Shown here: positions 1 through 64,000 of the stretch, in pieces | Position numbering within the stretch: the stretch's first letter is position 1 | How the letters are laid out: every line of letters starts with the position of its first letter | Source: Helicobacteraceae bacterium | GTDB taxonomy: Bacteria; Campylobacterota; Campylobacteria; Campylobacterales; Sulfurimonadaceae | Direction: 5' to 3' | DNA length: 64,000 nucleotides | NCBI GenBank assembly: GCA_027038835.1 | Contig: JALWGC010000011.1 | Span: 12,837 to 76,836, forward strand | Notes under the pieces: generated by a model | Told to the model about the DNA's origin: nothing | The model's input: only the letters and a program-made list of their open reading frames with translations | The model's database searches: none | Made by a program: the position numbers and the translations under genes

Positions 1-1806
1 CTGTTACGCAACGAGAAATTCATAGACTGTAACGAAGCGACAATCAAGATGCTGGGTTACAAATCCAAAGAGGAGTTTTTAAATACCCATCCCTCCAAGT
101 TGAGCCCCCCGCAACAACCTGACGGTAGAGATTCGTTCGAAAAAGCCGAAGAGATGATGAAAATAGCCAAAGAGAGAGGGAGTCACCATTTCGAGTGGAT
201 GCATCTGCGAAGTAACGGCGAGGAGTTTTGGGTCGATGTCGTTTTGACCAAGCTCTACATAGACAACAAAGAGACGATTCATGTCAGATGGATAGATATC
301 ACCGAGCTCAAAGCGACTCAACAGCAGCTGGAGAGAGAAACGAGAAAAGCGATAGAAGCCAACAAAGCGAAGTCGGAATTTCTCTCCAATATGAGCCACG
401 AAATACGAACCCCCATGAATGCCATTATAGGGTTTACCGAACTACTCGAAGAGCAGCTGAGTGAACCAAAACTAAAATCATACGTCAGAACCATCAAAAA
501 TGCGGGAAATTCTTTACTAATGCTTATCAACGACATACTTGACCTTTCCAAAATCGAAGCTGGAAAACTGAGTATAGAGAAAAAACCGACCGATATTTTC
601 AAGCTTGCCGAAGAGATAGAGTCCGTTTTTATTCTCGAAGTGCAAAAAAAAGGGCTTGATTTGCTTGTCGATATCGATAGAACGATTCCTGCGTCGCTTT
701 ATCTCGATGAAGTTCGTTTGCGGCAGATACTTTTCAACCTTGTCGGCAATGCGGTGAAATTCACCCAAAAAGGTCATATAGCGCTTCGCATTTACCCTTC
801 GTCGGAGAAAACGAAAAGCTCCAAACTCGACCTTGTTGTTGAAGTTGAAGATACCGGCATAGGGATTCCAAAAGAGCAGTGTAAACGGATTTTCAACAAG
901 TTCGAGCAGGCGGACGGTCACGATACGAAAAAGTTTGGGGGAACGGGACTTGGACTGGCTATTTCGAGCAAGTTGGCGACTATGATGGGTGGTGAGCTTG
1001 GCGTCAAGAGTGAAGAGGGTAAAGGTTCTACGTTCTTTTTGAAGCTTTCTGACATCGAGGTCGCTTCGATTGTCGCACAAAACGAATCTTTCGTATCCTC
1101 TTTCAAGCCGCAGCAGGAGTTCGTTTTCAAAAAAGCAAAAGTGCTAATAGCGGACGATGTGGAAGACAACCGAAATTTGATAGTCAAAAATTTCGAAAAT
1201 ACACAAGTGGAAGTGATAACCGCGTCAAACGGTGCCGAAGCGGTAGAGCTTGTAAAAAATGAAAAACCGGATGTCGTTTTGATGGATATTCGGATGCCGG
1301 TGATGGATGGGTACGAAGCTACCGCCATCATCAAGCAAGAAACCGATATCCCCGTTATCGCCCTTACGGCATCCGTTTTGAAAAAAGAAGAAAACGACGA
1401 ACGTGAAAACGGAATTTTTGACGGATTTTTAAGAAAACCGGTACTTCGAGGCGAGCTTTTTGCGATGTTGGCGAAGTTTCTGCCGTACGAGCGTTTACGT
1501 CGAAGTCCCCAAGAAGAGGAGAAAGAGGAACTTTTTTCCGCAGAAGTAAAAGAGCATATAGGAACGATTCGGGCTATTTTCACAGAGAAAATCATCCCGT
1601 TGAAAAACAAAGCGGCAAAAAGCAACAATATTTCCGAAATCCAGATGTTGGCATCCGTGCTTGAGGAAGTGGCAAGAACGTACAATATCGATTTTATCGA
1701 AGAATTCGCATCACAACTTGAAAATGCCGTGGATGTTTTCGATATTGCCGAAATTGAAAGATTGTTTATAAAATTCGATACAATTGCGCAAAAAATACAG
1801 GAGTGA
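1..1806 (+). CDS. hybrid sensor histidine kinase/response regulator (PAS-HisKA-HATPase-REC); 5' end cut by window edge
   Basis: Frame 1 is open from nt 1 (LLRNEKFIDCNEATIK precedes the Met at 49), so the gene starts upstream. PAS-like N-terminus. H-box SHEIRTPMNAI. ATPase boxes DTGIGI and GGTGLGLAI. Receiver domain follows (ADDVEDN..LMDIRMPVMDG..RKP). Confidence 0.85.
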   Translation: MLRNEKFIDCNEATIKMLGYKSKEEFLNTHPSKLSPPQQPDGRDSFEKAEEMMKIAKERGSHHFEWMHLRSNGEEFWVDVVLTKLYIDNKETIHVRWIDITELKATQQQLERETRKAIEANKAKSEFLSNMSHEIRTPMNAIIGFTELLEEQLSEPKLKSYVRTIKNAGNSLLMLINDILDLSKIEAGKLSIEKKPTDIFKLAEEIESVFILEVQKKGLDLLVDIDRTIPASLYLDEVRLRQILFNLVGNAVKFTQKGHIALRIYPSSEKTKSSKLDLVVEVEDTGIGIPKEQCKRIFNKFEQADGHDTKKFGGTGLGLAISSKLATMMGGELGVKSEEGKGSTFFLKLSDIEVASIVAQNESFVSSFKPQQEFVFKKAKVLIADDVEDNRNLIVKNFENTQVEVITASNGAEAVELVKNEKPDVVLMDIRMPVMDGYEATAIIKQETDIPVIALTASVLKKEENDERENGIFDGFLRKPVLRGELFAMLAKFLPYERLRRSPQEEEKEELFSAEVKEHIGTIRAIFTEKIIPLKNKAAKSNNISEIQMLASVLEEVARTYNIDFIEEFASQLENAVDVFDIAEIERLFIKFDTIAQKIQE

Positions 1807-1808
1807 CA

Positions 1809-2132
1809 ATGACGAGTGTATTGCTTGAGTTTTCGATGTTTCCAACTTCGGACGATTGTAGAGAAGGTGCGAGTGTTTCCAAACAAGTAAGCAAGATTAT
1901 CGACATGATAGACAAAAGCGGTTATGCTTACAAGCTTACTCCTATGGGAACGGTCGTCGAGACGCAAAGTATCAAAGAAGCGCTTGGTATCATTGAAAAA
2001 GCGTACGAACAGCTCGATTGCGAGCGAGTTTACAGCGCGTTGAAATTCGACATACGTAAAAACACTACAAACAGACTAAAATCGAAAATAGCCTCGGTTG
2101 AAAAGAATCTTGGTAAAGAGGTTTGTAAGTAA
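1809..2132 (+). CDS. MTH1187/YkoF-like (DUF77) thiamine-binding family protein
   Basis: ATG at 1809 lies 6 nt after AGGAG and just after the kinase stop (the track start at 1803 is a GTG). Small alpha/beta protein with the pattern EFSMFP...KLTPMGTVVE typical of this family. Confidence 0.65.
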   Translation: MTSVLLEFSMFPTSDDCREGASVSKQVSKIIDMIDKSGYAYKLTPMGTVVETQSIKEALGIIEKAYEQLDCERVYSALKFDIRKNTTNRLKSKIASVEKNLGKEVCK

Positions 2133-2188
2133 GTTTTAGAGTTTTATTATTTGCATGAAAGTATAATGCGCCAAACAAAACAGGGCAG

Positions 2189-3904
2189 ATGATGGAAGCG
2201 ACACAAGAAAAAAAACTAAACAGAAGAGAAACCTACAAAGCGCGGCAAAAGCCGTACGATTACTATCTCAAAGAGTTCGATACGATCGATTTTGAAAATC
2301 TTGGAGAGGGAGACAGGTACTATCTGCAAGATTTCGGCATCTTCAACACCGAGTTCTTGGAAGATGAGTTTACCGTGCGTGTGCGTGTAGCCGGAGGGAG
2401 GATTTCGCTTGAAGATTTCATCGAACTTTCACAAATCGTCGAGGAGTTCGACCTAACTATCGTTTTGACTGCAAGATGCGGTATTCAGTTACATGATGTC
2501 TATGCCGACGACGTTTTGGAGGTGTGGCAGCGGGTCAACACTTTGGAAAGCGTTACGACTTGGCAGAGCTTTGGCGATAACGTTCGAAATATCGTAACCG
2601 ATGTCTATGACGGTTTGCTTGAGGACTCCCACATAGAGTGTTATCCGCTTATCAAGCAGATGCAAGACTACATCATCCAAAATCCGAAATATGTCGGGAT
2701 GCTTCCTCGCCGCGTTTCGATTGGGATTTCCGGAAACGAGACGAATATCACTTCGTTTTTCGCCAACGACGTCTATTTCGCTTTGGCAAAAAAAGGGGAG
2801 AACTACGGCTTTAACGTCTATATGGGTGGAAAGAACACCGAAACGGCGCAAGATGCGGATATATTTCTAAAAGAAGAGGACGTTTTTGCGTTTTACAAGG
2901 CGTTTTTGGAAACTTTTTATGAACATGGGTCGCGCTACTCTCGCAGTAAAACACGGCTGTTCTATTTTATAGAAGAGCATGGTATGGAACATCTTCGTTC
3001 TCTCATAGAGGGGTATTTCGGCAAAAGTTTCGAAAGTGCGGGTGAGTTGGTGTTGAAAAAAGGCGGTTTTAGCGAGTTCAAAGAGCTTGCAGACGGTACG
3101 TTTGGGTATTGTTATCAAACGGACTTTTCAAAACTCGATGCCAAAGAGATGAAACAAATCGCCGAGTTCGTAAAAGATAATGCAAAAGAGCTTCGTTTCG
3201 GGATGGATCAAAACATCCATATCATCGGTCTAAAAACAAAAGATGTCCCATTTAGCGCACCGGCAAACAGTTCGACGGTTGTAGCTTGTGCGGGTAATCT
3301 TTGCCCGTATGCGGTATGGAGCATCAAAGGGGAGACGAAGTACTTGCCGCTTGAACTTATACAACAGCACTCCATCTATGTCGGTTTTAGCGGCTGTGCC
3401 AAGGGGTGTGGCAGACATAGACATACCGACATCGGGCTTATAGGTCTTAAAACCAACAATTTCGGCGATGTCGAGGGGGGATGCCGTATATTTCTTGGAG
3501 CGGAGCATACATACGGTAAAAGTGTCGGACGTGAGCTTTTCTCGATGGTGCCTTTTCCCCATCTAAACGACGTGGTTACACTCATAATAGAGTTGTTTTT
3601 AGCACATGATATGGAAAATTTCGAAGAGTACTCGGCAAAGGTGCTTCGTTACTATTCCAACAGATTTTTGGCGCTTTGGCACATAGCTAACTTGGAGCGG
3701 GGCGAAAAAGTTCCTTTGCCTTTACAAGAAAAAGAGTTGACGTTAGAAGAGGAAAAAACGCTTCTTTTAGAGACGTTTGAAGGGTTCGAACTTATAGAGG
3801 AGGACTTTTTCAAAACACTCAGCCAGAAAGCGAAAGAGCTTTGGACAATCGAAGGGAAAGACCCGAAATACAAACCACCGATAGAGCGAACTTCGTTCCG
3901 TTAA
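2189..3904 (+). CDS. nitrite/sulfite reductase family hemoprotein (siroheme + 4Fe-4S type)
   Basis: 571 aa. Carries the paired Cys motifs of NiR/SiR enzymes (CAGNLC and GCAKGCG) after duplicated NiR/SiR ferredoxin-like halves. Substrate cannot be assigned from sequence alone. Confidence 0.7.
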   Translation: MMEATQEKKLNRRETYKARQKPYDYYLKEFDTIDFENLGEGDRYYLQDFGIFNTEFLEDEFTVRVRVAGGRISLEDFIELSQIVEEFDLTIVLTARCGIQLHDVYADDVLEVWQRVNTLESVTTWQSFGDNVRNIVTDVYDGLLEDSHIECYPLIKQMQDYIIQNPKYVGMLPRRVSIGISGNETNITSFFANDVYFALAKKGENYGFNVYMGGKNTETAQDADIFLKEEDVFAFYKAFLETFYEHGSRYSRSKTRLFYFIEEHGMEHLRSLIEGYFGKSFESAGELVLKKGGFSEFKELADGTFGYCYQTDFSKLDAKEMKQIAEFVKDNAKELRFGMDQNIHIIGLKTKDVPFSAPANSSTVVACAGNLCPYAVWSIKGETKYLPLELIQQHSIYVGFSGCAKGCGRHRHTDIGLIGLKTNNFGDVEGGCRIFLGAEHTYGKSVGRELFSMVPFPHLNDVVTLIIELFLAHDMENFEEYSAKVLRYYSNRFLALWHIANLERGEKVPLPLQEKELTLEEEKTLLLETFEGFELIEEDFFKTLSQKAKELWTIEGKDPKYKPPIERTSFR

Positions 3905-4062
3905 GAGGGGGCTTTATCGCTCTTTCTTGTCGCTTTTTAAGATAAAGAAGAAAAAAGCGGCTATGACTACAAGTATCGCAGTTCGCGTAATGATAGTCGA
4001 TGCGTCCAAATTGTCTTGTAGCATTGTAGTGCCTTTGTTTTTTAAGTAGTAGGAGAATGTTT

Positions 4063-4137
4063 GTGGATGGGGTAGAGGGACTCGAACCCCCGAATGACTG
4101 GACCAAAACCAGTTGCCTTACCACTTGGCGATACCCC
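4063..4137 (-). tRNA. tRNA-Gln (anticodon UUG), CCA encoded
   Basis: Reverse complement TGGGGTATCGCCAAGTGGTAAGGCAACTGGTTTTGGTCCAGT...TACCCCATCCA folds as a cloverleaf. Anticodon stem is ACTGG/CCAGT, loop TTTTGGT. Confidence 0.9.
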
Positions 4138-4143
4138 AATGAA

Positions 4144-4220
<77 letters not shown>

Positions 4221-4247
4221 GATATTTTAGAACGTTAATTGATGGAA

Positions 4248-4322
4248 GTGGATGGGGTAGAGGGACTCGAACCCCCGAATGACTGGACCAAAACCAGTTG
4301 CCTTACCACTTGGCGATACCCC
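4248..4322 (-). tRNA. tRNA-Gln (anticodon UUG), second identical copy
   Basis: Sequence identical to the copy at 4063-4137. Confidence 0.9.
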
Positions 4323-4335
4323 AATAAAGAGCATT

Positions 4336-4412
<77 letters not shown>

Positions 4413-4548
4413 GATATATTGCGCATTTGCAAGTGTTTTCTTGCGTCCATCAATTAATGGAGTGGAATTATAGAAAATTTTTCTTTAAATGTCAAGAGCT
4501 TGAGGGGAAGAATTGTAAAAATATTGGTATAATACCATCAAAAGAAAT

Positions 4549-5592
4549 ATGAAAAGAGATTGTATGACACCTATTGAACGAGTCAAAGAGGCGATAGAAG
4601 AGATCAAAAAAGGGAAAATGGTCATTATGGCCGATGATGAAGACAGAGAAAACGAAGGTGATTTGGTATATGCCGCCGCTTTCTCGACTCCAGAACATGT
4701 CAATTTCATGGCAAAAGAAGCGCGGGGACTCATCTGCGTCGCCGTTACGAAAGAGATAGCCAAGCGGCTTGAACTCGTACCGATGGTAAACACGAACACT
4801 TCGATGCACGAAACCGCTTTTACCATCTCTGTCGATGCCAAAGACGCCAAAACCGGCATATCTGCATATGAAAGAGATATGACGATCAAAATTTTGGCAA
4901 ACCCTATAAGCAAACCGGATGAACTGGTCAAACCCGGACATATCTTTCCCCTTATCGCCAAAGACGGAGGCGTGCTTGTGAGAACGGGGCATACCGAAGG
5001 GAGTGTCGATCTTTGTCGCTTGGCGGGGCTTGCTCCAAGCGCGGTCATTTGCGAAATCATCAAAGATGACGGAGGGATGGCGCGCAGGGACGATTTGGAA
5101 AAATTCGCCAAAAAACACGACCTAAAAACCGTTTATATTTCAGACCTTGTGGAGTACCGTTTGGCGAACGAAAGGCTGCTCGAGCTCAAAGAGGAAGAGG
5201 AGATGGAGTTTTTCGGCGTGAAAGTGGAGAAAAAAGTGTTTATCGACCATGAAGGGATAGAGCATACCGCTATCGTATTTTACAATGTAAAAGCGCACTC
5301 CAACGTCAAGGTTCACAATGTCATCCCCGATATGGAACTACTGCTCAATCAGAAAAAATACAAAGAGCTTGTCGCGTCCATCGAGTATCTTAAAAACAAC
5401 GGAGGGGTGTTGGTGTTCATAAACAAGCCAAAACATCACGAAGATTCGACTATGAAAGAGTTCGGCATAGGTGCGCAGATACTCAAAGAGCTTGGAGTGG
5501 AGAAGATGGATTTGCTGACAGCTTCCAAAAAGACCGACTTTGTCGGTCTTGGAGGATTTGGGTTGGAGATAGAAAAAACTATAACTTTATAG
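4549..5592 (+). CDS. ribB: 3,4-dihydroxy-2-butanone-4-phosphate synthase with a C-terminal GTP-cyclohydrolase-II-like (apparently degenerate) domain
   Basis: N-terminal half has the DHBP synthase signature (DDEDRENEGDLV, TGISAYERD, RTGHTEGSVDL). C-terminal ~140 aa is RibA-sized but contains no Cys at all. The start could also be the Met at 4564. Confidence 0.85.
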   Translation: MKRDCMTPIERVKEAIEEIKKGKMVIMADDEDRENEGDLVYAAAFSTPEHVNFMAKEARGLICVAVTKEIAKRLELVPMVNTNTSMHETAFTISVDAKDAKTGISAYERDMTIKILANPISKPDELVKPGHIFPLIAKDGGVLVRTGHTEGSVDLCRLAGLAPSAVICEIIKDDGGMARRDDLEKFAKKHDLKTVYISDLVEYRLANERLLELKEEEEMEFFGVKVEKKVFIDHEGIEHTAIVFYNVKAHSNVKVHNVIPDMELLLNQKKYKELVASIEYLKNNGGVLVFINKPKHHEDSTMKEFGIGAQILKELGVEKMDLLTASKKTDFVGLGGFGLEIEKTITL

Positions 5593-7518
5593 TCAATCTT
5601 TTTTCGCTCCGCAGAAGTATCTCTCCGCAGAGCCTTTCCCGACGTACACTATGATGAATCTTCCACTTATGGTGTTGTCTATCGAGTGGATTCTTATATG
5701 TTCGTTGGTGTGTATCTCGGTACTTGAAGGGATATCCTCTCCGCTGAAATAGAACGAAATTCCCTCATCGCTTATATCGAATATATAGGCATCTATTTGC
5801 TTCGAACCTAATTTCACTTTCGCTTTTTTCGGCGGAGAAACGATGGTGCGTTTGGCTTTTCTTTTATTGAGAATCACTTCGAAGTTGTCGCTAAGGCTTT
5901 TGAGCTCCGCACTTTCTTGCATGATTTCGTTGATGATTTGGTCGAGGTTTTGAGAATCTTTGTACGCTTTTTTCGATTGTTCGTTAACCACTTCGAGTTT
6001 TTCACTTGTGGTTTGAAGCTTGTCGTTTTGTTCGACGAACTGCTCTTCGAAGCTGTCTATCGCTTCGATGGTGGTGTTGAGCGTTTTTTCGATATCGTTG
6101 AATTTTTCGTTGAGTTTTTGTGTCGTTTCTTCAAGCTGCGTGAAAACCTCTTTCGTTTTTTGCGCATCGTCGGTAACGGTGTAGATGCTTTGTGTGATGT
6201 TTTGGATAACACCTTTTATGAGGTTCGCGCTTTGTGCCGATTTTTCGGCAAGTTGGCGCACTTCGTCCGCTACGACGGCGAACCCTCGCCCATGCTCACC
6301 TGCACGTGCGGCTTCGATGGCGGCATTGAGAGCCAGCAGGTTGGTTTGCTCGGCTATGTCGGAAATAGCGTCAACCGTATGCGCCACCTCGTCAGAAAGG
6401 GTAGAGAGCGCTTCGATGGAGCTGATGGTCTGCTCCATCGATTGTGCGGCTTGGTCGGTTTGTGTGAGGTTTTGCGTTAAAGCGTCTTTCCCCTCGTTTA
6501 CGCTTGTAAGGGAGTTGGATGATTGCCATTTGATGTTCTCCATCTGTGCAAGAAGCGATTTACTGCCGTGGTTGACCTCTTCGATGTAGCGGATGGAATC
6601 ATCGACTATCTCTTTTTGCCGGAGTAGTCCATCTTTGTTCGCAGCTACTTTGATAGTGGCATAAGAAGCATCGAACGTTATTTGTTTGGACTGTGAAACC
6701 ACTTTGGAGATGACCGGTCTGAGATTGTCGGCAACGCGGTAGAGGTGGCGGATGATTCTGTCTATTTCGTTTTGTGTCTTTTGTGTTCGTTCTTTTTCGC
6801 TGACAAGGTCGTTCAAGATGAAGTTTCCGTTTTCTATTCTAAAGGTGATATCCAAAATCTTTTGCACCCGTTTAGATATTTCGAAGTAGAAGTACAGCTG
6901 AATCGCCAAAACGACGAGGAAAATGTTCAAAAACCAGTTCAAACCCATGATAAAGAGGTTGGAATCGAGTGCATTGCGATAATCGATGGTGTCTATTTTG
7001 GCGTTTTCCGTCGCTATGACAACCCCGGGAGTCCACGTAGGGTGGCAAGCTTTACACCTTTCTTCCGCTTTGATAGGGCGCGCTACGACAAAAAGTTCTT
7101 TGCCCTTTTCATGTGCGAACAATTCGGTCTGTTTTTCGTCGAGATTTTGGTTGAAGTACTCGATAAGTCGCTCTTCGTACGGGAGCGCTTTGTTTCGCTG
7201 GAGCATAGGGTTTTTCGAAGCTTGTTTGAAAAACACTTTCCCCCCGCTGATGTCGGTGAATTTTTTGAACACCTCGTTTTGAATCACTTGGGGGATTTCG
7301 GGGCTTTCTCCGCTGAAGAACTTTTCGTTTCTACTTTGGAACAAGACATCGGCGAAATTGAGCACCATCTCCCCTTGGTTTTTCAGATTGCCAAGAAGTG
7401 CGTTTTTGTTTTCCGTATAGAGTTTGAAATAAGCCGCACTCGTTACGATGATGATGACGACAGAGACGATGATACCGGCTGCCGATGCGAGTTTGAGTTT
7501 GCGAAAAAACGATACCAT
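5593..7518 (-). CDS. methyl-accepting chemotaxis protein with periplasmic CxxCH sensor domain and C-terminal PilZ-like domain
   Basis: Two TM segments bracket a ~160-aa periplasmic region containing CKACH (nt 7042-7056). MCP signalling hairpin is present ([35 protein letters not shown]). C-terminal 90 aa carry RKAKR and DISDEG, i.e. the RxxxR / DxSxxG PilZ motifs. Confidence 0.85.
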
Positions 7519-7633
7519 AAAGCCAAAACCTCCAAAGCGATATATACAATGGACTTATTTTACACGATTTAACTTTAAAACTCTTTGTTTTTGCCGATTT
7601 TTCGATATAATCAAAAGAAAAAACGGTATTTTC

Positions 7634-8326
7634 ATGTTAGAGAACTATATACGCGCGAACAGTTTTATCGAAGTCAATCTTGGTGATATCAGGAATGAAA
7701 GTGAGTTGGAATACCTCGCAAGCGTTTTTGTCAAATTCGACGCTATGAATGAAGAAAACGACGAGGTTGAGAGTTTTTTGGAATTTAAAGAAAAACTTGT
7801 CGATTCTTTGAGCGACAATGCTATCTACATAGGGATGCGTGTCGAGGACGGATGGAGCGAGTTTTATTTCTATTCCAAAGAATCCAAGGGGATAGAACAA
7901 AAAGTCTCGGCGATTTTTAGCGGAAGCGGCTATAAGTACGAAGTGAGTATCACGCGTGATTACAAATGGGACTTCTACTATGAAAATCTTTTCCCTACCG
8001 ATTTGGAACTGTTTTTGATATATAGCAAAAAAATCGTATTACAGATGATGGGTGAGGGGGATGATGTTTCGCTTCCAAGAGAGGTGGAGCATTATGTCAG
8101 TTTCGATACCGCAAGTCAGAAAGAACGCTTTTTGAAAGAGATAGAAGAGATAGGGTTTCGCTACAAAGACGACGTCGATAACAAAGAACTCGCTCATGCC
8201 GTCGCCATCGCCAAAGAACATGCACTCGACCAAGACAGCCTGCAAAGAAACATAGACCTTCTTTTGCAGCGTATCAAAAAAGATCACGGACGTTACGAGC
8301 TTTGGAGTGCCCCTTTGGCCAAATGA
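7634..8326 (+). CDS. DUF695 / RraB-like (RNase E inhibitor family) two-domain protein
   Basis: I start at the ATG at 7634, because the longer track ORF runs back into the MCP gene on the other strand. The pattern GMRVEDGWSEFYFY resembles DUF695. The C-terminal part (REVEHYVSF...GFRY...HGRYELWSAP) resembles RraB. Confidence 0.55.
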   Translation: MLENYIRANSFIEVNLGDIRNESELEYLASVFVKFDAMNEENDEVESFLEFKEKLVDSLSDNAIYIGMRVEDGWSEFYFYSKESKGIEQKVSAIFSGSGYKYEVSITRDYKWDFYYENLFPTDLELFLIYSKKIVLQMMGEGDDVSLPREVEHYVSFDTASQKERFLKEIEEIGFRYKDDVDNKELAHAVAIAKEHALDQDSLQRNIDLLLQRIKKDHGRYELWSAPLAK

Positions 8327-10146
8327 GAACCATTTTTAAAATAGCCGGTTTTACGAACTACCTCATAGTCGTTTTTCTCAACGCTTTTACCGACTTGGGA
8401 CATAAAATAATCATCCAAAATACCGTTTTCAAAGTTTACGACGGACCGCAGCAGATAGTATATACCGCAATCGTGAATGCGCTGATACTGCTTCCTTTCG
8501 TTTTGGTTTTCTCCCCTTCGGGTTTTTTGGCCGATCGTTTCAAAAAAAACCTTATCATGCGAGACGCCGCGCTTTTAGCGGTAGGGATAACGCTTTGTAT
8601 AACCCTTTTTTATTATCTTGGGTGGTTTTATGCGGCGTTTTTTATGACTTTTTTGCTGGCGTTGCAAAGTGCCATCTATTCTCCGGCGAAGTACGGTTAC
8701 ATCAAAGAGCTTGTCGGAGATGAATTTTTAAGTGCCGCAAACGGCGCGGTACAAGCCGTAACTACCGTTTCTATATTGAGCGGTATCATTTTCTACACGG
8801 TACTTTTCGAGTGGCTTTTGCATGACGACTTCATCACCCAAGCGGACGTGTTGCGCCACATCGCTCCTCTTGGATGGCTTTTGGTGTTAGGCTCGCTTGT
8901 AGAGTGGTATCTGGCATCCAAGCTTCCCGATAAACAAATCGAAGCGACGAAACGGCGTTTCGTTTTCGACAAATATATAAAAGGGTACTATCTTTTTAAA
9001 AACCTCAAACTGCTCCGGCGAAAAAAAGAGATATGGGAAAACATTTTGGCTTTGAGCCTTTTTTGGTCGATTTCACAAGTGGTTTTGGCGATTTTTGGAG
9101 AATACGCCAAAACGAATATGCACATTACAAACGCCGTTTATGTTCAAGGGGTGATGGCTCTTGCCGGGTTTGGTATAGTTGCGGGGTCGATTTTGGCTGC
9201 ACGATTGTCGAAGTACTACATCAACGCCGGTATCGCCGTTATGGGTTCGTTAGGAATCGCTTTGGTGGTGTTTGGTATTGTGTTTGTAGGCAATCTCGGT
9301 GTTATAGCGGTGATGTTTTCGCTCTTTGGGGTTTTTAGCGGTTTCATACTCGTCCCGCTCAATGCCAATATTCAGCATCTTAGCCCAAATGTGCATCTTG
9401 GAACTATCCTTGCCGGTAACAACTTCATACAAAATATTTTCATGGTAGCGTTTTTGGTTTTAACGACCGTGTTCGCATATTTCGGTATGGACTCGACGAC
9501 ACTTTTTTTTCTCATGGGAGCGGTCGCGCTCGTTTTGACGCTTATGCTGCTCAAGCGCTATTTCGTACAAACCGTTTGGAGCTTGTTCGAGCTTTTGGCT
9601 GCTCTTCGCTACAAAGTTACCTACGAGGGTTTGCACCACATCCCAAGCGATAAAGCGGTACTGCTTTTGGGTAATCATGTGAGTTGGCTCGATTGGCTGT
9701 TTTTACAACTGCCCCTGCAACGGCGTATCAACTATTTGATAGACAAAGAGATTTACCATAAAGCGCTTTTTCACCCGGTTTTGAAAAAAGGGGAGACGAT
9801 TCCCCTCTCTCGATGGGGTTTCAAAGACGCTATGTCCGAAGCGGTAAAACGGCTGCATAAAGGAAACATCGTAGCGATTTTTCCAGAAGGGGGCATAGAG
9901 AGAAATTGTAAAATAGACCCGTTTCATAGAGGATTCGAACTGATAGAAGAGGGGACATGGGAGGGCGTGCTCGTTCCGTTTTATATAAGCGGGATGGAAG
10001 GAAGCTTGTTTGCAAGGTGCAAACGGGGCAGGAAGTTTCCTTTGCCAAGACGGGAAGTCAAAGTTTGCTTCTTCCCTCCAAAACAAAAAGAGATAAAAGC
10101 CAAAGAGCTTGAAGAATATCTTCGCAAGGAGAGCAGAAAATGCTGA
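8323..10146 (+). CDS. MFS lysophospholipid-transporter-like domain fused to PlsC-type acyltransferase
   Basis: ATG at 8323 overlaps the upstream stop (ATGA). About 12 TM segments are followed by the acyltransferase HX4D motif (NHVSWLDW) and a FPEGG block. Confidence 0.75.
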   Translation: MRTIFKIAGFTNYLIVVFLNAFTDLGHKIIIQNTVFKVYDGPQQIVYTAIVNALILLPFVLVFSPSGFLADRFKKNLIMRDAALLAVGITLCITLFYYLGWFYAAFFMTFLLALQSAIYSPAKYGYIKELVGDEFLSAANGAVQAVTTVSILSGIIFYTVLFEWLLHDDFITQADVLRHIAPLGWLLVLGSLVEWYLASKLPDKQIEATKRRFVFDKYIKGYYLFKNLKLLRRKKEIWENILALSLFWSISQVVLAIFGEYAKTNMHITNAVYVQGVMALAGFGIVAGSILAARLSKYYINAGIAVMGSLGIALVVFGIVFVGNLGVIAVMFSLFGVFSGFILVPLNANIQHLSPNVHLGTILAGNNFIQNIFMVAFLVLTTVFAYFGMDSTTLFFLMGAVALVLTLMLLKRYFVQTVWSLFELLAALRYKVTYEGLHHIPSDKAVLLLGNHVSWLDWLFLQLPLQRRINYLIDKEIYHKALFHPVLKKGETIPLSRWGFKDAMSEAVKRLHKGNIVAIFPEGGIERNCKIDPFHRGFELIEEGTWEGVLVPFYISGMEGSLFARCKRGRKFPLPRREVKVCFFPPKQKEIKAKELEEYLRKESRKC

Positions 10147-10508
10147 ACAAACCAAAACACAACCTTTTTAGAAACGGACGCTACGCACTTGAAGGGTTGT
10201 ATGACATCATCAAAAACGAAACCAGTTTCAAATGGCAGATTTTGCTGTTCGTTTTAGCGGGGATTCTCGCTTGGATGCTTCCTATCAAGTTCGTTTACAG
10301 CGCTATCCTTTCGCTCTCTTTGTTCGTTCCGGTTTTAGCCGAGATCGTAAACAGCGCTATCGAAAGAGTGGTCGATTTGGTAACGCAAGACTACCATATA
10401 CTTGCCAAAAACGCCAAAGATGCGGGAGCGGCCATCGTTCTTATAAGTTTGATATTTACTGCTTGCGTGTGGATAGCGACGCTTCTTGTCGCTTTTGGAG
10501 CGGTTTAG
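10140..10508 (+). CDS. dgkA: diacylglycerol kinase
   Basis: 122 aa, 3 TM segments. Motifs EIVNSAIERVVDL and AKDAGAAIVL are typical of DgkA. Overlaps the upstream gene by 7 nt. Confidence 0.85.
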   Translation: MLNKPKHNLFRNGRYALEGLYDIIKNETSFKWQILLFVLAGILAWMLPIKFVYSAILSLSLFVPVLAEIVNSAIERVVDLVTQDYHILAKNAKDAGAAIVLISLIFTACVWIATLLVAFGAV

Positions 10509-11404
10509 AAGAAATCTTCCTCTTCGTTTATCTCGGTATCGTCGTAGGGGTCGAGGTGGATGAGAATGTGCGCTTTTTTTTCTATCTTTTCGAACGCTTC
10601 TCTGATTTTGGCTTCTATTTGGTCTCCTATGAGGTGGGCGTCGTAGAGTTTGATTTCGGGTGTGAGGACGATATGCACGGAGATGAACACGTTCGAGCCT
10701 GCCGCGCGTGTTTTTAGGTAATGATAACCGTTTATCCTTTTTTCGTTTTGGAGTATTGCTTCTATCATCGCTATTTCATCTTCGGGGATGGCGATATCAA
10801 GAAGCATCAAAATCCCCTCTTTGAGTATCGGATACGCACTATAGAGCATGTAGATAGAGATCGCTATACCCAAAACAGGGTCGATAATGTTCAAACCGCT
10901 GAAATAAACGACCGCAATGGCTACGAGTACCGCGGTGTTGCTAAAAAGGTCGGTTTTGTAGTGCAGGGCATCGGCGCGTATGACCATGTTGTTGGTTTTT
11001 TTGGCGACATAGTTCAAAAACATCACCAAAAACGCCGTGATGACGATGGAGACGACCATCACCCCCATACTTTCTTGTAGCATCTCTATTTTATGGGGAT
11101 GGGTGATTTTCAAAAGTGCTTCATACGCGATGAAGAGTGCGGACATGGAAATGATGGTGCCTTCTATCACCGCTGCGAGAGGTTCGAGTTTGCTTTTGCC
11201 GAAGTGAAACTTCTCATCAGGGTCTTGTTCGGCTTTGTGTAATGCGAAATAGTTAAACAGCGAAACGGTAAGGTCCAAAAGGGAATCTATCGCCGAAGCG
11301 AGTATGGCGACAGAACCGCTTAAAATGCCGACCGTAAGTTTGATAAGCACCAAAACGGTCGCGACCGATGTGGAAACGACGGTAGCTTTTTTCTCTAATC
11401 TCAT
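10505..11404 (-). CDS. cation diffusion facilitator (CDF) family metal efflux transporter
   Basis: Six TM segments with conserved Asp/His positions (SAIDSLLDL; HYKTDLFSN) and a C-terminal cytoplasmic domain. I start at ATG 11404 (AAGGA lies 8 nt upstream), not at the long track start, which overlaps cmoB. Confidence 0.8.
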   Translation of the reverse strand: MRLEKKATVVSTSVATVLVLIKLTVGILSGSVAILASAIDSLLDLTVSLFNYFALHKAEQDPDEKFHFGKSKLEPLAAVIEGTIISMSALFIAYEALLKITHPHKIEMLQESMGVMVVSIVITAFLVMFLNYVAKKTNNMVIRADALHYKTDLFSNTAVLVAIAVVYFSGLNIIDPVLGIAISIYMLYSAYPILKEGILMLLDIAIPEDEIAMIEAILQNEKRINGYHYLKTRAAGSNVFISVHIVLTPEIKLYDAHLIGDQIEAKIREAFEKIEKKAHILIHLDPYDDTEINEEEDFF

Positions 11405-11474
11405 CGAGAGCATCCTTGAAAAAAATTTTGCAATTATAGCTTGAAATCGCTTGGTATATGGTAAAATTTCTCCC

Positions 11475-12389
11475 ATGAATTTAGATGAAATACGAAAAGA
11501 GCGCCGAAAATGGCTCAAGTGGAAAAATATAGCCCCCATTTTCGAAGCGCTACAAACATTACGACCAACCGATGCGAAAGTCACTTTAGGCGATATTATC
11601 AAGATTGAAGGGGAATACGAAGACCCAAAACAGATAGAATCGATCGCCAAGATGATGAAGCCGTGGCGAAAAGGGCCTTTTGAGATTTTCGGTACGTTTA
11701 TCGACAGTGAATGGAGAAGCTACCTTAAGTACAATCTTCTGCGTCCTTATTTCAACCTCGAAAACAAAAGGGTGGCCGACATAGGGTGCAACAACGGCTA
11801 CTACATGTTCCGTTTTTTGGAGGATAAACCGAAAAAACTTGTCGGGTTCGATCCCTCCATACTTTTCAAATTGCAGTTCGAGTTTATGAACTTTTTCATT
11901 AAAAGTGAAATAACATACGAATTGTTGGGCGTGGAGCATGCGGAGTTTTATGAAGAGAAGTTCGACACTATTTTTTGTCTTGGGGTTTTGTACCACAGAA
12001 GCGATCCTATCGTGATGCTAAAACAGCTCTACCGCGCGCTTGACAAAGAAGGGGAGGTGTTTTTGGACACGTTCTACATAGAAGGGGATGAACCCGTGGC
12101 GCTTTGTCCGGGTGCGAGCTATTCGAAAATACCCAACATCCACTTCGTTCCGACTATAAGTGCGCTTAGAAACTGGTGTGAAAGAGCCGGATTTAGCGAA
12201 TTTGTCGTTTTGGAGACAAGTGTAACGACACAAGAGGAACAGCGAAAAACCGATTGGATAGACGGTGAGTCGCTTGGGAACTTTTTAGACCCACATGACA
12301 GTTCCAAAACCGTAGAAGGGTATCCATCTCCAAGAAGGGTGTATGTGAAATTGGTAAAGAAACAGAAGAAAAAGGGAAAACATGGCTGA
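11475..12389 (+). CDS. cmoB: tRNA U34 carboxymethyltransferase
   Basis: [20 protein letters not shown] and the SAM-binding motif DIGCNNGYY match CmoB. The first in-frame ATG is at 11475 (the track start at 11451 is TTG). Confidence 0.8.
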
Positions 12390-12858
12390 GAAAGAGCAAA
12401 ACGATCAAGAGCAAAACGAGTTCATTACAAACAAGGACAAACTTCCGCTTGAAACCCATACGATGATCAACAATTATCTTTGTGGTGAGATTACCAAACA
12501 CACCAAAGGGTACGTCGAGCTTGAACTCCAAACCGAAAACGAAATGGTGGTCGATTCCTACGGGCTAATTCATGGGGGATTTATCTTCGGTGCCGCAGAT
12601 TTCGCGGCTATGGCGGCGGTAAATGAGAAAAACGTCGTATTGGTACAAAGCGAGTGCCAGTTTCTCTCACCCGTCAAACTTGGCGATGTCGTGCACTTCA
12701 AAGCGCAAGTACGCCATCAAGAAGGGAGAAAGCGAAGCGTTCACGTTCGAGCTTTCGTACTCGATATCAAAGTTTTCGAAGGGGAGTTTATGACCGTCAT
12801 CACCGAGCGTCATGTGCTCAAGCTCAAACTTGCCGAGGAGGAGGAAGGGGGTAATTAA
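12382..12858 (+). CDS. hotdog-fold (PaaI-like) thioesterase
   Basis: [20 protein letters not shown] motif. 158 aa. 8-nt overlap with cmoB. Confidence 0.6.
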
Positions 12859-12904
12859 AAATCGAGATTGGACGATATAGTACAAAAAGCACTTCGAAGC
12901 GGTT

Positions 12905-12922
12905 TTGGAATCGAAATTGCTT
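12905..12922 (+). promoter_or_regulatory. sigma54 (RpoN) promoter upstream of flgL
   Basis: TTGGAATCGAAATTGCTT has GG and GC separated by 10 nt. This matches the epsilonproteobacterial TTGGAAC-N5-TTGCTT consensus. It lies 39 nt upstream of the flgL ATG. Confidence 0.7.
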
Positions 12923-12960
12923 AGAAAAACAAAAGCGTTCCAAGGATGGGAGGAGAAGTT

Positions 12961-15402
12961 ATGAGAATAACCAACAGCATGTACTACAAAGGTGTCTTTT
13001 CACCTAACAAAAACAGAATCAGCCAATCACTTTTCGATGTCAACAAACAGATATCTTCAGGATTGAAAATCGAGTATGCAAAGGACGACGTATCGGTATT
13101 TAGCGACACGATGCGGCTCGATAACGAAATAGCCACTCTCGAACAAGCCAAATCGAGCACGACAAGTGCGTTGAAAATCTCCACCCAGACCGACAAAGCG
13201 CTCAACGATTTCCAAACCACACTCGATAGAATGAGAGTTTTGATGGTAAACGCCGCTAACGCAAGCCATAACGACGCTTCCCTCGATGCAGTTTATAACG
13301 AGTTGAAAGGGTTGCGCGATCACCTTGTTACGCTAAGCAACACCTCCATCAACGGTAAATACCTTTTTTCCGGTTCAGCGTTCGATACCAAACCGATGGA
13401 CGCAAGCGGTAAGTATCATGGCAACGACAAGACCCTAGAGGCGTTTGCCGGTTCGAACGTGAAAATTCAGTACAACATCCCCGGCAGTGAGCTTTTCTTG
13501 GGCGAAGAGAGCCAAAGACACAGACACATTTCGACAAATATCAAAAATCTCAATCAAAGTGAGCTCCACCCTGATATTATGAAAGACCCTTTGGAGCCTG
13601 CAGATGTGGCGAAAGAGCGCTACATCACCGAAAACGACACCATTCGCGATCTTATGGGCGATGTTGACAACGACCCTGCAAACGACCCGCAAAGCCATTT
13701 TTACATAAAAGGGATCAAGCATAACGGGCAGGTGTTTTACGAGGAGCTCACTTTCAATTCGACACAAAAAGTGGGAGAACTGCTCGATAAGATTTCCGAT
13801 TTGTACGGGCACGATAGTGTCGATGTAACACTCAATCAGTATGGACAGATTGAAGTCAAAGACAAAATCCCCGGCTCTTCGAAACTCGATTTTCATATGT
13901 TCGGTGCCGTCGATTTCAACTTAGACGGCAACAATACCGACGATGCCGGAGGAAAAACGGTTTTGGAGCTTGAAAATTCCGATGTCGTGCTAAAAGGTTT
14001 TACAAACTCCAACCTGACACGACCGATAGACAAAACAAGACTCGTACATGACCCTTTCGATGCGCAGCGGTTCTCGATTTCGGGTAAATTCATCAAACTT
14101 CAAACCAACGAGGTAGCCCACACCGACACGTTGCTTGAGGATGCTTTGTTCGACAAAGCGAAAAAGATACGCCTAAGCGGAACCGATACGCAAGGAAACG
14201 GAGTTTCTATCACCTACAATGTCGATTCGACCAAAACGATTCAAGATTTGATGAGTACGCTGGATAACGAGTTCGACCAAGACGATTCACTCAATTTCTA
14301 TCTTGATAACGGAAAAATAAAAATAGAAAGTTCCAACCCAAACAGTGCATCCAACCTTGACATACGGCTCGAAACGCTTTCGAGTAATTCCACTAACGTC
14401 AAGGGGTTTGGCGCCGATGCCGCTTTGGTCTATGACAAAGAGGTGTATTTCGACAAAAAAGGTTCCAAACTCCTCTCGAATACCTCTCAAATCGTCAGAG
14501 AAGACAACTCCTACGCAACACCGAAAACGAAACTCAGCGAAGTAGCCAACCTTTCTGATAACAACCAGACACTCGATGGCGAAAAGCTTGTCATAAAAGG
14601 GAAAAACGTAAACGGCGAATATATAAAAGCGACTATCGACTTTTCCGATAACGGTACGACCTTCACTTTGAAAAAAGACCTCAATAGCGATGGCAATTAT
14701 CAGCTTGTCGGTCTTTCTTCTTATTCGGTTTTCAATAACTCCGATCCACGCCAAGCGACCGCTGCGAACGATGTAACCTACCAACAATTAAACGATGTCA
14801 TTAACATGGTTATGGCGGACAAACTTCCAGCGACAAATACTGCCGATGACTACGACAAAGCGATAGAGCAAAGTAGTTCGTACGCAAAAACACAACTGGA
14901 CGAAAAAGGGAGATTGACGTTCGAAGAGACGGGTGTGGCTTCGACGAAAAGCCAATTGAGTGTTTTCTTTCAGACGAACAACGAGCCGGGGCTTTTGAGC
15001 TTTCAGAAAAACGCTTCGCTTTCGGTAACCGATCCGAAAACCGACTTCTTCGCTCAGCTTGACGAAGCTATCGAGGCTGTCGGACTTGGAAGAACTAGAG
15101 CTGATGGCGATGCCACCAACCCAAGAAACGTCGGTATCCAAAACGGCATACAGATAATTGACGATTTAAGCGCTCATGTAACGAAAGTTCATACAAAGAT
15201 AGGTTCTCTTTCAAAAAGTTTGCAAAATTCGGCAGATAGAAGCGAACTGCTTTCTATTAGCACACAAACGCTTCGTTCCGACGTGCTCGATACCGACATA
15301 GCCGAAGCCTCTCTCAAGCTCAATCAGTTGACACTCAACTACCAAGCGATCCTCTCTACCATAGGGAGAGTTTCCAAACTTTCTTTGGTGAATTATCTAT
15401 GA
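12961..15402 (+). CDS. flgL: flagellar hook-associated protein 3 (long epsilonproteobacterial form)
   Basis: N-terminus MRITNSMYY...DVNKQISSGLKI and a flagellin-like C-terminal helix (LNQLTLNYQAILSTIGRVSKLSLVNYL). Size is like H. pylori/C. jejuni FlgL. ATG at 12961 is preceded by GGAGG. Confidence 0.85.
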   Translation: MRITNSMYYKGVFSPNKNRISQSLFDVNKQISSGLKIEYAKDDVSVFSDTMRLDNEIATLEQAKSSTTSALKISTQTDKALNDFQTTLDRMRVLMVNAANASHNDASLDAVYNELKGLRDHLVTLSNTSINGKYLFSGSAFDTKPMDASGKYHGNDKTLEAFAGSNVKIQYNIPGSELFLGEESQRHRHISTNIKNLNQSELHPDIMKDPLEPADVAKERYITENDTIRDLMGDVDNDPANDPQSHFYIKGIKHNGQVFYEELTFNSTQKVGELLDKISDLYGHDSVDVTLNQYGQIEVKDKIPGSSKLDFHMFGAVDFNLDGNNTDDAGGKTVLELENSDVVLKGFTNSNLTRPIDKTRLVHDPFDAQRFSISGKFIKLQTNEVAHTDTLLEDALFDKAKKIRLSGTDTQGNGVSITYNVDSTKTIQDLMSTLDNEFDQDDSLNFYLDNGKIKIESSNPNSASNLDIRLETLSSNSTNVKGFGADAALVYDKEVYFDKKGSKLLSNTSQIVREDNSYATPKTKLSEVANLSDNNQTLDGEKLVIKGKNVNGEYIKATIDFSDNGTTFTLKKDLNSDGNYQLVGLSSYSVFNNSDPRQATAANDVTYQQLNDVINMVMADKLPATNTADDYDKAIEQSSSYAKTQLDEKGRLTFEETGVASTKSQLSVFFQTNNEPGLLSFQKNASLSVTDPKTDFFAQLDEAIEAVGLGRTRADGDATNPRNVGIQNGIQIIDDLSAHVTKVHTKIGSLSKSLQNSADRSELLSISTQTLRSDVLDTDIAEASLKLNQLTLNYQAILSTIGRVSKLSLVNYL

Positions 15403-15471
15403 TAATTTGCCATATTTTAGAGAGTTTGGAGTCTTTTTCGATATACTTTTAAAAAAATTTAGAGGTCTATC

Positions 15472-17733
15472 TTGCGCGATACGATATTTATAGTACTTTT
15501 TGGTGTATTTATCTACATGGGTTTTGCCAACATTTTAGGCAGTAGCGGTGTGTTGGGCAGTTTTGGAAAGACGTTTGCGGCGTACAATCATCTTTATTTC
15601 GGATACGTCGCATATGGGTATATCTTCGTTTTGCTCTATCCGCTTTACAGGTTTTACAAATCACACAAAATAACTCTAAGAACAGTAGAAGTTTTCATCG
15701 CTTCGTTCTTGCTCTTTTTTTCCGTTTTGCTCGCTCAGGCTCTCCTTGTAACGAACCGTTTCGCAGGGAAGTTCGCAAGCGATTTTTCCAAGTTTTTAGA
15801 ACCCTACATAGGGGTTTTCGGTTTATGGATTTTTTGGTTTATCATAACGATGGTATCGGTTGTGATACTGCTTGATAAAACGACGGCGGAACTTCTGCTG
15901 CTTCTTAAAGAGAAGTTTTCGTTGAATCTACCTGTAAAAAAACCGACTCCTAAAAACTATGAACAAAAGCGGCAAGAGGTTGCTAAGGAGGAGATAGAAG
16001 AGGTTGTCGATGAAGCAGCCGACATCCAAGAAGAAAGCCCCATCCTCGAGGAGCCACGAAATACGCCTACGCAAACCGACGAAGAAGAGGATTTGGCATC
16101 GCATGAACTTCCTTGGATAGAAGAAAAGACCCAAGAGGAAAAACAACAAGTCGTTTTGGACGAAAAGAAGGAACAAAGGGACAAAGAGAGCCCAAAAGAA
16201 GAGAATAGCCAAACTAACGACATACTCACTTTGGCTTCGAAACTCAAAGAACATAAAAACGCCATTATCGTCGATGAGCTCGAAGAGAACAAAAAACTAC
16301 TCGAAACCATCGAAAAAGGTAAGACCGAAAAACCGAAAAATTTCAAATTACCGCCGCTTAGTTTCCTTGAAAAACCAAATAAAAAGCAAATCGCCATCGA
16401 CGAAGACGAAATAGACGACAAAATCCGCCAGCTTATAGAGAAACTTTCCCATTTCAAAATAGAAGGGGATGTCGTTCGTACCTATACAGGACCTATCGTC
16501 TCGACTTTCGAGTTCAAACCCGCCGCCAACGTCAAAGTGAGTAAAATACTCAATCTTCAAGACGACCTCGCCATGGCGCTTTCTGCCGAGACTATCCGCA
16601 TCCAAGCACCGATTCCCGGCAAAGACGTTGTCGGGATCGAAATCCCAAACGAAACTAGAGAAACCATCTACTTGCGAGAAATTCTCGAAAGCAAACTGTT
16701 CCAAGAAGCCGCTTCGCCGTTAACTATGGCACTTGGTAAAGATATCGTCGGTAAACCGTTCGTTACGGACTTGAAAAAACTGCCTCACTTGCTCATAGCC
16801 GGTACGACGGGAAGCGGTAAAAGTGTCGGGATAAACGCGATGATTCTCTCACTTTTGTACAAAAACTCTCCCGACAATCTACGCCTTTTGATGATCGATC
16901 CCAAGATGCTCGAATTTTCTATCTACAACGACATCCCTCATCTTCTTACGCCTGTCATAACGAAACCGAAACAAGCGGTCGTGGCACTAAACAACATGGT
17001 AGCGGAGATGGAGCGCCGCTATACCCTTATGAGCGAAACGAGAACGAAAAACATAGAAAACTTCAACGAAAAAGCGAAAAAGAACGGAGTGGAGCCTATG
17101 CCTTATATCGTTGTCATTATCGACGAATTGAGCGATTTGATGATGACAAGCGGCAAAGATGTCGAACATTCCATCGCGCGCCTTGCGCAGATGGCAAGAG
17201 CGAGTGGTATCCACCTCATAGTCGCGACCCAGCGTCCAAGCGTCGATGTCGTTACGGGGCTTATCAAAGCGAATCTCCCAAGTCGCATAAGTTATAGAGT
17301 AGGGCAAAAGGTCGATAGCAAAATCATTCTCGACCAGCAAGGAGCGGAAAGCCTGCTTGGGCGGGGTGATATGCTCTTTACCCCTCCGGGTGCTCCGGGC
17401 GTGGTGAGGTTGCATGCTCCATGGAGTAGTGAAGAGGAGATAGAAAAAATAGTCGAGTTTCTCAAATCGCAACGTGAGCCGAATTACGACAAAAGTTTCC
17501 TTGTCGAAGATACCGACAACGAAGGGGGTGATAGAGAGGTTTTCGAAGAACTCGACCCCCTATTCGAAGAAGCCAAATCGGTCGTACTCAACGATAGAAA
17601 AACATCGATTTCCTATTTGCAGAGAAAACTGCAAATAGGCTACAACCGTGCCGCGCGTGTAGTGGAACAACTCGAACAAGAGGGGATTCTCTCCGCACCC
17701 AATGCAAAAGGTACGAGGGAGATTTTAGTCTAA
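15472..17733 (+). CDS. ftsK: DNA translocase FtsK
   Basis: N-terminal TM segments and an acidic/Lys-rich linker. Motor domain has Walker A GTTGSGKS and Walker B VVIIDE. C-terminal gamma winged helix (ISYLQRKLQIGYNRAARVVEQLE). The TTG start is uncertain. Confidence 0.9.
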   Translation: MRDTIFIVLFGVFIYMGFANILGSSGVLGSFGKTFAAYNHLYFGYVAYGYIFVLLYPLYRFYKSHKITLRTVEVFIASFLLFFSVLLAQALLVTNRFAGKFASDFSKFLEPYIGVFGLWIFWFIITMVSVVILLDKTTAELLLLLKEKFSLNLPVKKPTPKNYEQKRQEVAKEEIEEVVDEAADIQEESPILEEPRNTPTQTDEEEDLASHELPWIEEKTQEEKQQVVLDEKKEQRDKESPKEENSQTNDILTLASKLKEHKNAIIVDELEENKKLLETIEKGKTEKPKNFKLPPLSFLEKPNKKQIAIDEDEIDDKIRQLIEKLSHFKIEGDVVRTYTGPIVSTFEFKPAANVKVSKILNLQDDLAMALSAETIRIQAPIPGKDVVGIEIPNETRETIYLREILESKLFQEAASPLTMALGKDIVGKPFVTDLKKLPHLLIAGTTGSGKSVGINAMILSLLYKNSPDNLRLLMIDPKMLEFSIYNDIPHLLTPVITKPKQAVVALNNMVAEMERRYTLMSETRTKNIENFNEKAKKNGVEPMPYIVVIIDELSDLMMTSGKDVEHSIARLAQMARASGIHLIVATQRPSVDVVTGLIKANLPSRISYRVGQKVDSKIILDQQGAESLLGRGDMLFTPPGAPGVVRLHAPWSSEEEIEKIVEFLKSQREPNYDKSFLVEDTDNEGGDREVFEELDPLFEEAKSVVLNDRKTSISYLQRKLQIGYNRAARVVEQLEQEGILSAPNAKGTREILV

Positions 17734-17803
17734 ATCTTCCTTGAAAGTTTTTCTTCAGCTAATCACTCTATAATTCCATAGAATTTTACCAAGGACTGTT
17801 TGT

Positions 17804-18220
17804 ATGCTCTATTTGACGTTCCACCTCATTCATATCTTTTCCGTTTTCATATACGGCGGTTTTTTGTTTACCGACAACCTGTTTTGCTCTCGTATGAAAA
17901 ACGATTTGGGTGATGAGTACCCAAAAGCCAGAGAGCAGTTTATGAAGTACGTCAGAAAAGTGGTTCCTAAAGCACTTATCGTAGCGGTTCTAAGCGGTGG
18001 AGTGTTATTTTCGTACCATTTTGGAACTATAGGCGAAGAGGGGCTTAGTAATTTTCAAAAAGTGTTGCTTGTAAAAGCGTTTCTCGGCGCTTGGCTTGGT
18101 GTTCGCGGTGTCTTGCAGGTCTTTTTCGGTATTCAACCGCTTGTATTTAAAAGCCATCTTTTCCCTTTTATCCTCGTTATTATCATCATTTTCCTTTCAC
18201 AATTGATGTTTGCGGTATAG
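17804..18220 (+). CDS. small integral membrane protein (4 predicted TM), function unknown
   Basis: Hydrophobic 138-aa ORF in an otherwise empty gap. Vague CopD/HemJ-like look, but I cannot support an assignment. Confidence 0.5.
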   Translation: MLYLTFHLIHIFSVFIYGGFLFTDNLFCSRMKNDLGDEYPKAREQFMKYVRKVVPKALIVAVLSGGVLFSYHFGTIGEEGLSNFQKVLLVKAFLGAWLGVRGVLQVFFGIQPLVFKSHLFPFILVIIIIFLSQLMFAV

Positions 18221-18310
18221 TTTGGTTACGAAACGAAACATTTGTAATTTTTTAGTCAAAAAAATTGTTTCGTAACGTAACACAGCTCTTTTTTTGTTTC
18301 CATAATAAGA

Positions 18311-18316
18311 TATAAT
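18311..18316 (+). promoter_or_regulatory. candidate -10 element (GATATAAT context) for acnB
   Basis: TATAAT lies 33 nt upstream of the acnB ATG. The same GATATAAT context recurs upstream of mdh, rnpB and the gene at 7634. Confidence 0.4.
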
Positions 18317-18348
18317 CGATTCGATAAATTTACTATATAGGAATTGAC

Positions 18349-20910
18349 ATGGCATTTATGGACGAGTACAAGGCACATGTAGAAGAAAGAGCCAAACTTG
18401 GCGTTCCTCCACTTCCACTTTCAGCTGAGTGGACTGTAGAGTTGATCGAAATGATCAAAAACAACGAAGGGGATATGGAAGAGAATCTTTATCTTCTTGC
18501 AAACAGAGTACCACCGGGTGTTGACGATGCGGCTTATGTAAAAGCGGCTTTTTTGAACGACGTAGCGAGCGAAAAAGTCAAAGTTGACGCTATCAGCCCG
18601 GAAAAAGCGGTCGAAATGCTTGGTATGATGCTTGGCGGTTACAACGTCAAACCTATGATAGATGCACTCTCATCGAAGAACGAAGCGGTTGTCGAAGCTG
18701 CTATCAAAGCGCTTAGCAACACTCTTTTGGTTTACGATGCGTTCAACGATGTGGAAGAACTGTATAAAAACGGCAACGAAGCGGCAAAAAAAGTTCTTGA
18801 GTCTTGGGCGAACGCAGAGTGGTTCAAAGCGAAAAAAGAGCTTCCGGAAAAAATCACTCTCACCGTTTTCAAAGTTCCGGGTGAAACAAATACAGACGAC
18901 CTTTCACCGGCTTCCGAAGCGTTTACAAGAAGTGATATTCCACTCCATGCAAACTCCATGCTTCAAGCGAAGATGGACGACCCTATCGGTACTATCAAAA
19001 AGCTGAAAGAAAAAGGGCATCCTGTCGCTTATGTCGGTGATGTCGTTGGTACTGGTAGTTCGAGAAAATCGGGTATCAACTCCGTTCAATGGCATCTTGG
19101 TGAGGATATCCCGGGTGTTCCGAATAAAAGAACCGGCGGTTATGTTCTTGGCGGTATCATCGCTCCTATTTTCTTCGCGACTGCGGAAGACTCGGGTGCA
19201 CTTCCTATCGAGCTTGACGTAACGCAAATGGAGATGGGAGATGTTATCGACATCTATCCTTACAAAGGGGAAGCGCACAAAAACGGCGAGTGTATCGCTA
19301 CGTTCAAACTTCGCCCTAACACCATCACCGACGAAGTAAGAGCGGGTGGACGTATTCCGCTTATCATCGGTCGCGGTCTTACGAACAAAGCCAGACAAGT
19401 ACTCGGTATGCCTCAAGAGGATATTTTCCTAAAACCTGAACAACCTGCCGACACCGGTAAAGGGTACACACTCGCTCAGAAAATGGTCGGTAAAGCGTGT
19501 GGTATGGAAGGTGTAAGACCGGGAATGTACGTCGAGCCTACCATGACGACCGTCGGTAGCCAAGATACGACCGGTCCAATGACCAGAGACGAAATCAAAG
19601 AGCTAGCGGCACTTGGTTTCAATGCAGATTTCGTACTTCAATCGTTCTGTCATACAGCGGCGTATCCAAAACCGTCCGATGTGCAGATGCACCACACGCT
19701 TCCGGATTTCATCGCTCAAAGAAGCGGTGTAGCACTTCGCCCGGGGGATGGTGTTATCCACTCTTGGCTTAACAGAATGTGTTTGCCGGATACCGTAGGT
19801 ACCGGTGCCGACTCACACACACGTTTCCCAATCGGTATTTCGTTCCCGGGTGGTAGCGGTATCGTCGCGTTCGCTGCAGTAACAGGTTCTATGCCGCTAA
19901 CTATGCCTGAGTCTGTTCTTGTGAAATTCAAAGGGGAGCTTCAACCGGGGATCACACTTCGTGACTTGGTAAACGCTATCCCTTACAAAGCGATCCAAGA
20001 AGGGCTTTTGACTGTCGAGAAAAAAGGTAAGAAAAACATCTTCGCAGGTCGTATTCTCGAGATCGAAGGGCTTCCTGATTTGAAAGTGGAACAAGCGTTC
20101 GAACTTGCAGATGCGAGTGCAGAGAGAAGTGCAGCGGCTTGTACGGTTCATCTTGACAAAGAGCCGGTTATCGAGTACCTCAAGTCCAACATCGAGTTGC
20201 TCAAAGCGATGATCGAAGCGGGATACGAAGATCACAGAACATTGGAGCGCCGTATCAAGCGTATGGAAGAGTGGCTTGAAAACCCTGAACTTATGAAGCG
20301 TGACGAAGATGCGGAGTACGCAGCGGTTATCGAGATAGATCTCAATGAAATCAAAGAGCCGATTTTGGCATGTCCAAACGATCCGGACGATGTCGCGACA
20401 CTTACAGAAGTACTTGCCGACCCAAAACGTCCACATATCATCAACGAAGTGTTCATCGGTTCTTGTATGACCAACATCGGACACTACAGAGCTCTTGGTG
20501 AAGTGCTCAAAGGTGAGGGTGCTGTACCGACAAGACTTTGGGTATGTCCTCCGACACAAATGGATGAAAAACAACTCACAGAAGAAGGCTACTACGCTAT
20601 TTACGGTGCTGCGGGTGCGAGAACGGAGATACCGGGATGTTCTCTTTGTATGGGTAACCAAGCAAGAGTTGCCGACAACGCGGTCGTTTTCTCTACAAGT
20701 ACGAGAAACTTCGACAACCGTATGGGTAAAGGTGCGCAAGTGTATCTCGGTTCTGCGGAACTCGGTGCGGTTTGTGCGATGCTTGGTTATCTTCCGACAA
20801 AAGAGGAGTACCTCAACATCGTTAAAAAACTTGAAGGTAAAGAGGATCAAATCTATAGATACCTCAACTTCAACGAAGTGGAAAACTTCTCCCTTCCAAA
20901 AATTCAATAA
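18349..20910 (+). CDS. acnB: aconitate hydratase B (bifunctional aconitase 2 / 2-methylisocitrate dehydratase type)
   Basis: 853 aa. N-terminal HEAT-like and swivel domains precede the catalytic domains (AcnB order). Fe-S ligand motifs IGSCMTN and CSLCMGNQ are present. Confidence 0.95.
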
Positions 20911-20917
20911 CACCTAC

Positions 20918-20941
20918 AAGAGCGCTTTTTGCGCTCTTTTT
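20918..20941 (+). terminator. rho-independent terminator after acnB
   Basis: AAGAGCGC-TTTTT-GCGCTCTT hairpin followed by T residues, 8 nt after the stop codon. Confidence 0.7.
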
Positions 20942-21016
20942 CCCTTTTTTAATCTTCTATAAATAAAAAAGATTGTATATTTTCCTATCTTGTAGTTCAT
21001 CAAACGAAGGCTTTTC

Positions 21017-22123
21017 ATGCTTGAAAACGTAAATATCCCAAAAGAGTTTATAGACTTACTCAACTATTCGGTGTTAAACACTCCGCTATACAAATTCGCC
21101 ATAGCGTTTGCCATCTTTCTTATGTTTATTTTCGCGCGGAAAATTTTTACCCTTACCGTCGTATCGGTTGCGCAAACGTTTACCGGAAAAACGAAAACCG
21201 ATGTAGATGATAAGATTTTACTCGCTTTGAGAGCACCTTTGAATACGATGTTTATCGTCTTTGGGGTCTATTTTGCCGCTTTTTCTCTTAATCTGCAAAA
21301 ACATATGGGGTTGTTTCTAAAAGGCTCATTCACGTTTTTGCTTTTTTGGGCGTTGTACAATCTAGTCAAAAATTTCGAAAACAACATTCTCTCTCTTTTT
21401 GGTAAGAAAGTTTCCCATGAAATAGGGCTTTTTTTGGTCAAAGCGCTCAAGGTGTTCATTATCGCTTTGGGTGTCGTTGCCGTTTTACAGACTTTTGGCA
21501 TCAACGTCAGTGCGTTTATCGCTTCGCTTGGGCTTGGCGGTTTGGCGTTCGCTTTGGCGGCGAAAGATACGGCGGCGAACCTTTTTGGCGGTTTTGCTAT
21601 TTTGACCGACAATATATTCAAAATAGGGGACTGGATCAAGATAGGTTCGGTCGAGGGAATAGTGGAGGATATCGGTATGAGAACGACGAAAATCAGAGCG
21701 TTCGATAAACGTCTAATCGTCGTTCCAAACGCCACTATCGCCAACTCCGCAGTCGATAACTTCTCAAGACGCGATAGACGCCGTATCAAGATGCGCCTTG
21801 GGCTTACCTACTCCACGACCAATGAGCAGATGCGAAAGATTCTTCAAGACACCAGAGCCATGCTGCAAAACCATCCGCAAATCCACAAAGAGCCTTTGTT
21901 CGTGTATTTCGACGAGTTTGGAGCGAGCAGTCTCGATCTGTTTTTCTACCTTTTCACCACGACGGCGAATTGGGAAGAGTATTTGAAAATCCGAGAAGAT
22001 ATCAACCTCAAAATCATCGAAATCGTTCATCGTCACGGTAGTGATTTTGCGTTCCCGTCACAAAGTATCTATTTCGAAAACGAGCTCAATCTTCAAAAAG
22101 AAATGCCGCAAATCGATGGATAA
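21017..22123 (+). CDS. mechanosensitive ion channel (MscS family)
   Basis: TM helices followed by the MscS beta domain IGDWIKIGSVEGIVEDIGMRTTKIRAFDKRLIVVPN. Confidence 0.85.
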   Translation: MLENVNIPKEFIDLLNYSVLNTPLYKFAIAFAIFLMFIFARKIFTLTVVSVAQTFTGKTKTDVDDKILLALRAPLNTMFIVFGVYFAAFSLNLQKHMGLFLKGSFTFLLFWALYNLVKNFENNILSLFGKKVSHEIGLFLVKALKVFIIALGVVAVLQTFGINVSAFIASLGLGGLAFALAAKDTAANLFGGFAILTDNIFKIGDWIKIGSVEGIVEDIGMRTTKIRAFDKRLIVVPNATIANSAVDNFSRRDRRRIKMRLGLTYSTTNEQMRKILQDTRAMLQNHPQIHKEPLFVYFDEFGASSLDLFFYLFTTTANWEEYLKIREDINLKIIEIVHRHGSDFAFPSQSIYFENELNLQKEMPQIDG

Positions 22124-22949
22124 CGTCTATATAACCGACCTTGATAAAACTTTTTTGAAAAACGACCTTACGGTAGGAGCGTTTAGCAAAGAGGTGTGGA
22201 ACGATTTTTCCGCAAACGGTGTTTTGCTAGGAATCGCCACGGCAAGAAGTTTGAAAAAAAGTTTGGAGTTTTTGCAAGATTTACACCTTGGTATCCCTCT
22301 TGTTTTACTTGACGGGGCTATGGTCGCAACGGCGGATAAAAAGCTTATTCGTGCCCATACGCTCGATTTCGCTCTATCAAGCGAAATTATCGACGTAGCG
22401 AAAAAAGAGTTCGCCATCGAGCCTTTTATCGTCGGGTACGAAAAAGATGCGATGGATGAGCGGTTTTTGTACCCAAAAGTACTCAACAAGTTTCAAAAAC
22501 AGCTTGTAAACTCTTACAAAAACGACTCGAGATTGCAAGCTGAAGAAAAACTCATCCCCCTGCAAAACAATCTCAAAATCGTCTATATGGGAAGTAAAGA
22601 GCACATGATAGCGTTGCAAAAACGCCTTGAAGAGCTTTTTGGAAACGCCATAGAGATAAAAAACGCCAAAGATGTTTATTTTGATTGCTGGTTTTTGACG
22701 GTATTGCACCCCTTTGGGGACAAATCGCACGCGATTGAAGATGTGTTGGAGTATCTGAAAAAAGATAAAAGCGACTTATGTGTTTTTGGTGATAGTCTCA
22801 ACGATATCGGGATGTTTCAAAAGGCTTCCAAAGCGGTAGCGGTCGCCAACGCACATGAAAAAGCCAAGAAGTATGCGGACATCGTGCTTGAGCGTACCAA
22901 CGAAGAAGAAGCGGTGGCACACTACCTCAAAGAGTCTATTCGATTATGA
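22116..22949 (+). CDS. Cof-type HAD-IIB phosphatase
   Basis: DLDKT (DxDxT) at the N-terminus when started at ATG 22116, which overlaps the mscS-like stop. GDSLNDIGMF motif IV is present. Confidence 0.75.
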   Translation: MDNVYITDLDKTFLKNDLTVGAFSKEVWNDFSANGVLLGIATARSLKKSLEFLQDLHLGIPLVLLDGAMVATADKKLIRAHTLDFALSSEIIDVAKKEFAIEPFIVGYEKDAMDERFLYPKVLNKFQKQLVNSYKNDSRLQAEEKLIPLQNNLKIVYMGSKEHMIALQKRLEELFGNAIEIKNAKDVYFDCWFLTVLHPFGDKSHAIEDVLEYLKKDKSDLCVFGDSLNDIGMFQKASKAVAVANAHEKAKKYADIVLERTNEEEAVAHYLKESIRL

Positions 22950-23457
22950 GGTCGTAGCTCTTAGGTACATCCGCTTCGAAGGTTTTCGGGTTGATTTTTT
23001 CGTCGTATTTTTGGTTCGAGAAAGAGATGGTTACAAGGTTGTCGAAATCGTCTTTATAAACGAGTTTTTCGATATTTTTTCCGTTGGAATAGAGCTTGAA
23101 AGTGTATTTTTTGTATGTCGTTTCATATAGGTTGGGCGCGATTTTTTTCGCATTTTTCAAAAGGGTGAAAATGTCGAAATCGCTCGCTATTTTACGGATG
23201 ATGACTTGTTCTAGCTCAGGTTCGACGACGGTAACGAGTTTTTGTTGGATGTAGACATCTTTTTGTATCGGTTTGAGGTAACTCCACTTCGCTTTTTGTA
23301 GCTTCTTATCGGCAAATATCTTCCCTTCGTAAGTGACGACTTTTCTTTCTTTGTCGTCTATCTTTTGAGCGAAATCGGCTTGAAAAGTTTGAAGATTTTC
23401 CAATATCTGCGCATGAAGCATCGTCAAAAGAAAAGTCAAAACAAGTAACGCTTTCAT
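22936..23457 (-). CDS. lolA: outer-membrane lipoprotein carrier LolA-like
   Basis: Signal peptide plus a ~150-aa LolA-like body. Divergent from secA, as in Campylobacter/Helicobacter. Confidence 0.7.
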   Translation of the reverse strand: MKALLVLTFLLTMLHAQILENLQTFQADFAQKIDDKERKVVTYEGKIFADKKLQKAKWSYLKPIQKDVYIQQKLVTVVEPELEQVIIRKIASDFDIFTLLKNAKKIAPNLYETTYKKYTFKLYSNGKNIEKLVYKDDFDNLVTISFSNQKYDEKINPKTFEADVPKSYDLIIE

Positions 23458-23588
23458 CGGTCTCCTTTTTGAGATTATATAAAATTATATAAAAAATTAA
23501 ATAACGAAAAATTACGGGTGGGTGATTTACCTCACTATTAGATTTCCTATGCTAAAATAGCGACCATTTCAGAAAAAAGAGATAGCGG

Positions 23589-26165
23589 ATGATACAAACA
23601 GCATTAGGGAAAATTTTTGGAACGCAAAACGACAGAGCGTTGAAAAAATATAAAAAACGAGTGAAAAAAATAAACGCTCTCGAGCCGAAATACGAAGCGA
23701 TGAGCGATGAGGAGCTTCAAGAGGCGTTCAACGCTTTGAAAGCGGAGGTCAACGAAGGGAACAAAAGCCTCGATGACGTACTTGAAGATAGCTTCGCGAT
23801 AACTAGAGAAGCGAGTAAACGTGTGCTTGGTATGCGCCATTACGATGTACAGCTCATAGGGGGCATCGTTCTGCATGAAGGCAAAATCGCCGAGATGAAA
23901 ACGGGGGAAGGAAAAACGCTGGTAGCGACTTTGCCGATAGTACTCAACGCTATGACCGGAAAAGGGGTACACTTGGTGACGGTCAATGATTATCTCGCCA
24001 AGCGTGACGCTACCGAAATGGGGCAGTTGTACTCTTTTCTCGGTTATACCACGGGTGTCATCTTAGAAAGCGTCCATGACTTCGAAGAGAAGAAAAAAGC
24101 CTACGCCGCCGACATAACGTACGGTACGAACAACGAATTCGGTTTTGACTATTTGCGTGACAACATGAGCTACTCCCGCGACCAAATGGTTCAGCGCGGG
24201 CACAACTACGTCATCGTCGATGAAGTGGACTCCATTTTGATTGACGAAGCCAGAACGCCGCTTATTATCTCCGGGCCGGTGAATCGTAGTCTTCAAGACT
24301 ATATCAAAGCCAACGAAGTCGCGTTGAAAATGGAAAAAGAGAAACATTTCACCGTCGATGAAAAAGACAGAGTCGTTTTGTTGACCGAAGAGGGGATAAC
24401 CAAAGCCGAAGAGCTTTTTGGCGTGGAAAATCTCTACAGCCCTGAAAACGCTACGCTTCCCCATATGCTCGATAACGCTCTAAAAGCGAACTATCTCTTC
24501 GAAAACGATGTCGATTACGTCGTCAAAGAGGGCGAAGTGGTGATAGTTGACGAATTTACCGGACGTCTCTCGGAAGGTCGCCGATACAGTGAAGGTTTAC
24601 ACCAAGCGTTAGAGGCGAAAGAGGGTGTCGAAATCAAAGAAGAAACCCAAACGTTAGCCGACATCACGTTCCAAAACTATTTTAGAATGTACGACAAACT
24701 TGCGGGTATGACCGGTACGGCACAAACCGAAGCGACGGAGTTCGCGCAAATCTATGGTCTCGATGTCATCTCCATTCCGACAAACGTGCCTGTTCAGCGA
24801 CAAGACCTAAACGACCTTATATACAAAACCGAAAAAGAGAAGTTCGACGCGGTTATAGAAAAGGTCAAAGAGCTGCACAAAAAAGGGCAGCCGATTCTTA
24901 TTGGGACTGCGAGTATCGAAAAATCGGAAGAGTTGCATCAACTTTTGAAACAAGAAAAGATTCCCCATACCGTACTCAATGCGAAGAATCACGAACAAGA
25001 GGGTGAAATCATCAAGCATGCCGGTGAAAAAGGGGCTGTAACTATCGCTACGAATATGGCGGGCCGCGGGGTGGATATCAAAGTGAGCGATGAAGTCAAA
25101 GAGCTCGGCGGTTTGTACATCATAGGTACGGAGCGGCACGAAAACCGCCGAATCGATAATCAGCTTCGCGGGCGAAGCGGACGTCAGGGGGATCCGGGAA
25201 CGAGTCAATTCTACCTCTCACTCGAAGACAACCTACTTCGAATATTCGGAAGCGATAAGATCAAGTCTATCATGGAGCGTCTTGGCGTCGAAGATGGGGA
25301 ATACATAGAGTCGAAAATGGTTTCGCGTGCGGTGGAAAAAGCGCAGAAAAAAGTCGAAACTATGCACTTTGAAGGGCGAAAGCATATCGTCGAATACGAC
25401 GACGTCGCCAACGAGCAAAGAAAGATCATCTACAAATTCAGAAACGAACTGCTTGATCCGGAGTTCGACATCTCCAAGAAAATCGAAGAAAATAGAGAAG
25501 AGTATATCGGCGCGCTTTTGGCAAAAGCGGAGATTTTTGATGGAGTTGCAAGGGAAGACTTCAACCTTGAAAAACTCCAAAAACTGCTTCTTGAAGAGTT
25601 GAGTCTCGAAGTGAGTGTAGAGGAACTTGAAAATAAAGAATACGACGAACTCTACAACTACATACTGGAAAAAGCGAAAAACGAATACGAAGAGAAGATG
25701 TCGGTTATAGACGAGCAAACCAGAACCGATATAGAGCGGGAGCTCTACCTTAAAGAACTCGATGAAGCGTGGAGAGAGCATCTGTATCAGATGGACAATA
25801 TGAAAACCGGTATCAGACTTAGAGCTTACAACCAAAAAGACCCGCTTGTGGAGTACAAGAAAGAATCGTTCAATCTCTTTACAGAGCTTATCAACGACTT
25901 GAAAGCGAGCATCGTAAGAACGCTTCATATGATCCGCTTCCAGTTCGAATCACCGGAAGAAGAGGCAAAAAGACTTGCAGAAGCTTTGGAGATAGAGCGC
26001 AAACAAGAAGAACTCTCCCGCAGTCTCAACCTCGATGAAGAGAGTGAAACTTTAACAACGAAGAAAAAACCCGCCCGAAACGACCCTTGTCCTTGTGGAA
26101 GCGGTAAAAAGTACAAACAGTGCTGCGGAAAAAGCGGACCGAAAAAAGGTGTTTTCGCCTCTTGA
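23589..26165 (+). CDS. secA: preprotein translocase ATPase SecA
   Basis: [10 protein letters not shown] Walker [20 protein letters not shown], and the C-terminal zinc finger [14 protein letters not shown]. Confidence 0.97.
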
Positions 26166-27364
26166 AAAGTAATATAGTCAACTACCTTGTCAAACGTTTC
26201 TTGCGTTTTGACAAGGAACAGCCGTTTATCTTTCTCTCGGCCCTATTGGCGTATTTGGGGATTCTTCTTGGGGTTATGGTGCTTATTGTCGCTATGGCTT
26301 TGATGAACGGATTCGATAACGAGTTCAAAAAGAAGCTTACCGTTATGAATTATCCGCTTACGATTTTGCCGAAGTTCTACGGCGCGGTCGATAGAAACTT
26401 GCTTAATATGCTGCAAAACGAATTTAGCGACCTCTCTTTTAGTCCTTACGTAATCTCCTCCGTCATTACTCGCAAAGGGGATATGTTGGAAGGGGGGTAT
26501 ATCTTCGGTGTCGATTTTGACTCGGAAGCCAAAGTCAACAGCGTTTTGGCAAAAGCGCTCAAAAACAAGAAAATAGGGCGTTTTGAAGTGATAGTGGGAA
26601 AAACGCTCAAGGAGGAGTTTGGTGTAACCAACGGTGACAAACTCATGTACATCTTCACCCGCATAAGCCCAAGCGGGTTTTCGGTTACGCCGCTTATCAA
26701 GCGCTTTCGTATAAAAGGGGTTTTCGATTCCGGACTTTTGGCGTATGATAAAGCGTACAGCTACACGACCATCGAGTCGATGCAGCGCATAAAAGGGATA
26801 CCCTCGTATCAATTCAGCGGTATCCACATTTTTTCCAAAGACCCGCAAAACGACATCAAAAAAATCGCTTTGAAACTTCCAGAAACGGTAACGATAAAAG
26901 GGTGGTGGCAAGATAACGTGAACTTTTTCGCCGCTTTGGAGATGGAAAAAACTTCGCTTTTTATCGTTTTGATGCTTATCATTCTCATAGCTTCTATCAA
27001 CATCATCTCTTCACTTTTGATGACGGTGATGAACAGACGAAGCGAGATAGCACTCCTTTTGTCGTTGGGTGCGACCAAACAAGAGATAAAAAGGGTGTTT
27101 TTGAAGCTTGGTATCGTCATTGGGAGTGCCGGCATAGTTTCAGGAGCGTTGCTTGGGCTGTTGGGTGTATGGGTGCTTGGAACGTTCGACATCGTCCATT
27201 TGCCAAAAGATGTCTATCCTACGACCACATTGCCGCTTGATTTGAGCTGGATAGACTTTTGTTTGATTGTCTTCGGTGCGTTTGTTATCGTCATCCTTTC
27301 TTCATATTACCCTGCCAAAAAAGCGAGCGAAGTGGATGTTTTGACGGTTCTTCGCAACGAATAG
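26162..27364 (+). CDS. lipoprotein-releasing ABC permease (LolC/LolE, FtsX fold)
   Basis: N-terminal TM, MacB-like periplasmic domain, and a C-terminal FtsX 3-TM bundle. I prefer the TTG at 26162 (overlapping the secA stop as TTGA) over the track start inside secA. The start is uncertain. Confidence 0.8.
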
Positions 27365-27368
27365 TTCG

Positions 27369-30300
27369 TTATTTTTCATCGAAACCGAATATTTTAACCG
27401 GTAGCAGTAGTGTTCTTTTGATGATGTTCAAAGGAGCTACGGCTATATCTTTAGCTATCATAGTCGAGACTTTCGGGTCTGTCAAACTTCCTTTTACCGT
27501 CAATGTTGTCGAAATACTCTCCCCATCGAAAAAGATATACCCAACAAGCGGTATTTTCGATGCTTTATCCGCAAGGCGTGTTTTAAGTACGAGTATGAGG
27601 TCGATGAAATTCTCGGTATAACTCGCTTTGCCTTTGCCGTAAATCTCGAACTGCGGTGAATCGAGCTTGATATTGTCGAAATCGAAAACCTGATTTTCGT
27701 AGCTAAAAGAAGCGTAGGCTTTCGATACATCGAGCCCCTCGGTCGAATATTTCGGCAATGAAAACGTCATAAGTGAGGGTACCGTGTCGATAAAGGCGAG
27801 AATGTTGTTGAGAATTTTGTAGTCAAGTATCGTCGTGTTCGTTATTTCTATAATCCCTTTGTATTTTTCGAAAGTTCCGATAATGTTGAAATTGAGCTTG
27901 CCCCCTTTGAACTTCGATTGAAAGAAAAGATTGTCCATGAAAACGTCGCTAAATCCGCTTCCATAGAGGTAGAACTTGTTCTTTTTGAAGCGAAAGCCCG
28001 CTAGACCTTTTTTGTGTTGTAGTTGTGCCGTCGTTTCCTCTTTGGTCACTTGCAAATCGAGTTTATCGTAGAGTATTCTTCTTGAAGAACTGATGTAAAG
28101 ATAGCCGTTTTTGAGTGCAGCGTATATCCGTTTTTTGCTTTTAGAGCTGTTTTTGTTCGAAAAATCCTCCAAAAATCTCTCTAACTCCACTAAGTTGATA
28201 CCGAAGTTCTTCCCTGTTATTTGAATATTCTCATCAATACTAAGATAGATTTTGTCGTTGATGGTCAGTTTCGTCTCTTTAGCGATGGCTCCATCGATTT
28301 TATACTTGTTGATAATCTTCTCTTTATTAACGATAAAAGCGTAATCGCCGGTGAGAATACCGTCTATTTCGAAGTTTTTCTTAGCGTTTCGTTTTCTCAC
28401 CATGAAAATGCCGGAGGAGATTTTCAGTTTGCGTAAAAGTGGAGAGTAGGGAAGTAGTTTTTTTATCGATACCGCTTTGGCGAAAAACTCCCGCTTGTCG
28501 ATTTTAAGTGAAGCGGCAAGCTTGCTGGAGTAAAGGCGAACGCCGTTTGCAAGATTGAGTTTGAAATAGATAGGTTCGGTGTTTTGAAAAAGCGGCGTAT
28601 CGTTGTCGAATCGTAGCAAAGAGGAAAGGAGCAAAATTTTCCCTTTACGTTTGGTGGTGTTAAAATCGACATCGAACTTTCCTTTGAAGAATTTTCCATA
28701 ATCAAACGCGACGTTGCGTGCTGAGAAAACACCGTTTTTGTAGTGTATATTCGTCTTTTCAATGCTCGCTTCATCTTCACCGATGTAAAGATAGGTTGGT
28801 TTGTGGGTCGAGATATCGAAGTTTTTATTCTCTATCTTTAGATGGAGATAGAGGTCGGATTGTGCAAGTTTGAGTTTATCAAGCTCGAGTTTTGGGATGT
28901 CGATGTCGATATCGGCTTTTTTGGTTGCGAAATCGACTTCACCGCTTACAAGGGCGATCGCTTTTTTGGCAATCTCGAGTTTGATTATCGGAATATTGAG
29001 CAACTTTTTTTCAAAATTAAACGGAATACGCGCTTCTTTGACATGTATTGCCGTTTTTTTGTCGAAACTCCAAGAGGTATCGGGAATGAAGATGGTATCG
29101 TTTTTGTCTTTGTTGATAGTATAGACTATATGGGGATGTGATTTGAGTTGCAGTTTCTGTTTTATCAAATCTATTTTTTGGGCATAAAAATCGATTTTTC
29201 CCGTTTTTTTCGCGAGTTGGAGGTCCAAATCGACTTTCGATTGTATGCTCTTGCCAAGCGAAGCGAACATGTTTTTGGCGAATATATGGGAATTTTTCAA
29301 TCTGAGTACGAGATGTTTCACCGCTATATCCATACCCAAATAATGAAAAGCCCCTTGTTTTACCGTGAACGTTCCATCGGCGTTTACGCTGAGGCGGCGG
29401 AGTCTTACTGCGATTTTCAAGTCGGTTTTTGTCGTGCCCGCTATCTGTTCAAGCGGTACGTCTATGCCGTAAACCGAAAGAACGTGCAAAACGTTCTTGT
29501 CGAGTTTCCCTTTGTCGAAACGTAAAAAGAGCGTTAAGAGTTCGTTTGGTTGAGTGAAGTCGATTTTAAGATAACTTTTTTGCAGGTCGAAGCCATATGT
29601 TGTCGGTTCTTGCGGGCGGATGTAGAGTACCCCCTCTTTGAACTCCAGCAGGGTTCTTGTCGTCGCAACGGGTGCTAATTTTGGATTGTAGGTGTATTTG
29701 AGTTCATCGAGCTCGGCAGAAGCGTAGATGGTCTTTAGAGAGTTTTTCGGGTTTTCCAAATCGATGCTTCCCTCGAAACTCGTTATCGCGACATTTTTGG
29801 CGTTTATCGCGTCTATGACCCAGTAGCGAACATATTTCGGCAAACCTATAGCGGAAAAAATTCGTGCGCTGTTTTCGATTTTGTTCTTAAAGCGTGTACG
29901 AAAATAAAACAGGTTGTTTTCCAAGTCCCCTTCGAGCGAGAAAGAGACCTCTTCAAGTAGCTTGATATTTAAATTCGTATGAAGAACGTTTTCCGGTTTG
30001 TAAAAGATAATATCGCCGTCTATTTGGGTTTTCAAATAAACAGAGCGCAAAGAATTGATATGAAAATGGATAGTGTCCCCATCGATGTAGATGGTACCAA
30101 AGAGGTGCGAATCTTCTGAATCGACCTTTACGAAACCATCGGTATTTTGCGAATATCTCACAGAACCGACGATGTTTTTGTACTGAAAATGTTTGATGTC
30201 TATAGTTTGAAAATAATCGTAAATATGGGTGAGGGTAGAAAGGAGTTTTTTCAGTGTTGTTTTTTGTGAATCGTTTCGAGGGTGCTGCCGTTTTTGTGGA

Positions 30301-30515
30301 AAAATCTTGATATCGTCTATGGAAATAATAAGTTTTTCATCCCATTTTATGTATAATTTTTCAACTTTTACATTGGCGATATCGAAAGAATCGATTTTTA
30401 TTCCCTGTGTAAGAAGGTACAAAACCACCACCAAAGCGATGAAAATGGATAGAAAAAAAGTTTTTATATTGAAGTGGATATGCGGTATCGCTTTGATTGT
30501 ATTGTTGTCGCTCAT
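27369..30515 (-). CDS. AsmA/YhdP-like (DUF3971-type) large envelope protein
   Basis: 1048 aa with a single N-terminal anchor and a beta-rich repetitive body. The C-terminal block (VKGSLTDPKVS) is typical of AsmA-like/YhdP proteins. Confidence 0.65.
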   Translation of the reverse strand: MSDNNTIKAIPHIHFNIKTFFLSIFIALVVVLYLLTQGIKIDSFDIANVKVEKLYIKWDEKLIISIDDIKIFPQKRQHPRNDSQKTTLKKLLSTLTHIYDYFQTIDIKHFQYKNIVGSVRYSQNTDGFVKVDSEDSHLFGTIYIDGDTIHFHINSLRSVYLKTQIDGDIIFYKPENVLHTNLNIKLLEEVSFSLEGDLENNLFYFRTRFKNKIENSARIFSAIGLPKYVRYWVIDAINAKNVAITSFEGSIDLENPKNSLKTIYASAELDELKYTYNPKLAPVATTRTLLEFKEGVLYIRPQEPTTYGFDLQKSYLKIDFTQPNELLTLFLRFDKGKLDKNVLHVLSVYGIDVPLEQIAGTTKTDLKIAVRLRRLSVNADGTFTVKQGAFHYLGMDIAVKHLVLRLKNSHIFAKNMFASLGKSIQSKVDLDLQLAKKTGKIDFYAQKIDLIKQKLQLKSHPHIVYTINKDKNDTIFIPDTSWSFDKKTAIHVKEARIPFNFEKKLLNIPIIKLEIAKKAIALVSGEVDFATKKADIDIDIPKLELDKLKLAQSDLYLHLKIENKNFDISTHKPTYLYIGEDEASIEKTNIHYKNGVFSARNVAFDYGKFFKGKFDVDFNTTKRKGKILLLSSLLRFDNDTPLFQNTEPIYFKLNLANGVRLYSSKLAASLKIDKREFFAKAVSIKKLLPYSPLLRKLKISSGIFMVRKRNAKKNFEIDGILTGDYAFIVNKEKIINKYKIDGAIAKETKLTINDKIYLSIDENIQITGKNFGINLVELERFLEDFSNKNSSKSKKRIYAALKNGYLYISSSRRILYDKLDLQVTKEETTAQLQHKKGLAGFRFKKNKFYLYGSGFSDVFMDNLFFQSKFKGGKLNFNIIGTFEKYKGIIEITNTTILDYKILNNILAFIDTVPSLMTFSLPKYSTEGLDVSKAYASFSYENQVFDFDNIKLDSPQFEIYGKGKASYTENFIDLILVLKTRLADKASKIPLVGYIFFDGESISTTLTVKGSLTDPKVSTMIAKDIAVAPLNIIKRTLLLPVKIFGFDEK

Positions 30516-31395
30516 CTATTACCTAAATATGATTGTCAAAACCAACGAAGTTGTTTATATACCAAAGGGGTCTATAAACCATATTATAACATACCTCAAG
30601 GAAAAAAACTACAACCTTACCAAAATAGATTCTCTTGTTTTGCGTTTTATCGGAAAGCCTCAAAGCGGATGGATTTACATAGGTGCCAAAAAGCTAAAAA
30701 GAGCGGACTTTTTGTACAAGCTGACAACAGCCAAAGCACCTCTTGTCGATGTTACGCTCATTCCCGGAGAAACGACATACGTCTTTTTGGAGGAGTTATC
30801 CAAAAAACTCGCTTTGGATGCGACTATATTGCACTACGAGTATGAAAAACAAGCGAAATATCCCGATGGAATGCTCATCCCAGACACCTACAAACTTCCT
30901 CTTGGCATTAGCGAGAAGATGGTAGTGCGACTGCTGCTGAAAAACTCACAAAACAAGATGCGCCATTATGCGAAGAAAATTTTTGGCAACTACAACGAGA
31001 AAAAATGGCTTCGCTACCTTGTCGTCGCATCGATCGTGCAAAAAGAAGCGGCTTCCAAAGAGGAGATGCCGCTTGTCGCTTCGGTTATCTACAACAGACT
31101 CAAAAAAGGTATGAAACTGCAAATGGACGGTGCGCTCAATTACGGTAAATACTCCCACATGAAAATAACGGCAAAACGGCTAAGGGAAGATAGCAGCAGT
31201 TTCAATACCTACAAATTTGCCGGGCTTCCTCCCTATCCGGTGTGCAACCCGAGTTTCGATGCCATCAAAGCGGCTATTTTTCCTGCGAAAACATCGTATC
31301 TTTATTTCGTAAAGTTACGTAGCGGCAAACATGCTTTTACTTCCTCCTACAAACGCCATCTGCACAATATAAAAAGTGTTACTAAACGTAACTAA
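30439..31395 (+). CDS. mltG: endolytic murein transglycosylase MltG (YceG)
   Basis: N-terminal TM (ICGIALIVLLSLIYYL) and a YceG domain (ASIVQKEA, LQMDGALNYG, NTYKFAGLPPYPVCNPS). The start is ATG 30439 or 30445. The longer track ORF is antisense to the neighbouring gene. Confidence 0.85.
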   Translation: MKMDRKKVFILKWICGIALIVLLSLIYYLNMIVKTNEVVYIPKGSINHIITYLKEKNYNLTKIDSLVLRFIGKPQSGWIYIGAKKLKRADFLYKLTTAKAPLVDVTLIPGETTYVFLEELSKKLALDATILHYEYEKQAKYPDGMLIPDTYKLPLGISEKMVVRLLLKNSQNKMRHYAKKIFGNYNEKKWLRYLVVASIVQKEAASKEEMPLVASVIYNRLKKGMKLQMDGALNYGKYSHMKITAKRLREDSSSFNTYKFAGLPPYPVCNPSFDAIKAAIFPAKTSYLYFVKLRSGKHAFTSSYKRHLHNIKSVTKRN

Positions 31396-31546
31396 TCTTT
31401 TTTATTTTAATTTAGTGATGTTACCTTTTGCAACAATATAAAAAAATAGTTTTTCAAGTGCTATATTCTTAAATAATATTGCTATTTAATTGTTATTATA
31501 CATATCGTAAAACTAAAACTTCGCTCTTGTTTCAAGAGCAAAAAGG

Positions 31547-33712
31547 ATGAACATGTCAAAAATCGTTTGGTCCAAAATCGATGAAGCACCGGCACTTGCC
31601 ACATACTCACTTTTTCCTATCGTGAAAAAGTTTCTCAACTCTGCCGGAGTCGATATCGAGCAAAGCGATATCTCGTTGGCAGGGCGTGTACTTGCCGCTA
31701 TGGGCAAAGGTGAAGACGAGCTTGCGAAACTCGGTGAACTTGTACTCAAACCAGAAGCGAACATTATCAAGCTTCCAAACATCTCTGCATCTATTCCACA
31801 GCTAAAAGCGTGTATCGCAGAGTTACAAAGCCAAGGGTTCGATATCCCTGATTATCCTGAAGAGCCGCAAACAGAAGAGGAGAAAGAGATTCAAGCTAAA
31901 TACTCCACTTGTCTCGGTTCAGCGGTAAACCCGGTTCTAAGAGAAGGGAACTCCGACAGACGCGCTGCAGAAGCGGTTAAAAAGTTCGCTCAGAAAAACC
32001 CACACAAACTCAAGCCTTTCGCACCTGATTGTAAAGCGTATGTCGCTCACATGAATGACGGTGATTTCTATGAGAATGAGCAATCCGTTATCATGGATAA
32101 AGACAGTAAGCTTACTATTTCTCTTAACGGAAAAGAGCTAAAAAGCTTCGATGTCGAGGATAAAGAAGTTGTCTCTTCTACATTTATGAATGCGAAAGCT
32201 TTGAGCGCGTTCTTGAAACAAACTATCAAAGACGCTGAAGAAAAAGGTCTTCTTTGGTCTATCCACCTCAAAGCGACTATGATGAAAGTTTCCGACCCTA
32301 TCATGTTTGGTCATGCGGTTACCGCTTTCTTTGAAGATGTGTTTGCAAAATACGCAGACGAGTTCGAAAAAATCGGTGTGAATCCTGATCTTGGTATCGG
32401 TGATCTTTTGAAAAAAATCGAAAAATCGGACAAAAAAGAAGAGATCGAAGCGGCTATCAAAGAAGTTATTCTAAGCGGTAAGCCAAATATCGCGATGGTT
32501 GACAGTGACAACCTCATTACAAACCTCCACTTCTCCAACGATATCATCATCGACGCTTCTATGCCACCGGTTATCCGTGAAGGCGGTAAAATGTGGAACA
32601 AAGATGGCGAACTTGAAGAGTGTGTCGCCGTTATTCCAGATAGAAGCTATGCGACGATGTATAGTGAAATGCTTGAAGATTGTAAAGTAAACGGACAGTT
32701 CGACGTAACGACTATGGGGCATGTATCCAACGTAGGTCTTATGGCGAAAAAAGCGGAAGAGTACGGTTCACACCCATTTACTTTTAGATGTGCCGAAGAT
32801 GGTGTCATGGAAGTAAAAGATGCAGATGGTAACGTTTTGATGAGCCACAATGTCGAAAAAGGTGACATTTGGAGACTCTACAAAGCAAAAGACGTAGCTA
32901 TCAAAGACTGGATCAGACTCGCGCATGAGCGTGGTAAACTTACAGGTGATCCTATCGTATTCTGGCTTGACTCCAACAGAGCGCACGATGCGAATATGAT
33001 CAAAAAAGTGGTCGAGTACCTTCCGTCTCATCTTGAAAAAGAGCCTATCGAGTACCATGTAATGGCTCCAAAACAAGCTATGAAATTCACTCTTAGACGT
33101 ACAAGAGCGGGTCTAAACACTATCTCTGTAACCGGTAACGTCCTAAGAGACTATCTCACAGACCTTTTCCCTATCCTCGAGCTTGGAACAAGTGCGAAGA
33201 TGATGTCTATCGTTCCACTTCTTGCAGGTGGTGGTTTGTTCGAAACCGGTGCAGGCGGTTCAGCTCCTAAACACGTAGAGCAGTTCCTAAAAGAGGGTCA
33301 CCTTAGATGGGATAGCCTCGGTGAGTTCCTCGCACTTGCAGAAAGCCTTAGAATGATCTACAACAAAACCGGTGATGAAAAAGTCAAAGCGGTTTGCGAA
33401 GCACTCGATAAAGCGAACGAAGCGTATCTTGACAACAGAAAAGAGCCGGGTAGAAAAGTTGGTCAACCCGACAATAAAGCGAGCCACTTCTACCTTGCGA
33501 TGTACTGGGCGGATGCGCTTGGAGAAAACGATCCAAAATTCGCCGAAGTTGCAAAACAACTTAAAGAAAATGAAGAGAAAATCCTCGAAGAACTTCTTGC
33601 GGTAGAAGGTAAAGCACAAGATATCGGCGGATACTTCAGACCTGACGATGCAAAAGCCGAAGCGGCTATGAGACCGTCTCAAACGCTAAACGGTATTATT
33701 GATAGTATCTAA
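31547..33712 (+). CDS. icd: monomeric NADP-dependent isocitrate dehydrogenase
   Basis: 721 aa. The N-terminus ([17 protein letters not shown]) and length are typical of the monomeric IDH class. Confidence 0.92.
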
Positions 33713-33721
33713 TATCAATAC

Positions 33722-33758
33722 GAATCTACACACTTAGCTTTAAAAAGTGTGTAGATTC
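33722..33758 (+). terminator. 14-bp stem hairpin after icd (terminator-like, no clean T-run)
   Basis: GAATCTACACACTT - 9 nt - AAGTGTGTAGATTC, starting 10 nt after the icd stop. Confidence 0.5.
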
Positions 33759-33792
33759 AACTCTATTAGTTCTTTTTAAACCTATTACAAGA

Positions 33793-33798
33793 TATAAT
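33793..33798 (+). promoter_or_regulatory. candidate -10 element (GATATAAT) for the mdh-fum-suc-oor unit
   Basis: TATAAT in a GATATAAT context, 107 nt upstream of the mdh start. It would give a structured leader (see findings). Confidence 0.4.
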
Positions 33799-33904
33799 GA
33801 AAAACATAATTCCGCCATGGCGGTTCGATATACTTAAATGTTTTGTGATACGACACAATAAGATTTAAGTATATGCGCCATGAGCAAACTTAAAAGGAGA
33901 GCGT

Positions 33905-34867
33905 GTGCATAAAAACAGTGGAAAGAGAGTAGGGATTGTAGGAGCTGGAAACGTCGGTGCGACCGTAGCGTATTCGTTGGCTATGCAAGGAAGTTGTCAT
34001 GAAATTATTTTGCGTGACAACAAAGTCGATATCGCTAAAGGTAAAGCGCTCGACATGTCTCAAGCGGCTTCGGCTATACGTAGTCATACGGTTGTGAAAG
34101 TTGCCGAAGATATGAGTCAGCTTGTTGACTGTGATGTCGTCGTCGTAACGGCAGGTAGTCCGAGACTTCCGGGGATGAGCCGTGATGACCTTTTGATGAC
34201 AAATGCGAAAATTACAAAAGAGGTAGCGCAAGGGATAGCGAAGTATTCTCCAAACGCTATTATCATCATGGTTTCCAATCCACTCGATGCTATGACATAT
34301 GTCGCACTGCGTGAAAGCGGTTTCGAAGCTAACCGCGTCGTTGGAATGGCGGGTATTCTCGATAGCTCAAGAATGGCGTCGTTCATACAAGAAAAACTCG
34401 GTTACGGAGGAGGGCAAATCAGAGCTTCCGTAATGGGTGGACACGGCGATGATATGGTTCCGCTTCCTCGCTACTCTACAGTTGCCGGTGTGCCGCTTAG
34501 CGATCTTCTCTCTCAAGAGGAAATCGATGAAGTGGTAGAACGCACACGACATGGTGGCGCTGAGATTGTCGGATACCTTAAAACAGGCTCTGCGTATTAT
34601 GCGCCTGCCAAATCGACATCGATCATGGTCGAAGCTATTTTGAAAGACACGAAACAGATCCATCCGTGTGCCGTTTACCTTGACGGAGAGTACGGCTACA
34701 AAGATGTCGTAAGCGGCGTACCTGTAATGCTTGGTGCAAACGGTGTGGAAAAAATTATCGAAGTAACTTTGAACGACAAAGAAAAAGCGATGTTCAAACA
34801 GTCTTGCGATTCGGTTAAAAAACTTATAGACACATTGAATAAAAATAACTTTTTCGAGGATCAATAA
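33905..34867 (+). CDS. mdh: malate dehydrogenase (LDH-like family)
   Basis: GAGNVGAT Rossmann motif and an LDH/MDH core (SRDDLL..N, GGHGD). GTG start lies 5 nt after AGGAG. Confidence 0.92.
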
Positions 34868-35718
34868 TGAGAGAGATAGCATACGAAGATTTGGTAAAAT
34901 CGGTAAAAGCGATGGTGATGCACACAGCTACGCATCTCCCTGAAGACGCTTTGAAAGCTATCCAAAAGGCGTACGATAACGAAGAAAGCGAAGTTGCCAA
35001 ATCGGTTTTGAAGCAGATTTTAGATAATGCGCAACTCGCTTCGAAAGAGGACAGACCGTTGTGTCAAGATACCGGTCTTGCCGTCTTTTTCGTCAATGTC
35101 GGAGAAGATGTGAAAGTTGTCGGCGGTTCGATACGAGATGCCATCAACGAAGCGACCGAAGCGGCATACAAAGAAGGCTACCTTAGAGCTTCTACATGTG
35201 ATTGTTTCGATAGACACAATCTTAAAGACGAAGTGGGTTACAACCTCCCGGCTATGATCCATTTCGACATTGTACCCGGTGATAAGATAGAGATCGAATA
35301 TGCTGCAAAAGGGGGCGGAAGCGAAAACGTCTCCCGCGCGCGTGTTTTGGCTCCCGCACAAGGAAAAGAGGGGATCAAACAATTTGTCAAAGATGTTATC
35401 TCCGAAGCGGGTCCGAACCCTTGTCCACCGATAATCGTCGGAGTAGGTATAGGCGGTACGTTCGAGATTGCCGCGAAGTCCTCCAAGCATGCGCTTTTTA
35501 GAGAAGCTGGAACGAAAAACCCGGTTCCTGAACTCGATGCATTCGAACAAGAGATTTTGGAAGAACTCAACAAGCTTGGCATAGGTGCGATGGGTATGGG
35601 CGGTACGCAGACGGTTATGGCGGTTCACATCGAGAAAAACCCATGTCATATAGCCAGCCTCCCGGTTTCTGTCAACGTTCAGTGCCATAGCTCACGACAT
35701 TCACATATAACATTGTAA
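34867..35718 (+). CDS. class I (Fe-S) fumarate hydratase, alpha subunit
   Basis: The CQDTG motif and overall length match the two-subunit tartrate/fumarate hydro-lyase alpha chain. Confidence 0.88.
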   Translation: MREIAYEDLVKSVKAMVMHTATHLPEDALKAIQKAYDNEESEVAKSVLKQILDNAQLASKEDRPLCQDTGLAVFFVNVGEDVKVVGGSIRDAINEATEAAYKEGYLRASTCDCFDRHNLKDEVGYNLPAMIHFDIVPGDKIEIEYAAKGGGSENVSRARVLAPAQGKEGIKQFVKDVISEAGPNPCPPIIVGVGIGGTFEIAAKSSKHALFREAGTKNPVPELDAFEQEILEELNKLGIGAMGMGGTQTVMAVHIEKNPCHIASLPVSVNVQCHSSRHSHITL

Positions 35719-35731
35719 GGGGAAGAAGAAG

Positions 35732-36286
35732 ATGGCAGAGTATAAAATGACAACCCCGCTAACAAACGAAGATATAGAAAAACTCCGTATAGGAGATATC
35801 GTTTACTTGAACGGGACTATCTATACAGCGCGTGATGCGGCGCATAAAAGACTTGTCGATTTGATTGAAGAAGGGAAAGAGCTTCCTTTCGATTTGCAAG
35901 GTAGTGTTATCTACTTCGTCGGTCCTACACCGCCTAAACCGGGTGAACCGATAGGGAGTGCCGGTCCGACAACTTCATACAGAATGGATAGTTATTCCCC
36001 TATTCTTATCAAGCATGGGCAAAAAGCGATGATAGGAAAAGGGAAAAGAAACCAAGCGGTTAAAGATGCTTGTAAAGAGTACAAAGCGGTCTATTTCGGC
36101 GCGACCGGAGGCGCCGGAGCGCTTATAGCGCAGCGTATCAAATCTGCGGAAGTGATTGCGTATCCGGAGCTTGGTCCAGAAGCTATACGCCGCCTTGAAG
36201 TAGAGGATTTTCCGGTAACTGTCGTGAACGACTCATACGGTGGCGACCTCTATGAAGAGGGACGCAAAAAATGGGCAAGAGATTAA
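35732..36286 (+). CDS. class I (Fe-S) fumarate hydratase, beta subunit
   Basis: GTIYTARDAAHKRL and GKGKR motifs of the beta chain. Lies directly downstream of the alpha subunit. Confidence 0.88.
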   Translation: MAEYKMTTPLTNEDIEKLRIGDIVYLNGTIYTARDAAHKRLVDLIEEGKELPFDLQGSVIYFVGPTPPKPGEPIGSAGPTTSYRMDSYSPILIKHGQKAMIGKGKRNQAVKDACKEYKAVYFGATGGAGALIAQRIKSAEVIAYPELGPEAIRRLEVEDFPVTVVNDSYGGDLYEEGRKKWARD

Positions 36287-36307
36287 ACTTATAAAGGAGA
36301 AAACGAT

Positions 36308-37483
36308 ATGAATGTACATGAATATCAAGCCAAACAGATATTTAAAGAGTACGGCGTACCGACCCCTCGCGGGATAGTCGCCACTACTCCGGAAGAGGCG
36401 GTTGAAGCCGCAAAAGAACTCGGTGGAAACATCTGGGTCGTCAAAGCGCAAATCCATGCAGGTGGTCGCGGTCTTGGCGGTGGTGTGAAGCTTGCCAAAA
36501 GCTTGGATGAAGTCAAACAGCTTGCAAGTGAAATTATCGGTATGACGCTTGTAACGCACCAAACAGGTCCAGAAGGTAAACTCGTTCAAAAAGTTTACAT
36601 AGAAGAGGGTGCAGATATCAAAGACGAGCTATATCTTGGTATCGTACTCGATCGTGCCAAAGAGATGCCTGTAATCATGGCTTCGACCGAAGGTGGTATG
36701 GAAATCGAAAAAGTTGCCGAAGAAACACCTGAAAAGATCATCAAGGTAGCGGTAGATCCTACTATCGGTTTCCAAGGCTTCCATGGGCGTGAGCTTGTAT
36801 TCGGTCTTGGTATTACCGACAAAGACGAACAGAAAAAATTCATAAGTTTCGCGCAAAAACTTTTCGCTATCTATATGGACAAAGATGTCGAGCTTATCGA
36901 GATTAACCCGCTTATCAAAACCGGAAGCGGTGATTTCCTCGCGCTTGACGGTAAAATGGGATTTGACGATTCCGCACTATATAGACATCCGGAAATCGAA
37001 GCTATGCGTGATATCAGCGAAGAAGACCCGGATGAGAGAGAAGCTTCTCAGTACGGTCTAAGCTATGTCGCACTCGATGGTGAAATCGGTTGTATGGTTA
37101 ACGGCGCCGGTCTTGCGATGGGTACGATGGACGCTATCAATTATATGGGCGGAACTCCTGCGAACTTCCTCGATGTCGGTGGTAAAGCCAATGCCGAAAC
37201 GGTTGCAAAAGGGTTCGAGATAATCCTTAAAAACCCGAAAGTAAAAGCGATTTTTGTTAATATTTTCGGTGGAATCGTTCGATGTGATCGTATCGCAAAC
37301 GGTATTCTCGAAGCGACGAAAATGGTAGATGTTCATGTACCTGTTATCGTAAGACTTGACGGTACGAATGCCCCAGAAGCCGCGGAGATTTTGAAAAATG
37401 CGAAAATCGACAACGTAATAGCGGCGGAAGATTTGGCTGATGGCGCGGCTAAAGCGGTAAAAGCAGCGAAAGGAGAGTTATAA
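36308..37483 (+). CDS. sucC: succinyl-CoA synthetase beta subunit
   Basis: [12 protein letters not shown]...ATP-grasp N-terminus and GGIVRCD near the C-terminus. Confidence 0.95.
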
Positions 37484-37484
37484 G

Positions 37485-38357
37485 ATGAGTATTTTGGTCA
37501 ACAAAGATACAAAAGTTATCGTTCAAGGTTTTACTGGGAAAGAGGGGAGTTTCCACGCTGAACAGTGTATCAACTACGGTACGAATATCGTAGGTGGTGT
37601 CACTCCTAACAAAGGTGGTCAAGAGCATCTTGGAAAGCCGGTTTTTAATACCGTCAAAGAAGCGGTCGATGCGACTGACGCTACCGTTTCGATGATTTTC
37701 GTTCCACCTGCGTTCGTTGCCGATGCGGTTATGGAAGCGGCCGATGCCGGTATCGAGCTTGCCGTAATCATCACCGAAGGCGCTCCTGTAAAAGATATGA
37801 TGTATGCGAAAATGTACGCGACGAAAAAAGGGATGAAAACCATAGGGCCGAACTGCCCGGGTATCATCACTGCCGAAGAGTGTAAGATAGGTATCATGCC
37901 GGGAATGATTTTCAAAAAAGGAAATGTCGGTCTTATCTCCAAATCGGGTACGCTCACTTACGAAGCGAGTAACCAAGTTGTAAAAGAGGGACTTGGCATC
38001 ACTACCGCAGTCGGTATCGGAGGGGATCCAATTATCGGTCTTAGTTACAAACAACTCCTTCCTATGTTCGAAGCGGATCCAGAAACCGAAGCTATCGTAA
38101 TGATAGGGGAAATCGGCGGAGATTTGGAGATTCAAGCTGCGGCATATATCAAAGAAAACATTACTAAACCTGTTATCGCTTTCATTGCCGGTCAAACGGC
38201 ACCTAAGGGTAAAAGAATGGGTCATGCAGGTGCGATTGTAAGTGGTAGTGCCGGTACGGCAAAAGAAAAAATGGAAGCACTCGAAGCTGCAGGCGTTCAT
38301 GTCGTTGTTAGTCCGGCGGATATCGGTAAAAAAGTTGCCGAGGTATTGAAAAAGTAG
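37485..38357 (+). CDS. sucD: succinyl-CoA synthetase alpha subunit
   Basis: [20 protein letters not shown], and the phosphohistidine loop MGHAGAIV. Confidence 0.95.
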
Positions 38358-38531
38358 TCTCTTTCTCTTGCGTGTGAGCTTCGATGTAACGTTTCGTTGC
38401 TTTTGTGAGCGTTTGGAGCACGATTAGGAGAGACTTTAACAAAAATAGGGTATTCTTACTTCGATATGCTGAAGTGAGATACTCAGTAAAAAATGGTTGA
38501 GAAAATTCAACTTTTAGAAATAGGAGAATAG

Positions 38532-38867
38532 ATGGGAGCTACATTTCATACAGAAAAACCGGGAGATGTTCCGGTATGGGTAAACAAACACAACTGTAAA
38601 GCGTGTGACATCTGTGTGTCGGTATGTCCAGCGGGTGTTTTAGCGATGGTTTACGATCCGTCATCGACACTTGGTGCGAATATCAATATAGAGTATCCAG
38701 ATTCTTGTATCGGGTGCATGGAGTGTGAGCTTTCTTGCCCAGACTTCGCTATATATGTTGCCGATAGAAAAGAATACAAATTCGCGAAACTTTCTGACGA
38801 AGCGAAAGAGAGACAAGAAAAGATTCGTGCGAACAACTATATGTCACTAAATCAAGGAGCTAACTAA
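38532..38867 (+). CDS. oorD: 2-oxoglutarate:ferredoxin oxidoreductase delta subunit (2x 4Fe-4S)
   Basis: Two ferredoxin Cys clusters (CKACDICVSVCP; CIGCMECELSCP). First gene of an oorDABC-ordered set, as in C. jejuni/H. pylori. Confidence 0.85.
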   Translation: MGATFHTEKPGDVPVWVNKHNCKACDICVSVCPAGVLAMVYDPSSTLGANINIEYPDSCIGCMECELSCPDFAIYVADRKEYKFAKLSDEAKERQEKIRANNYMSLNQGAN

Positions 38868-40021
38868 TGGCAAGAGAAGTAATCTCAACGGGAAATGAAC
38901 TCGCAGCACGTGCGGCAGTCGATGCAGGAGCGAGATTTTTTGGTGGTTATCCGATTACACCATCTTCTGAAGTGATGCATGAAGCAAGTGATCTTCTTCC
39001 AAAAGTTGGTGGAAAATTTATTCAAATGGAAGATGAGATTGGCGGTATCTCCGTAGCGCTTGGTGCGTCTATGTCGGGCGTAAAGTCTTTTACAGCGACT
39101 TCAGGTCCCGGTATATCTCTAAAAGCGGAGCAAATCGGTCTTGGGTTTATCGCTGAGATTCCGCTCGTTATCGTAAACGTTATGCGTGGTGGTCCATCAA
39201 CAGGTCTTCCAACACGTGTTTCTCAAGCGGATATCGGTCAAGCTAAATATCCTACACATGGGGATTTCGCTTCCATTACACTTTGTGCCGGTAGTTTGAC
39301 AGAGTGTTACACTCAGACTGTTAGAGCGTTCAACTTGGCTGAAAAATACATGACTCCAGTATTTATGCTTTTGGATGAGACTATCGGTCACATGCACGGT
39401 AAAGCGGTTCTTCCCGATCTTGAGGAAGTTGAAGCGAATATTGTTAACAGAAAAAGATTCGACGGTGATCCAAAAGATTACCGACCATACGACGTACCGA
39501 TGGATACTCCGGCGGTTCTCAACCCAATGTTCGAAGGGTATAGATACCACATTACCGGTCTTCACCACGGTCCTACAGGTTTCCCTACAGAGGATGCTGA
39601 ACAATGTGAATTCAATATCGAGCGCCTTGTCGGTAAAATCAACCGCGTAGCGGAGCAAAACGATGGACTTGACGATCTTCCGGATTATGAAGAAGTTTTG
39701 ATGGATGATGCGGAAGTATGTATCATCGCTTACGGTTCAATCGCACTCGGTGCATTCGAAGCGGTACACAAACTAAGAGCAGAAGGTATCAAAGCAGGGC
39801 TTTTTAGACCGATTATGCTCTGGCCAAGCCCAGCGAAAAAGATCAAAGAGATCGGTGAAAGATTCGGCGATAAAATCATGGTAACCGAGCTCAACATGGG
39901 TCAATATTCAGAAGAGATCGAAAGAATCATCAAAAGAAACGATTTTACAAGATTGCTCAAAGCAAACGGAAGACCAATCGCACCGGCAGAAATGGTAGCA
40001 AAAGTTAAGGAGATGATGTAA
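38867..40021 (+). CDS. oorA: 2-oxoglutarate:ferredoxin oxidoreductase alpha subunit
   Basis: The N-terminus (GNELAARAAVDAGARFFGGYPITPSSE) is typical of 2-oxoacid:acceptor oxidoreductase alpha subunits. Confidence 0.88.
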   Translation: MAREVISTGNELAARAAVDAGARFFGGYPITPSSEVMHEASDLLPKVGGKFIQMEDEIGGISVALGASMSGVKSFTATSGPGISLKAEQIGLGFIAEIPLVIVNVMRGGPSTGLPTRVSQADIGQAKYPTHGDFASITLCAGSLTECYTQTVRAFNLAEKYMTPVFMLLDETIGHMHGKAVLPDLEEVEANIVNRKRFDGDPKDYRPYDVPMDTPAVLNPMFEGYRYHITGLHHGPTGFPTEDAEQCEFNIERLVGKINRVAEQNDGLDDLPDYEEVLMDDAEVCIIAYGSIALGAFEAVHKLRAEGIKAGLFRPIMLWPSPAKKIKEIGERFGDKIMVTELNMGQYSEEIERIIKRNDFTRLLKANGRPIAPAEMVAKVKEMM

Positions 40022-40875
40022 TGGCATTTAACTACGAAAAATACCTTAGAATTGAAAAGATGCCGACACTTTGGTGTTGGGGATGTGGTGACGGTGTTAT
40101 TCTTAAATCCGTTATCCGTGCTATTGATAAATGTGGATGGAATATGGACGATGTTTGTATCGTTTCTGGGATTGGATGTTCGGGAAGATTCTCTTCATAC
40201 ATCGACTGTAACACGGTGCATACGACTCATGGTAGAACCGTTGCATATGCAACAGGTATCAAGCTTGCAAATCCTGACAAGCATGTTATCGTCGTTGCGG
40301 GTGATGGTGACGGTCTTGCTATCGGTGGTAACCATACAATCCATGGTTGTAGAAGAAACATCGATTTGAATTTCATTCTTATCAACAACTTCATCTACGG
40401 TCTTACAAACTCGCAAATCTCACCTACGACTCCACAAGGTATGTGGTGTGTAAGTGCGAAACGTGGTAATATCGATCCGACGTTCGATGCTTGTAAACTT
40501 GCAATGGGTGCTGGAGCGTCTTTTGTTGCAAGAGAGACAATGATCGATCCGAAAAAACTTGAAAAAATCCTTGTAAAAGGTTTCCAACACAAAGGTTTCA
40601 GTTTCTTCGATATCATGTCTAACTGTCACATCAACCTTGGTAGAAAGAATAAAATGCAAAACGCTATCCAAAACCTCGAGTGGATAGACAGCATCACTTT
40701 ACCACTGAAAAAATGGGAAGCACTTCCTGAAGAGGAAAAAATGAACAAGTTCCCAACAGGTGTGCTAAGACAAGTTGAGCAGCCAGAATACTGTGAGCTT
40801 TACGATATGGTTATCGAAGCGGCTCAAGGTAAAAGAAGCAAAATCACTCAAGATGATTTTGAGAAAAAAATATAA
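40021..40875 (+). CDS. oorB: 2-oxoglutarate:ferredoxin oxidoreductase beta subunit (TPP-binding)
   Basis: WCWGCGDG Cys motif and GDGDGLAIGGNH TPP-binding motif. Confidence 0.88.
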   Translation: MAFNYEKYLRIEKMPTLWCWGCGDGVILKSVIRAIDKCGWNMDDVCIVSGIGCSGRFSSYIDCNTVHTTHGRTVAYATGIKLANPDKHVIVVAGDGDGLAIGGNHTIHGCRRNIDLNFILINNFIYGLTNSQISPTTPQGMWCVSAKRGNIDPTFDACKLAMGAGASFVARETMIDPKKLEKILVKGFQHKGFSFFDIMSNCHINLGRKNKMQNAIQNLEWIDSITLPLKKWEALPEEEKMNKFPTGVLRQVEQPEYCELYDMVIEAAQGKRSKITQDDFEKKI

Positions 40876-40884
40876 GGATACCCA

Positions 40885-41448
40885 ATGGCAAGACATACTT
40901 TAAGATTTACGGGTGTTGGTGGTCAAGGTGTTCTTCTTGCAGGTGAAATTATGGCTGCTTGTAAGATCAAAATGGGTGGATACGGTCTTAAAACCGCTAC
41001 ATATACTTCTCAAGTGCGTGGCGGACCGACTGTGGTTGATATCACTCTCGATGATGATGAAATCCGCTACCCTTATGCGAATGAGGGTGAAATCGATTTT
41101 ATGCTCTCAGTCGCGGATGTTTCGTACCAGTCTTTTAAAAACGGTGTGAAACCGGGCGGTATCATCGTCGTTGACCCGAACTTGGCATATCCGACAGATG
41201 AAGATAGAGAAAAATGGAGAGTTTACGAGATTCCAATCATCACCATAGCGAAAGAAGAGGTTGGTAATGTTATTACTCAATCTGTCGTTGCGCTTGCGAT
41301 TGCAAATACAATGACGGGAGTTCTTCCACATGAAGAGCTTATAGAAACTATGCTTTCAAAAGTTCCACCAAAAGTTCATGAAGCGAATAAACTTGCATAT
41401 GAGCTTGGTAAAAAATATGCGGAAGAGGCGATGGCTAAAGGGAAATAA
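40885..41448 (+). CDS. oorC: 2-oxoglutarate:ferredoxin oxidoreductase gamma subunit
   Basis: GVGGQGVLLAGEI N-terminal motif of gamma subunits. Last gene of the set. Confidence 0.88.
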   Translation: MARHTLRFTGVGGQGVLLAGEIMAACKIKMGGYGLKTATYTSQVRGGPTVVDITLDDDEIRYPYANEGEIDFMLSVADVSYQSFKNGVKPGGIIVVDPNLAYPTDEDREKWRVYEIPIITIAKEEVGNVITQSVVALAIANTMTGVLPHEELIETMLSKVPPKVHEANKLAYELGKKYAEEAMAKGK

Positions 41449-41462
41449 TCTTTCCAGTAAGA

Positions 41463-41489
41463 AAGAGGGTGTTTTGCCCTCTTTTTTTT
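41463..41489 (+). terminator. rho-independent terminator after oorC
   Basis: AAGAGGG-TGTTTTG-CCCTCTT followed by a T-run of eight. Confidence 0.8.
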
Positions 41490-41648
41490 ATTGTGTTTAC
41501 TTCATATTATATAGTATTATTTGTAATATTGTATAATATTAAGAAATGAAGACAGGAAAGAAGCTTCTTTGTTATTCTTTTTTAGCGGTGAAAGTCAGTT
41601 TCGTTACGGAAAATTGATTTATATAAAACATCTTTGTCAACGCTGAAA

Positions 41649-42245
41649 CTACTGTACCTTGATACCTTCCCAAAAAAAATCGACATGTTTTTCCATTTGA
41701 GTCGAGAGATGGCTTGTACTTTCGCTGTCGATGCGAAGTAGGGTAATATGAAATCGAATGTAAAATAGTGAGCTTAAAAACTCGTATGCTACAAGCATCG
41801 GATCGTTAGAGCGGATCAACCCCTCTTGCATCATTATAAAAAACGCTTCGGAGAGAAGTTTGATGTTTTTATCGTGAAATTCTTGAATGAACTTTTTGCG
41901 TAACGCTTCGTTGGTAAAAAGTTCTATAAGTAATAATCTAAACATTTTTTCCGAATTTTTATCGAACGTGACAAGCTTGTAGGTTGTTGCAAACCTTGCC
42001 AAAAAAGGTTTTCCACGTTTTGCTTCTTCTTGAATTTTTTCTCTATCGAGCTCTACAGAAGTAGCGAAGATTTCATCTGCAATCGTTAAAAAAATTTCTT
42101 CTTTATTCTTGAAATGGTTATACAAAGCACTCTCTCTAATCCCAACTTTCGATGCTATTTTCCTTACACTCGTAGCTTTGTATCCAAGCTGTGAGAATAG
42201 GGTACTCGCTTCTTTGAGTATCTTCTCTTTTGTACTTAAAGACAT
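41649..42245 (-). CDS. TetR family transcriptional regulator
   Basis: N-terminal HTH (FSQLGYKATSVRKIASKVGIRESALYNHFKNKEEI) with an all-helical C-terminal domain. Confidence 0.85.
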   Translation of the reverse strand: MSLSTKEKILKEASTLFSQLGYKATSVRKIASKVGIRESALYNHFKNKEEIFLTIADEIFATSVELDREKIQEEAKRGKPFLARFATTYKLVTFDKNSEKMFRLLLIELFTNEALRKKFIQEFHDKNIKLLSEAFFIMMQEGLIRSNDPMLVAYEFLSSLFYIRFHITLLRIDSESTSHLSTQMEKHVDFFWEGIKVQ

Positions 42246-42335
42246 CGTTTTTCTCCTTGCATGTTGTAGCGAAACTGATTGTACTATATAAAATTCTATA
42301 TAGCGTAAATAGTGTCAAACACCCTATTTTAGGGT

Positions 42336-42447
42336 ATGAACATTTGTTAATATTGTATCGAAAATATATTAACAAGCGTTCATTTCAACAAATTGGAAAA
42401 TGAACGATTGTTCATATTTAGTTTTGACGGTATGAACAAATGTTCAC
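42336..42447. promoter_or_regulatory. array of four 16-bp palindromic sites (ATGAAC-N4-GTTCAT) phased every 32 bp
   Basis: Sites are ATGAACATTTGTTAAT (42336), ATTAACAAGCGTTCAT (42368), ATGAACGATTGTTCAT (42400) and ATGAACAAATGTTCAC (42432). Site starts are exactly 32 nt apart. The function as an operator is inferred. Confidence 0.5.
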
Positions 42448-42458
42448 ACCTTATTTTA

Positions 42459-42467
42459 TGATATAAT
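42459..42467 (+). promoter_or_regulatory. extended -10 promoter (TGATATAAT) for rnpB
   Basis: TGnTATAAT ends 9 nt before the first base of the RNase P RNA P1 stem. Confidence 0.6.
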
Positions 42468-42476
42468 TTCGTAATA

Positions 42477-42820
42477 ATTCGGGTGCAGCGGAGTGTTGCT
42501 TGTTGATTGCAACAAGAGGAAAGTCCGAGCTGCTCCAAGAGAGTGTTCCATCTAACGGATGGCTGGGGTAACCCAAGGGAAAGTGCAACAGAAACTAGAC
42601 TTCTACTTGCTTGTCATGTACAAGAAGTAGTAAAGGTGAAACGGTGGTGTAAGAGACCACCAGTCCTTGCAGCAATGCTTGGAGCTTGTAAACCCAACAC
42701 GGCAGCAAGAAGCGTATGGTAAAACTCTTGGATTGTAGCGCTTCGCTTGAGATGTATTGTGAAATACATATTAGATTAATAACCTCCAAGACAGAACTCG
42801 GCTTATAGCTGCACCCGAAT
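42477..42820 (+). ncRNA. rnpB: RNase P RNA (bacterial type A)
   Basis: Universal motif GAGGAAAGTCCG at 42516-42527, AAGTGCAACAGAAA, GGTGTAAGAGACCACC, and ACAGAACTCGGCTTA near the 3' end. P1 pairing ATTCGGGTGCAGC (42477-42489) with GCTGCACCCGAAT (42808-42820). Confidence 0.92.
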
Positions 42821-42946
42821 TTCGATGTCATATACGATAATATGAATATTAACCGGTGTTCATCCTGTTTTTTGACATAAAAATATTTTCAAGAGAATTT
42901 ACATTATGTTAACCAAAAACAATCTATCTCCCAGAAAGGATACATT

Positions 42947-43177
42947 TTGAATGAAAATCAAAAAGAACTCGATCTCAAGCAAAAGCTCATTCTCGACATA
43001 CAAAAACTACTAAATAGCTACGATGCGACTCATACGACGACTATCAACCCCTCTTTGCTCCAGTATATGGATGAAAAAGATTTGAAACAGATCATAGATG
43101 ATCTTTTGACACAAAAAGAGCAGCTTCTCGATCAAAATAAAGAATGGCTTTCTCAATTTAAAAAAGACTACAAATAA
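42947..43177 (+). CDS. small hypothetical protein (76 aa, helical/charged)
   Basis: TTG start lies 8 nt after AAGGA. No recognisable motif. Coding status is uncertain. Confidence 0.4.
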   Translation: MNENQKELDLKQKLILDIQKLLNSYDATHTTTINPSLLQYMDEKDLKQIIDDLLTQKEQLLDQNKEWLSQFKKDYK

Positions 43178-43292
43178 CCATTAACATAAATAAAAAATAA
43201 AAAATTTGTTAATAGTTTCAAAATGTTATTGTTCTATTAACGTTTTTTGTGTAAAATTTCGGTAACAAAAAAAATTACTTGAAAGGTTTACT

Positions 43293-43841
43293 ATGGAAAA
43301 CATAGATTTGGTTCAACTTACATCACAAACTAAAAAACTTACGGCGTTGATCGTTGAAGATGAAAAAGTTACAAACGAGCTTTTGAGCTCCACTTTTAAA
43401 AACTTCTTTGCAGAGGTTTACTCTACCCTCAATTCAGACGAAGCTTTGGAACTTTATAAGAAACACACTCCTGATGTCGTTTTTGTAGATATCGTTATGG
43501 AAGGGATGGACGGTATAGAGCTTACTCGCCGCATTAGAGAGATCAATCCTAAACAAATCGTTATCGTTATTTCCGGAAGCAACGATATGGGTAAAATCGC
43601 CGAGTCGATCGAAGTTGGAGTCAACAGTTTCATTCAAAAACCTATAGATACGAAAAAAATCATCGATTTGCTTGCAAGCATCGTTTCTATGATTAACAAA
43701 AAACGTAAACAACAAACAAAAACATTCTCAATCTCTTTGCCGCTCGATCTTTACGACCTTGTCAACGACAACGCAAAAGCGGAATCTATCTCTAAAAATG
43801 CGGTTATCATCCGCGCGCTTCGTAAATTTTACGACGCTTAA
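43293..43841 (+). CDS. orphan response regulator: receiver domain fused to a CopG/Arc-type ribbon-helix-helix
   Basis: Canonical REC residues (VEDE; phospho-acceptor in FVDIVMEGMDG; ISGS; FIQKP). The last ~45 aa (FSISLPLDLYDLVNDNAKAESISKNAVIIRALRKFY) fit a beta-strand/helix/helix RHH pattern. Confidence 0.75.
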   Translation: MENIDLVQLTSQTKKLTALIVEDEKVTNELLSSTFKNFFAEVYSTLNSDEALELYKKHTPDVVFVDIVMEGMDGIELTRRIREINPKQIVIVISGSNDMGKIAESIEVGVNSFIQKPIDTKKIIDLLASIVSMINKKRKQQTKTFSISLPLDLYDLVNDNAKAESISKNAVIIRALRKFYDA

Positions 43842-43847
43842 TTATTT

Positions 43848-43885
43848 AGACGGAAAAGTTAGAAAAAACTTTTCTGTCTTTTTTT
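43848..43885 (+). terminator. rho-independent terminator after the response regulator gene
   Basis: 13-bp stem AGACGGAAAAGTT / AACTTTTCTGTCT (one G-U pair), 6-nt loop, then TTTTTTT. Confidence 0.85.
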
Positions 43886-43960
43886 GTTTTTTAGCTTTTT
43901 TTAAGTGATATTTCTTTATAATTTCGCCACCTAACACAAAGCGACTTAGCTTCTTTAGAT

Positions 43961-44035
43961 GGCCCCTTCATCTAGCGGTTAGGATTCCAGGTTTTCATCC
44001 TGGCCACAGGGGTTCGAGTCCCCTAGGGGTCACCA
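43961..44035 (+). tRNA. tRNA-Glu (anticodon UUC), CCA encoded
   Basis: GGCCCCTTCATCTAGCGGTTAGGATTCCAGGTTTTCATCCTGGCCACAGGGGTTCGAGTCCCCTAGGGGTCACCA. Anticodon stem CCAGG/CCTGG, loop TTTTCAT. A TATAAT lies at 43917-43922 upstream. Confidence 0.9.
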
Positions 44036-44178
44036 CTCTTTTTTCTGAACAAACATCCATTTTACATCAAATTTTCAACCTCGAAGTTTTGTTATAGTGT
44101 GTTTTTTGCTACGTCCGTTAATGATTCTTTTTGGGTCTTCAATTTGGAAGAGAGGAACTCGCATCCCCCTCTTACTTT

Positions 44179-46437
44179 TTAGGATTGGAGTTTTTTCGCT
44201 ACGAGTTCGTTGACGATTTTAGGATTGGCTTTGCCGCCTGTAGCTTTGAGCGTTTGTCCAATGAAAAATCCAAGAAGCTTTTTATTCCCTTCTTTGAATT
44301 TTTGCACGTTTTGTGGGTTGTTTGCGATAATTTCTTCAATAATAGGCTCTATGACATTTGGGTCGCTTATTTGCATCAGTCCCCTACTTTCGACTATCGC
44401 TTTTGGATTTTCACCGCTTTTGCTCATTTGTTCGAAAACATCTTTGGCTATTTTAGTGGAAATCGTTTCGTCATCGACTAAAACAGCAAGCTCGGCTATC
44501 TCTTTTGGAGTGTATCGTAGTTCGTTTATCGCTTTGTTTTTAAGCTCCCTTGCGACTTCATTGGTTACGAAGTTGGCTATGGTAGATCGATTCTCACTTA
44601 CACTTAGCGCTTCTTCGTAAAATTTGGAGAGTTTTTCATCTCTTGCAAGGGTGTTCGCAACTTCGTTTCCGAGTTTATGCTCTTGGGTATAGCGTACAAA
44701 AAGCTCCTCTTGCTCTTTTGTCATCGGGGTTACTTCCCCGTCTATTTGTTGAACTTTTTTGGGCTGTGGTTTTGGTTGCGGCTGTTTTGGTTTCGTTTTT
44801 TTCGCCCATGAATCTTTAAGAGCTACGATTTTGTTGAACACCGGATGTTCTTCGTTGTAGTCGATTGGATCGGCATAGAAGTAGCCGATACGCTCGAATT
44901 GGAAACGCTCATTCGGTCTTTCTTCGACGACTGCCGGTTCGACCAGCGCGTTTTGCACCACTTTCAAAGAGTTCGGGTTCAAATCTTCTATCCCTTGCGG
45001 TGCTTCGTTTTTGAAGAGTCTATCATAAAGGCGTAGTTCCACCCGCTTGGCATTTTGCGCTTCCACCCATTGGATGGCGCTTTTTACTTTTATGCCGCTT
45101 GTGTCGTTACCGCTTTTGGAGTTTGGAAAATATTTCGCTTTTATTTCGACGATATTTCCCTCTTCGTCACGTATCGCTTCTTCATATTGTATAATATAAG
45201 CGTGTTTGAGGCGTACCGGTTGTGTCGGTGTAAGGCGGTAGTACCCTTTTGGTGGGTTTTCTTCAAAATCGCTCCGCTCGATGTAGATGGTTTTGCCAAA
45301 AGGAACTTTTCTACTCCCCTCTTTCGCTACATCGCTTGGGTAGTAAGGAGCTTCTATCTCTTCGCTGCCTTCATAGTTCGTTATAGTGACTTTTAGCGGC
45401 TCTTGAACGCACATCACCCGTGGAACTTTGGTGTTGAGGTCGTCTCTGATGGCAAACTCGAGTTGTGCGACATCGACGACGGAGTTGGCTTTCGCCACAC
45501 CGATTTGCTCACAAAAATTCAAAATCGATTCAGGTGTGTACCCTCTTCGTCTTAGTCCTGCGATTGTCGGAAGTCTTGGGTCGTCCCAACCGTTGACGTA
45601 TCCACCCTCGACAAGTTCCAAAAGCTTTCTTTTGCTCATTACGGTGTAGTTGATGTTAAGACGCGCAAATTCATGCTGATAAGGTCTTGGGGGTTTGAGA
45701 TCGAGCGTGTCCAAAAGCCAATCGTAAATTTCACGGTTGTTTTCGAACTCCAGCGTACAGATCGAATGGGTTATCCCCTCTATGTAGTCCGAAAGCGGAT
45801 GGGCGAAATCGTACATCGGGTAGATCGCCCATTTGCCCCCTGCTCGAAAATGGTGCGCATGACGGATTCTATACAACAACGGGTCGCGCATCTTCATATT
45901 TGCCGCACTCATGTCTATTTTGGCACGAAGTACATGCTCGCCGTCTTTGAATTCACCGTTTTTCATTTTTTCAAAAAGCTCCAAATTCTCTTCGATGGAG
46001 CGCTGGGCGTATTTGCTTCTTTTACCGGGTTGGGTTACCGTTCCGCGGTATTCTCTCATCTCCTCTTCGCTGAGGCTATCGACATAGGCTTTCCCCATTT
46101 TTATAAGTTGTATGGCGTATCGGTAGAGTTTGTCGAAATAATCGGACGTGAATTTCACATCACCGTCCCATTCGAATCCAAGCCATTTTACCGCATCTTT
46201 GATCGCTTCGACATACTGTGTATCTTCGGTTGTGGGATTCGTGTCGTCCATTCTCAAGTTACATCTGCCGCCAAACTCTTTGGCGATACCGAAATTGATA
46301 GAGATCGACTTGGCATGTCCTATGTGTGGAAAACCGTTTGGTTCGGGAGGGAAACGGGTGACGACCTCTTCGTACTTGCCCGCTTCAAGGTCGTTTGCGA
46401 CGATAGTTCGTAAAAAATCTCTTCTTTTATTTTCCAT
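44179..46437 (-). CDS. glnS: glutamine--tRNA ligase with C-terminal GatB/YqeY-like appended domain
   Basis: ATG at 46437 (MENKRRDFLRTIV...). Class I motifs HIGH (PHIGHAKS) and VMSKR, plus GlnRS-specific beta-barrel domains. After a Lys/Pro/Gln linker, the last ~190 aa match the GatB C-terminal/YqeY pattern (GLMQISDP...GNKKLLGFFIGQTLKATGGKANPKIVNELV). Confidence 0.88.
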   Translation of the reverse strand: MENKRRDFLRTIVANDLEAGKYEEVVTRFPPEPNGFPHIGHAKSISINFGIAKEFGGRCNLRMDDTNPTTEDTQYVEAIKDAVKWLGFEWDGDVKFTSDYFDKLYRYAIQLIKMGKAYVDSLSEEEMREYRGTVTQPGKRSKYAQRSIEENLELFEKMKNGEFKDGEHVLRAKIDMSAANMKMRDPLLYRIRHAHHFRAGGKWAIYPMYDFAHPLSDYIEGITHSICTLEFENNREIYDWLLDTLDLKPPRPYQHEFARLNINYTVMSKRKLLELVEGGYVNGWDDPRLPTIAGLRRRGYTPESILNFCEQIGVAKANSVVDVAQLEFAIRDDLNTKVPRVMCVQEPLKVTITNYEGSEEIEAPYYPSDVAKEGSRKVPFGKTIYIERSDFEENPPKGYYRLTPTQPVRLKHAYIIQYEEAIRDEEGNIVEIKAKYFPNSKSGNDTSGIKVKSAIQWVEAQNAKRVELRLYDRLFKNEAPQGIEDLNPNSLKVVQNALVEPAVVEERPNERFQFERIGYFYADPIDYNEEHPVFNKIVALKDSWAKKTKPKQPQPKPQPKKVQQIDGEVTPMTKEQEELFVRYTQEHKLGNEVANTLARDEKLSKFYEEALSVSENRSTIANFVTNEVARELKNKAINELRYTPKEIAELAVLVDDETISTKIAKDVFEQMSKSGENPKAIVESRGLMQISDPNVIEPIIEEIIANNPQNVQKFKEGNKKLLGFFIGQTLKATGGKANPKIVNELVAKKLQS

Positions 46438-46532
46438 ATATACGATTGTCCTTATGTTATTTGAACGGTATTTTAGCAAATTAATAAAAATAAGATAAAA
46501 TCGCATCTAAAAACATAATAAACTGGAGAAAG

Positions 46533-47759
46533 ATGTTACGTTATTCGTACAACCCCAAGAAAAAAACTACGTTAGAAGATATCCGTCTGGCTTTGCTGAA
46601 CTTCATTGTCGCAAAACAGCGTAACGAAGCGTTCGTCATTCGTATCGAAGATATCGAAGCGATGCACCACAACGAACAAAGCCAAGACGCCGAATTTGTA
46701 GGGCTTGTAGAGCTTTTTGGCATAGAGTACAAAGATATTTTGCACCAAAGCAAAAACTTGAAGTTCTACTCCGCGATGGCGATAGACCTCATTCACAGAA
46801 AAAAAGCGTTCAACTGCTTTTGCGATGAAGAACAAGAACCTTATGAGGGAAGATGCGAAAACCTCCCTGCAGAAGAGGTCATAGACAATCCAAAGCCGTT
46901 TCGTGTTCGCATAAAAAAACCTGCTTCTTCCGTTTCACTCAACGACGTTGTCCAAGGGGAAATGGAGTTTTCACCTCAAGCCATAGATAGTTTCGTCCTG
47001 CTTCATGTCGATAAAACTCCGACACACACTTTCGCAACCGCCGTTGACGATATGCTTGAAGATATCTCTTTTGTCGTTCAAACCAAAGAAAGTGTCGATA
47101 TAGCGGCAAAAGAGTTGTATGTTTTTGAAAACCTGCGATACGATAAAAATGTCGTTTTTGCACACTTGCCTGCTTTGGAGTGCGACGTCGATGTAAAAAG
47201 TTTGCTCGAAGATGGGTTTTTACCGCAAGCCATCGCGAACTACCTTATAAATCTGAGTGTCGATATGCCAAAAGAGGTTTATACCTTCGAAGAAGCAGTA
47301 ATATTGCTTGATCCAAAAAAGTTTCGCAAAGAGACGCCAAAGTTCGATTTGCAATATCTAAAACGTCTCAACAAAGAGCATCTTCAACGCCTCGATAACA
47401 AAGAACTTAGCCGTTTTGTCGGTTTTGCGGATGATGAAATAGGTAAACTGGCAAAGCTTTTTTTGCCTCGAGCCGACACTACAAAAGAGCTAAAAACGTA
47501 TGTGGAACAGGTTTTTGCCAAAAAAACATTCACAAATGGGTTGGAAGAAGATGCACAAAAACTGAAATTATGCATCAAAGAAGCACCCTATTTCGAGGAG
47601 TTTGTGGATTTTGTCGAATATTTGGAGCGTACCTGCACTCTTGATAGAGAAAAACTCGTTACAATTCTAAACAAAATCGTCTTAGGGGATTTGCAAGAGC
47701 CGAGTTTGGAGACGCTCTATCCCGCCATTAAAAACTATATCAAGGAGATTGCATCATGA
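46533..47759 (+). CDS. GluRS-like paralog with degenerate catalytic motifs (probable pseudo-synthetase)
   Basis: Aligns position for position with the GluRS N-terminus: RFAPSPTGyLHIGGARTALFN versus RYSYNPKKKTTLEDIRLALLN, so HIGG is replaced by TLED. FVIRIEDIE replaces FILRIEDTD. The KMSKS position reads DVDVKSLLEDG. The catalytic-domain core (TPTHTFATAVDDMLEDISFVV; FAHLPAL) is retained. Confidence 0.7.
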   Translation: MLRYSYNPKKKTTLEDIRLALLNFIVAKQRNEAFVIRIEDIEAMHHNEQSQDAEFVGLVELFGIEYKDILHQSKNLKFYSAMAIDLIHRKKAFNCFCDEEQEPYEGRCENLPAEEVIDNPKPFRVRIKKPASSVSLNDVVQGEMEFSPQAIDSFVLLHVDKTPTHTFATAVDDMLEDISFVVQTKESVDIAAKELYVFENLRYDKNVVFAHLPALECDVDVKSLLEDGFLPQAIANYLINLSVDMPKEVYTFEEAVILLDPKKFRKETPKFDLQYLKRLNKEHLQRLDNKELSRFVGFADDEIGKLAKLFLPRADTTKELKTYVEQVFAKKTFTNGLEEDAQKLKLCIKEAPYFEEFVDFVEYLERTCTLDREKLVTILNKIVLGDLQEPSLETLYPAIKNYIKEIAS

Positions 47760-48040
47760 TGGGTGATATTTTATTGGGTATAGGTGGAATCGTCATTTCG
47801 CTTATCAACGTTTATATTTGGATTATTATCATTGCCGCGCTTATCAGCTTTGTCAATCCCGACCCTTACAATCCGGTCGTACAGTTTCTCTACCGCGTAA
47901 CCAATCCGGCTTACGATTTGGTGCGTAGGTTTATGCGTACCGATTTCGGAGGGCTCGATTTCGCGCCGCTCATTATCATCATCGCGTTGCAGGTAGTTAT
48001 TGTGATTCTCACCTCCGTTATGCGTCATATCTCTTTTTAA
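47756..48040 (+). CDS. yggT: YggT family membrane protein
   Basis: 94 aa, 2-3 TM segments. ALISFVNPDPYNPVVQFLYRVTNP motif. ATGA overlap with the upstream gene. Confidence 0.8.
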   Translation: MMGDILLGIGGIVISLINVYIWIIIIAALISFVNPDPYNPVVQFLYRVTNPAYDLVRRFMRTDFGGLDFAPLIIIIALQVVIVILTSVMRHISF

Positions 48041-48050
48041 AAGGGGCGGT

Positions 48051-49649
48051 TTGCTCAAGCTTTTTTTCGTTTTCGCCTTCTTTTACGGTGCTCTTTTTGG
48101 CAGCCAAATCCCCCTTACGCTTGAAAGCTTAAAAAAGTATGAGCCCTCCAGAGCGCGCGATTTTATGGTTTGGGAGTTTTTGCAACTTCCAAACGTATCG
48201 CAAGTAGAAGCCAAAGAAGCTTTCAAACTCGTTCAAAACAAAAACAACTACAAAATAAAAAAACTCTACGCGAAAATCGTAGATGACGAAGTGAGAAAAG
48301 AGTTCGACTGTAAAAAAAGGAAAGATCTCCTTGCCATCACCGATGCGAAATGTTTGCGTTTTGCTTTTTCGTTGTATAAAACCCGCTCTCTCAACCGATT
48401 TGAACGGGAACAACTTGCCAAACGCGACTTGAGTGGATGGCAGAAAAAACTTCTTGTGCTTCAAAACGAACCCTATTCTTTCAAACGGTATCGCACATAT
48501 TCCCCCTCTTTGGTCGTCAGTTACCTTTTGACGGTGCCGAAAAAAGATTTTTACAAAAATTTCAACAAAACTTTGAGCATGGATGATGTGGCTTTTTTGC
48601 AAAAAGCATCCAATTTCCACCGCTTTGTCATGTATGTTGTCACGAACTACGATTTAAACGAACTGCAACGCTCCTTTTTCGGTATAGATGAAAAAAAACT
48701 CTCCTTCGAAACGACGTTTTACTTGGCATTGAACGCTTTGCGAAACGGCAACGAGAAAGAAGCTGCTCGCCTGTTGCGAGCGAGTGAAAAAAAAGCCAGA
48801 CATCAACGCAACATAGACAAAGTCTATTTTTGGTTGTATCAAGCTACACATGATAGAAGCTATCTTGAAACGATGCTTTTGAGTATGAGTATCAACATCT
48901 ACACCCTTTATGCACATGAAACGATGCAAGCGGATGTAGAGAACTATTTTTATGAGTTGCTGACAAACGGCGAACATTCACCGTACGACCTTCGAAATCC
49001 GTTCGATTGGGAAAAAATCATCCAAGAGATAAGAGCTACGAAACCTAACGAACTTTTCAAGCTTGCAAAAAAGTACCGTTATGACGATACATTGGCGGTT
49101 CAGCGCTTTATTGTCGAAAAAGCGTTTCGCTACAAAGCTCACGGTTACATTACACCGTACGAAAAATACCTCAAAGGATTTACAAACGACGAAAAGGCGC
49201 TTGTCTATGCGATCATGCGGCAAGAAAGTGACTATATCCCCTCTTCCATTTCACGCTCGTTCGCCCTTGGACTGATGCAGTTGATGCCTTTTTTAGTAAA
49301 GAACATCGCCAAAAAACAAAATGAAAACATCAAACGTTTCGATGAGATGTTTCAACCACGAAAAAATCTAAAATATGCGAACATCCACTTGCAATGGTTG
49401 AAAAAACTGCTTGATGATAACCCGCTTTATATAGCTTACGCTTACAACGGCGGGTATGGGTTTTTCACCCGTTACAAAGCCGGTGGACGTTTTGGCAAAG
49501 GTGTTTACGAGCCGTTTATGAGTATGGAGATGATGCAAAACGCCCAAAGTAGAGAGTATGGTAAGCGAGTGCTTGCGAATTACGTGATGTATAAAAAAAT
49601 CTACAATGAACCGTTTTCTATCGTTGCGTTTTTTCAAACGTTACGCTAG
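48051..49649 (+). CDS. slt: soluble lytic murein transglycosylase (Slt family)
   Basis: Signal peptide, superhelical N-terminal region, and an SLT catalytic motif (IMRQESDYIPSSISRSFALGLMQLMP; AYNGG). Confidence 0.85.
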   Translation: MLKLFFVFAFFYGALFGSQIPLTLESLKKYEPSRARDFMVWEFLQLPNVSQVEAKEAFKLVQNKNNYKIKKLYAKIVDDEVRKEFDCKKRKDLLAITDAKCLRFAFSLYKTRSLNRFEREQLAKRDLSGWQKKLLVLQNEPYSFKRYRTYSPSLVVSYLLTVPKKDFYKNFNKTLSMDDVAFLQKASNFHRFVMYVVTNYDLNELQRSFFGIDEKKLSFETTFYLALNALRNGNEKEAARLLRASEKKARHQRNIDKVYFWLYQATHDRSYLETMLLSMSINIYTLYAHETMQADVENYFYELLTNGEHSPYDLRNPFDWEKIIQEIRATKPNELFKLAKKYRYDDTLAVQRFIVEKAFRYKAHGYITPYEKYLKGFTNDEKALVYAIMRQESDYIPSSISRSFALGLMQLMPFLVKNIAKKQNENIKRFDEMFQPRKNLKYANIHLQWLKKLLDDNPLYIAYAYNGGYGFFTRYKAGGRFGKGVYEPFMSMEMMQNAQSREYGKRVLANYVMYKKIYNEPFSIVAFFQTLR

Positions 49650-50085
49650 CTTGCGCTTTGTTGAGAAGCTTTAGTGAAAGTTTGAGTTTCGTTGCGTTGC
49701 TTGGCTTGAACTCGACAAGGTAGTAGTGGCTCCAGTCGTTTTTGATGTCAAGCAGATGGGAAAACTCGTTTTGCGGCGGAAGCACCGTCAAAGAAAGCGG
49801 TTTTACGCCGTTAAGACTAAACTCGAGATTTTCAAGCAATCGCTTGTCTTTGGAATAAACGATGACATAGAACGTTTCTTTCTCGTACCTCTTAGGATAG
49901 ACGGCATTTAAATAGAGTGCCGATAGCACACCGCTTACTTCGTCGGCTTTGGTGATTTTTGCAAGTGTTACGTTATCGAATGCAACCTCTTGGTCTTTAA
50001 GGAGTTCAAATTTACTATAAGCGTCTTTGTCGGCACATCCGGCAAGCAAAAAAGAGACTATAAGTGTAAATACAAGCTTTTTCAT
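49618..50085 (-). CDS. lipoprotein, function unknown
   Basis: Lipobox LLAGC after a signal peptide. Converges on slt with a 32-nt overlap. Confidence 0.65.
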   Translation of the reverse strand: MKKLVFTLIVSFLLAGCADKDAYSKFELLKDQEVAFDNVTLAKITKADEVSGVLSALYLNAVYPKRYEKETFYVIVYSKDKRLLENLEFSLNGVKPLSLTVLPPQNEFSHLLDIKNDWSHYYLVEFKPSNATKLKLSLKLLNKAQASVTFEKTQR

Positions 50086-50167
50086 GTGGCTTTTCTTCTT
50101 TTTTTACGAAATTATACCATTTCGTAATCAAAGGTTTTGTATAATTTCGAAAAAACATGGTTGAAAA

Positions 50168-50665
50168 ATGAAAAAAAGATTGGCAGTAGGTTTTACGGGA
50201 CCTTCAAACAGCGGAAAAACGACGCTTATCCAAAAGATAGCAAGACGGTTGATTCACAAAGAGGGGTACGAGGTCGCCATCATAAAACACGACCCAAAAG
50301 ACAAAGCTTGGTTCGATGTCGAAGGGAAAGACAGTTACAAGTTCTACGATACCGGAGCGGAAGTGATAGTCACCTCCCCTACCCGAACGACGTACTTTTC
50401 GAACCGTCATAAAGATTTGGAAGAGATGGTACGCCTTTTTGGGCATTTCGACATTTTGCTTGTCGAAGGGTTGAAAAATCTCCCTCTTCCCAAAATCGGA
50501 GTGTTTCGAAACGAACTTGATGAAGAGTACTTCGAGTACATGAAAGCCATAGCGGTCGATGAAAGCATAGACGCGACCACCATTCCGACCGACCTCGATA
50601 TACTCGATCTGAACAATATAAACGAAGTGATCGAATGGATACTAAAAAACGCAAAGGAAGTATGA
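50168..50665 (+). CDS. mobB: molybdopterin-guanine dinucleotide biosynthesis adaptor MobB
   Basis: P-loop [12 protein letters not shown] motif, 165 aa. Confidence 0.85.
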
Positions 50666-51519
50666 TGAACCACGATTTAGACGCCATTTTCGAAGCGATC
50701 CAAAAAAGCGCGAAACGGATCAAAGAAGCCATAGACGTAAAAGATATAGGTTACTCCCAAAGTGCCAACAGTTCGGGAGAAACACAGCTTGAACTCGACA
50801 TCAAATGCGACATGATCATAGAAGAGGAGTTCAGCAAGGTCGATTTGGTTCATACCATAGCAAGCGAAGAAAAAGAACACGCCGATAAACTGCATGACAA
50901 TGGACGTTACTTCATAGCTTACGATCCGCTTGACGGCTCTTCGCTTATAGATGTAAATTTGAGCGTGGGGAGTATTTTTGGCATTTACGACGGTGACTTT
51001 GGAACCGACAAAATGGTTGCCGCGTGTTATGTGGTGTATGGACCTAGGGTAGAGATGGTTTTTGCTTATAATAAAGTCAAACTTTACCTACTTCAAGCCG
51101 ATGAATTCGAGTTCGTCAAGGAGATTCGCCTAAACGAAAAAGGGAAACTCATGGCTCCGGGAGGCACGCAACAGCACTGGCCGACTTATCACAAAGAGAT
51201 GATAGACGGCTTCTTCCAAGAAGGATACAGACTACGATACTCCGGAGGTATGGTGCCTGACTTGCATCAAATACTGCTAAAAGGTGGCGGTTTGTTCAGC
51301 TACCCTGCCACTACCGACAAACCAAATGGGAAATTACGACGCCTTTTTGAAGTGTTCCCTTTTGCGTTCGTTTACACGAAAGCCGGTGGAATGGCCATAG
51401 ACGGTAAACAAGAGTTGCTAACCCTTGGTTATAACGGCGTACATGACACCAGTCCGTGTTTTTTCGGTTCGCGATACGAAGTAGAACGTGTCAAAGAGGT
51501 GTATAGTCAAAATGGCTGA
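50662..51519 (+). CDS. fbp: class 1 fructose-1,6-bisphosphatase
   Basis: ATG 50662 overlaps the mobB stop (ATGA). Motifs [11 protein letters not shown] and YSGGMVPD. Confidence 0.9.
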
Positions 51520-51718
51520 ACAAGCACAAAAAGAGCTCGATGAATTCGAGCTCCATTTGGAAAAAATGCTTAACAAATTAAGAGAATGTCAAAACGAAAA
51601 AGGGTTTGAAACCTGCTCCGCTTGTGAAGTTTTTTTGGAGTGTGAACTTAGAAAACAGTACGTCGATGCGGTGTACAACTCGATGAGCAAGGGAGATACC
51701 GGGGGATTCGAGTTTTAA
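51512..51718 (+). CDS. small Cys-containing conserved hypothetical (68 aa)
   Basis: ATG 51512 overlaps the fbp stop by 8 nt. CxxC-like spacing ([10 protein letters not shown]). Occupies the position of the small ORF between fbp and metS in C. jejuni, as far as I recall. Confidence 0.5.
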
Positions 51719-51812
51719 CGGTTGAGTTGAGAAATATTTGAGCCGCAGGGTCAAATATAACTCTGCAATGATTTCAAGGAAACATCCCTACGGGAGTGCT
51801 TCGCTTGTTTTG

Positions 51813-52097
51813 TTAGATGTAACCCCACTTTTTAAATTTATCTTTTAATTTGATATCATTTTCAAATGCTCTGTAATATAAATACTCTGGAGCTAAATCT
51901 AATTCATCATTCCATTTTATAGTGTAATCAACTGTAAAATTTTTAAATTTTTCTATGTCTTGAAGTTGTCTGAACGGTTTTAATTTTCCATCTAAAATAA
52001 AATCTTTTAAATCGACAACTCCCTTTTTATGGTCATTAAATTCTATTACAATTTTATAATCATCTTGATATTCTGCATCTACTACACTCAACATCAT
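51813..52097 (-). CDS. DUF2442 domain protein
   Basis: 94 aa. N-terminus (VVDAEYQDDYKIVIEFNDHKKGVVDL) and DLAPEYLY near the C-terminus fit the DUF2442 pattern. Confidence 0.7.
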   Translation of the reverse strand: MMLSVVDAEYQDDYKIVIEFNDHKKGVVDLKDFILDGKLKPFRQLQDIEKFKNFTVDYTIKWNDELDLAPEYLYYRAFENDIKLKDKFKKWGYI

Positions 52098-52114
52098 TTA
52101 ATCCTTTAACTAAA

Positions 52115-52357
52115 CTAAAGGTTCAATTTTTTTATATTCTCCTGTTTCTTTCTTTGTAGCAATTCTTCTTGATGATCTTCTGCCCATTCTACAACTAAAC
52201 CCAAGACTTTTGAAGGTAATCTTCCTTCTATTACTCCAAAAGTTTTAATATCAATTGAAGCTCTATAATCATTATATTCGACATGAAAATGTGGAGGATT
52301 ATGTTCATTAAAATACATAAATATTTTAATACCTAAAAATCTACTAATTTCTGGCAT
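52115..52357 (-). CDS. DUF4160 domain protein
   Basis: 80 aa. MPEISRFLGIKIFMYFNEHNPPHFHVEY is the characteristic DUF4160 N-terminus. Lies 17 nt upstream of the DUF2442 gene. Confidence 0.75.
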   Translation of the reverse strand: MPEISRFLGIKIFMYFNEHNPPHFHVEYNDYRASIDIKTFGVIEGRLPSKVLGLVVEWAEDHQEELLQRKKQENIKKLNL

Positions 52358-52482
52358 TCATTTCCTTGTAAAATTATTCTTACTGATTGTAGCAAAATTA
52401 CTTTTAAAATATCATCTAACGATCGACTTCACCGACAGGTTTACCTGTTCTGTGCAAGGATTTGTTATGTAATAGTTGCAAA

Positions 52483-55400
52483 TTACCCATCTTCTAATAT
52501 CTCAAATATCTGGTCTATATATTCCATTTGATTGTAATCTATTTTTTCACGTAAGTATTTAGGTATACACATTCTAAATTCTTCTAATGTTAATGGTTTG
52601 TTATTTACTAAAAGTTCAATCATTCTATCACTTAAAATTGATCTTGAATTTATCGCATATTTTTTGGAAACTATCTCTTCTCTAAATTTCAGTAATCTTT
52701 GAGTTAGAGTATCTTTATCACTAACTATACTATTTTCTCTATTATTAATATTAATTGCAGAGTTCTTGTTTGACAACCTATCGTTGGTATCCACACCTCT
52801 ATTTTCCAATATTGCTTCTTCTTTCTTAGGCTCATCCATTTCCTCTTTTATAAGCACAGCACGATTTTTAGCCTCTGCTAAAACTTTTTGTAGCCTTAAT
52901 TCTTCTTCTTTACGATGTTTAAACCAATCGGTACTCCATATTCTATGTATATGCCAACCCATACTTTCCAAAATTTCTTGGCGTATTCTGTCTCTATCTC
53001 TTGCAGATTTACTGGAATGATACCCTGCACCATCACATTCTATACCAATTATATAATTGTATGATCCCTCCACCATAACACCAATATCAATAAAGAATCC
53101 GGCTACACCAACTTGAGGATGGGCTATAAACCCCAAGGATTGTATAAACCTAATTACAGATTCTTCAAATGGGCTATCTGGTTCTTTTCCTGTTGTAGTG
53201 CCCTGTATAGATTCTACATGACCACTCTCTATATATTTGAGATAATTTCGGAGTGCCATACGTCCTCTGTTGCCTTCTGCAGGAATAATATCATTACTGA
53301 CCATTGAAGTAAACACAACAATTTTTTTTCTTGCTCTGGTAATTAAAACATTCATACGTCTCCAACCGTGATCACCATTAATCGGTCCAAAACGCTGATA
53401 TACTTTTTTACTTTCCGGATCAGGTCCATAAGTTGTACCAATATATAAAATATCCGCTTCATCACCCTGAACATTTTCAAGATTCTTGATGAAAAACTTT
53501 CCTTTATTAATAGCTAAATCGAGCAAACGTCTGATATTTATATCTTCTTTTGTTTTTTCTTCCAATAATCTATCAATTAGCTCTGCTTGCTTTTTATTCA
53601 TTGCAACAGCACCAAGACTATCTACGGGATTAGATTTTAAATGTTCACAAATAGCATCAACAATAGCAATGGCTTCATTAGTATTTTTTTGTTCCTTGAA
53701 GAATCCATTAGAAATAAATTTTCTGCTTATCCCTACTTGTGAAGTATCTCGTTCAGGTGATGGAAAAATCATTAACTCACTATCGTAAAAATGATGATTT
53801 GAAAATGCAATTAGACTTTCATGTCGTGATCTATAGTGCCATTTCAATCTTTTAACATGTGGGTAGACACGAAGCATCAAATCTAAAATTGATTCTGCTG
53901 ATGTTACAACTGTTTCATCCTGTATATCATCCTCTTTCATGCTAGAAGAAAAAAAGTTAGTAGGAGGTAACTGGTTTGGGTCCCCTACTACAACAACTTG
54001 TTTCGCACGGGCTATGGCACCCAGTGAATCTTCTGGAAAAATTTGACTGGCTTCATCCATAATCATTAGATCAAAAGGTTCCTGCATAGGATCAATAAAC
54101 TGTGATACACTAAGAGGAGACATCATATAGCACGGCTTTAGAGCCCTGATAGCTTTTGAAGCTCTTTTTAATGTTTGCCGTATAGGTAAATGGCGTTTTT
54201 GTTTACGTATCTCATTTTGAATAAGCCTCATTTCTGTTTTTTCACTCACTCTACCATTTGTACCTGCAGGTACTATATTTTTAGATAATTCAAAAGCATG
54301 TTTTTTTGCATACAAACTACCAAGTTTGTTATCTAGCTCTCTAAAAATTTTTAAAGAGGTTTCATATAGATGTCTGTTAAATTGTGCAAGAACTACATTA
54401 TCTCTCAAAATTTTATGCGCCCATTCTCTGTAGTAAGCATAAAGAACAATATCTTTCAATTTATCAGCAAGATCATGTTGTACTATATATCTTAAAATTT
54501 CAGACAGCCCATAATCATTTAAAGTAGACAGTAATCTAGAAACATCTATCCAAGCTCCCAACTCAGCAGTATTTGTAATTTTTTCCTCTAAAATTGCATA
54601 TCTCGTATTAAATTCTTTTGCATTATTAAAGAAAATATTTTCATTTATATTGACATACTGACTAATAGTGTTTTTCAAGGTTAAAAGTTCTTCCAAGATT
54701 GGTTTAGCTTTTAGTAATACTCTTACAAGAGCATCAACATAGTTCTGTTGGTCTTCTGTTTCAAATGGTTTGAGTAACTCTTCGCTGAATCCATAATCAA
54801 TCATTCTTTGTTTCCACTGGTAGGCAGAGTTGAGTTCTATAACTAAATCCAAATATTCACGTGTCTTACCTAGTGCTTTAATATTATTAAGGTCAATAGT
54901 ATCAAGACCTATTTCCTTCATTAAATATTCGCCACCATCCTTATAATAGTTTTTAAATTCTTGTAAATATTTTTCGATATGATGTCTATAATTATCCAGA
55001 ACGTTACTCATTTGTTCAGCATTTTTAGCTTTTTCTTTTATATTGATCAAGTTAAATTGTTTTTTGGCATTCTTATATTCTTTATTAAATAATTTTCCCC
55101 AGAAACTTATATCTTTGAATCCTCTCAATACCCTTGATAGTTGACGAATATTATCAATGCTCTCAACCATTTCCATATCTATTTCATCAAAAAAGCTACT
55201 CCTTTCTATCAATTCTTCCGTCTTGTGCATCAAGTTTTTAATTTTATCGATAGAAAAAGAATTAACTATTCTTAATTTTTCTGGGTCTGGATATTCGGAA
55301 AAAGCCTCACTATTATTGGCCTTGTCTATGATTTTAATCATTTCTTCTGTTTGAGGTACTACTCTGAGCAAGTTATCTTCTTCAAACAATGCGCTCATAT

Positions 55401-57027
55401 TCTGAAGTTTGTCTCTATACTCTTGCAAAAGTTCAATAATAACTCCAGTATCTAGGGAAATTGCATTTGTAGTTTCCAATCCATTCCATCTGGAATTTAA
55501 TATTCCTTGATTTTCTTTTATTAACAGTTCTAATGCACCTAGTTCGTTTTTAAGATCTTGGAGCATTTTTTGATCAATATTTAAAAATTTGTTTTCAGAA
55601 GGTACATTTAAAAAAGCTTCTTGCTCTCTATTTAATACTTCACCAAAAATAATATATGGAGTTTGTCCAATGATTTCTTGTGGTGTATGCAACACATTCA
55701 AATAATCGTTAATCCTTTGTTTAATGTGTTCAATATTTTCTATAGACTGTTCTAATTCATCTGAAGACAAAGAAACCTCTAAATCAACTCTTTCTCTAAG
55801 TGATGTATAAAAATTTGCTTTATTTGCTTTATGTGAATGTAGCTCCAAAATAAAATTACCCAGTCCTACTGCATCCAAACGCTTTTTTACAACTTCGAGA
55901 GCTACAAGTTTTTCAGCAACAAATAAAACACTTTTTCCCTCCGATAAAGCTACAGCAATAAGATTCGCAATGGTTTGACTTTTACCGGTTCCCGGGGGTC
56001 CTTCAATAATCAAATTATGCCCCCGCATTACCTGTGCAATCGCATCACGTTGAGATCCATCCGCATCCATGACCAAGCCCAAGTTTTCTGTCTCATCTTC
56101 AGGAATTTCTTCAAAAACCATAGATTGTTCTGGGGAGTCTATTTCTCCTGCTATTTCGGCTAAAATAGGATGTTCTTCTATTTTTCTATCTTCTGGCCAA
56201 TTTGAAGATTCTAAATCAAGATACATCAAAAGTTTATTAAATTGAAAAAAGTCTAATGCAAACCTACGGCTTACCCCAATAAGGTTTTTATTGTTCTCGC
56301 AAATATGATTTATTTTTTTGAAATATTCTTCAGGCGTATCTTCTTCGTTAAAGTCTGGCAACTTTATACCAAACTCATGATTTATTTTATGACGCAACGA
56401 AATATTAGAAACAAGATCTTCCCCAGTATATACAAGATTATAAGTATATACCCCAGTAACTTTATCTGGTTTACCACGTTCAATCTGTACCGGTATGAGT
56501 ATTAACGGAGAATTCAATATTTTTTCAGAATTTATAGACTGCTTCCACTGTAAAAATCCAATAGCAAGATAAAGAATATTTGTACCTTTTTCTTGTATTG
56601 CCGAGTTTGCATCGGATCTTCGTTTTCTCAACATTTGTTCAAGGGCATCTGGGTAATGTAATGTCTGAATAGCATTATCAGTATGTTTATCTAACAAAAT
56701 TCCTGAATCATTTTCTACAAATGGTACTTCTTCGTCAATTGATATACCAAGTATTTGGGCATGCTTTTTAGCAGATATAAAACCACTAACTTCATCCATT
56801 TCTTCATTTTGAATATTCTCTTCAGATTCATCAATTTCAGGATATGGCACAGGTTCAAATTTCATTATTTCAGCGTCTAATAACTTTTTATACATAACAT
56901 TAGGCAATTCATCTACAATGATTAACCTATTTTTACGTTTCAAGTTATAATTAATAAGAGGATTTCGCAAAGACAAATCCAACAATTTTTTTCTAGATTC
57001 ATCTAATAGCTTTTTTACTTCAGACAT
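52483..57027 (-). CDS. 1514-aa DUF4011-like / Upf1-like SF1 helicase fused to a DUF559 (Vsr-like, PD-(D/E)xK) nuclease and a DUF3320-like tail
   Basis: N-terminus LLDLSLRNPLINY...ILYLAIGFLQW (DUF4011-like). Walker A GPPGTGKS (aa 343-350, nt 55978-56001). Walker B/motif II MDEASQ (aa 990-995). Motif III GDPNQLPP, QGDEAD, and VLITRARKKIVVF. Nuclease block FFIDIG...IGIECDGAGYH...RDRIRQEILESMGWHIHRIW (aa ~1285-1370, nt 52918-53175). Confidence 0.8.
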   Translation of the reverse strand: MSEVKKLLDESRKKLLDLSLRNPLINYNLKRKNRLIIVDELPNVMYKKLLDAEIMKFEPVPYPEIDESEENIQNEEMDEVSGFISAKKHAQILGISIDEEVPFVENDSGILLDKHTDNAIQTLHYPDALEQMLRKRRSDANSAIQEKGTNILYLAIGFLQWKQSINSEKILNSPLILIPVQIERGKPDKVTGVYTYNLVYTGEDLVSNISLRHKINHEFGIKLPDFNEEDTPEEYFKKINHICENNKNLIGVSRRFALDFFQFNKLLMYLDLESSNWPEDRKIEEHPILAEIAGEIDSPEQSMVFEEIPEDETENLGLVMDADGSQRDAIAQVMRGHNLIIEGPPGTGKSQTIANLIAVALSEGKSVLFVAEKLVALEVVKKRLDAVGLGNFILELHSHKANKANFYTSLRERVDLEVSLSSDELEQSIENIEHIKQRINDYLNVLHTPQEIIGQTPYIIFGEVLNREQEAFLNVPSENKFLNIDQKMLQDLKNELGALELLIKENQGILNSRWNGLETTNAISLDTGVIIELLQEYRDKLQNMSALFEEDNLLRVVPQTEEMIKIIDKANNSEAFSEYPDPEKLRIVNSFSIDKIKNLMHKTEELIERSSFFDEIDMEMVESIDNIRQLSRVLRGFKDISFWGKLFNKEYKNAKKQFNLINIKEKAKNAEQMSNVLDNYRHHIEKYLQEFKNYYKDGGEYLMKEIGLDTIDLNNIKALGKTREYLDLVIELNSAYQWKQRMIDYGFSEELLKPFETEDQQNYVDALVRVLLKAKPILEELLTLKNTISQYVNINENIFFNNAKEFNTRYAILEEKITNTAELGAWIDVSRLLSTLNDYGLSEILRYIVQHDLADKLKDIVLYAYYREWAHKILRDNVVLAQFNRHLYETSLKIFRELDNKLGSLYAKKHAFELSKNIVPAGTNGRVSEKTEMRLIQNEIRKQKRHLPIRQTLKRASKAIRALKPCYMMSPLSVSQFIDPMQEPFDLMIMDEASQIFPEDSLGAIARAKQVVVVGDPNQLPPTNFFSSSMKEDDIQDETVVTSAESILDLMLRVYPHVKRLKWHYRSRHESLIAFSNHHFYDSELMIFPSPERDTSQVGISRKFISNGFFKEQKNTNEAIAIVDAICEHLKSNPVDSLGAVAMNKKQAELIDRLLEEKTKEDINIRRLLDLAINKGKFFIKNLENVQGDEADILYIGTTYGPDPESKKVYQRFGPINGDHGWRRMNVLITRARKKIVVFTSMVSNDIIPAEGNRGRMALRNYLKYIESGHVESIQGTTTGKEPDSPFEESVIRFIQSLGFIAHPQVGVAGFFIDIGVMVEGSYNYIIGIECDGAGYHSSKSARDRDRIRQEILESMGWHIHRIWSTDWFKHRKEEELRLQKVLAEAKNRAVLIKEEMDEPKKEEAILENRGVDTNDRLSNKNSAININNRENSIVSDKDTLTQRLLKFREEIVSKKYAINSRSILSDRMIELLVNNKPLTLEEFRMCIPKYLREKIDYNQMEYIDQIFEILEDG

Positions 57028-57250
57028 ATCTTCCCTTAACTACTCAGTTTGACTAGCTTTTATCTTTACATAACTATTTATTAACTCACATTTTACGTAT
57101 TTTTGTCCGAAAAGTCAATATTAACACTACATATTTTTATATGTTAATCGTTTATAATTCTTAAAGAATCTATAATTGACAATCTTTTTAACTATAACGA
57201 AACTAAAAGGATAGTTTAGATAGAATTTCTAAAAATTCTTCAAACGGGGA

Positions 57251-59191
57251 TTGAAATTGAGCAAATACATCACGACTCCTATCTACTATGTCAACGGTGA
57301 AGCGCACATTGGGCATGCCTACACCACTTTTATAGCCGATACCATAGCGCGGTACGAGCGGCTAAAGGGTGAAGAGACGTTTTTCTTGACAGGAACGGAC
57401 GAGCATGGGCAAAAGATCGAAGAGTCCGCGAAAAAAGCGGGTAAACCTACACAAGAGTTCGCCGATGAAATAAGCGCTACATTCAAAAATCTTTGGGACG
57501 AGTTCGGCATCAGTTACGACAAGTTCATCCGCACGACGGACGAAGCGCATAAGCAAGGGGTACAAAAAGCGTTTTTGAAGATGTTTGAAAAAGGTGACAT
57601 CTACAAAGGTGAGTATGAAGGGCATTACTGTGTGAGTTGCGAAGCGTTCTTTCCGGAAACCCAGTTGGTTGACGGTGAGTTTTGTCCCGACTGCGGCAGA
57701 AGCACGACCGTAGTACAAGAAGAGAGTTACTTTTTCAAACTTTCGAATTACGAGCAAAAACTACTGGAGTATTACGAAACGCATCCCGATTTCATCTTAC
57801 CGAAATCACGTGCCAACGAAGTTATAAATTTCGTCAAAGGAGGACTTAGAGACCTCTCGGTCACTCGAACCTCTTTTAGCTGGGGTGTGCCGCTTCCAAA
57901 AGAGATAAACGACCCAAAACATGTCATGTATGTATGGCTCGATGCGTTGCTCAACTATGTAACGGCACTTGGCTACGGACAAGATGACGAAAGCTTGATG
58001 GAGAAGTTCTGGCCTGCGGACATCCACCTCGTTGGAAAAGATATTTTACGTTTTCATGCCATCTACTGGCCGGCATTTTTGATGAGTTTGGAGCTTCCTT
58101 TACCCAAACATATAGCTGCTCATGGGTGGTGGACGAGAGACGGCGAAAAAATGAGTAAATCAAAAGGGAACGTGGTCAACCCTAAAGAGGTCGCCGATGC
58201 GTACGGAGTGGAAAATTTGCGCTATTTCATGCTTCGTGAAGTACCGTTTGGACAAGATGGCGACTTTTCACAACGTGCATTCATAGACCGCATCAACTCC
58301 GACCTTTCCAATGACCTTGGCAACTTGCTTAACCGCATCATCGGTATGAGCGGAAAATACAGCGACTTCGTCATAGATTCCAAAGATGTCACGACTTACC
58401 ATAAAGAACAGCTCGATGCACTAAACGCTGTCATCGATACGCTCGATAGTTTCATCCAAACCGTCCAGCCTCACCGCTATCTCGAAGAGTTATGGAAACT
58501 TTTTGCCATTGGAAACGGTACCATTCAAGAAGCCGAGCCGTGGGTGAAGATGAAAAACGGGCAAAAAGATGAAGCTTTAGCTACAGTCGCGCTTGTTGCG
58601 AATATTCTCGCCAAAGCCGCTCTGCTTCTCTCACCCGTTATGCCAAATACCGCGCGAAAAATCGCCGATGCACTTAGTATCTCCATCGACAGCCAAACGT
58701 TCGAGCGTCTTGTAGTGCAAAAGGGTCTGCTTGAGACGTTCACCATAGAGAAAATCCCGCCGCTTTTTCCAAAGATAGAAGAACCGCTTCTTCCTGAAGC
58801 GCCTCAAGCTCAGCCTAACACTCAAGCAAAAAGTGAGCAAAAAGAGCAACCAAAAGAGGAGGACAACCTCATAGAGATCGGTCAGTTTTTCGAAACTTCG
58901 CTCAAAGTGGGAACGGTCGTAGAAGCCCAAGAAGTACCAAAAAGTAAAAAACTCCTCAAACTGCAAGTCGATTTGGGTGAAGAAGAACCTCGCCAAATCG
59001 TCGCGGGTATCAAGGAGTTCTATTCACCGGAAAGTTTGCTCAACACCCAAGTATGTGTCGTTGCCAACCTCAAACCTGCGAAACTCATGGGAATAGTCTC
59101 ACAAGGGATGCTCCTTGCCGCTAAAGACGCAGACGGCCTTTGTCTGATACGTCCGGAAAAACCAAAACAAGCCGGAACGCCTATTGGATGA
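57251..59191 (+). CDS. metG: methionine--tRNA ligase with C-terminal tRNA-binding (Trbp111-like) domain
   Basis: HIGHAY, a CxxC..CxxC knuckle (CVSC..CPDC), KMSKS, and a C-terminal OB-fold (LKVGTVVEAQEVPKSKKLLKLQVDLG). TTG start. Confidence 0.95.
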   Translation: MKLSKYITTPIYYVNGEAHIGHAYTTFIADTIARYERLKGEETFFLTGTDEHGQKIEESAKKAGKPTQEFADEISATFKNLWDEFGISYDKFIRTTDEAHKQGVQKAFLKMFEKGDIYKGEYEGHYCVSCEAFFPETQLVDGEFCPDCGRSTTVVQEESYFFKLSNYEQKLLEYYETHPDFILPKSRANEVINFVKGGLRDLSVTRTSFSWGVPLPKEINDPKHVMYVWLDALLNYVTALGYGQDDESLMEKFWPADIHLVGKDILRFHAIYWPAFLMSLELPLPKHIAAHGWWTRDGEKMSKSKGNVVNPKEVADAYGVENLRYFMLREVPFGQDGDFSQRAFIDRINSDLSNDLGNLLNRIIGMSGKYSDFVIDSKDVTTYHKEQLDALNAVIDTLDSFIQTVQPHRYLEELWKLFAIGNGTIQEAEPWVKMKNGQKDEALATVALVANILAKAALLLSPVMPNTARKIADALSISIDSQTFERLVVQKGLLETFTIEKIPPLFPKIEEPLLPEAPQAQPNTQAKSEQKEQPKEEDNLIEIGQFFETSLKVGTVVEAQEVPKSKKLLKLQVDLGEEEPRQIVAGIKEFYSPESLLNTQVCVVANLKPAKLMGIVSQGMLLAAKDADGLCLIRPEKPKQAGTPIG

Positions 59192-60192
59192 GGCTTGAAA
59201 ACGTCGTCGCACTTACTTCCGCGCAGCTTCTTACCACACCCGAAGTAAGTGTGTTTCAAAAGATACTTTTCGATCCAGCCAAAGTGAAGCGCGGAGATCT
59301 TTTCGTCGCAATCGAGAGTGACGACATCTCTCTTGCTTTACAAAACGGCGCGTACGGTGTGTTGTTCGAAAAGCAGGCACAAATCTCCGATACCGAAGTA
59401 GCATGGATAAAAGTCAAAAATCTAAACGATGCCCTTTTACGTTTGCTTCGTTTCCGTTTTATCGAACTCGAGCTTGAGGCGTATGCCTGTGATAGCGTCG
59501 TTTTGGAGCTTGCCAAGCAGATAGACACTTCCGAAGAGATCGTCGTCATAGACGGAAATATACAAGAACTTGTGAAGCGTTTTTGGGACTTGCCGCCAAA
59601 GACAAAAGCGCTTTTTTGTCCTAAAAAACTCTCAAGCGATCTTTTCATAGACCCAAAACAACTTACCGACATCGCAAAGTACCCTATCGAAGTGGTTGAA
59701 AAAACCCTGTTTGAAACATCGTTTATATTCGACGACAGATACTACGAGCGCATCGCATTGTCTGCCTTTTTCATCCCCTATTTGCAAAAGCTTCTGAACT
59801 TCTACAAAACGCTTGACGTTTCGTTCGGGCTGCGTGGGTTTGAAAACCTCCCCCACTTCGAAATCGTTTTCGCGACAAAAAATCTCACTCCGACACAAAC
59901 GGGAGCGAGCGAAACGGTTTTGATATTCGAGCGTGATATGGAGTTTGTAGAAGATGCGATGGAGTATTTACAAAAAGAGATGCGATGGGCGAAGCTCCTT
60001 TTTTTGCTTCCAAGAAGTTTCGAAGCGAGCGATTGCCCTGTTTGTCGCTATTACGATACAACAAGAGAAGTGTTCAACATCCTCAAAACTACGCCGTTTC
60101 ACTTCGCGCTCGTTTGCGGTAGCGGAAGTGAGATTTTAAACGAAGAAAAAGAAACCGCAGAACCGAAACAACTGACATTCGAGTTGATTTAA
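59188..60192 (+). CDS. hypothetical protein with MurF-N-terminal-like domain but no P-loop
   Basis: ATG 59188 overlaps the metG stop (ATGA). The first ~80 aa resemble the Mur ligase N-domain (FDPAKVKRGDLFVAIESDD..ALQNGAYGVLFE). No GxxGKT motif follows. Confidence 0.45.
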   Translation: MRLENVVALTSAQLLTTPEVSVFQKILFDPAKVKRGDLFVAIESDDISLALQNGAYGVLFEKQAQISDTEVAWIKVKNLNDALLRLLRFRFIELELEAYACDSVVLELAKQIDTSEEIVVIDGNIQELVKRFWDLPPKTKALFCPKKLSSDLFIDPKQLTDIAKYPIEVVEKTLFETSFIFDDRYYERIALSAFFIPYLQKLLNFYKTLDVSFGLRGFENLPHFEIVFATKNLTPTQTGASETVLIFERDMEFVEDAMEYLQKEMRWAKLLFLLPRSFEASDCPVCRYYDTTREVFNILKTTPFHFALVCGSGSEILNEEKETAEPKQLTFELI

Positions 60193-60216
60193 ACCAGAGA
60201 AACAAAAGGAAAGAAA

Positions 60217-60747
60217 ATGAAAAAAATATTACTCTCAAGTATGCTTGCACTCAGCCTTTTTGGCTATGAAGCGAACAATGTTCATATCGAATTCAAAGCG
60301 TTCAAAACTCCACTAAAAAAAGGGGTAGAAGGAACTTTCGACAATATAATTTTACATTCACACAAGGCGAAAAACTTCAAAGAAGCACTCCTTGAAACCG
60401 CCGTTACTATCGATACATCGTCCGTAAACAGTAAAAACACCCAAAGGGACGAAAAACTCGTAGCATCTTTTTTCGATATCCAAGGGGTGAAAAAAATCGA
60501 AGCCAAAATAATCAAGGTAGAGAAAAAAATCCTTGTAGTGGCGATAACGATGAACGATAAAACCCTCAATATACCGTTTAAATACGAAAAAGAGTTTCGG
60601 GAAGTGGAAGCCGAAGGTGTCATAGACCTTGCCGATTTCGACATGCTTCCTTCACTACAATCGATAAACAAAGCGTGTTACGATTTGCATCAGGGGAAAA
60701 CTTGGCAAGATGTCGAGTTGGAATTCGAGCTTACATTTGATAAATAG
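60217..60747 (+). CDS. YceI-like periplasmic polyisoprenoid-binding protein
   Basis: Signal peptide. FKAFKT..VEGTF and DTSSVNSKNTQRDEKL motifs of the YceI family. Confidence 0.8.
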   Translation: MKKILLSSMLALSLFGYEANNVHIEFKAFKTPLKKGVEGTFDNIILHSHKAKNFKEALLETAVTIDTSSVNSKNTQRDEKLVASFFDIQGVKKIEAKIIKVEKKILVVAITMNDKTLNIPFKYEKEFREVEAEGVIDLADFDMLPSLQSINKACYDLHQGKTWQDVELEFELTFDK

Positions 60748-60791
60748 CACTTTTTTAAAGTATAATTCACTATCTAACTTTGGGAAAGAAA

Positions 60792-61922
60792 ATGGATAGA
60801 CGAAAATTTTTGCTCACTTCGACTGCAGTCGGTGCGACGGTTTTGAGTTTGGATGGATGCAACGACAGCAATAGGGTCGCCATAGATTACTCCAAACACC
60901 CCAAACATACCGATAAAAAAGCGGTATATATCAACAAAGGAAAGAAAACCACCATCAAACTAGCCACATCATGGCCGGCGCATTTTCCAATCATGGGAGA
61001 AGGCGTGGAGGCGTTCGCAGCGCGTCTGGATGCTATAAGCGGCGGGTCGCTGAAGGTGAAGCTCTATCCGAAAAACGTTCTCGTTCCGGCACTTGCGGTA
61101 TTCGATGCTACAAGCAGCGGGCAGATAGACGCTTTTCACTCCGGTCCATACTACTGGAAAGGGAAAAACAGTGCGTTTTCCCTTTTTAGCGGGATTCCGT
61201 TTGGTTTCGATGCGGAAGAGATAAACTCTTGGATGATTTACGGTGAGGGGTTGCAACTTTGGCGTGAGCTTTACGCACGTTACAACCTCTACCCGCTTCT
61301 TGGAGGCAATACCAACATCCAAATGGGAGGCTGGTTCAGAAAAGAGATAAAATCGCTTGCGGATATGCAAGGATTGAAAATGCGAATACCGGGCCTTGGC
61401 GGTGAGGTTATGGCGAAACTCGGGGTAAATCCGGTTTTGTTGCCTGCAGGAGAGATTTACACTTCACTCGAGCGCGGCGTAATAGACGCTACGGAGTGGG
61501 TCGGACCGGCACTCGATATCAAAATGGGCTTTTACAAAGTCGCTCCGTACTACTACAGCGGGTGGCATGAACCCGGAAGTATTCTCGAGCTTACTTTCAA
61601 CAAAGCGTTTTGGGACAAGCTTTCCGATGAGCAGAAACAGATGATAGACGTGTGCTCAAGCGAAATGAACGCCAACATGACCTACCGTTTCCATTACGAA
61701 AATATCCATACGTTAAAAACACTCAAAGAAAAAGGGGTAAAATTAAGAAAATTCCCCGATGAAGTAACGCAAGCAGGGAAAAAAGCACTTGGAGAAGTAG
61801 TAGCTCAATTAAGCGCGAAAAACAAAGAGTTCGAACGGGTGTACGAATCTATCGCCAAGCATCTCGAACTTTCAAAAGAGTTCGCAGATATCAGCTTGAA
61901 ATATTTTCTCGATATCCGATAA
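60792..61922 (+). CDS. TRAP-type transporter substrate-binding protein (DctP family) with Tat signal
   Basis: Twin-arginine signal MDRRKFLLTSTAVGATVL and a DctP-like body. No DctQ/DctM genes are adjacent. Confidence 0.75.
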   Translation: MDRRKFLLTSTAVGATVLSLDGCNDSNRVAIDYSKHPKHTDKKAVYINKGKKTTIKLATSWPAHFPIMGEGVEAFAARLDAISGGSLKVKLYPKNVLVPALAVFDATSSGQIDAFHSGPYYWKGKNSAFSLFSGIPFGFDAEEINSWMIYGEGLQLWRELYARYNLYPLLGGNTNIQMGGWFRKEIKSLADMQGLKMRIPGLGGEVMAKLGVNPVLLPAGEIYTSLERGVIDATEWVGPALDIKMGFYKVAPYYYSGWHEPGSILELTFNKAFWDKLSDEQKQMIDVCSSEMNANMTYRFHYENIHTLKTLKEKGVKLRKFPDEVTQAGKKALGEVVAQLSAKNKEFERVYESIAKHLELSKEFADISLKYFLDIR

Positions 61923-61926
61923 ACCC

Positions 61927-63237
61927 ATGAGATACATATTATCGACTCTTGCATTTGTATCGGTAGCGTATGCATCCAACGTTACGGGTGTGGTGGTCGA
62001 TGCAAAAACGAAAAAACCACTTGCAAACGCTCTTGTCTGCGACAAAAGCGAATGTATCCGAAGCGATAAAAACGGGTATTTTAGCATCAAAACCGATAAA
62101 AAAACACTCCACATCAAAGCACTTGGATATAGACCTTACAGTTTCCAAGCCAAAAAAAACACCGACACCCACCCTCTTCGTCCAATCCGCGTAAAAGCGC
62201 TTTATCTTACTTTTTGGGGAGCTTCGCCACACTCAAAAACGTTCAACAATACCCTTTCTATCATCGATAAAACAGAGGTAAACGCCGTCGTCGTCGATAT
62301 CAAGAACGAATATGGCAACACTTCTTATAAAACAGGCGTCAAACAAGCCAACAGCTACGGTGTATGGCATAAACGAACCATCAAGCATATAGAGCGTTTT
62401 ATGAAGATTCTCAAAGAGCACGATGTATATACGATAGCACGCATAGTCACTTTCAAAGACGAACTCCAAGCGGTGAACAACCAAGAATACGCCATCAAAA
62501 AACAAAACGGTGAAATCTGGCGAAACCATGACAATATGGCGTGGGTCGATCCTTTTGACAAACGAAGCTGGAAATATGTCGTCGATATCGCCGAAGATGC
62601 GGCAAAAAGGGGGTTTGACGAAATCAACTTCGATTATATCCGCTTCCCGGCTAAAGCGGGACTGCTTCTTCGAAAACCAAACACACAACAAAACCGCACC
62701 AAAACCATAGGTGCATTTTTGGAATATGCCAAAAAAAGATTGCAAAAGTACGGTGTTTTCATCTCCGTCGATACCTACGGCAATATTTTGTGGAGTAAAG
62801 ATGACAACAACATCGGTCAGACGGTGGAAGTGTTCGCTCGTCATGCGGATTACCTCTGCCCCATGCTCTACCCTTCCGGTTTCGCGTATGGCTCTTTCGG
62901 GTTCGATTATCCCGCATCGCAACCCTACGAAGTGATATACCGTAGCATCAAGCACGTAAGCGACAAAATAGAACTCGACCGCCTTCGCCCATGGGTACAG
63001 GCATTTCGTGATTATACGAAAAAACGCTATCGCTACGGAGTGTTCGAGATACGTGAGCAAATAGCCGCTGCAAACGACCTTGGAACCAACGGCTGGATAC
63101 TCTGGTCACCTTCAAGCAAATACAAACAAGCGTATTTTTTAAGTCAGGAAGAGGAGCATACCTTCAAACGGAAGAAAAAACTTTCTATTTTTCCAGATAC
63201 CGCTCCATCAACTTGTAGAATTTTTTTGAATGATTGA
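61927..63237 (+). CDS. DUF4015-type putative glycoside hydrolase with N-terminal carboxypeptidase-regulatory-like domain
   Basis: Signal peptide, a CarboxypepD_reg-like beta sandwich (VTGVVVDAKTKKPLANALV...NGYFSI), then a TIM-barrel-like region (VVDIKNEYG; FDEINFDYIRFP). Confidence 0.65.
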   Translation: MRYILSTLAFVSVAYASNVTGVVVDAKTKKPLANALVCDKSECIRSDKNGYFSIKTDKKTLHIKALGYRPYSFQAKKNTDTHPLRPIRVKALYLTFWGASPHSKTFNNTLSIIDKTEVNAVVVDIKNEYGNTSYKTGVKQANSYGVWHKRTIKHIERFMKILKEHDVYTIARIVTFKDELQAVNNQEYAIKKQNGEIWRNHDNMAWVDPFDKRSWKYVVDIAEDAAKRGFDEINFDYIRFPAKAGLLLRKPNTQQNRTKTIGAFLEYAKKRLQKYGVFISVDTYGNILWSKDDNNIGQTVEVFARHADYLCPMLYPSGFAYGSFGFDYPASQPYEVIYRSIKHVSDKIELDRLRPWVQAFRDYTKKRYRYGVFEIREQIAAANDLGTNGWILWSPSSKYKQAYFLSQEEEHTFKRKKKLSIFPDTAPSTCRIFLND

Positions 63238-63781
63238 AATGCACGATATGTGCGAGTTCATGGACGACCACTTCGTCTATGAACGCTTTGGGGCGTTTTA
63301 TCAAGTTGGTGTTGAATGTAAGCACTCTATCTTTTGAACAACTCCCCCATCTGCGTTTCATCTTCCGAAATCCGATACGGCTGTATTCAAGCCCCATTTT
63401 TTTTGCGAAATACTCCACCCTTTTTGGTATGTACTCTTTTGCGAGATTTTTGTAAAAAAAGTCTATGTGTCTTTGGTAGTTTTGTGGTGTTTTAACTTTG
63501 ATATTATTTAGTATATTTCGTAATTCAGGGATATTCTCTATATTTTCGATTGCACCGAACAACTCTATCTCTTTAGCAAAAAGCGGTTTTTGACGTTTGT
63601 TCTTTTGGCTGTGCTTGGCTATCCATACAGCTTTTTTCTCTAAAAGTTCAAAAATGAACTCTTTGGAGACTTTCGGCGTTTTTAGATGCACCTCTCCATA
63701 CTCGTCGATGGAGATGTAACTATGTTTGAGTCGAGGCTTGATAGTATGGTGAATCGTTACGCCGTTATGGATAAACTGCAT
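63185..63781 (-). CDS. YgjP-like (DUF45) metal-dependent hydrolase
   Basis: HEXXH motif in [18 protein letters not shown] near the C-terminus. Length and layout are typical of DUF45/M48-like proteins. Confidence 0.75.
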
Positions 63782-64000
63782 ATTGCAAGGGGTCTTTCAC
63801 TCCCGCTTTTTCAAACCCGTTTAAACGTAGTCTGCAACTATCGCATACACCACACGCGACATCTTCGTTTTGGTAGCAGCTCCAAGTCAGCTCGAGCGGC
63901 ACGTCGAGTTCGACGGCCTTTTGGACGATTTGACTCTTTTTTAGATGCACCAAAGGCATTTTTATCTCAAATTTTGTTTGGGGTTTCGTCCCAAGATTCG
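63765..64000 (-). CDS. queC: 7-cyano-7-deazaguanine synthase, C-terminal part (gene continues beyond window)
   Basis: TWSCY and the zinc motif [10 protein letters not shown]. The frame stays open to nt 64000. Confidence 0.85.

Follow-up and report, generated by a model that had tools for sequence, protein, structure and literature searches.

Four helically phased palindromes and a TetR-family gene as a conserved unit at the dif locus in several Campylobacterales families

In a stretch of 64,000 nucleotides from a draft genome of a Helicobacteraceae bacterium (hereafter the window, to which all coordinates refer unless the contig is named), four 16-bp palindromes are placed between a TetR-family gene and rnpB, the gene of RNase P RNA. 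Judging by its named relatives, the genome is one of the Sulfurimonadaceae (Campylobacterota). This arrangement raises the question of which protein occupies the four sites and why they are kept, in strict register, at this particular place of the chromosome. The explanation favored here, to which we give a probability of about 0.8, is that the array consists of the operators of the adjacent TetR-family protein, which would bind them as an autorepressing complex along one face of the DNA, and that the gene and the array together form a conserved unit of the dif locus.

The palindromes and the gene that they accompany

The array spans positions 42336-42447, and the consensus of its four palindromes, to which no strand is assigned, is ATGAACAnnTGTTCAT. 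Site 1 (ATGAACATTTGTTAAT, 42336-42351) is nearest to the TetR gene, contains a weaker half, GTTAAT, and scores 24.1 bits with a weight matrix derived from orthologous sites; its position is kept across relatives, as seen in alignments of orthologous upstream regions. Site 2 (ATTAACAAGCGTTCAT, 42368-42383, 25.1 bits) follows 32 nt from site 1, site 3 (ATGAACGATTGTTCAT, 42400-42415) is a perfect palindrome and, with 28.3 bits, the top site genome-wide, and site 4 (ATGAACAAATGTTCAC, 42432-42447, 20.3 bits) lies where the rnpB promoter of this genome has its -35 region. The sequence-only reading that drew attention to the locus described four 16-bp palindromes with starts exactly 32 nt apart, and every one of their positions was matched in the sequence. 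The motif proposed there, ATGAAC-N4-GTTCAT, is right as to the sites but too short in its extent, the informative motif being longer and containing TGAACA-N2-TGTTCA inside ATGAACAnnTGTTCAT. A larger inverted repeat, noticed earlier, does exist between sites 1 and 2, but only because the weaker half-sites, GTTAAT and ATTAAC, face each other here, unlike in relatives, where both weaker half-sites are oriented the same way.

The clustering of the four sites is not due to chance. With up to one mismatch allowed, the motif is matched five times in the window, and all the matches fall within about 530 bp (42336-42863). The whole 1.97-Mb genome was scanned with the matrix, built from 317 orthologous sites, at a threshold of at least 12 bits. 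Eleven positions were retrieved, four of which are the array, and the other seven all lie inside long ORFs; no intergenic site of at least 12 bits was detected outside the array in this genome. Perfect TGAACANNTGTTCA sites were searched for in 26 complete genomes, and 16 off-array sites, coming from 11 complete relatives, were checked. Fifteen of them are inside ORFs of at least 120 aa, and the sole intergenic one among the 16 is found in genome G331. The TetR protein appears, from these scans, to have no regulon beyond its own array, i.e., no other detectable target. A weak fifth TetR-like site (ATTAACCGGTGTTCAT, 42848-42863) is located 24 nt before dif; it scores 10.7 bits, a value reached by 15 positions of the genome. 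Its interpretation as a meaningful element (416 nt = 13 x 32) was dropped in view of this score and of the conservation analysis, in which no counterpart next to dif was found in 56 relatives, the same genus included. The site is lineage-specific and possibly due to chance.

The divergent neighbor of the array lies on the minus strand at 41649-42245 and encodes 198 aa. It had been taken for a TetR-family gene, and this is confirmed by a match to TetR_N (PF00440, E = 1.7e-14, 53.8 bits against a cut-off of 24), besides which there is a weak match to TetR_C_7. The AlphaFold model of the protein (pLDDT 87) has 10 helices and a standard TetR fold, and the top Foldseek matches are all TetR regulators, with FrrA, MexL, SmeT, Lmo2088, and FadR as the nearest solved structures. 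Judging from the model, the protein looks like an ordinary ligand-responsive TetR regulator, unlike SlmA or RefZ. Among the NCBIfam equivalogs, no model reached its cut-off for the protein, and the weak matches to RefZ (46 bits) and SlmA (27 bits) are both far under the respective cut-offs. Kinship with SlmA or RefZ was considered and rejected, as neither sequence nor fold is closer to them than to ordinary TetRs.

The array keeps company with the TetR orthologue in six Campylobacterales families, whatever gene stands opposite. In about 140 loci, three to five sites, in most cases four, are found just upstream of each orthologue; the single exception is a truncated and displaced orthologue in genome G138, which has no array. 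Orthologues with 43-80% identity are present in 16 of 40 close relatives, and all 16 upstream regions contain three to five phased sites. Exactly four sites are found in 73 of the 80 named Sulfurimonadaceae loci, and the same array pattern was seen in 40 further loci from four other families. The TetR start codon is 20-90 nt away from the 16-bp palindromes in every orthologous locus. The distance of about 90 nt between site 1 and the start codon, as first reported for this locus, is correct, and it belongs to a start codon that is shifted to 90 nt in this genus. The co-occurrence was assessed in 401 genomes of the order Campylobacterales, using a strict two-site pattern and, as a control, the reversed pattern. 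The strict pattern is present in 74 of 105 genomes with an orthologue and in 15 of 296 without one (Fisher p = 3e-40), the latter frequency being at the level with which the reversed pattern matches (18 of 401 genomes). Identity of the TetR protein is 80% in the genus, 58-69% in the family, and 43-60% across other families. Outside the order, no orthologue was found among 301 genomes of the phylum, and Helicobacter, Campylobacter, and Arcobacter-type families do not have the TetR/array unit. Conservation of the sites and of their phasing, when checked in relatives, was thus seen to extend over six families.

Helical spacing and the predicted autorepressing complex

The spacing between sites, pooled over about 140 loci, is 21 bp in 2 cases, 22 bp in 10, 31 bp in 50, 32 bp in 216, 33 bp in 17, 34 bp in 1, 42 bp in 25, 43 bp in 23, 53 bp in 1, and 64 bp in 1. 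The single 64-bp value corresponds to a skipped site, and no spacings between the classes occur in the pooled set. Nitratiruptor-type genomes have a spacing of 22 or 32 bp, Sulfurimonadaceae of 31-32 bp, and Sulfurovaceae of 42-43 bp. The spacing shifts solely by whole helical turns (~10.6 bp), with the number of four sites retained, and therefore all four dimers would be located on one DNA face. Most likely, as the phasing suggests, the four dimers assemble cooperatively as one nucleoprotein complex. The whole-turn jumps (22, 32, 43, and 53 bp) provide a natural example for studies of cooperative DNA binding.

Further evidence comes from the promoter of the TetR gene. In Sulfurimonadaceae, ATTATAT (TATAAT on the strand of the TetR gene) is kept between sites 1 and 2, abutting site 2. 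In Sulfurovaceae, TTGACa is followed by a 17-nt spacer, filled by site 1, and then by TATAAT. In the window, the candidate -10 element is TACAAT on the minus strand (42352-42357), which abuts site 1 and is placed between sites 1 and 2; this assignment is weak, because this genome lacks ATTATAT and CTTA, the spacer elements conserved in relatives. A generic sigma-70 consensus scan of the region gave nothing above chance, and TACAAT was not picked by it. By analogy with relatives, the array would overlap the TetR promoter in the window as well. Since the array tracks the TetR gene and the TetR promoter would lie inside the array, binding by the TetR protein and autorepression by four cooperatively bound dimers are well supported, the identity of the binder, the cooperativity, and the autorepression being what we infer from comparative analysis. 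The initial suggestion that the palindromes are TetR-family operators belonging to the neighboring gene gains its support from the same two observations, i.e., the co-occurrence of array and orthologue and the promoter elements inside the array.

In the proposed mechanism, one TetR dimer would bind to each 16-bp site (ATGAACAnnTGTTCAT). The four dimers would share one DNA face and assemble cooperatively, and the resulting complex would cover the TetR promoter, with its -10 between sites 1 and 2, so that the gene represses itself. With site 4 over the rnpB -35 in this genome, damping of rnpB would also be possible. Where an outward promoter is present, the dimers would sit just upstream of it; the promoter is that of xerH in genomes with difH and that of rnpB here, and there is none in Sulfurovaceae.

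Several dimers at one operator are not without parallel in the TetR family. Two dimers of QacR reportedly bind to the operator IR1, and EthR is said to have a 55-bp operator, to which it was reported to bind as an octamer. The likeness consists of a TetR-family HTH protein encoded beside palindromic operators of its own, an operator located over the protein's own promoter, and the involvement of several dimers. Unlike in QacR and EthR, four separate 16-bp palindromes, two, three, or four whole turns apart, here take the place of a contiguous footprint. Six families share both the phasing and the count of four, an efflux or enzyme gene as target is missing, and the unit is fixed at dif. The quartet is an unusual form of a familiar type of element, one with a conserved linkage to dif.

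The array at dif and at the replication terminus

The chromosomal dif site, TTTCAAGAGAA-TTTACA-TTATGTTAACC (that is, TTTCAAGAGAATTTACATTATGTTAACC), is found at 42887-42914 on the plus strand, in the intergenic region between rnpB and a small ORF. Its 28 bp are arranged as 11-6-11, the XerD arm being conserved; it occurs once in the genome and differs at one position from the published dif of Sulfurimonas denitrificans (PMC2731167). The XerC-type arm is directed toward the array, which lies on that side at a distance of 440 bp. The GC skew of the contig is positive up to 56 kb, about zero up to 64 kb, and negative thereafter, with dif at 55.7 kb of the contig. In four relatives, the sign of the GC skew changes within 10-35 kb of the array. 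An exact coincidence of the array with the skew switch was considered and abandoned, the 10-35 kb in four relatives being too coarse to separate hypotheses.

Location at the terminus is indicated by the GC skew and by the placement of dif and the TetR gene opposite dnaA in relatives. In three complete chromosomes of relatives, the TetR gene was first seen to map near 50% of the length. In 25 of 26 complete genomes (four families, ten genera), it maps at 0.448-0.556 of the chromosome from dnaA. The genes rnpB and oorA, which are adjacent here, map at 24-38% or 73-88% in two of these families. Persistence at the terminus could partly reflect an inherited position and not selection, the control being one linked gene pair (rnpB/oorA).

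The association with dif itself is seen throughout the relatives. Carnoy and Roten provided dif positions for Sulfurimonas denitrificans, Sulfurovum NBC37-1, and Nitratiruptor SB155-2 (PMC2731167), and all three published coordinates fall 0.2-0.8 kb from TetR orthologues. In Sulfurimonadaceae, dif is located 376-1840 bp past the array in 57 of 80 loci; it was not found within a flank of about 1.4 to 2.8 kb in about 14 of the 80 loci and in several other genera. In complete genomes of the two families with classical dif, one dif match near the TetR gene is present in 14 of 15, at 0.55-3.7 kb in 13 of them and at 10.5 kb in one, always on the array side, and in these 14 genomes the XerC-type arm is directed to the array. 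Genome G052 contains a second, one-mismatch dif match far off. In two further families (Nitratiruptor-type and f4), difH is present instead, 172-266 nt from the TetR start, with xerH next to it; the product of the gene that comes after difH was recognized as XerH from its similarity to the H. pylori structure 5jjv (E = 4e-103). The TetR gene and the phased operator quartet thus form a conserved part of the dif locus in Sulfurimonas-, Sulfurovum-, Nitratiruptor-, and related Campylobacterales, and since the unit is kept beside a functional dif through a change of the recombination system, its terminus position follows. A TetR-family protein or an operator array at dif was not found described in a full-text search of the literature.

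The geometry of this association is loose. The distance between array and dif is not constant across relatives and ranges from ~45 nt to 10 kb. Site 4 and difH are 62.5-67.5 bp apart, or 92.5-104.5 bp in three cases, and difH has the opposite orientation in one; a helical register of difH with site 4 was rejected in view of this inversion and of the half turn that the clustered distances cover. The 250-620 nt that separate array and dif in Sulfurovaceae were found to contain neither a conserved element nor a remnant of xerH. The orientation of the array with respect to the replichores is reversed from one genome to another, even in one genus. A downstream small ORF together with a response regulator was also considered as the true conserved target, and was rejected; the small ORF is present in TetR-less genomes too and is often distant. 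A tblastn search with XerH in this genome revealed three tyrosine-recombinase-like stretches of 24-31% identity.

Possible roles of the bound complex

As no further target of the TetR protein could be detected, the complex on the array would be expected to do something at dif or at the terminus, and such a further job is likely, if weakly inferred. Its ancestral form was perhaps the control of the divergent xerH; alternatively, it might be the marking or shaping of the dif region. In looser terms, the complex may serve as a gate or helper of Xer, as a non-polar roadblock, as a tag of the terminus, or as a dosage-sensitive switch that responds to copying of the terminus.

A more far-reaching proposal is that the array is architectural at the terminus, instead of or in addition to regulating genes, being a Xer accessory or synapsis element comparable to those of cer and psi, a roadblock that sets the meeting point of forks, as with RTP, or a tag linking dif to the division machinery in the manner of MatP or ZapT. 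We regard it as possible, but rather improbable. The unit stays by dif although the two Xer systems concerned, that of classical dif and that of difH/xerH, are unrelated, and the array is always on the XerC-arm side of classical dif; however, the interval between array and dif varies and shows no phasing, and a whole rnpB gene has come to lie between the two. It has been kept at the dnaA antipode while its neighbors moved, but it forms a single cluster on one side of dif, and its orientation versus the replichores flips, even within a genus. Same-face sites at two, three, or four turns hint at a higher-order complex, whereas four dimers are far below the artificial repressor arrays that stall forks, and the predicted fold is that of a ligand-responsive TetR. 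Sulfurovaceae have no outward-facing gene to regulate, and no further intergenic target was detected in this genome, both of which favor an architectural role, yet Helicobacter, Campylobacter, and Arcobacter-type families manage without the unit. Two specific versions can be judged more closely. The variable distance, the unconserved gap, and the half-turn spread to difH argue against a rigid recombination scaffold, and one symmetric cluster, on a single side that flips, argues against a polar fork trap. Equally tentative is the corresponding view of the protein, according to which TetR is dedicated to the dif locus and its four-dimer complex gates or helps Xer, pins the meeting of forks, or tethers dif to the septum.

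The comparison with known terminus systems shows both similarities and differences. In B. subtilis, the rtp gene reportedly adjoins TerI/TerII, and about four bound RTP dimers are said to repress rtp. RTP is a winged-helix protein with asymmetric, polar sites, and additional Ter sites are found to either side of the terminus. The common feature is a gene of a DNA-binding protein at the terminus beside about four dimer sites, the terminus location being shared by the locus described here. Unlike those of Tus and RTP, the sites here are symmetric and form a single cluster on one side of dif, a side that differs between genomes; opposed polar groups are not seen. SlmA and RefZ are TetR-fold proteins too, and their chief task is to signal chromosome position and so control FtsZ, not to regulate genes, but their sites are dispersed over the chromosome, while the TetR protein studied here has one cluster. 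We know of no Tus, RTP, MatP, SlmA, or Noc in Campylobacterota, and to our knowledge termination and dimer resolution in this phylum are largely unknown beyond XerH/difH in Helicobacter. A repressor-type protein with its sole detectable target beside dif is a testable candidate for a terminus factor. Should the unit prove to be a terminus device, it would join Tus/RTP and MatP/ZapT as a third kind, one that has outlived a swap of the recombinase.

Single-recombinase modules, xerS-difSL and xerH-difH, were described previously (PMC1914069, PMC2731167, PMC3325230). The gene order in the Nitratiruptor-type and f4 families, i.e., TetR, array, difH, xerH, resembles the xerH-difH module, and difH lies ~50 bp before xerH, matching what was published for Nitratiruptor SB155-2. 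No adjacent regulator or operator array is named in PMC2731167, and Helicobacter and Campylobacter are without one. Unlike the xerH-difH module, the TetR/array unit is also present beside classical dif with no xer gene nearby. Accessory sequences are known for the plasmid Xer sites cer and psi, at which PepA acts with ArgR or ArcA (PMC2655662). These have in common with the array a protein-binding region on the XerC-arm side of the core, and several units could wrap the DNA; unlike in cer and psi, another protein family is concerned here, the site is chromosomal, and the distance, at ~45 nt to 10 kb, is neither fixed and short nor phased.

The gene that stands opposite in this genome, rnpB, offers another explanation. 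It encodes the class A RNase P RNA and lies at 42480-42821 on the plus strand (Rfam RF00010, 237.7 bits). Its putative extended -10, TGATATAAT (42459-42467, plus strand), was read from the sequence, and the 11 nt between it and the end of site 4 are as claimed before; in relatives, TGTAcAAT or TATAAT is located ~9 nt before the mature rnpB 5' end. It could be supposed that the array exists for the control of RNase P RNA, with TetR as a dedicated rnpB repressor that couples stable-RNA synthesis to a ligand. This seems improbable to us and appears, by comparison of genomes, to be largely refuted already. The abutment of the array on the rnpB promoter, stressed in the sequence-only reading, holds for this genome as an overlap of site 4 with the -35 region, and site 4 may damp rnpB here; dedicated control of rnpB is not supported, rnpB being the neighbor solely in Sulfurimonadaceae. 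In that family, it is the divergent neighbor of TetR in 79 of the 80 named loci, sits between the array and dif, and begins 30-78 nt from site 4, the gap clustering at 44-45 nt (the mode), but in most Sulfurimonas the site-4 center is ~50 nt upstream of the rnpB start, clear of the core promoter. In five other families, and also in several genera of Sulfurimonadaceae, rnpB is missing from the locus that holds the array and the TetR gene; opposite the array stand QueC, xerH, a gene resembling ferredoxin reductases, an unknown gene, or nothing. In other families, rnpB is linked to the oor operon, at a long distance from the TetR gene. The overlap with rnpB would be a by-product of local gene order, the array being conserved for something else.

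An origin of the unit from a mobile element integrated at dif (IMEX), of which the TetR gene and the operators would be an accidentally kept remnant, is very improbable. Although integration of such elements is known to be frequent at dif (PMC2731167), the unit abuts dif, and a repressor with its operators is typical of an element immunity region, no second dif-like site was found on the far side of TetR and no other element genes accompany the unit; protein identity drops with taxonomic distance, as in vertical descent, and four intact phased sites are kept in six families. The weakest proposal, that the sites are LexA (Cheo-type) boxes under an SOS repressor, was suggested by the core GAAC-N4-GTTC, which fits the Gram-positive LexA box, and other Campylobacterales families (f19 and f23) do have CGAACATATGTTCG boxes in pairs, but it can practically be dismissed: a search for the LexA DNA-binding domain (PF01726) gave matches in 10 of 14 control genomes and none in this one, which is 100% complete, the motif is flanked by AT..AT instead of C..G, no recA-, uvr-, or lexA-type target with the motif was found in the genome scan, and the motif co-occurs with the TetR gene. 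For annotation, the analysis locates dif and the terminus in a draft genome and advises caution toward labels of rnpB or SOS control. The preferred reading of the array as operators of the adjacent TetR protein at the dif locus concerns carriers that include culturable Sulfurimonas as well as Sulfurovum NBC37-1 and Nitratiruptor SB155-2.

The replication terminus and a small ORF beside it

A classical XerC/D-type dif, the chromosome-dimer resolution site, is located at 42887-42914 of the window. It is present as a single copy in 1.97 Mb and lies at the GC-skew switch, which places the replication terminus of this draft genome in the window. An ORF for a 76-aa helical protein (42947-43177) begins 33 nt past dif. 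No Pfam match was found for this ORF; its homologues (33-67% identity) are present in 22 of the 40 relatives, also in genomes devoid of the TetR gene, and in one locus (L010) the homologue immediately adjoins dif.

Gene order and exceptions among relatives

The order oorDABC followed by rnpB (38867-42821 in the window) is kept in four families, with a distance of 2-5 kb between oorA and rnpB and one genome, G052, as the sole exception; in Sulfurimonadaceae, the TetR/array unit is placed between oorC and rnpB. Among complete genomes, a TetR orthologue off the terminus was found solely in G138 (locus L204, G138:C1:1162964-1163482), at 0.72 of the chromosome. This orthologue is N-terminally truncated and no array accompanies it; a classical dif was not found in the G138 genome. 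In Sulfurovaceae (loci L193-L208), site 4 of the array is separated from dif by a gap of 250-620 nt, and since the sequence of this gap is unconserved and lacks ORFs of 60 aa or more, the array has no outward gene to control there. In another genome, GC skew is inverted over a 35-kb segment beside the terminus (G040:C1:595000-630000), suggesting a recent inversion near dif.

Sequences flanking the array and boxes in other families

Operator site 1 is directly adjoined by the palindrome ACCCTATTTTAGGGT (42321-42335). The homologous stretch of relatives, CCCTGTTTTCGGGCAT, encodes the TetR N-terminus (MPENR...), whereas in this genus the ancestral TetR start, which now carries TAA, seems to have decayed and the start codon has shifted ~70 nt downstream. 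The Cheo-box of the Gram-positive LexA/DinR SOS repressor, considered for the array in the sequence-only reading, is not applicable here; however, it may fit two other Campylobacterales families, f19 and f23, in which CGAACATATGTTCG-type boxes occur in pairs at a distance of 33-44 bp (G107:C33:56824-56868, G316:C20:6032-6076, G348:C325:3301-3345, G230:C2:38804-38838, and genome G317), as such pairs have the appearance of genuine LexA-type double operators. In the stretch that separates site 4 from the rnpB promoter, the motif TATAAAGGAAT recurs in many Sulfurimonas loci (L032-L110); it precedes the rnpB -10 by some 25-35 nt and may be a promoter-proximal element.

What the first reader, a model, noticed from the sequence alone, without database searches (positions are those of the whole stretch)
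51719..57250. Abruptly AT-rich three-gene insert in the conserved fbp...metG backbone: giant helicase-nuclease plus DUF4160/DUF2442 pair (best candidate for a defence-type or undescribed system)
**Composition.** Hand counts of single 60-nt lines give low G+C inside the segment:
- 51901-51960: 12/60
- 52501-52560: 15/60
- 55201-55260: 18/60
- 56401-56460: 18/60
- 54001-54060, a line across helicase motifs: 28/60

Flanking lines are much richer: 30/60 in fbp (51001-51060) and 33/60 in metG (57301-57360). The switch is sharp on both sides, after the stop at 51718 and before the metG start at 57251.

**Orientation and synteny.** All three genes lie on the minus strand, opposite to the flanking plus-strand core genes. 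From memory, C. jejuni NCTC 11168 keeps the same backbone order: gltX-yggT-slt-lipoprotein-mobB-fbp-small ORF-metS (Cj0845c..Cj0838c). It has nothing inserted before metS, which would make this a lineage-specific acquisition.

**Mobility and content.** No integrase, transposase, tRNA target or convincing direct repeat is visible, so the route of acquisition is unclear. The cargo is a 1514-aa helicase-nuclease followed co-directionally by a DUF4160/DUF2442 pair. That is what one expects of an anti-phage or anti-plasmid islet. To my knowledge this three-gene combination is not a named system.
Basis: partly seen in the sequence, partly recalled or inferred. Interest (0 to 1): 0.8.

Follow-up and report, generated by a model that had tools for sequence, protein, structure and literature searches.

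The report
Hhe-like defence gene plus toxin-antitoxin pair
The AT-rich insert before metG is real and foreign, but it is two familiar, independent modules side by side (a single-gene Hhe-type helicase-nuclease predicted to block phages, and a DhiTA-type toxin-antitoxin pair), not a new three-gene system.

Summary
**Observation: confirmed.** Window 51719-57250 has 31.5% G+C against about 43% elsewhere (z = -6.7). Third-position G+C is 0.16-0.22 against 0.45-0.52 in host genes. It carries three intact minus-strand genes.

**Host and site.** The host is an uncultured Sulfurimonas-like member of the Campylobacterota, not Campylobacter.
- Three related genomes (four contigs) have the small ORF directly followed by metG (16-74 bp).
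- The nearest relative carries different cargo at the same spot (MazEF plus a small cytochrome c-like ORF).
- So this junction is a variable site.

**The 1514-aa protein** is a short-form relative of the validated single-gene defence Hhe.
- Order of parts: DUF4011, Upf1-like SF1 helicase split by an all-helical arm of about 500 aa, MTES_1575 nuclease.
- It matches PADLOC's untested candidate PDC-S37 over its full length.
- Its closest relatives lie in defence islands, often right after type I hsdR.

**The DUF4160/DUF2442 pair** is a DhiTA-type toxin-antitoxin module with its own conserved promoter.

**Co-occurrence fails in both directions.**
- 0 of 96 helicase loci carry the pair.
- 0 of 80 loci with the pair carry the helicase.
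- The 79% relative of the helicase is followed by Phd/ParE instead.

**Verdict:** a new member of known kinds, of modest interest.

The parts
51488..51718 (+). Host small conserved ORF after fbp, 76 aa as listed; the real start is probably the ATG giving about 68 aa, as in relatives. It is the left flank of the variable site.
   Evidence: Orthologues of 67-69 aa directly precede metG in L085-L088.
51719..51812 (-). Left junction: a two-hairpin, terminator-like element just downstream of the antitoxin stop. G+C is 0.436.
   Evidence: The minus strand folds at -27.8 kcal/mol, z = -4.5, with 0 of 200 shuffles as stable. It has no counterpart in the empty sites.
51813..52097 (-). DUF2442 protein (94 aa), DhiA-like antitoxin.
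   Evidence: Pfam PF10387 at 51.8 bits (cut-off 23.9). NCBIfam DhiA at 30.8 bits, below the equivalog cut-off of 200. 70 of 80 loci with a relative of the toxin have a homologue directly downstream.
52115..52357 (-). DUF4160 protein (80 aa), DhiT-like toxin. The toxin comes first, with a 17-nt gap to the antitoxin.
   Evidence: Pfam PF13711 at 84.9 bits (cut-off 23). NCBIfam DhiT at 85 bits against a cut-off of 100. Relatives at 56-93% identity in 80 metagenome loci.
52386..52415 (-). The TA pair's own promoter: extended -10 'TTTTGCTACAAT' (52386-52397), 28 nt upstream of the toxin ATG.
   Evidence: 'TTTTGnTAyAAT' is conserved in the window and in 8 of 8 close TA loci, whose upstream sequence is otherwise unrelated. 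The promoter scan also finds it.
52483..57027 (-). 1514-aa DUF4011 / SF1 (Upf1-like) helicase / MTES_1575 nuclease. A short-form Hhe-like protein of the PADLOC PDC-S37 type.
56386..56988 (-). DUF4011 N-terminal domain (aa 14-214).
   Evidence: Pfam at 122.6 bits. AF2 model of aa 1-320: pLDDT 84.8, pTM 0.80. No PDB fold match at E <= 0.001.
55978..56001 (-). Walker A motif GPPGTGKS (aa 343-350).
   Evidence: Invariant in 22 subfamily members.
54268..55740 (-). All-helical, coiled-coil-like arm (about aa 430-920) inserted between Walker A and motif II. This is the part that is roughly 265 aa shorter than in canonical Hhe.
   Evidence: AF2 model of aa 400-930: pLDDT 88.7, almost entirely helical. 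Only weak MukB/Rad50/SMC-type matches. Alignment to Hhe P0103.
53308..54255 (-). Helicase motifs II-VI: DEASQ 991-995, GDPNQLPP 1015-1022, QGDEAD 1187-1192, VLITRA 1227-1232.
   Evidence: Pfam AAA_11/AAA_12. Invariant columns. Matches to Sen1, DNA2 and IGHMBP2 in PDB sequences.
52885..53169 (-). MTES_1575 (Vsr/DUF559-like) nuclease domain (aa 1287-1381) with invariant D1314, E1330, D1332 and H1337.
   Evidence: Pfam PF18741 at 113 bits. Invariant columns.
57028..57190 (-). AT-rich leader of the large gene (the 57028-57250 intergenic has G+C 0.25) with a promoter-like site, TTGACT-17-TAAAAT, at 57118->57090. It runs to the right end of the insert.
   Evidence: It has no homology to the upstream regions of relatives.
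57191..57250 (+). Host metG promoter/leader, conserved with the relative L083.

Best explanation
The interval is a small patch of foreign DNA. It sits in a variable spot between the fbp/small-ORF operon and metG of a Sulfurimonas-like bacterium. It holds two independent modules that are each of a known kind.

**Module 1: the 1514-aa gene, a single-gene defence of the Hhe type (PADLOC candidate family PDC-S37).**
- Shown: the protein is collinear with Hhe, all helicase and nuclease motifs are intact, it has no conserved partner gene, and its relatives live in defence islands.
- Inferred from Hhe and from Upf1-like helicases:
  1. The protein patrols or is loaded on nucleic acid.
  2. The SF1B motor translocates using ATP.
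  3. The DUF4011 domain and the long helical arm sense or gate.
  4. When phage DNA replication or recombination intermediates appear, the C-terminal Vsr-like nuclease cuts DNA. This stops the phage, possibly at the cost of the cell.

**Module 2: the DUF4160/DUF2442 pair, a DhiTA-type type II toxin-antitoxin cassette.**
- Shown: it is transcribed from its own conserved extended -10 promoter.
- Inferred: the antitoxin binds and neutralises the toxin and the complex represses the promoter.
- Its role here is most likely selfish or stabilising (it resists loss of the patch), or it is a separate abortive-infection device.

**Origin.** The patch probably came from low-G+C Campylobacterota (Arcobacter-like). 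Entry was probably by recombination in the flanking core genes, because no recombinase or repeat is present.
For: **Foreign origin and variable site**
- G+C and GC3 contrast.
- The site is empty in L085, L086/L087 and L088, and holds MazEF plus a cytochrome c-like ORF in L083/L084.

**Module 1**
- Pfam architecture.
- PDC-S37 at 1188 bits over aa 1-1465; Hhe at 924 bits.
- NCBIfam Hhe at 1333 bits.
- 41% identity and collinearity with annotated Hhe at both ends.
- Invariant catalytic motifs across 22 subfamily members.
- Upf1/Sen1/DNA2/IGHMBP2-type helicase core.
- Five of the eight relatives' places examined lie right next to type I hsdR or beside other defence genes (Hachiman, Abi_2, SNF2+PLD, caspase-SLFN); a sixth is followed by GIY-YIG and, about 4 kb on, an integrase.
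- No recurrent downstream partner in about 88 loci.
- Hhe is a validated single-gene helicase+nuclease defence. Its triggers map to phage DNA-metabolism genes, and expressing a trigger is toxic (bioRxiv 10.1101/2024.10.10.617714). It is classed SF1_Upf1 (PMC10925250).
- PDCs are candidates predicted from embedding in type I RM, BREX or DISARM (bioRxiv 10.1101/2024.01.29.577857).

**Module 2**
- Pfam and NCBIfam hits.
- dhiTA was shown to be a toxin-first type II TA with autoregulation (PMC8198452).
- A DUF4160/DUF2442 pair raises plasmid persistence in Thermus (PMC12724237).
- DUF4160 is read as an effector domain (PMC12065111).
- 70 of 80 related loci keep the pair and 0 of 80 have the helicase.
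- The promoter is conserved, and homology ends about 50 nt upstream and about 15 nt downstream of the pair.

**Donors**
- Relatives of both modules lie on contigs of 25-36% G+C.
Against: - No phenotype is available for this protein, and the PDC-S37 family itself is untested.
- The protein fails NCBI's equivalog cut-offs for Hhe (1333 < 2000) and ProA (1059 < 1500). It lacks about 265 aa of Hhe's middle region, so transferring function from Hhe is an inference.
- The mechanism of Hhe is itself unsolved. One screen hinted at NAD+/adenine involvement.
- In this genome the gene is not in a defence island but between housekeeping genes.
- No clear terminator follows the large gene, so read-through into the TA pair cannot be excluded.
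- Three of about 89 helicase loci (counting this one) have some TA pair immediately downstream. This could hint at a loose functional link.
- The route of insertion is not shown.
Confidence: 0.8

Rival explanations
1. The three genes form one integrated defence system. The helicase-nuclease would be the sensor, and the DUF4160/DUF2442 pair its effector/regulator or an obligatory partner.
For: - The genes are co-directional and adjacent, and no strong terminator follows the large gene.
- Two other helicase loci are also followed by a TA pair: Phd/ParE in L095 and TacA/GNAT in L050.
- DUF4160 occurs as an effector domain in Menshen NsnC proteins (PMC12065111).
Against: - 0 of 96 helicase loci have the pair and 0 of 80 pair loci have the helicase.
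- The pair has its own conserved promoter and sharp homology borders.
- The TA families found next to relatives differ from one another, which argues against a specific partnership.
- Hhe works as a single gene.
Confidence: 0.06
2. The large protein is not an immune protein. It would be a DNA repair or recombination helicase-nuclease, or a maintenance or anti-plasmid factor, that happens to travel with mobile DNA.
For: - The core resembles DNA2, Sen1 and IGHMBP2.
- A DUF4011 gene is a conserved core gene flanking a hotspot in P. aeruginosa (PMC10250203).
- PDC-S37 is untested.
- Here the gene sits among housekeeping genes.
Against: - It is absent from all five sampled relatives' copies of this locus (four genomes).
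- Its composition is foreign.
- Its relatives lie next to type I hsdR, Hachiman, Abi_2 and other defence genes.
- The homologous Hhe is a validated anti-phage gene.
Confidence: 0.1
3. The patch is the decayed remnant of a larger mobile element (island, prophage or ICE) that has lost its integrase and ends. It would not be a recombinase-free hotspot insertion.
For: - Relatives of the large gene sit near resolvase or integrase genes (L081, L092).
- The leader and spacer are long and AT-rich.
- The nearest relative has other cargo at the same spot.
Against: - There are no repeats, no tRNA and no pseudogene fragments.
- All three ORFs are intact and the junctions lie tight against host genes.
- The two modules have different closest relatives and contexts.
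Confidence: 0.12

Closest known systems
Hhe (HheA), the single-gene DUF4011 helicase-nuclease anti-phage defence (DefenseFinder/PADLOC 'Hhe'; NCBIfam NF042953)
   Same: - Same domain order: DUF4011, split Upf1-like SF1 helicase, MTES_1575/Vsr-like nuclease, conserved C-terminal tail.
- 41% identity over aa 4-541 and 775-1512.
- Single gene with no fixed partner.
- Found in defence islands and on plasmids.
   Different: - 1514 aa against about 1800-1900 aa.
- The helical middle region is about 235 aa against about 500 aa, and the N-terminal linker is shorter.
- It scores 1333 bits, below the 2000-bit equivalog cut-off.
- It has not been tested experimentally.
PADLOC PDC-S37, an untested 'phage defence candidate' predicted by guilt-by-embedding
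   Same: - Full-length HMM match: 1188 bits, aa 1-1465 against profile 1-1416 of 1550.
- Close relatives (54-68% identity) lie directly beside type I hsdR, which is the signal used to define PDCs.
   Different: - In this genome the gene is not embedded in or next to any R-M, BREX or DISARM system. It sits alone between housekeeping genes with a TA pair.
- I found no published description of PDC-S37 itself.
ProA (NCBIfam NF058533, 'anti-phage protein ProA')
   Same: Homologous over aa 7-1427 (1059 bits).
   Different: - Below the 1500-bit cut-off.
- The match starts at profile position 359 of 1903, so the protein lacks ProA's N-terminal ~350 residues.
- I could not find the ProA literature.
DhiTA type II toxin-antitoxin system of Dickeya dadantii (DUF4160 toxin / DUF2442 antitoxin)
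   Same: - Same two Pfam domains, with the toxin first and a very short gap.
- Own promoter.
- The pair is conserved as a unit in 70 of 80 related loci.
   Different: - Below the NCBIfam equivalog cut-offs: 85 < 100 for DhiT and 30.8 < 200 for DhiA.
- The antitoxin is 94 aa against a 160-position DhiA profile, so it lacks the extra part of DhiA.
- Toxicity has not been tested.
Core defence hotspots flanked by conserved genes (such as cDHS1 in P. aeruginosa)
   Same: The same junction between core genes holds different TA or defence cargo in related genomes, and is empty in others, with no associated mobile-element genes (PMC10250203).
   Different: - Only two occupied states and three empty genomes were sampled.
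- The cargo is small, and in the relative it includes a non-defence cytochrome c-like ORF.

Membership tests
Hhe | Collinear architecture: DUF4011, SF1 helicase (AAA_11/AAA_12), MTES_1575 nuclease, C-terminal tail | tested here: met
   Pfam hits. BLASTP to annotated Hhe P0103 is collinear at both ends with 41% identity.
Hhe | Intact ATPase and nuclease catalytic motifs | tested here: met
   GPPGTGKS, DEASQ, GDPNQLPP, QGDEAD, VLITRA, and D1314/E1330/D1332/H1337 are invariant in 22 sequences that include this one.
Hhe | Acts as a single gene, with no conserved partner gene | tested here: met
   No recurrent family among 110 downstream ORFs of about 88 loci. Neighbours differ in all close relatives.
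Hhe | NCBIfam NF042953 equivalog score of at least 2000 bits | tested here: not met
   1333 bits, in 2 stretches.
Hhe | Length of about 1800-1900 aa with a long middle region | tested here: not met
   The protein is 1514 aa. Its aa 541-775 correspond to aa 651-1151 of P0103. Hhe-named hits are 1700-1900 aa.
Hhe | Protection against phage | not testable with these tools
   Needs cloning and phage challenge.
PADLOC PDC-S37 | Full-length match to the PDLC05009 profile | tested here: met
   1188 bits, aa 1-1465 against profile 1-1416 of 1550, in one stretch. PADLOC's own coverage and E-value rules were not run.
PADLOC PDC-S37 | Embedded in or adjacent to type I R-M, BREX or DISARM | tested here: inconclusive
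   True for relatives L081, L082, L089 and L094, and probably L092. Not true in this window, where the neighbours are fbp/small ORF and metG.
ProA (NF058533) | Equivalog score of at least 1500 bits and coverage of the whole 1903-position profile | tested here: not met
   1059 bits, and the match starts at profile position 359.
DhiTA toxin-antitoxin | DUF4160 gene followed closely by a DUF2442 gene on the same strand, toxin first | tested here: met
   ORFs 52357->52115 and 52097->51813, 17 nt apart. Pfam scores are above gathering. The order matches dhiTA.
DhiTA toxin-antitoxin | NCBIfam equivalog cut-offs (DhiT 100 bits, DhiA 200 bits) | tested here: not met
   85 and 30.8 bits. It belongs at family level and is not an equivalog of the Dickeya proteins.
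DhiTA toxin-antitoxin | Autonomous bicistronic unit with its own promoter | tested here: met
   Conserved TTTTGnTAyAAT upstream of the toxin in 9 of 9 loci. The pair is kept together in 70 of 80 loci, with no helicase.
DhiTA toxin-antitoxin | Toxin inhibits growth, antitoxin neutralises it, and the complex autoregulates | not testable with these tools
   Shown only for the Dickeya pair (PMC8198452).
Classical genomic island / integrative element | Integrase or transposase, tRNA target, flanking direct repeats | tested here: not met
   No such ORFs. The nearest tRNA is about 7.7 kb away at 43961. No flanking repeats beyond chance.
Variable hotspot between core genes | Same flanks, with empty and differently occupied states in relatives | tested here: met
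   Empty in L085, L086, L087 and L088. MazEF plus a cytochrome c-like ORF in L083/L084.

The most novel reading that the evidence does not exclude
The fbp-small ORF | metG junction may be a recombinase-free defence/TA hotspot in Sulfurimonas-like bacteria. In this reading, interchangeable TA cassettes (DhiTA here, Phd/ParE in the 79% relative, TacAT in a distant one) are recruited right after Hhe-like genes. They would anchor the defence gene against loss, or act as a second abortive layer tied to it by read-through transcription. That would make the 'defence gene + swappable TA' cassette a functional unit rather than a chance neighbourhood.
Probability: 0.1. Interest if true: 0.5.

Novelty: new member of a known kind. 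Interest (0 to 1): 0.25.

Why it matters
- **Annotation.** The locus can now be annotated cleanly: an Hhe-like (PDC-S37-type) single-gene defence candidate plus a DhiTA-type TA pair.
- **Caution for other scans.** Adjacency in an AT-rich patch does not make a system.
- **A compact test case.** PDC-S37 is an untested candidate family. This copy is a natural, stand-alone example with its own leader, flanked only by housekeeping genes.
- **Comparison with Hhe.** The shorter helical arm relative to Hhe could show what that arm does.
- **A site to survey.** The variable fbp|metG junction is a small, easily PCR-able place to look at cargo turnover in vent Campylobacterota.

Tried and rejected
- **Genome-collection scan with a subfamily alignment.** It returned only distant relatives (27-48% identity), not the close Campylobacterota ones. 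It was still usable as a co-occurrence control.
- **phmmer with the two small proteins.** No hits in any helicase locus. Because a single-sequence search might be too weak, I backed it up with a Pfam scan of 110 downstream ORFs and with the reciprocal census.
- **Literature searches for ProA and PDC-S37 and for HheA/DUF4011/MTES_1575.** Nothing useful turned up. The source of the ProA name remains unknown to me.
- **Fold searches of the DUF4011 domain and of the helical arm against PDB.** No match at E <= 0.001. The weak hits (restriction enzymes BbvCI and EndoMS; MukB, Rad50, SMC and dynein coiled coils) are too poor to use.
- **PDB sequence searches for the toxin and antitoxin.** Only chance-level hits.
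- **Direct and inverted repeats, tandem repeats and Rfam in the insert.** Nothing beyond chance.
- **Flank homology between the window and relatives of the large gene.** None beyond the coding sequence, so the unit that moved cannot be delimited from these data.
- **Rejected: a Campylobacter jejuni-type host.**
- **Rejected: a third, hidden gene or RNA in the spacers.**


Full report
**1.

A sliding G+C profile falls from 0.42-0.47 to 0.26-0.38 between about 51800 and 57200, and returns to 0.44-0.47 inside metG. The 5532-nt interval has G+C 0.315. The 474 other windows of the same length in this 64-kb sequence have mean 0.433, sd 0.018 and minimum 0.387, which gives z = -6.7.

Third-codon-position G+C is 0.19, 0.16 and 0.22 for the three genes. 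For slt, mobB, fbp, the small ORF and metG it is 0.45-0.52.

There is no tRNA nearby, no integrase or transposase ORF, and no flanking direct repeat beyond chance. There is also no Rfam match and no tandem repeat in the interval.

**2. Host and insertion site.**

MetG of the window is identical to a protein on a 116.5-kb NCBI/ENA contig. It is 86-91% identical to proteins of uncultured 'Epsilonproteobacteria' and 81% identical to that of Sulfurimonas paralvinellae. The host is therefore a Sulfurimonas-like member of the Campylobacterota, not Campylobacter.

- In three related genomes (MetG 88%, 88% and 81% identical; loci L085, L086/L087 and L088) the small ORF of 67-69 aa is followed directly by metG. 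The gap is 16-74 bp.
- In the nearest relative (MetG 91%; L083/L084) the same spot carries a minus-strand MazE/PemK pair. It also carries a 122-aa ORF with several CxxCH motifs.

The junction is thus a variable site, and the segment in this window is a lineage-specific gain. About 60 nt upstream of metG (from 'ATAACGAAACTA...') are shared between the window and L083. They look like the metG promoter, so the right edge of the insert is near 57190. The left 94 nt (51719-51812, G+C 0.436) fold on the minus strand into two hairpins (z = -4.5, 0 of 200 shuffles as stable). This fits a terminator for the cassette.

**3. The large protein.**

Pfam finds these parts:
- DUF4011 (aa 14-214)
- AAA_19/AAA_30 around the Walker A motif (aa 324-385)
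- AAA_11/AAA_12 (aa 925-1240)
- the MTES_1575 restriction-endonuclease-like domain (aa 1287-1381)

Profile-library scores:

| Library and model | Score | Coverage or cut-off |
|---|---|---|
| PADLOC PDC-S37 | 1188 bits | aa 1-1465 against profile 1-1416 of 1550 |
| PADLOC Hhe | 924 bits | three stretches |
| NCBIfam Hhe | 1333 bits | cut-off 2000 |
| NCBIfam ProA | 1059 bits | cut-off 1500; starts at profile position 359 |

A pairwise alignment with a protein that NCBI names Hhe (P0103, 1897 aa) is collinear. Identity is 41% over aa 4-541 and again over aa 775-1512. The middle region differs: about 235 aa here stand against about 500 aa in Hhe.

In the protein database there is a small subfamily of about 25 full-length relatives of 1485-1541 aa at 47-79% identity, one of them from Poseidonibacter lekithochrous. 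After those come thousands of Hhe-type proteins of about 1800 aa at 40-45% identity over the ends. Across 22 subfamily members the following are invariant:
- Walker A (GPPGTGKS)
- motif II (DEASQ)
- GDPNQLPP, QGDEAD and VLITRA
- the nuclease residues D1314, E1330, D1332 and H1337

The helicase core matches Sen1, IGHMBP2, DNA2 and Upf1 among solved structures. This agrees with the published placement of Hhe in the SF1 Upf1-like group (PMC10925250).

AlphaFold models built on alignments are confident for aa 1-320 (pLDDT 84.8, pTM 0.80) and for aa 400-930 (pLDDT 88.7, almost entirely helical). Neither has a significant counterpart in the PDB. The helical arm draws only weak coiled-coil hits such as MukB and Rad50.

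So the protein is a short-arm member of the Hhe kind. It is already represented by PADLOC's candidate family PDC-S37, one of 145 untested candidates that were predicted because they lie embedded in type I R-M, BREX or DISARM loci (bioRxiv 10.1101/2024.01.29.577857).

**4. Context of relatives of the large gene.**

I examined eight places that carry close relatives.

| Locus | Neighbours |
|---|---|
| L081 (Poseidonibacter) | Directly after type I hsdR, with AAA_15/AAA_21 genes and a resolvase nearby |
| L082 | After hsdR, in a block with HamA plus a helicase (Hachiman) and Abi_2 |
| L089 | Beside hsdR |
| L092 | Directly after a large gene whose C-terminus reads like HsdR; followed by GIY-YIG and an integrase |
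| L093 | SNF2 plus PLD genes |
| L094 | hsdR, a caspase-SLFN gene, SNF2 plus PLD, and Phd/RelE |
| L095 (79% identical partial relative) | Followed at 55 nt by Phd/ParE with its own TATGCTACAAT promoter |
| L096 | Followed by an unrelated ORF |

These contigs have 26-35% G+C, like the insert. Hhe-type genes are also common on plasmids (497 records) and rare in phages.

**5. Do the three genes go together? No.**

- phmmer with the two small proteins finds nothing in 80 loci of distant relatives of the helicase, or in the 16 further loci fetched by then (L081-L096), eleven of which carry close relatives of the helicase.
- A Pfam scan of 110 small ORFs lying just downstream of the helicase gene in about 88 loci finds no DUF4160 and no DUF2442. 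It finds no recurrent family at all. Only two other TA pairs appear: Phd/ParE in L095 and TacA/GNAT in L050.
- In the other direction, 80 metagenome loci encode relatives of the DUF4160 protein at 56-93% identity. Seventy of them have a DUF2442 homologue immediately downstream, and none has a DUF4011 helicase within the sequence held.

The closest relatives of the pair sit in varied places:
- between ThiD2 and DprA (L098)
- in a cluster with MqsRA and Phd/ParE (L099)
- next to a GIY-YIG/DUF4357 gene (L102)

An alignment of the regions upstream of the toxin shows a conserved extended -10 promoter, TTTTGnTAyAAT. It lies about 20-35 nt before the ATG in the window (52386-52397) and in all eight close loci. 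Further upstream the sequences are unrelated. Homology also stops about 15 nt after the antitoxin stop.

The pair is therefore a self-contained two-gene unit that moves without the helicase.

**6. What the pair is.**

DUF4160/DUF2442 is the DhiTA toxin-antitoxin family.
- In Dickeya dadantii the toxin-first operon is co-transcribed. The toxin stops growth of Dickeya and E. coli, co-expression rescues growth, and the complex represses the promoter (PMC8198452).
- A DUF4160/DUF2442 pair improves plasmid persistence in Thermus (PMC12724237).
- A comparative study notes that most DUF4160 proteins are single-domain proteins followed by DUF2442 proteins. It treats DUF4160 as a toxin or effector domain of unknown fold (PMC12065111).

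The window's proteins pass the Pfam thresholds. They fall below NCBI's equivalog cut-offs for the Dickeya proteins, and the antitoxin is shorter than DhiA (94 aa against a 160-position profile). They are family members, not orthologues.

**7. How it most likely works.**

*Shown:*
- domain content
- intact motifs
- homology to Hhe
- the single-gene habit
- the defence-island habit of relatives
- the autonomy of the TA pair

*Inferred for the large protein:*
- It is an ATP-driven SF1B translocase.
- Its DUF4011 domain and long helical arm sense or gate.
- Its Vsr-like nuclease cuts DNA once phage replication or recombination activity appears.

For E. coli Hhe, a genome-wide phage knockout screen found that several T7 class II DNA-metabolism genes act as triggers. 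The authors concluded that Hhe probably responds to what these triggers do rather than to the proteins themselves. They also found that expressing a Bas63 gene is toxic only when hhe is present (bioRxiv 10.1101/2024.10.10.617714). That fits an activity-sensing, possibly abortive, mechanism, but the biochemistry is unknown.

*Inferred for the pair:* classic type II TA behaviour. Its role here would be to stabilise the patch or to act as a separate abortive device.

*Inferred for acquisition:* recombination through the flanking core genes after uptake of DNA from low-G+C Campylobacterota. No recombinase or repeat is present, and both modules have their nearest relatives on low-G+C contigs, some from samples of the same metagenome series as a relative of the host.

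**8. Verdict.**

It is a new member of known kinds. The points of modest interest are these:
- PDC-S37 has no experimental test.
- This copy has a much shorter helical arm than Hhe.
- The fbp|metG junction behaves as a small recombinase-free variable site.
- Different TA cassettes occasionally sit right behind Hhe-like genes.

Noticed in passing
L083:7945-8932 (also L084): In the nearest relative the same small-ORF|metG junction carries a minus-strand MazE/PemK pair. It also carries an unannotated 122-aa ORF (8564-8932) with a signal-peptide-like start and four or five CxxCH motifs, which looks like a small multihaem cytochrome c.
   Followed up: partly
L095:3418-4007: The closest sampled relative of the large gene outside its own 90%-identity cluster (79% identity) is followed, 55 nt after its stop, by a Phd/ParE pair. 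That pair has its own TATGCTACAAT promoter and a TGACAGGATTCTGTCA palindrome. It is a different TA family in the same slot as the DhiTA-like pair of the window.
   Followed up: partly
L050:11339-12287: In a Janthinobacterium lividum MAG, a distant DUF4011 helicase-nuclease is followed immediately by a TacA (DUF1778) / GNAT toxin pair.
   Followed up: no
L099:3961-7552: A cluster of three TA modules (MqsR/MqsA, Phd/ParE and DUF4160/DUF2442) lies on a 32-kb low-G+C metagenome contig. Its toxin is 90% identical to the one in the window.
   Followed up: no
window 4064-4413: A tandemly duplicated tRNA-Gln(ttg)/tRNA-Met(cat) pair: four tRNA genes in 350 nt on the minus strand.
   Followed up: no
window 41000-44000: This is the second lowest G+C stretch of the window (0.35-0.37). 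It holds a TetR-family gene (41649-42245, minus), RNase P RNA (42480-42821), a response-regulator gene (43293-43841) and tRNA-Glu. Some of the same gene types (POR, TetR, glutamyl-tRNA synthetase) recur upstream of the fbp cluster in relative L086, so it looks like ordinary host sequence.
   Followed up: partly
window 51488-51718 and orthologues in L083-L088: A small, conserved Cys-containing ORF (about 68 aa, '...[15 protein letters not shown].[26 protein letters not shown]') overlaps the end of fbp. It is kept before metG in all relatives and has no Pfam or NCBIfam match.
   Followed up: no
window 56068-57027 (aa 1-320) and 54238-55830 (aa 400-930): The DUF4011 domain and the ~500-aa helical arm both give confident AlphaFold models, yet neither has a significant match among solved structures. 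There is no structural precedent for either part of Hhe-type proteins in the PDB copy searched.
   Followed up: yes

What the first reader, a model, noticed from the sequence alone, without database searches (positions are those of the whole stretch)
52483..57027. Single 1514-aa polypeptide: DUF4011-like N-domain, split Upf1-like SF1 helicase with a ~590-aa insertion, DUF559/Vsr-like nuclease, DUF3320-like tail
**Directly readable motifs:**
- Walker A GPPGTGKS at aa 343-350
- Motif II MDEASQ only at aa 990-995
- GDPNQLPP
- QGDEAD
- VLITRARKKIVVF

The two RecA-like halves are therefore separated by roughly 590 aa of Lys/Glu/Asn-rich, probably coiled-coil sequence (aa ~400-985).

**Nuclease block.** Downstream, FFIDIG...IGIECDGAGYH...RDRIRQEILESMGWHIHRIW is the classic DUF559/Vsr-type PD-(D/E)xK signature (D...ExD/K), with intact acidic residues.

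**Possible named relative.** I recall a single-gene defence candidate called Hhe (helicase + Vsr-like endonuclease) from the 2020 large-scale defence screen. This protein may be a distant member of that family or a new variant. I cannot decide that without profile searches.

**Weak motif.** An Rx4H string (RHKINH, aa 212-217) sits in the N-domain. It is too short to call HEPN.
Basis: partly seen in the sequence, partly recalled or inferred. Interest (0 to 1): 0.7.

Follow-up and report, generated by a model that had tools for sequence, protein, structure and literature searches.

The report
Short-insertion Hhe-like helicase-nuclease defence gene
This 1514-residue protein is an intact relative of the known single-gene anti-phage helicase-nuclease Hhe, carried on a 5.5 kb piece of foreign DNA inserted between two housekeeping genes of a Sulfurimonas-like bacterium; it is a further lineage of a known kind of system, not a new kind.

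Summary
The ORF is real: minus strand, 52483-57027, 1514 aa.

**Domains found**
- DUF4011 N-domain.
- Upf1-like SF1B helicase whose first RecA domain is split by an all-helical module of about 560 aa.
- Vsr-fold nuclease (Pfam MTES_1575).
- Small helical tail that looks HRDC-like, not DUF3320.

**Family placement**
- The helicase and nuclease residues are conserved in 39 aligned homologs. The RHKINH string is not.
- The protein belongs to the Hhe / ProA (PDC-S37) superfamily but scores below both curated NCBIfam cut-offs.
- Module by module it is closer to Hhe, including the tail.
- Its Walker A to motif II spacing is 648 aa, against about 940 aa in canonical Hhe.
- Residues 400-815 resemble neither family.

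**Genomic setting**
- Sister genomes have about 70 bp where this genome has the gene plus a DUF4160/DUF2442 pair. The gene's GC is 32% against 42% for the window.
- Close homologs sit in defence islands, and in six of ten contexts just downstream of a type I hsdR.

**Verdict**
This is a horizontally acquired, single-gene defence helicase-nuclease. The mechanism is inferred, not shown. It is a new member of a known kind, of modest interest.

The parts
52483..57027 (-). Whole ORF, 1514 aa plus stop codon: Hhe-like helicase-nuclease
   Evidence: ORF and translation. Family scans. Full-length homologs at 54-98% identity.
57090..57118 (-). Promoter-like site TTGACT-17-TAAAAT, about 60 nt upstream of the ATG, in the 223-bp region shared with the divergent metG
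   Evidence: Consensus scan, 10 of 12 matches. Such sites are not enriched over shuffles, so this is only a candidate.
56386..56988 (-). DUF4011 N-terminal domain (aa 14-214). The wider N-region aa 1-320 is modelled as alpha/beta with mean pLDDT 86.5.
   Evidence: Pfam DUF4011 at 1.9e-35. AF2 model. No significant fold match in PDB or BFVD.
55831..56067 (-). First part of RecA1 (aa 321-399), with Walker A GPPGTGKS (aa 343-350, nt 55978-56001) and motif Ia
   Evidence: Invariant in homologs. 71% identical to Klebsiella Hhe.
54583..55830 (-). Lineage-specific all-helical insertion (aa 400-815)
   Evidence: AF2: all alpha, pLDDT about 90. Matched over its whole length only by same-clade proteins and a few others. 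No significant BLASTP similarity to Hhe or ProA. No Pfam family.
54073..54582 (-). Superfamily-conserved helical module preceding motif II (aa 816-985). The all-helical part ends near aa 963; short strands follow.
   Evidence: Most of the 3689 hits of the insertion-only search align only here. 28-34% identity to Hhe and ProA. AF2 secondary structure.
53218..54072 (-). Rest of RecA1 plus RecA2 (aa 986-1270): motif II MDEASQ, motif III GDPNQLPP, QGDEAD, motif VI VLITRAR
   Evidence: Pfam AAA_11 and AAA_12. Motifs conserved. Foldseek hits to Dna2, SETX, IGHMBP2 and UPF1 at E 1e-8 to 1e-10.
52885..53169 (-). Vsr-fold PD-(D/E)xK-type endonuclease domain (aa 1287-1381), with D1314, E1330, D1332, H1337, D1346/D1348 and R1362
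   Evidence: Pfam MTES_1575 at 6.7e-33; RAP at 3.5e-5; DUF559 only 0.0083. Residues conserved in nearly all of 39 aligned homologs. alpha-beta3-alpha-beta core in the model.
52720..52845 (-). Low-confidence linker (aa 1395-1436)
   Evidence: pLDDT 31-51 in the AF2 model.
52486..52719 (-). C-terminal five-helix domain (aa 1437-1514), HRDC-like, homologous to the Hhe tail
   Evidence: Pfam HRDC sub-threshold: E = 0.0031 on aa 1386-1514 and 0.0013 on an 84-aa tail segment. 12 of 28 homolog tails hit HRDC; none hits DUF3320. 35-36% identical to Klebsiella Hhe tails and no hit to the ProA tail. Profile search of PDB gave nothing significant.
51720..57253 (.). 5.5 kb inserted islet between a conserved small ORF downstream of the FBPase gene and metG. 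It carries the helicase-nuclease gene and the DUF4160/DUF2442 pair.
   Evidence: Synteny with L015, L016 and L017 breaks at window 51718/51719 and resumes at 57254-57256. Those genomes have about 60-72 bp there. GC is 29-35% in the islet against 41-47% in the flanks.
51813..52357 (-). Co-inserted small gene pair: DUF4160 (52115-52357) and DUF2442 (51813-52097). Not found next to any of the homologs examined.
   Evidence: Pfam at 4.3e-24 and 9.8e-14. PHROG families of unknown function. Absent from the contexts seen.

Best explanation
The gene encodes a stand-alone, horizontally acquired defence enzyme of the Hhe superfamily. It joins an ATP-driven Upf1-like (SF1B) translocase to a Vsr-fold endonuclease.

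**Proposed working (inferred, not shown)**
- The motor loads on single-stranded regions of invading DNA, such as replication or recombination intermediates, and moves 5'->3'.
- The HRDC-like tail adds nucleic-acid contacts.
- The C-terminal Vsr-type nuclease nicks or cuts the tracked DNA.
- The DUF4011 domain and the large helical module inserted in RecA1 act as the sensing or autoinhibitory scaffold. Its fast-diverging part (aa 400-815) would set what is recognised or which phage inhibitors are evaded.
- Activation stops phage replication, possibly at a cost to the host.

**Shown here**
- Domain composition.
- Intact and conserved catalytic residues.
- Superfamily membership.
- The insertion-islet origin.
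- The defence-island context of homologs.

**Taken from work on E. coli Hhe**
- It has anti-phage activity.
- That activity depends on a nuclease-domain residue.

**Inferred only**
- Substrate, polarity, trigger and the role of the insertion.
For: **Architecture and family**
- Pfam finds DUF4011, AAA_11/AAA_12 and MTES_1575.
- PADLOC gives PDC-S37 1188 bits and Hhe 924 bits.
- NCBIfam gives Hhe 1333 bits, aligned to the very end of the model, and ProA 1059 bits.

**Conservation**
- Walker A and motifs II, III, V and VI are conserved in 29 clade members and 10 Hhe proteins.
- So are the nuclease residues D1314, E1330, D1332 and H1337, apart from three divergent clade members.

**Structure**
- The helicase is nearest to Sen1, IGHMBP2, Dna2 and UPF1 by sequence.
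- It is nearest to Dna2, SETX, IGHMBP2, Sen1 and UPF1 by predicted fold.

**Module-wise similarity**
- The protein is closer to Klebsiella Hhe than to ProA, including the tail.

**Horizontal acquisition**
- Gene GC is 32% against 42% for the window.
- Three sister genomes have FBPase gene, small ORF, about 70 bp, then metG, with no islet.

**Defence context of close homologs**
- Neighbours include type I R-M, Hachiman, Abi_2, an MmeI-like enzyme, a WYL protein, a PLD+SNF2 pair, caspase-like genes and integrases.
- No partner gene is conserved across contexts.

**Experiments on E. coli Hhe**
- It is active against lambda, T3, T7 and PhiV-1. The E1731A change in the nuclease domain abolishes defence (bioRxiv 10.1101/2022.06.16.496414).
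- T7 DNA-metabolism genes behave as potential triggers, and Bas63 g40 is toxic only with hhe (PMC11482910).
- A phage anti-hhe gene exists.
Against: - No experiment exists on this protein or its clade.
- It scores below the curated equivalog cut-offs of both named families, so transfer of function is by homology, not by membership.
- The window locus is not a defence island. It holds one gene plus a DUF4160/DUF2442 pair among housekeeping genes.
- Upf1-like helicases often act on RNA, and the nuclease domain also matches the RNA-associated RAP family. DNA as the substrate is therefore not established.
- The mechanism of Hhe itself is unknown in the literature I could search.
- The PhageMaP authors suggest a link to NAD+ or adenine depletion, which a simple DNA-cutting model does not explain.
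- The DUF4011 fold gave no structural clue.
Confidence: 0.75

Rival explanations
1. RNA-targeting enzyme. The Upf1-like motor tracks phage or host RNA, and the Vsr/RAP-like domain cleaves RNA, shutting down translation. This is the mode proposed for the CoCoNuT CnuH helicases.
For: - The nearest solved relatives include the RNA helicases UPF1, IGHMBP2, Sen1/SETX, Aquarius, nsp13 and ZNFX1.
- Pfam RAP scores 24.2 bits, exactly its cut-off, over aa 1319-1376.
- The CoCoNuT paper argues that Vsr-like and related nucleases fused to UPF1-like helicases may target RNA (PMC11090510).
Against: - The top fold hit is the DNA enzyme Dna2.
- Vsr and restriction-type nucleases of this fold are DNA enzymes (Anantharaman 2013).
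- Potential triggers for E. coli Hhe are phage DNA-metabolism genes.
- The recurrent neighbours are DNA-targeting R-M systems.
- No McrBC-like CnuB/C, HEPN or SmpB-like partner lies nearby.
Confidence: 0.12
2. Accessory of type I restriction-modification. In this clade the protein works together with HsdR, for example by processing DNA translocated or cut by the restriction complex. The copy in this window would then be an orphan with reduced or no function.
For: - In six of ten examined contexts of the close clade, a type I hsdR lies upstream on the same strand.
- It is 9-73 bp away in L001, L002, L006 and L007.
- One or two genes intervene in L003 and L021.
- These HsdR proteins are only 26-34% identical to each other, so the linkage is not one recently copied island.
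Against: - Four of ten contexts, including this window, have no R-M nearby.
- Type I R-M loci in these contigs also host unrelated defence genes such as Hachiman, Abi_2 and an AAA_15/21 ATPase. Co-location may only reflect island structure.
- Canonical Hhe works as a single gene.
- The orphan copy is fully intact, and a 98%-identical copy exists in another sample.
Confidence: 0.1
3. Housekeeping DNA repair or replication helicase-nuclease, Dna2-like or AddAB-like, of the host.
For: The helicase-plus-nuclease layout and the Dna2 top fold hit.
Against: - The gene is absent from the syntenic locus of three sister genomes.
- Its GC is 10 points below that of the host.
- The closest named relatives are in Arcobacteraceae, a different family of the same phylum.
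- Homologs lie in variable defence or mobile contexts.
- The helical insertion diverges rapidly.
Confidence: 0.03

Closest known systems
Hhe (single-gene helicase + Vsr endonuclease defence system; NCBIfam NF042953, PADLOC PDLC02194; first reported by Gao et al. 2020, which I could not read here)
   Same: - Same order of modules: DUF4011, split Upf1-like helicase, MTES_1575/Vsr nuclease, linker, small helical tail.
- Identity to Klebsiella Hhe is 71% in RecA1, about 50% in the helicase core, 61-63% in the nuclease and 35-36% in the tail.
- The match runs to the last position of the NCBIfam model.
- Single gene with no conserved partner.
   Different: - It scores 1333 bits against a cut-off of 2000. 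True Hhe proteins score 2576-2643.
- Walker A to motif II spacing is 648 aa against 938-942 aa.
- Residues 400-815 have no significant similarity to the Hhe insertion.
- It forms a separate clade in a neighbour-joining tree of the core, without bootstrap.
ProA (NCBIfam NF058533), equivalent to PADLOC candidate PDC-S37
   Same: - DUF4011, helicase with a short insertion (spacing 628 aa in the Azospirillum member), Vsr nuclease.
- PDC-S37 is the best PADLOC hit and aligns in one piece over aa 1-1465.
   Different: - It scores 1059 bits against a cut-off of 1500, and 1188 bits on PDC-S37 against 1895 for a true member.
- The true member has a DUF3320 tail that this protein lacks. The alignment stops at model position 1416 of 1550, and BLASTP finds no similarity between the tails.
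- Every conserved module except the nuclease (about 61-63% to both) is less similar to ProA than to Hhe.
- I could not find the paper that named ProA.
CoCoNuT type III-B CnuH (UPF1-like helicase with a fused Vsr-like nuclease; PMC11090510)
   Same: UPF1-like SF1 helicase with a large helical insertion after Walker A and a directly fused Vsr-like nuclease.
   Different: - CnuH is defined by its association with McrB/McrC homologs (CnuB/C) and a coiled-coil protein. None is present here.
- That description mentions no DUF4011.
- No sequence comparison was run.
Eukaryotic and viral Upf1-like SF1B helicases (Dna2, SETX/Sen1, IGHMBP2, UPF1)
   Same: - RecA1/RecA2 core and motifs.
- Foldseek E 2e-10 to 1e-8; sequence hits.
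- Dna2 also joins a nuclease to the motor.
- From my knowledge of UPF1 structures, the insertion lies between motifs Ia and II, where UPF1 has its small helical domain 1C.
   Different: - Only 13-20% identity over about 300-480 aligned columns.
- The insertion is roughly ten times larger than domain 1C.
- The nuclease is a different fold family placed C-terminally, whereas Dna2 has an N-terminal RecB-type nuclease.
- The DUF4011 and HRDC-like modules are absent from these proteins.
Mokosh MkoA/MkoC
   Same: Share the Upf1-like helicase core (PADLOC 85 and 75 bits).
   Different: The match covers the helicase only. No DUF4011 or Vsr module matches. Not a member.
Other helicase-nuclease defence systems (Hachiman HamAB, Druantia DruE/DruH, Hna): analogues in logic only
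   Same: A helicase that senses or processes aberrant or forked DNA is coupled to a nuclease effector (abstracts).
   Different: Different helicase superfamilies and nucleases. They are multi-protein or differently built. No homology beyond the P-loop.

Membership tests
Hhe | N-terminal DUF4011 domain | tested here: met
   Pfam PF13195 at 1.9e-35, aa 14-214, covering profile positions 1-157 of 158.
Hhe | SF1 Upf1-like helicase with intact Walker A and motifs II, III, V and VI | tested here: met
   Motifs present and conserved. AAA_11 and AAA_12. Fold hits to Dna2, SETX and UPF1.
Hhe | C-terminal Vsr-fold (MTES_1575) nuclease with conserved acidic and His residues | tested here: met
   PF18741 at 6.7e-33. 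D1314, E1330, D1332 and H1337 conserved in nearly all of 39 homologs.
Hhe | Hhe-type C-terminal tail | tested here: met
   Aligned to position 1797 of 1797 of NF042953. 35-36% identity to Klebsiella Hhe tails.
Hhe | Whole-protein score at or above the NCBIfam equivalog cut-off (2000 bits) | tested here: not met
   1333 bits in two stretches. True Hhe proteins score 2576-2643.
Hhe | Long helical insertion (Walker A to motif II about 940 aa) homologous to that of canonical Hhe | tested here: not met
   Spacing is 648 aa. Residues 400-815 have no significant similarity to Hhe.
Hhe | Acts as a single gene, with no conserved partner | tested here: met
   Neighbours differ in all ten contexts. hsdR recurs but is not universal.
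Hhe | Protects against phage; activity needs the nuclease residue | not testable with these tools
   Known only for E. coli Hhe. E1731 probably equals the ECDG glutamate (E1330 here), but I could not map it exactly. That Glu is at 1719 and 1727 in two Klebsiella Hhe proteins.
ProA / PDC-S37 | Whole-protein score at or above the NCBIfam ProA cut-off (1500 bits) | tested here: not met
   1059.5 bits. The Azospirillum member scores 1570.
ProA / PDC-S37 | DUF3320 C-terminal domain | tested here: not met
   No DUF3320 hit at E<=1. The PDC-S37 alignment ends at position 1416 of 1550. No tail similarity to the Azospirillum protein.
ProA / PDC-S37 | Best PADLOC model with an end-to-end alignment | tested here: inconclusive
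   It is the best hit at 1188 bits and in one stretch. True Hhe proteins score 1265-1310 on the same model, and a true member scores 1895.
DUF559 / Vsr (Pfam PF04480) | Match above the gathering score | tested here: not met
   16.4 bits against a cut-off of 20.6, E = 0.0083. The related model MTES_1575 is the proper family.
HEPN | Conserved Rx4-6H motif in a helical domain | tested here: not met
   RHKINH is not conserved. Most clade members have Q..Y, and the 98%-identical P0001 has N in place of H.
CoCoNuT type III-B | Adjacent McrB/McrC-like CnuB/CnuC genes | tested here: not met
   The neighbours are an FBPase gene, DUF2442, DUF4160 and metG.
Upf1-like SF1B helicases | RecA1/RecA2 fold and motifs of the clade | tested here: met
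HRDC domain (tail) | Pfam HRDC above the gathering score, or a structural match | tested here: inconclusive
   17.9-19.1 bits against a cut-off of 23.8. 12 of 28 homolog tails hit HRDC at E<=0.1. The model shows five helices. A profile search of PDB was not significant.

The most novel reading that the evidence does not exclude
The short-insertion clade to which this gene belongs may be a functionally distinct Hhe relative that is mechanistically coupled to type I restriction enzymes. It could be loaded on, or triggered by, DNA that HsdR translocates or cuts. Its lineage-specific helical module (aa 400-815) and the structurally unassigned DUF4011 domain would mediate that coupling. The copy here would then be an orphan that has become autonomous.
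Probability: 0.1. Interest if true: 0.55.

Novelty: new member of a known kind. Interest (0 to 1): 0.3.

Why it matters
**What the result adds**
- The protein carries the same Pfam families as the Hhe homologs listed, and every conserved module aligns with Hhe or ProA. The finding does not add a new kind of system.
- It shows that the superfamily holds lineages that curated models do not name. This one falls below both the Hhe and ProA cut-offs, and PADLOC's best hit for it is PDC-S37, although it is closer to Hhe module by module.
- The large helical insertion is the part that varies, from 513 to 1194 aa between Walker A and motif II. That makes it the natural candidate for the specificity or regulatory element of an enzyme whose mechanism is still unknown.
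- The clean insertion site, with empty sites in sister genomes, documents recent horizontal transfer of a defence gene into a Sulfurimonas-like bacterium. The donor resembled Arcobacteraceae in composition.

**Leads for later work**
- The repeated placement of clade members after type I hsdR.
- The absence of any structural match for DUF4011.

Both are leads, not results.

Tried and rejected
- **HEPN reading of RHKINH.** Rejected because the motif is not conserved.
- **DUF3320 tail.** Rejected.
- **Fold assignment of DUF4011.** Foldseek against PDB and BFVD gave nothing: best E 0.16 and 0.028, TM about 0.1-0.2. The alpha-beta3-alpha-alpha-beta order recalls restriction-endonuclease cores, but no D/ExK-type residues are conserved and BbvCI hits were at E about 0.7. 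I do not claim it.
- **HRDC identity of the tail.** A profile search of PDB was not significant; the best relevant hit was 3cym at E = 1.1.
- **Mobility signatures at the islet borders.**
  - No direct or inverted repeat of at least 10 bp.
  - No tRNA within window 44000-64000.
  - No integrase in the islet.
- **Exact-sequence look-up of the protein.** It failed, although the window is identical to ENA scaffold L014 over the 8.5 kb I compared, window 50001-58500.
- **Genome-representative scan.** It returned only 7 loci and not the source genome.
- **Literature.**
  - No mechanistic paper on Hhe was found.
  - No paper naming ProA or describing PDC-S37 was found.
  - Gao et al. 2020 is not held.
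- **Mapping E1731 of E. coli Hhe onto this protein.** Only approximate.
- **Membership in PDC-S37 from the high PADLOC score.** Rejected once a true member was scored.
- **Phage origin.** Only three weak matches among 50,697 phage records.

Full report
**Observation**

The window holds one long ORF at 52483..57027 on the minus strand. It runs from ATG to stop and encodes 1514 aa. A GGGAAG stretch lies just upstream of the ATG. A promoter-like site, TTGACT-17-TAAAAT, lies at 57118-57090 on the minus strand, although such sites are not enriched in the region. Chance is excluded by the domain scores and by thousands of homologs.

**Anatomy**

- *Pfam domains.*
  - DUF4011 covers aa 14-214 at 1.9e-35.
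  - P-loop helicase N-terminal models cover aa 324-385.
  - AAA_11 resumes at aa 925-1023, and AAA_12 covers aa 1046-1240.
  - REase_MTES_1575 covers aa 1287-1381 at 6.7e-33.
  - DUF559 itself is sub-threshold at 0.0083, and RAP sits exactly at its cut-off.
- *MTES_1575.* It was defined as a Vsr-fold restriction-type nuclease (PMC3710099).
- *N-region model.* AlphaFold2 with a 96-sequence alignment modelled aa 1-320 at mean pLDDT 86.5.
- *Model of the rest.* The same method modelled aa 320-1514 at mean pLDDT 84.5 and pTM 0.65.
- *RecA1 and the insertion.*
  - In the second model, RecA1 begins at aa 339-396 with Walker A and motif Ia.
  - A confident all-alpha region follows from about aa 403 to 963. 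Its helices are 4-36 residues long and pLDDT is about 90.
  - The chain then returns to the RecA1 strands carrying motif II (985-990) and motif III.
- *Position of the insertion.* It lies between motifs Ia and II. From my knowledge of UPF1 structures, that is where UPF1 has its small domain 1C.
- *Nuclease core.* The model shows an alpha-beta-beta-beta-alpha-beta core. D1314 starts the second strand, and E1330-x-D1332 ends the third.
- *Tail.* A low-confidence linker (aa 1395-1436) leads to a five-helix domain (aa 1437-1513).

**Helicase class**

Sequence search of PDB finds only Sen1, IGHMBP2, Dna2 and UPF1. Foldseek with the model finds Dna2, SETX, IGHMBP2, Sen1, UPF1, Aquarius, nsp13 and ZNFX1 at E 2e-10 to 4e-6. 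This is an SF1B Upf1-like motor. No Hhe-type structure appeared among the PDB matches, in copies reaching 2026.

**Unknown parts**

- The DUF4011 model has no significant match in PDB (best E 0.16) or in predicted viral structures (best E 0.028).
- The insertion has no Pfam family.
- The tail gives a sub-threshold HRDC match: E = 0.0031 on aa 1386-1514 and 0.0013 on an 84-aa tail segment.
  - HRDC is by far the most recurrent family when 28 homolog tails are scanned singly. 12 hit it, with a best E of 5.4e-4.
  - DUF3320 never appears.
  - A profile search of PDB was not significant.
  - I therefore call the tail HRDC-like with moderate confidence.

**Conservation**

I aligned 29 clade members and 10 Hhe proteins.
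- Walker A, motifs II, III, V and VI are essentially invariant.
- So are the nuclease residues D1314, E1330, D1332, H1337, D1346/D1348 and R1362, apart from a few substitutions in the most divergent clade members.
- RHKINH is not conserved.

**Family placement**

- *Scores of the query.*
  - PADLOC gives PDC-S37 1188 bits in one stretch (aa 1-1465 onto positions 1-1416 of 1550) and Hhe 924 bits.
  - NCBIfam gives Hhe 1333 bits against a cut-off of 2000, and ProA 1059 bits against a cut-off of 1500.
- *Calibration.*
  - True Hhe proteins score 1968-2643 on the Hhe models. They also score 1265-1310 on PDC-S37.
  - A 'DUF3320 domain-containing protein' on an Azospirillum plasmid scores 1895 on PDC-S37 end to end. 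It also passes the ProA cut-off at 1570 bits.
- *Conclusion on the named families.* PDC-S37 and ProA are thus the same family. Its members pair a short insertion with a DUF3320 tail. The query belongs to neither curated family.
- *Module by module.*
  - RecA1 is 71% identical to Klebsiella plasmid Hhe and 62% to ProA.
  - The helicase core is about 50% identical to Hhe and 41% to ProA.
  - The tail is 35-36% identical to Hhe and gives no hit to ProA.
  - Residues 400-815 match neither.
- *Spacing.* Across 206 relatives the Walker A to motif II spacing peaks at 645-650 aa (about 30 sequences, query 648) and at 900-950 aa (142 sequences). All other spacings are nearly fixed.
- *Insertion-only search.* A search of 1.84 billion representatives found 3689 hits. 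Most of the listed hits match only the last 170 residues (aa 816-985). Only same-clade proteins, two fragments and one 2230-aa protein match the whole insertion.
- *Tree.* A neighbour-joining tree of the conserved core places the query clade as one of several Hhe-like lineages. Their insertion lengths range from 513 to 1194 aa. The clade is separate from the canonical Hhe clade and from ProA. The tree has no bootstrap, so it is only indicative.

**Host and locus**

- The neighbouring genes are housekeeping genes.
- MetRS is 100% identical to a metagenomic protein and 80-81% identical to Sulfurimonas MetRS proteins. The host is therefore a Sulfurimonas-like member of Campylobacterota.
- The window is identical to ENA scaffold ERZ23491132:scaffold_164 over the 8.5 kb compared, window 50001-58500.
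- Three sister genomes have MetRS 88% identical. They keep the order FBPase gene, small ORF, metG, with only 60-72 bp between the last two.
- Here, window 51720-57253 is inserted at that spot. It carries the target gene and a DUF4160/DUF2442 pair on the opposite strand.
- GC falls to 29-35% inside the islet, against 41-47% in the flanks.
- The closest named relatives, at 61-62% identity, are from Poseidonibacter and Arcobacter. From my own knowledge these are low-GC genera.
- I found no border repeats, tRNA or integrase.

**Contexts of homologs**

- I read ten contexts of the close clade, counting this window. The neighbours vary and are mostly defence or mobility genes:
  - type I R-M with embedded Hachiman and Abi_2, or an AAA_15/21 ATPase;
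  - an MmeI-like enzyme with a WYL protein;
  - a PLD+SNF2 pair;
  - Schlafen/caspase genes;
  - RelE/Phd;
  - integrases.
- A type I hsdR lies upstream on the same strand in six contexts.
  - It is directly adjacent (9-73 bp) in four.
  - These HsdR proteins share only 26-34% identity.
- Canonical Hhe on Klebsiella plasmids sits between IS elements or after DUF262 genes.

**What is known about Hhe**

- It is listed among the single-gene systems of the 2020 screen.
- It is active against lambda, T3, T7 and PhiV-1, and not against T4. The E1731A change in the Vsr domain abolishes its weak anti-T7 activity (bioRxiv 10.1101/2022.06.16.496414).
- T7 class II DNA-metabolism genes score as potential triggers. 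Bas63 g40 is toxic only with hhe. NAD+-salvage genes and gp130 act as counters (PMC11482910).
- A PhiDruSM1 ORF65 deletion sensitises that phage to hhe.
- I found no biochemical or structural study of Hhe.

**Mechanism**

- *Best supported.* An autonomous defence helicase-nuclease.
- *Shown.* An intact SF1B motor, an intact Vsr-type nuclease, homology to an experimentally active system, foreign origin, and the defence context of relatives.
- *Inferred.*
  - Loading on single-stranded or forked phage DNA, 5'->3' translocation, and cutting by the Vsr domain.
  - The HRDC-like tail as an extra nucleic-acid grip.
  - DUF4011 together with the helical module as the sensor or autoinhibitor.
  - The fast divergence of aa 400-815 as a reflection of an arms race.
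- *Rivals.* RNA targeting, dependence on type I R-M, and a housekeeping role are weighed in the rival section.

**Verdict**

The protein is a new member, in a distinct short-insertion lineage, of the known Hhe/ProA superfamily. Interest is modest.

Noticed in passing
window 51813-52357 (minus strand): A DUF4160 (80 aa) / DUF2442 (94 aa) gene pair lies in the same low-GC inserted islet as the helicase-nuclease gene. Both match PHROG families of unknown function. The pair is not next to any homolog examined, so it may be an independent passenger, possibly toxin-antitoxin-like.
   Followed up: partly
L001:6788-9928, L002:6828-9974, L006:2-2716, L007:91-1236, L003:1-2562, L021:1-2897: A type I restriction hsdR gene (HindI-like C-terminal domain) lies upstream on the same strand of six close-clade homologs. 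It is directly adjacent in four. The HsdR proteins are only 26-34% identical to each other.
   Followed up: partly
L003:8813-14216 and L021:12544-17953: The same three-gene set lies just downstream of two different clade members: a protein of about 440 aa of unknown function, a PLDc_2 protein of 579 aa, and an SNF2-family helicase of 782 aa. It may be another defence module.
   Followed up: no
window 51512-51718 (plus strand): A small ORF of about 68 aa, with a C-x2-C ... C stretch, lies directly after the FBPase gene. It is conserved in all sister genomes at 67-69 aa. The islet was inserted immediately after its stop codon.
   Followed up: no
window 44179-46506 (minus) and 46533-47759 (plus): A Gln/Glu-type tRNA synthetase carries a C-terminal GatB/YqeY domain (775 aa). 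Next to it, divergently placed, is a 408-aa paralog with only the catalytic domain.
   Followed up: no
window 27369-30515 (minus strand): A 1048-aa protein with a YhdP-like C-terminal region (Pfam 6.2e-26). I checked it only to exclude an hsdR in the window.
   Followed up: no
phage records MT836269.1:6144-10190; PQ160474.1 and KY661963.1: An unannotated 11-kb 'Bacteriophage sp.' contig from human faeces encodes a relative at 34% identity over 67% of the query. Two Liberibacter phages carry fragmented helicase-nuclease relatives matching aa 860-1382.
   Followed up: no
literature: P. aeruginosa PA14_RS11765 (PMC10250203): A large DUF4011 gene is a conserved core gene marking the right flank of core defence hotspot 1 in every P. 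aeruginosa isolate. DUF4011 proteins are therefore not always accessory. Its relation to Hhe or ProA was not examined.
   Followed up: no
L020 (Azospirillum ramasamyi plasmid NZ_CP029830.1:476811-481601): This protein, annotated only as 'DUF3320 domain-containing protein', passes the NCBIfam ProA cut-off and is a full-length PDC-S37 match. It links the PADLOC candidate to the named family. A RecD-like helicase gene and a WYL gene lie nearby.
   Followed up: partly
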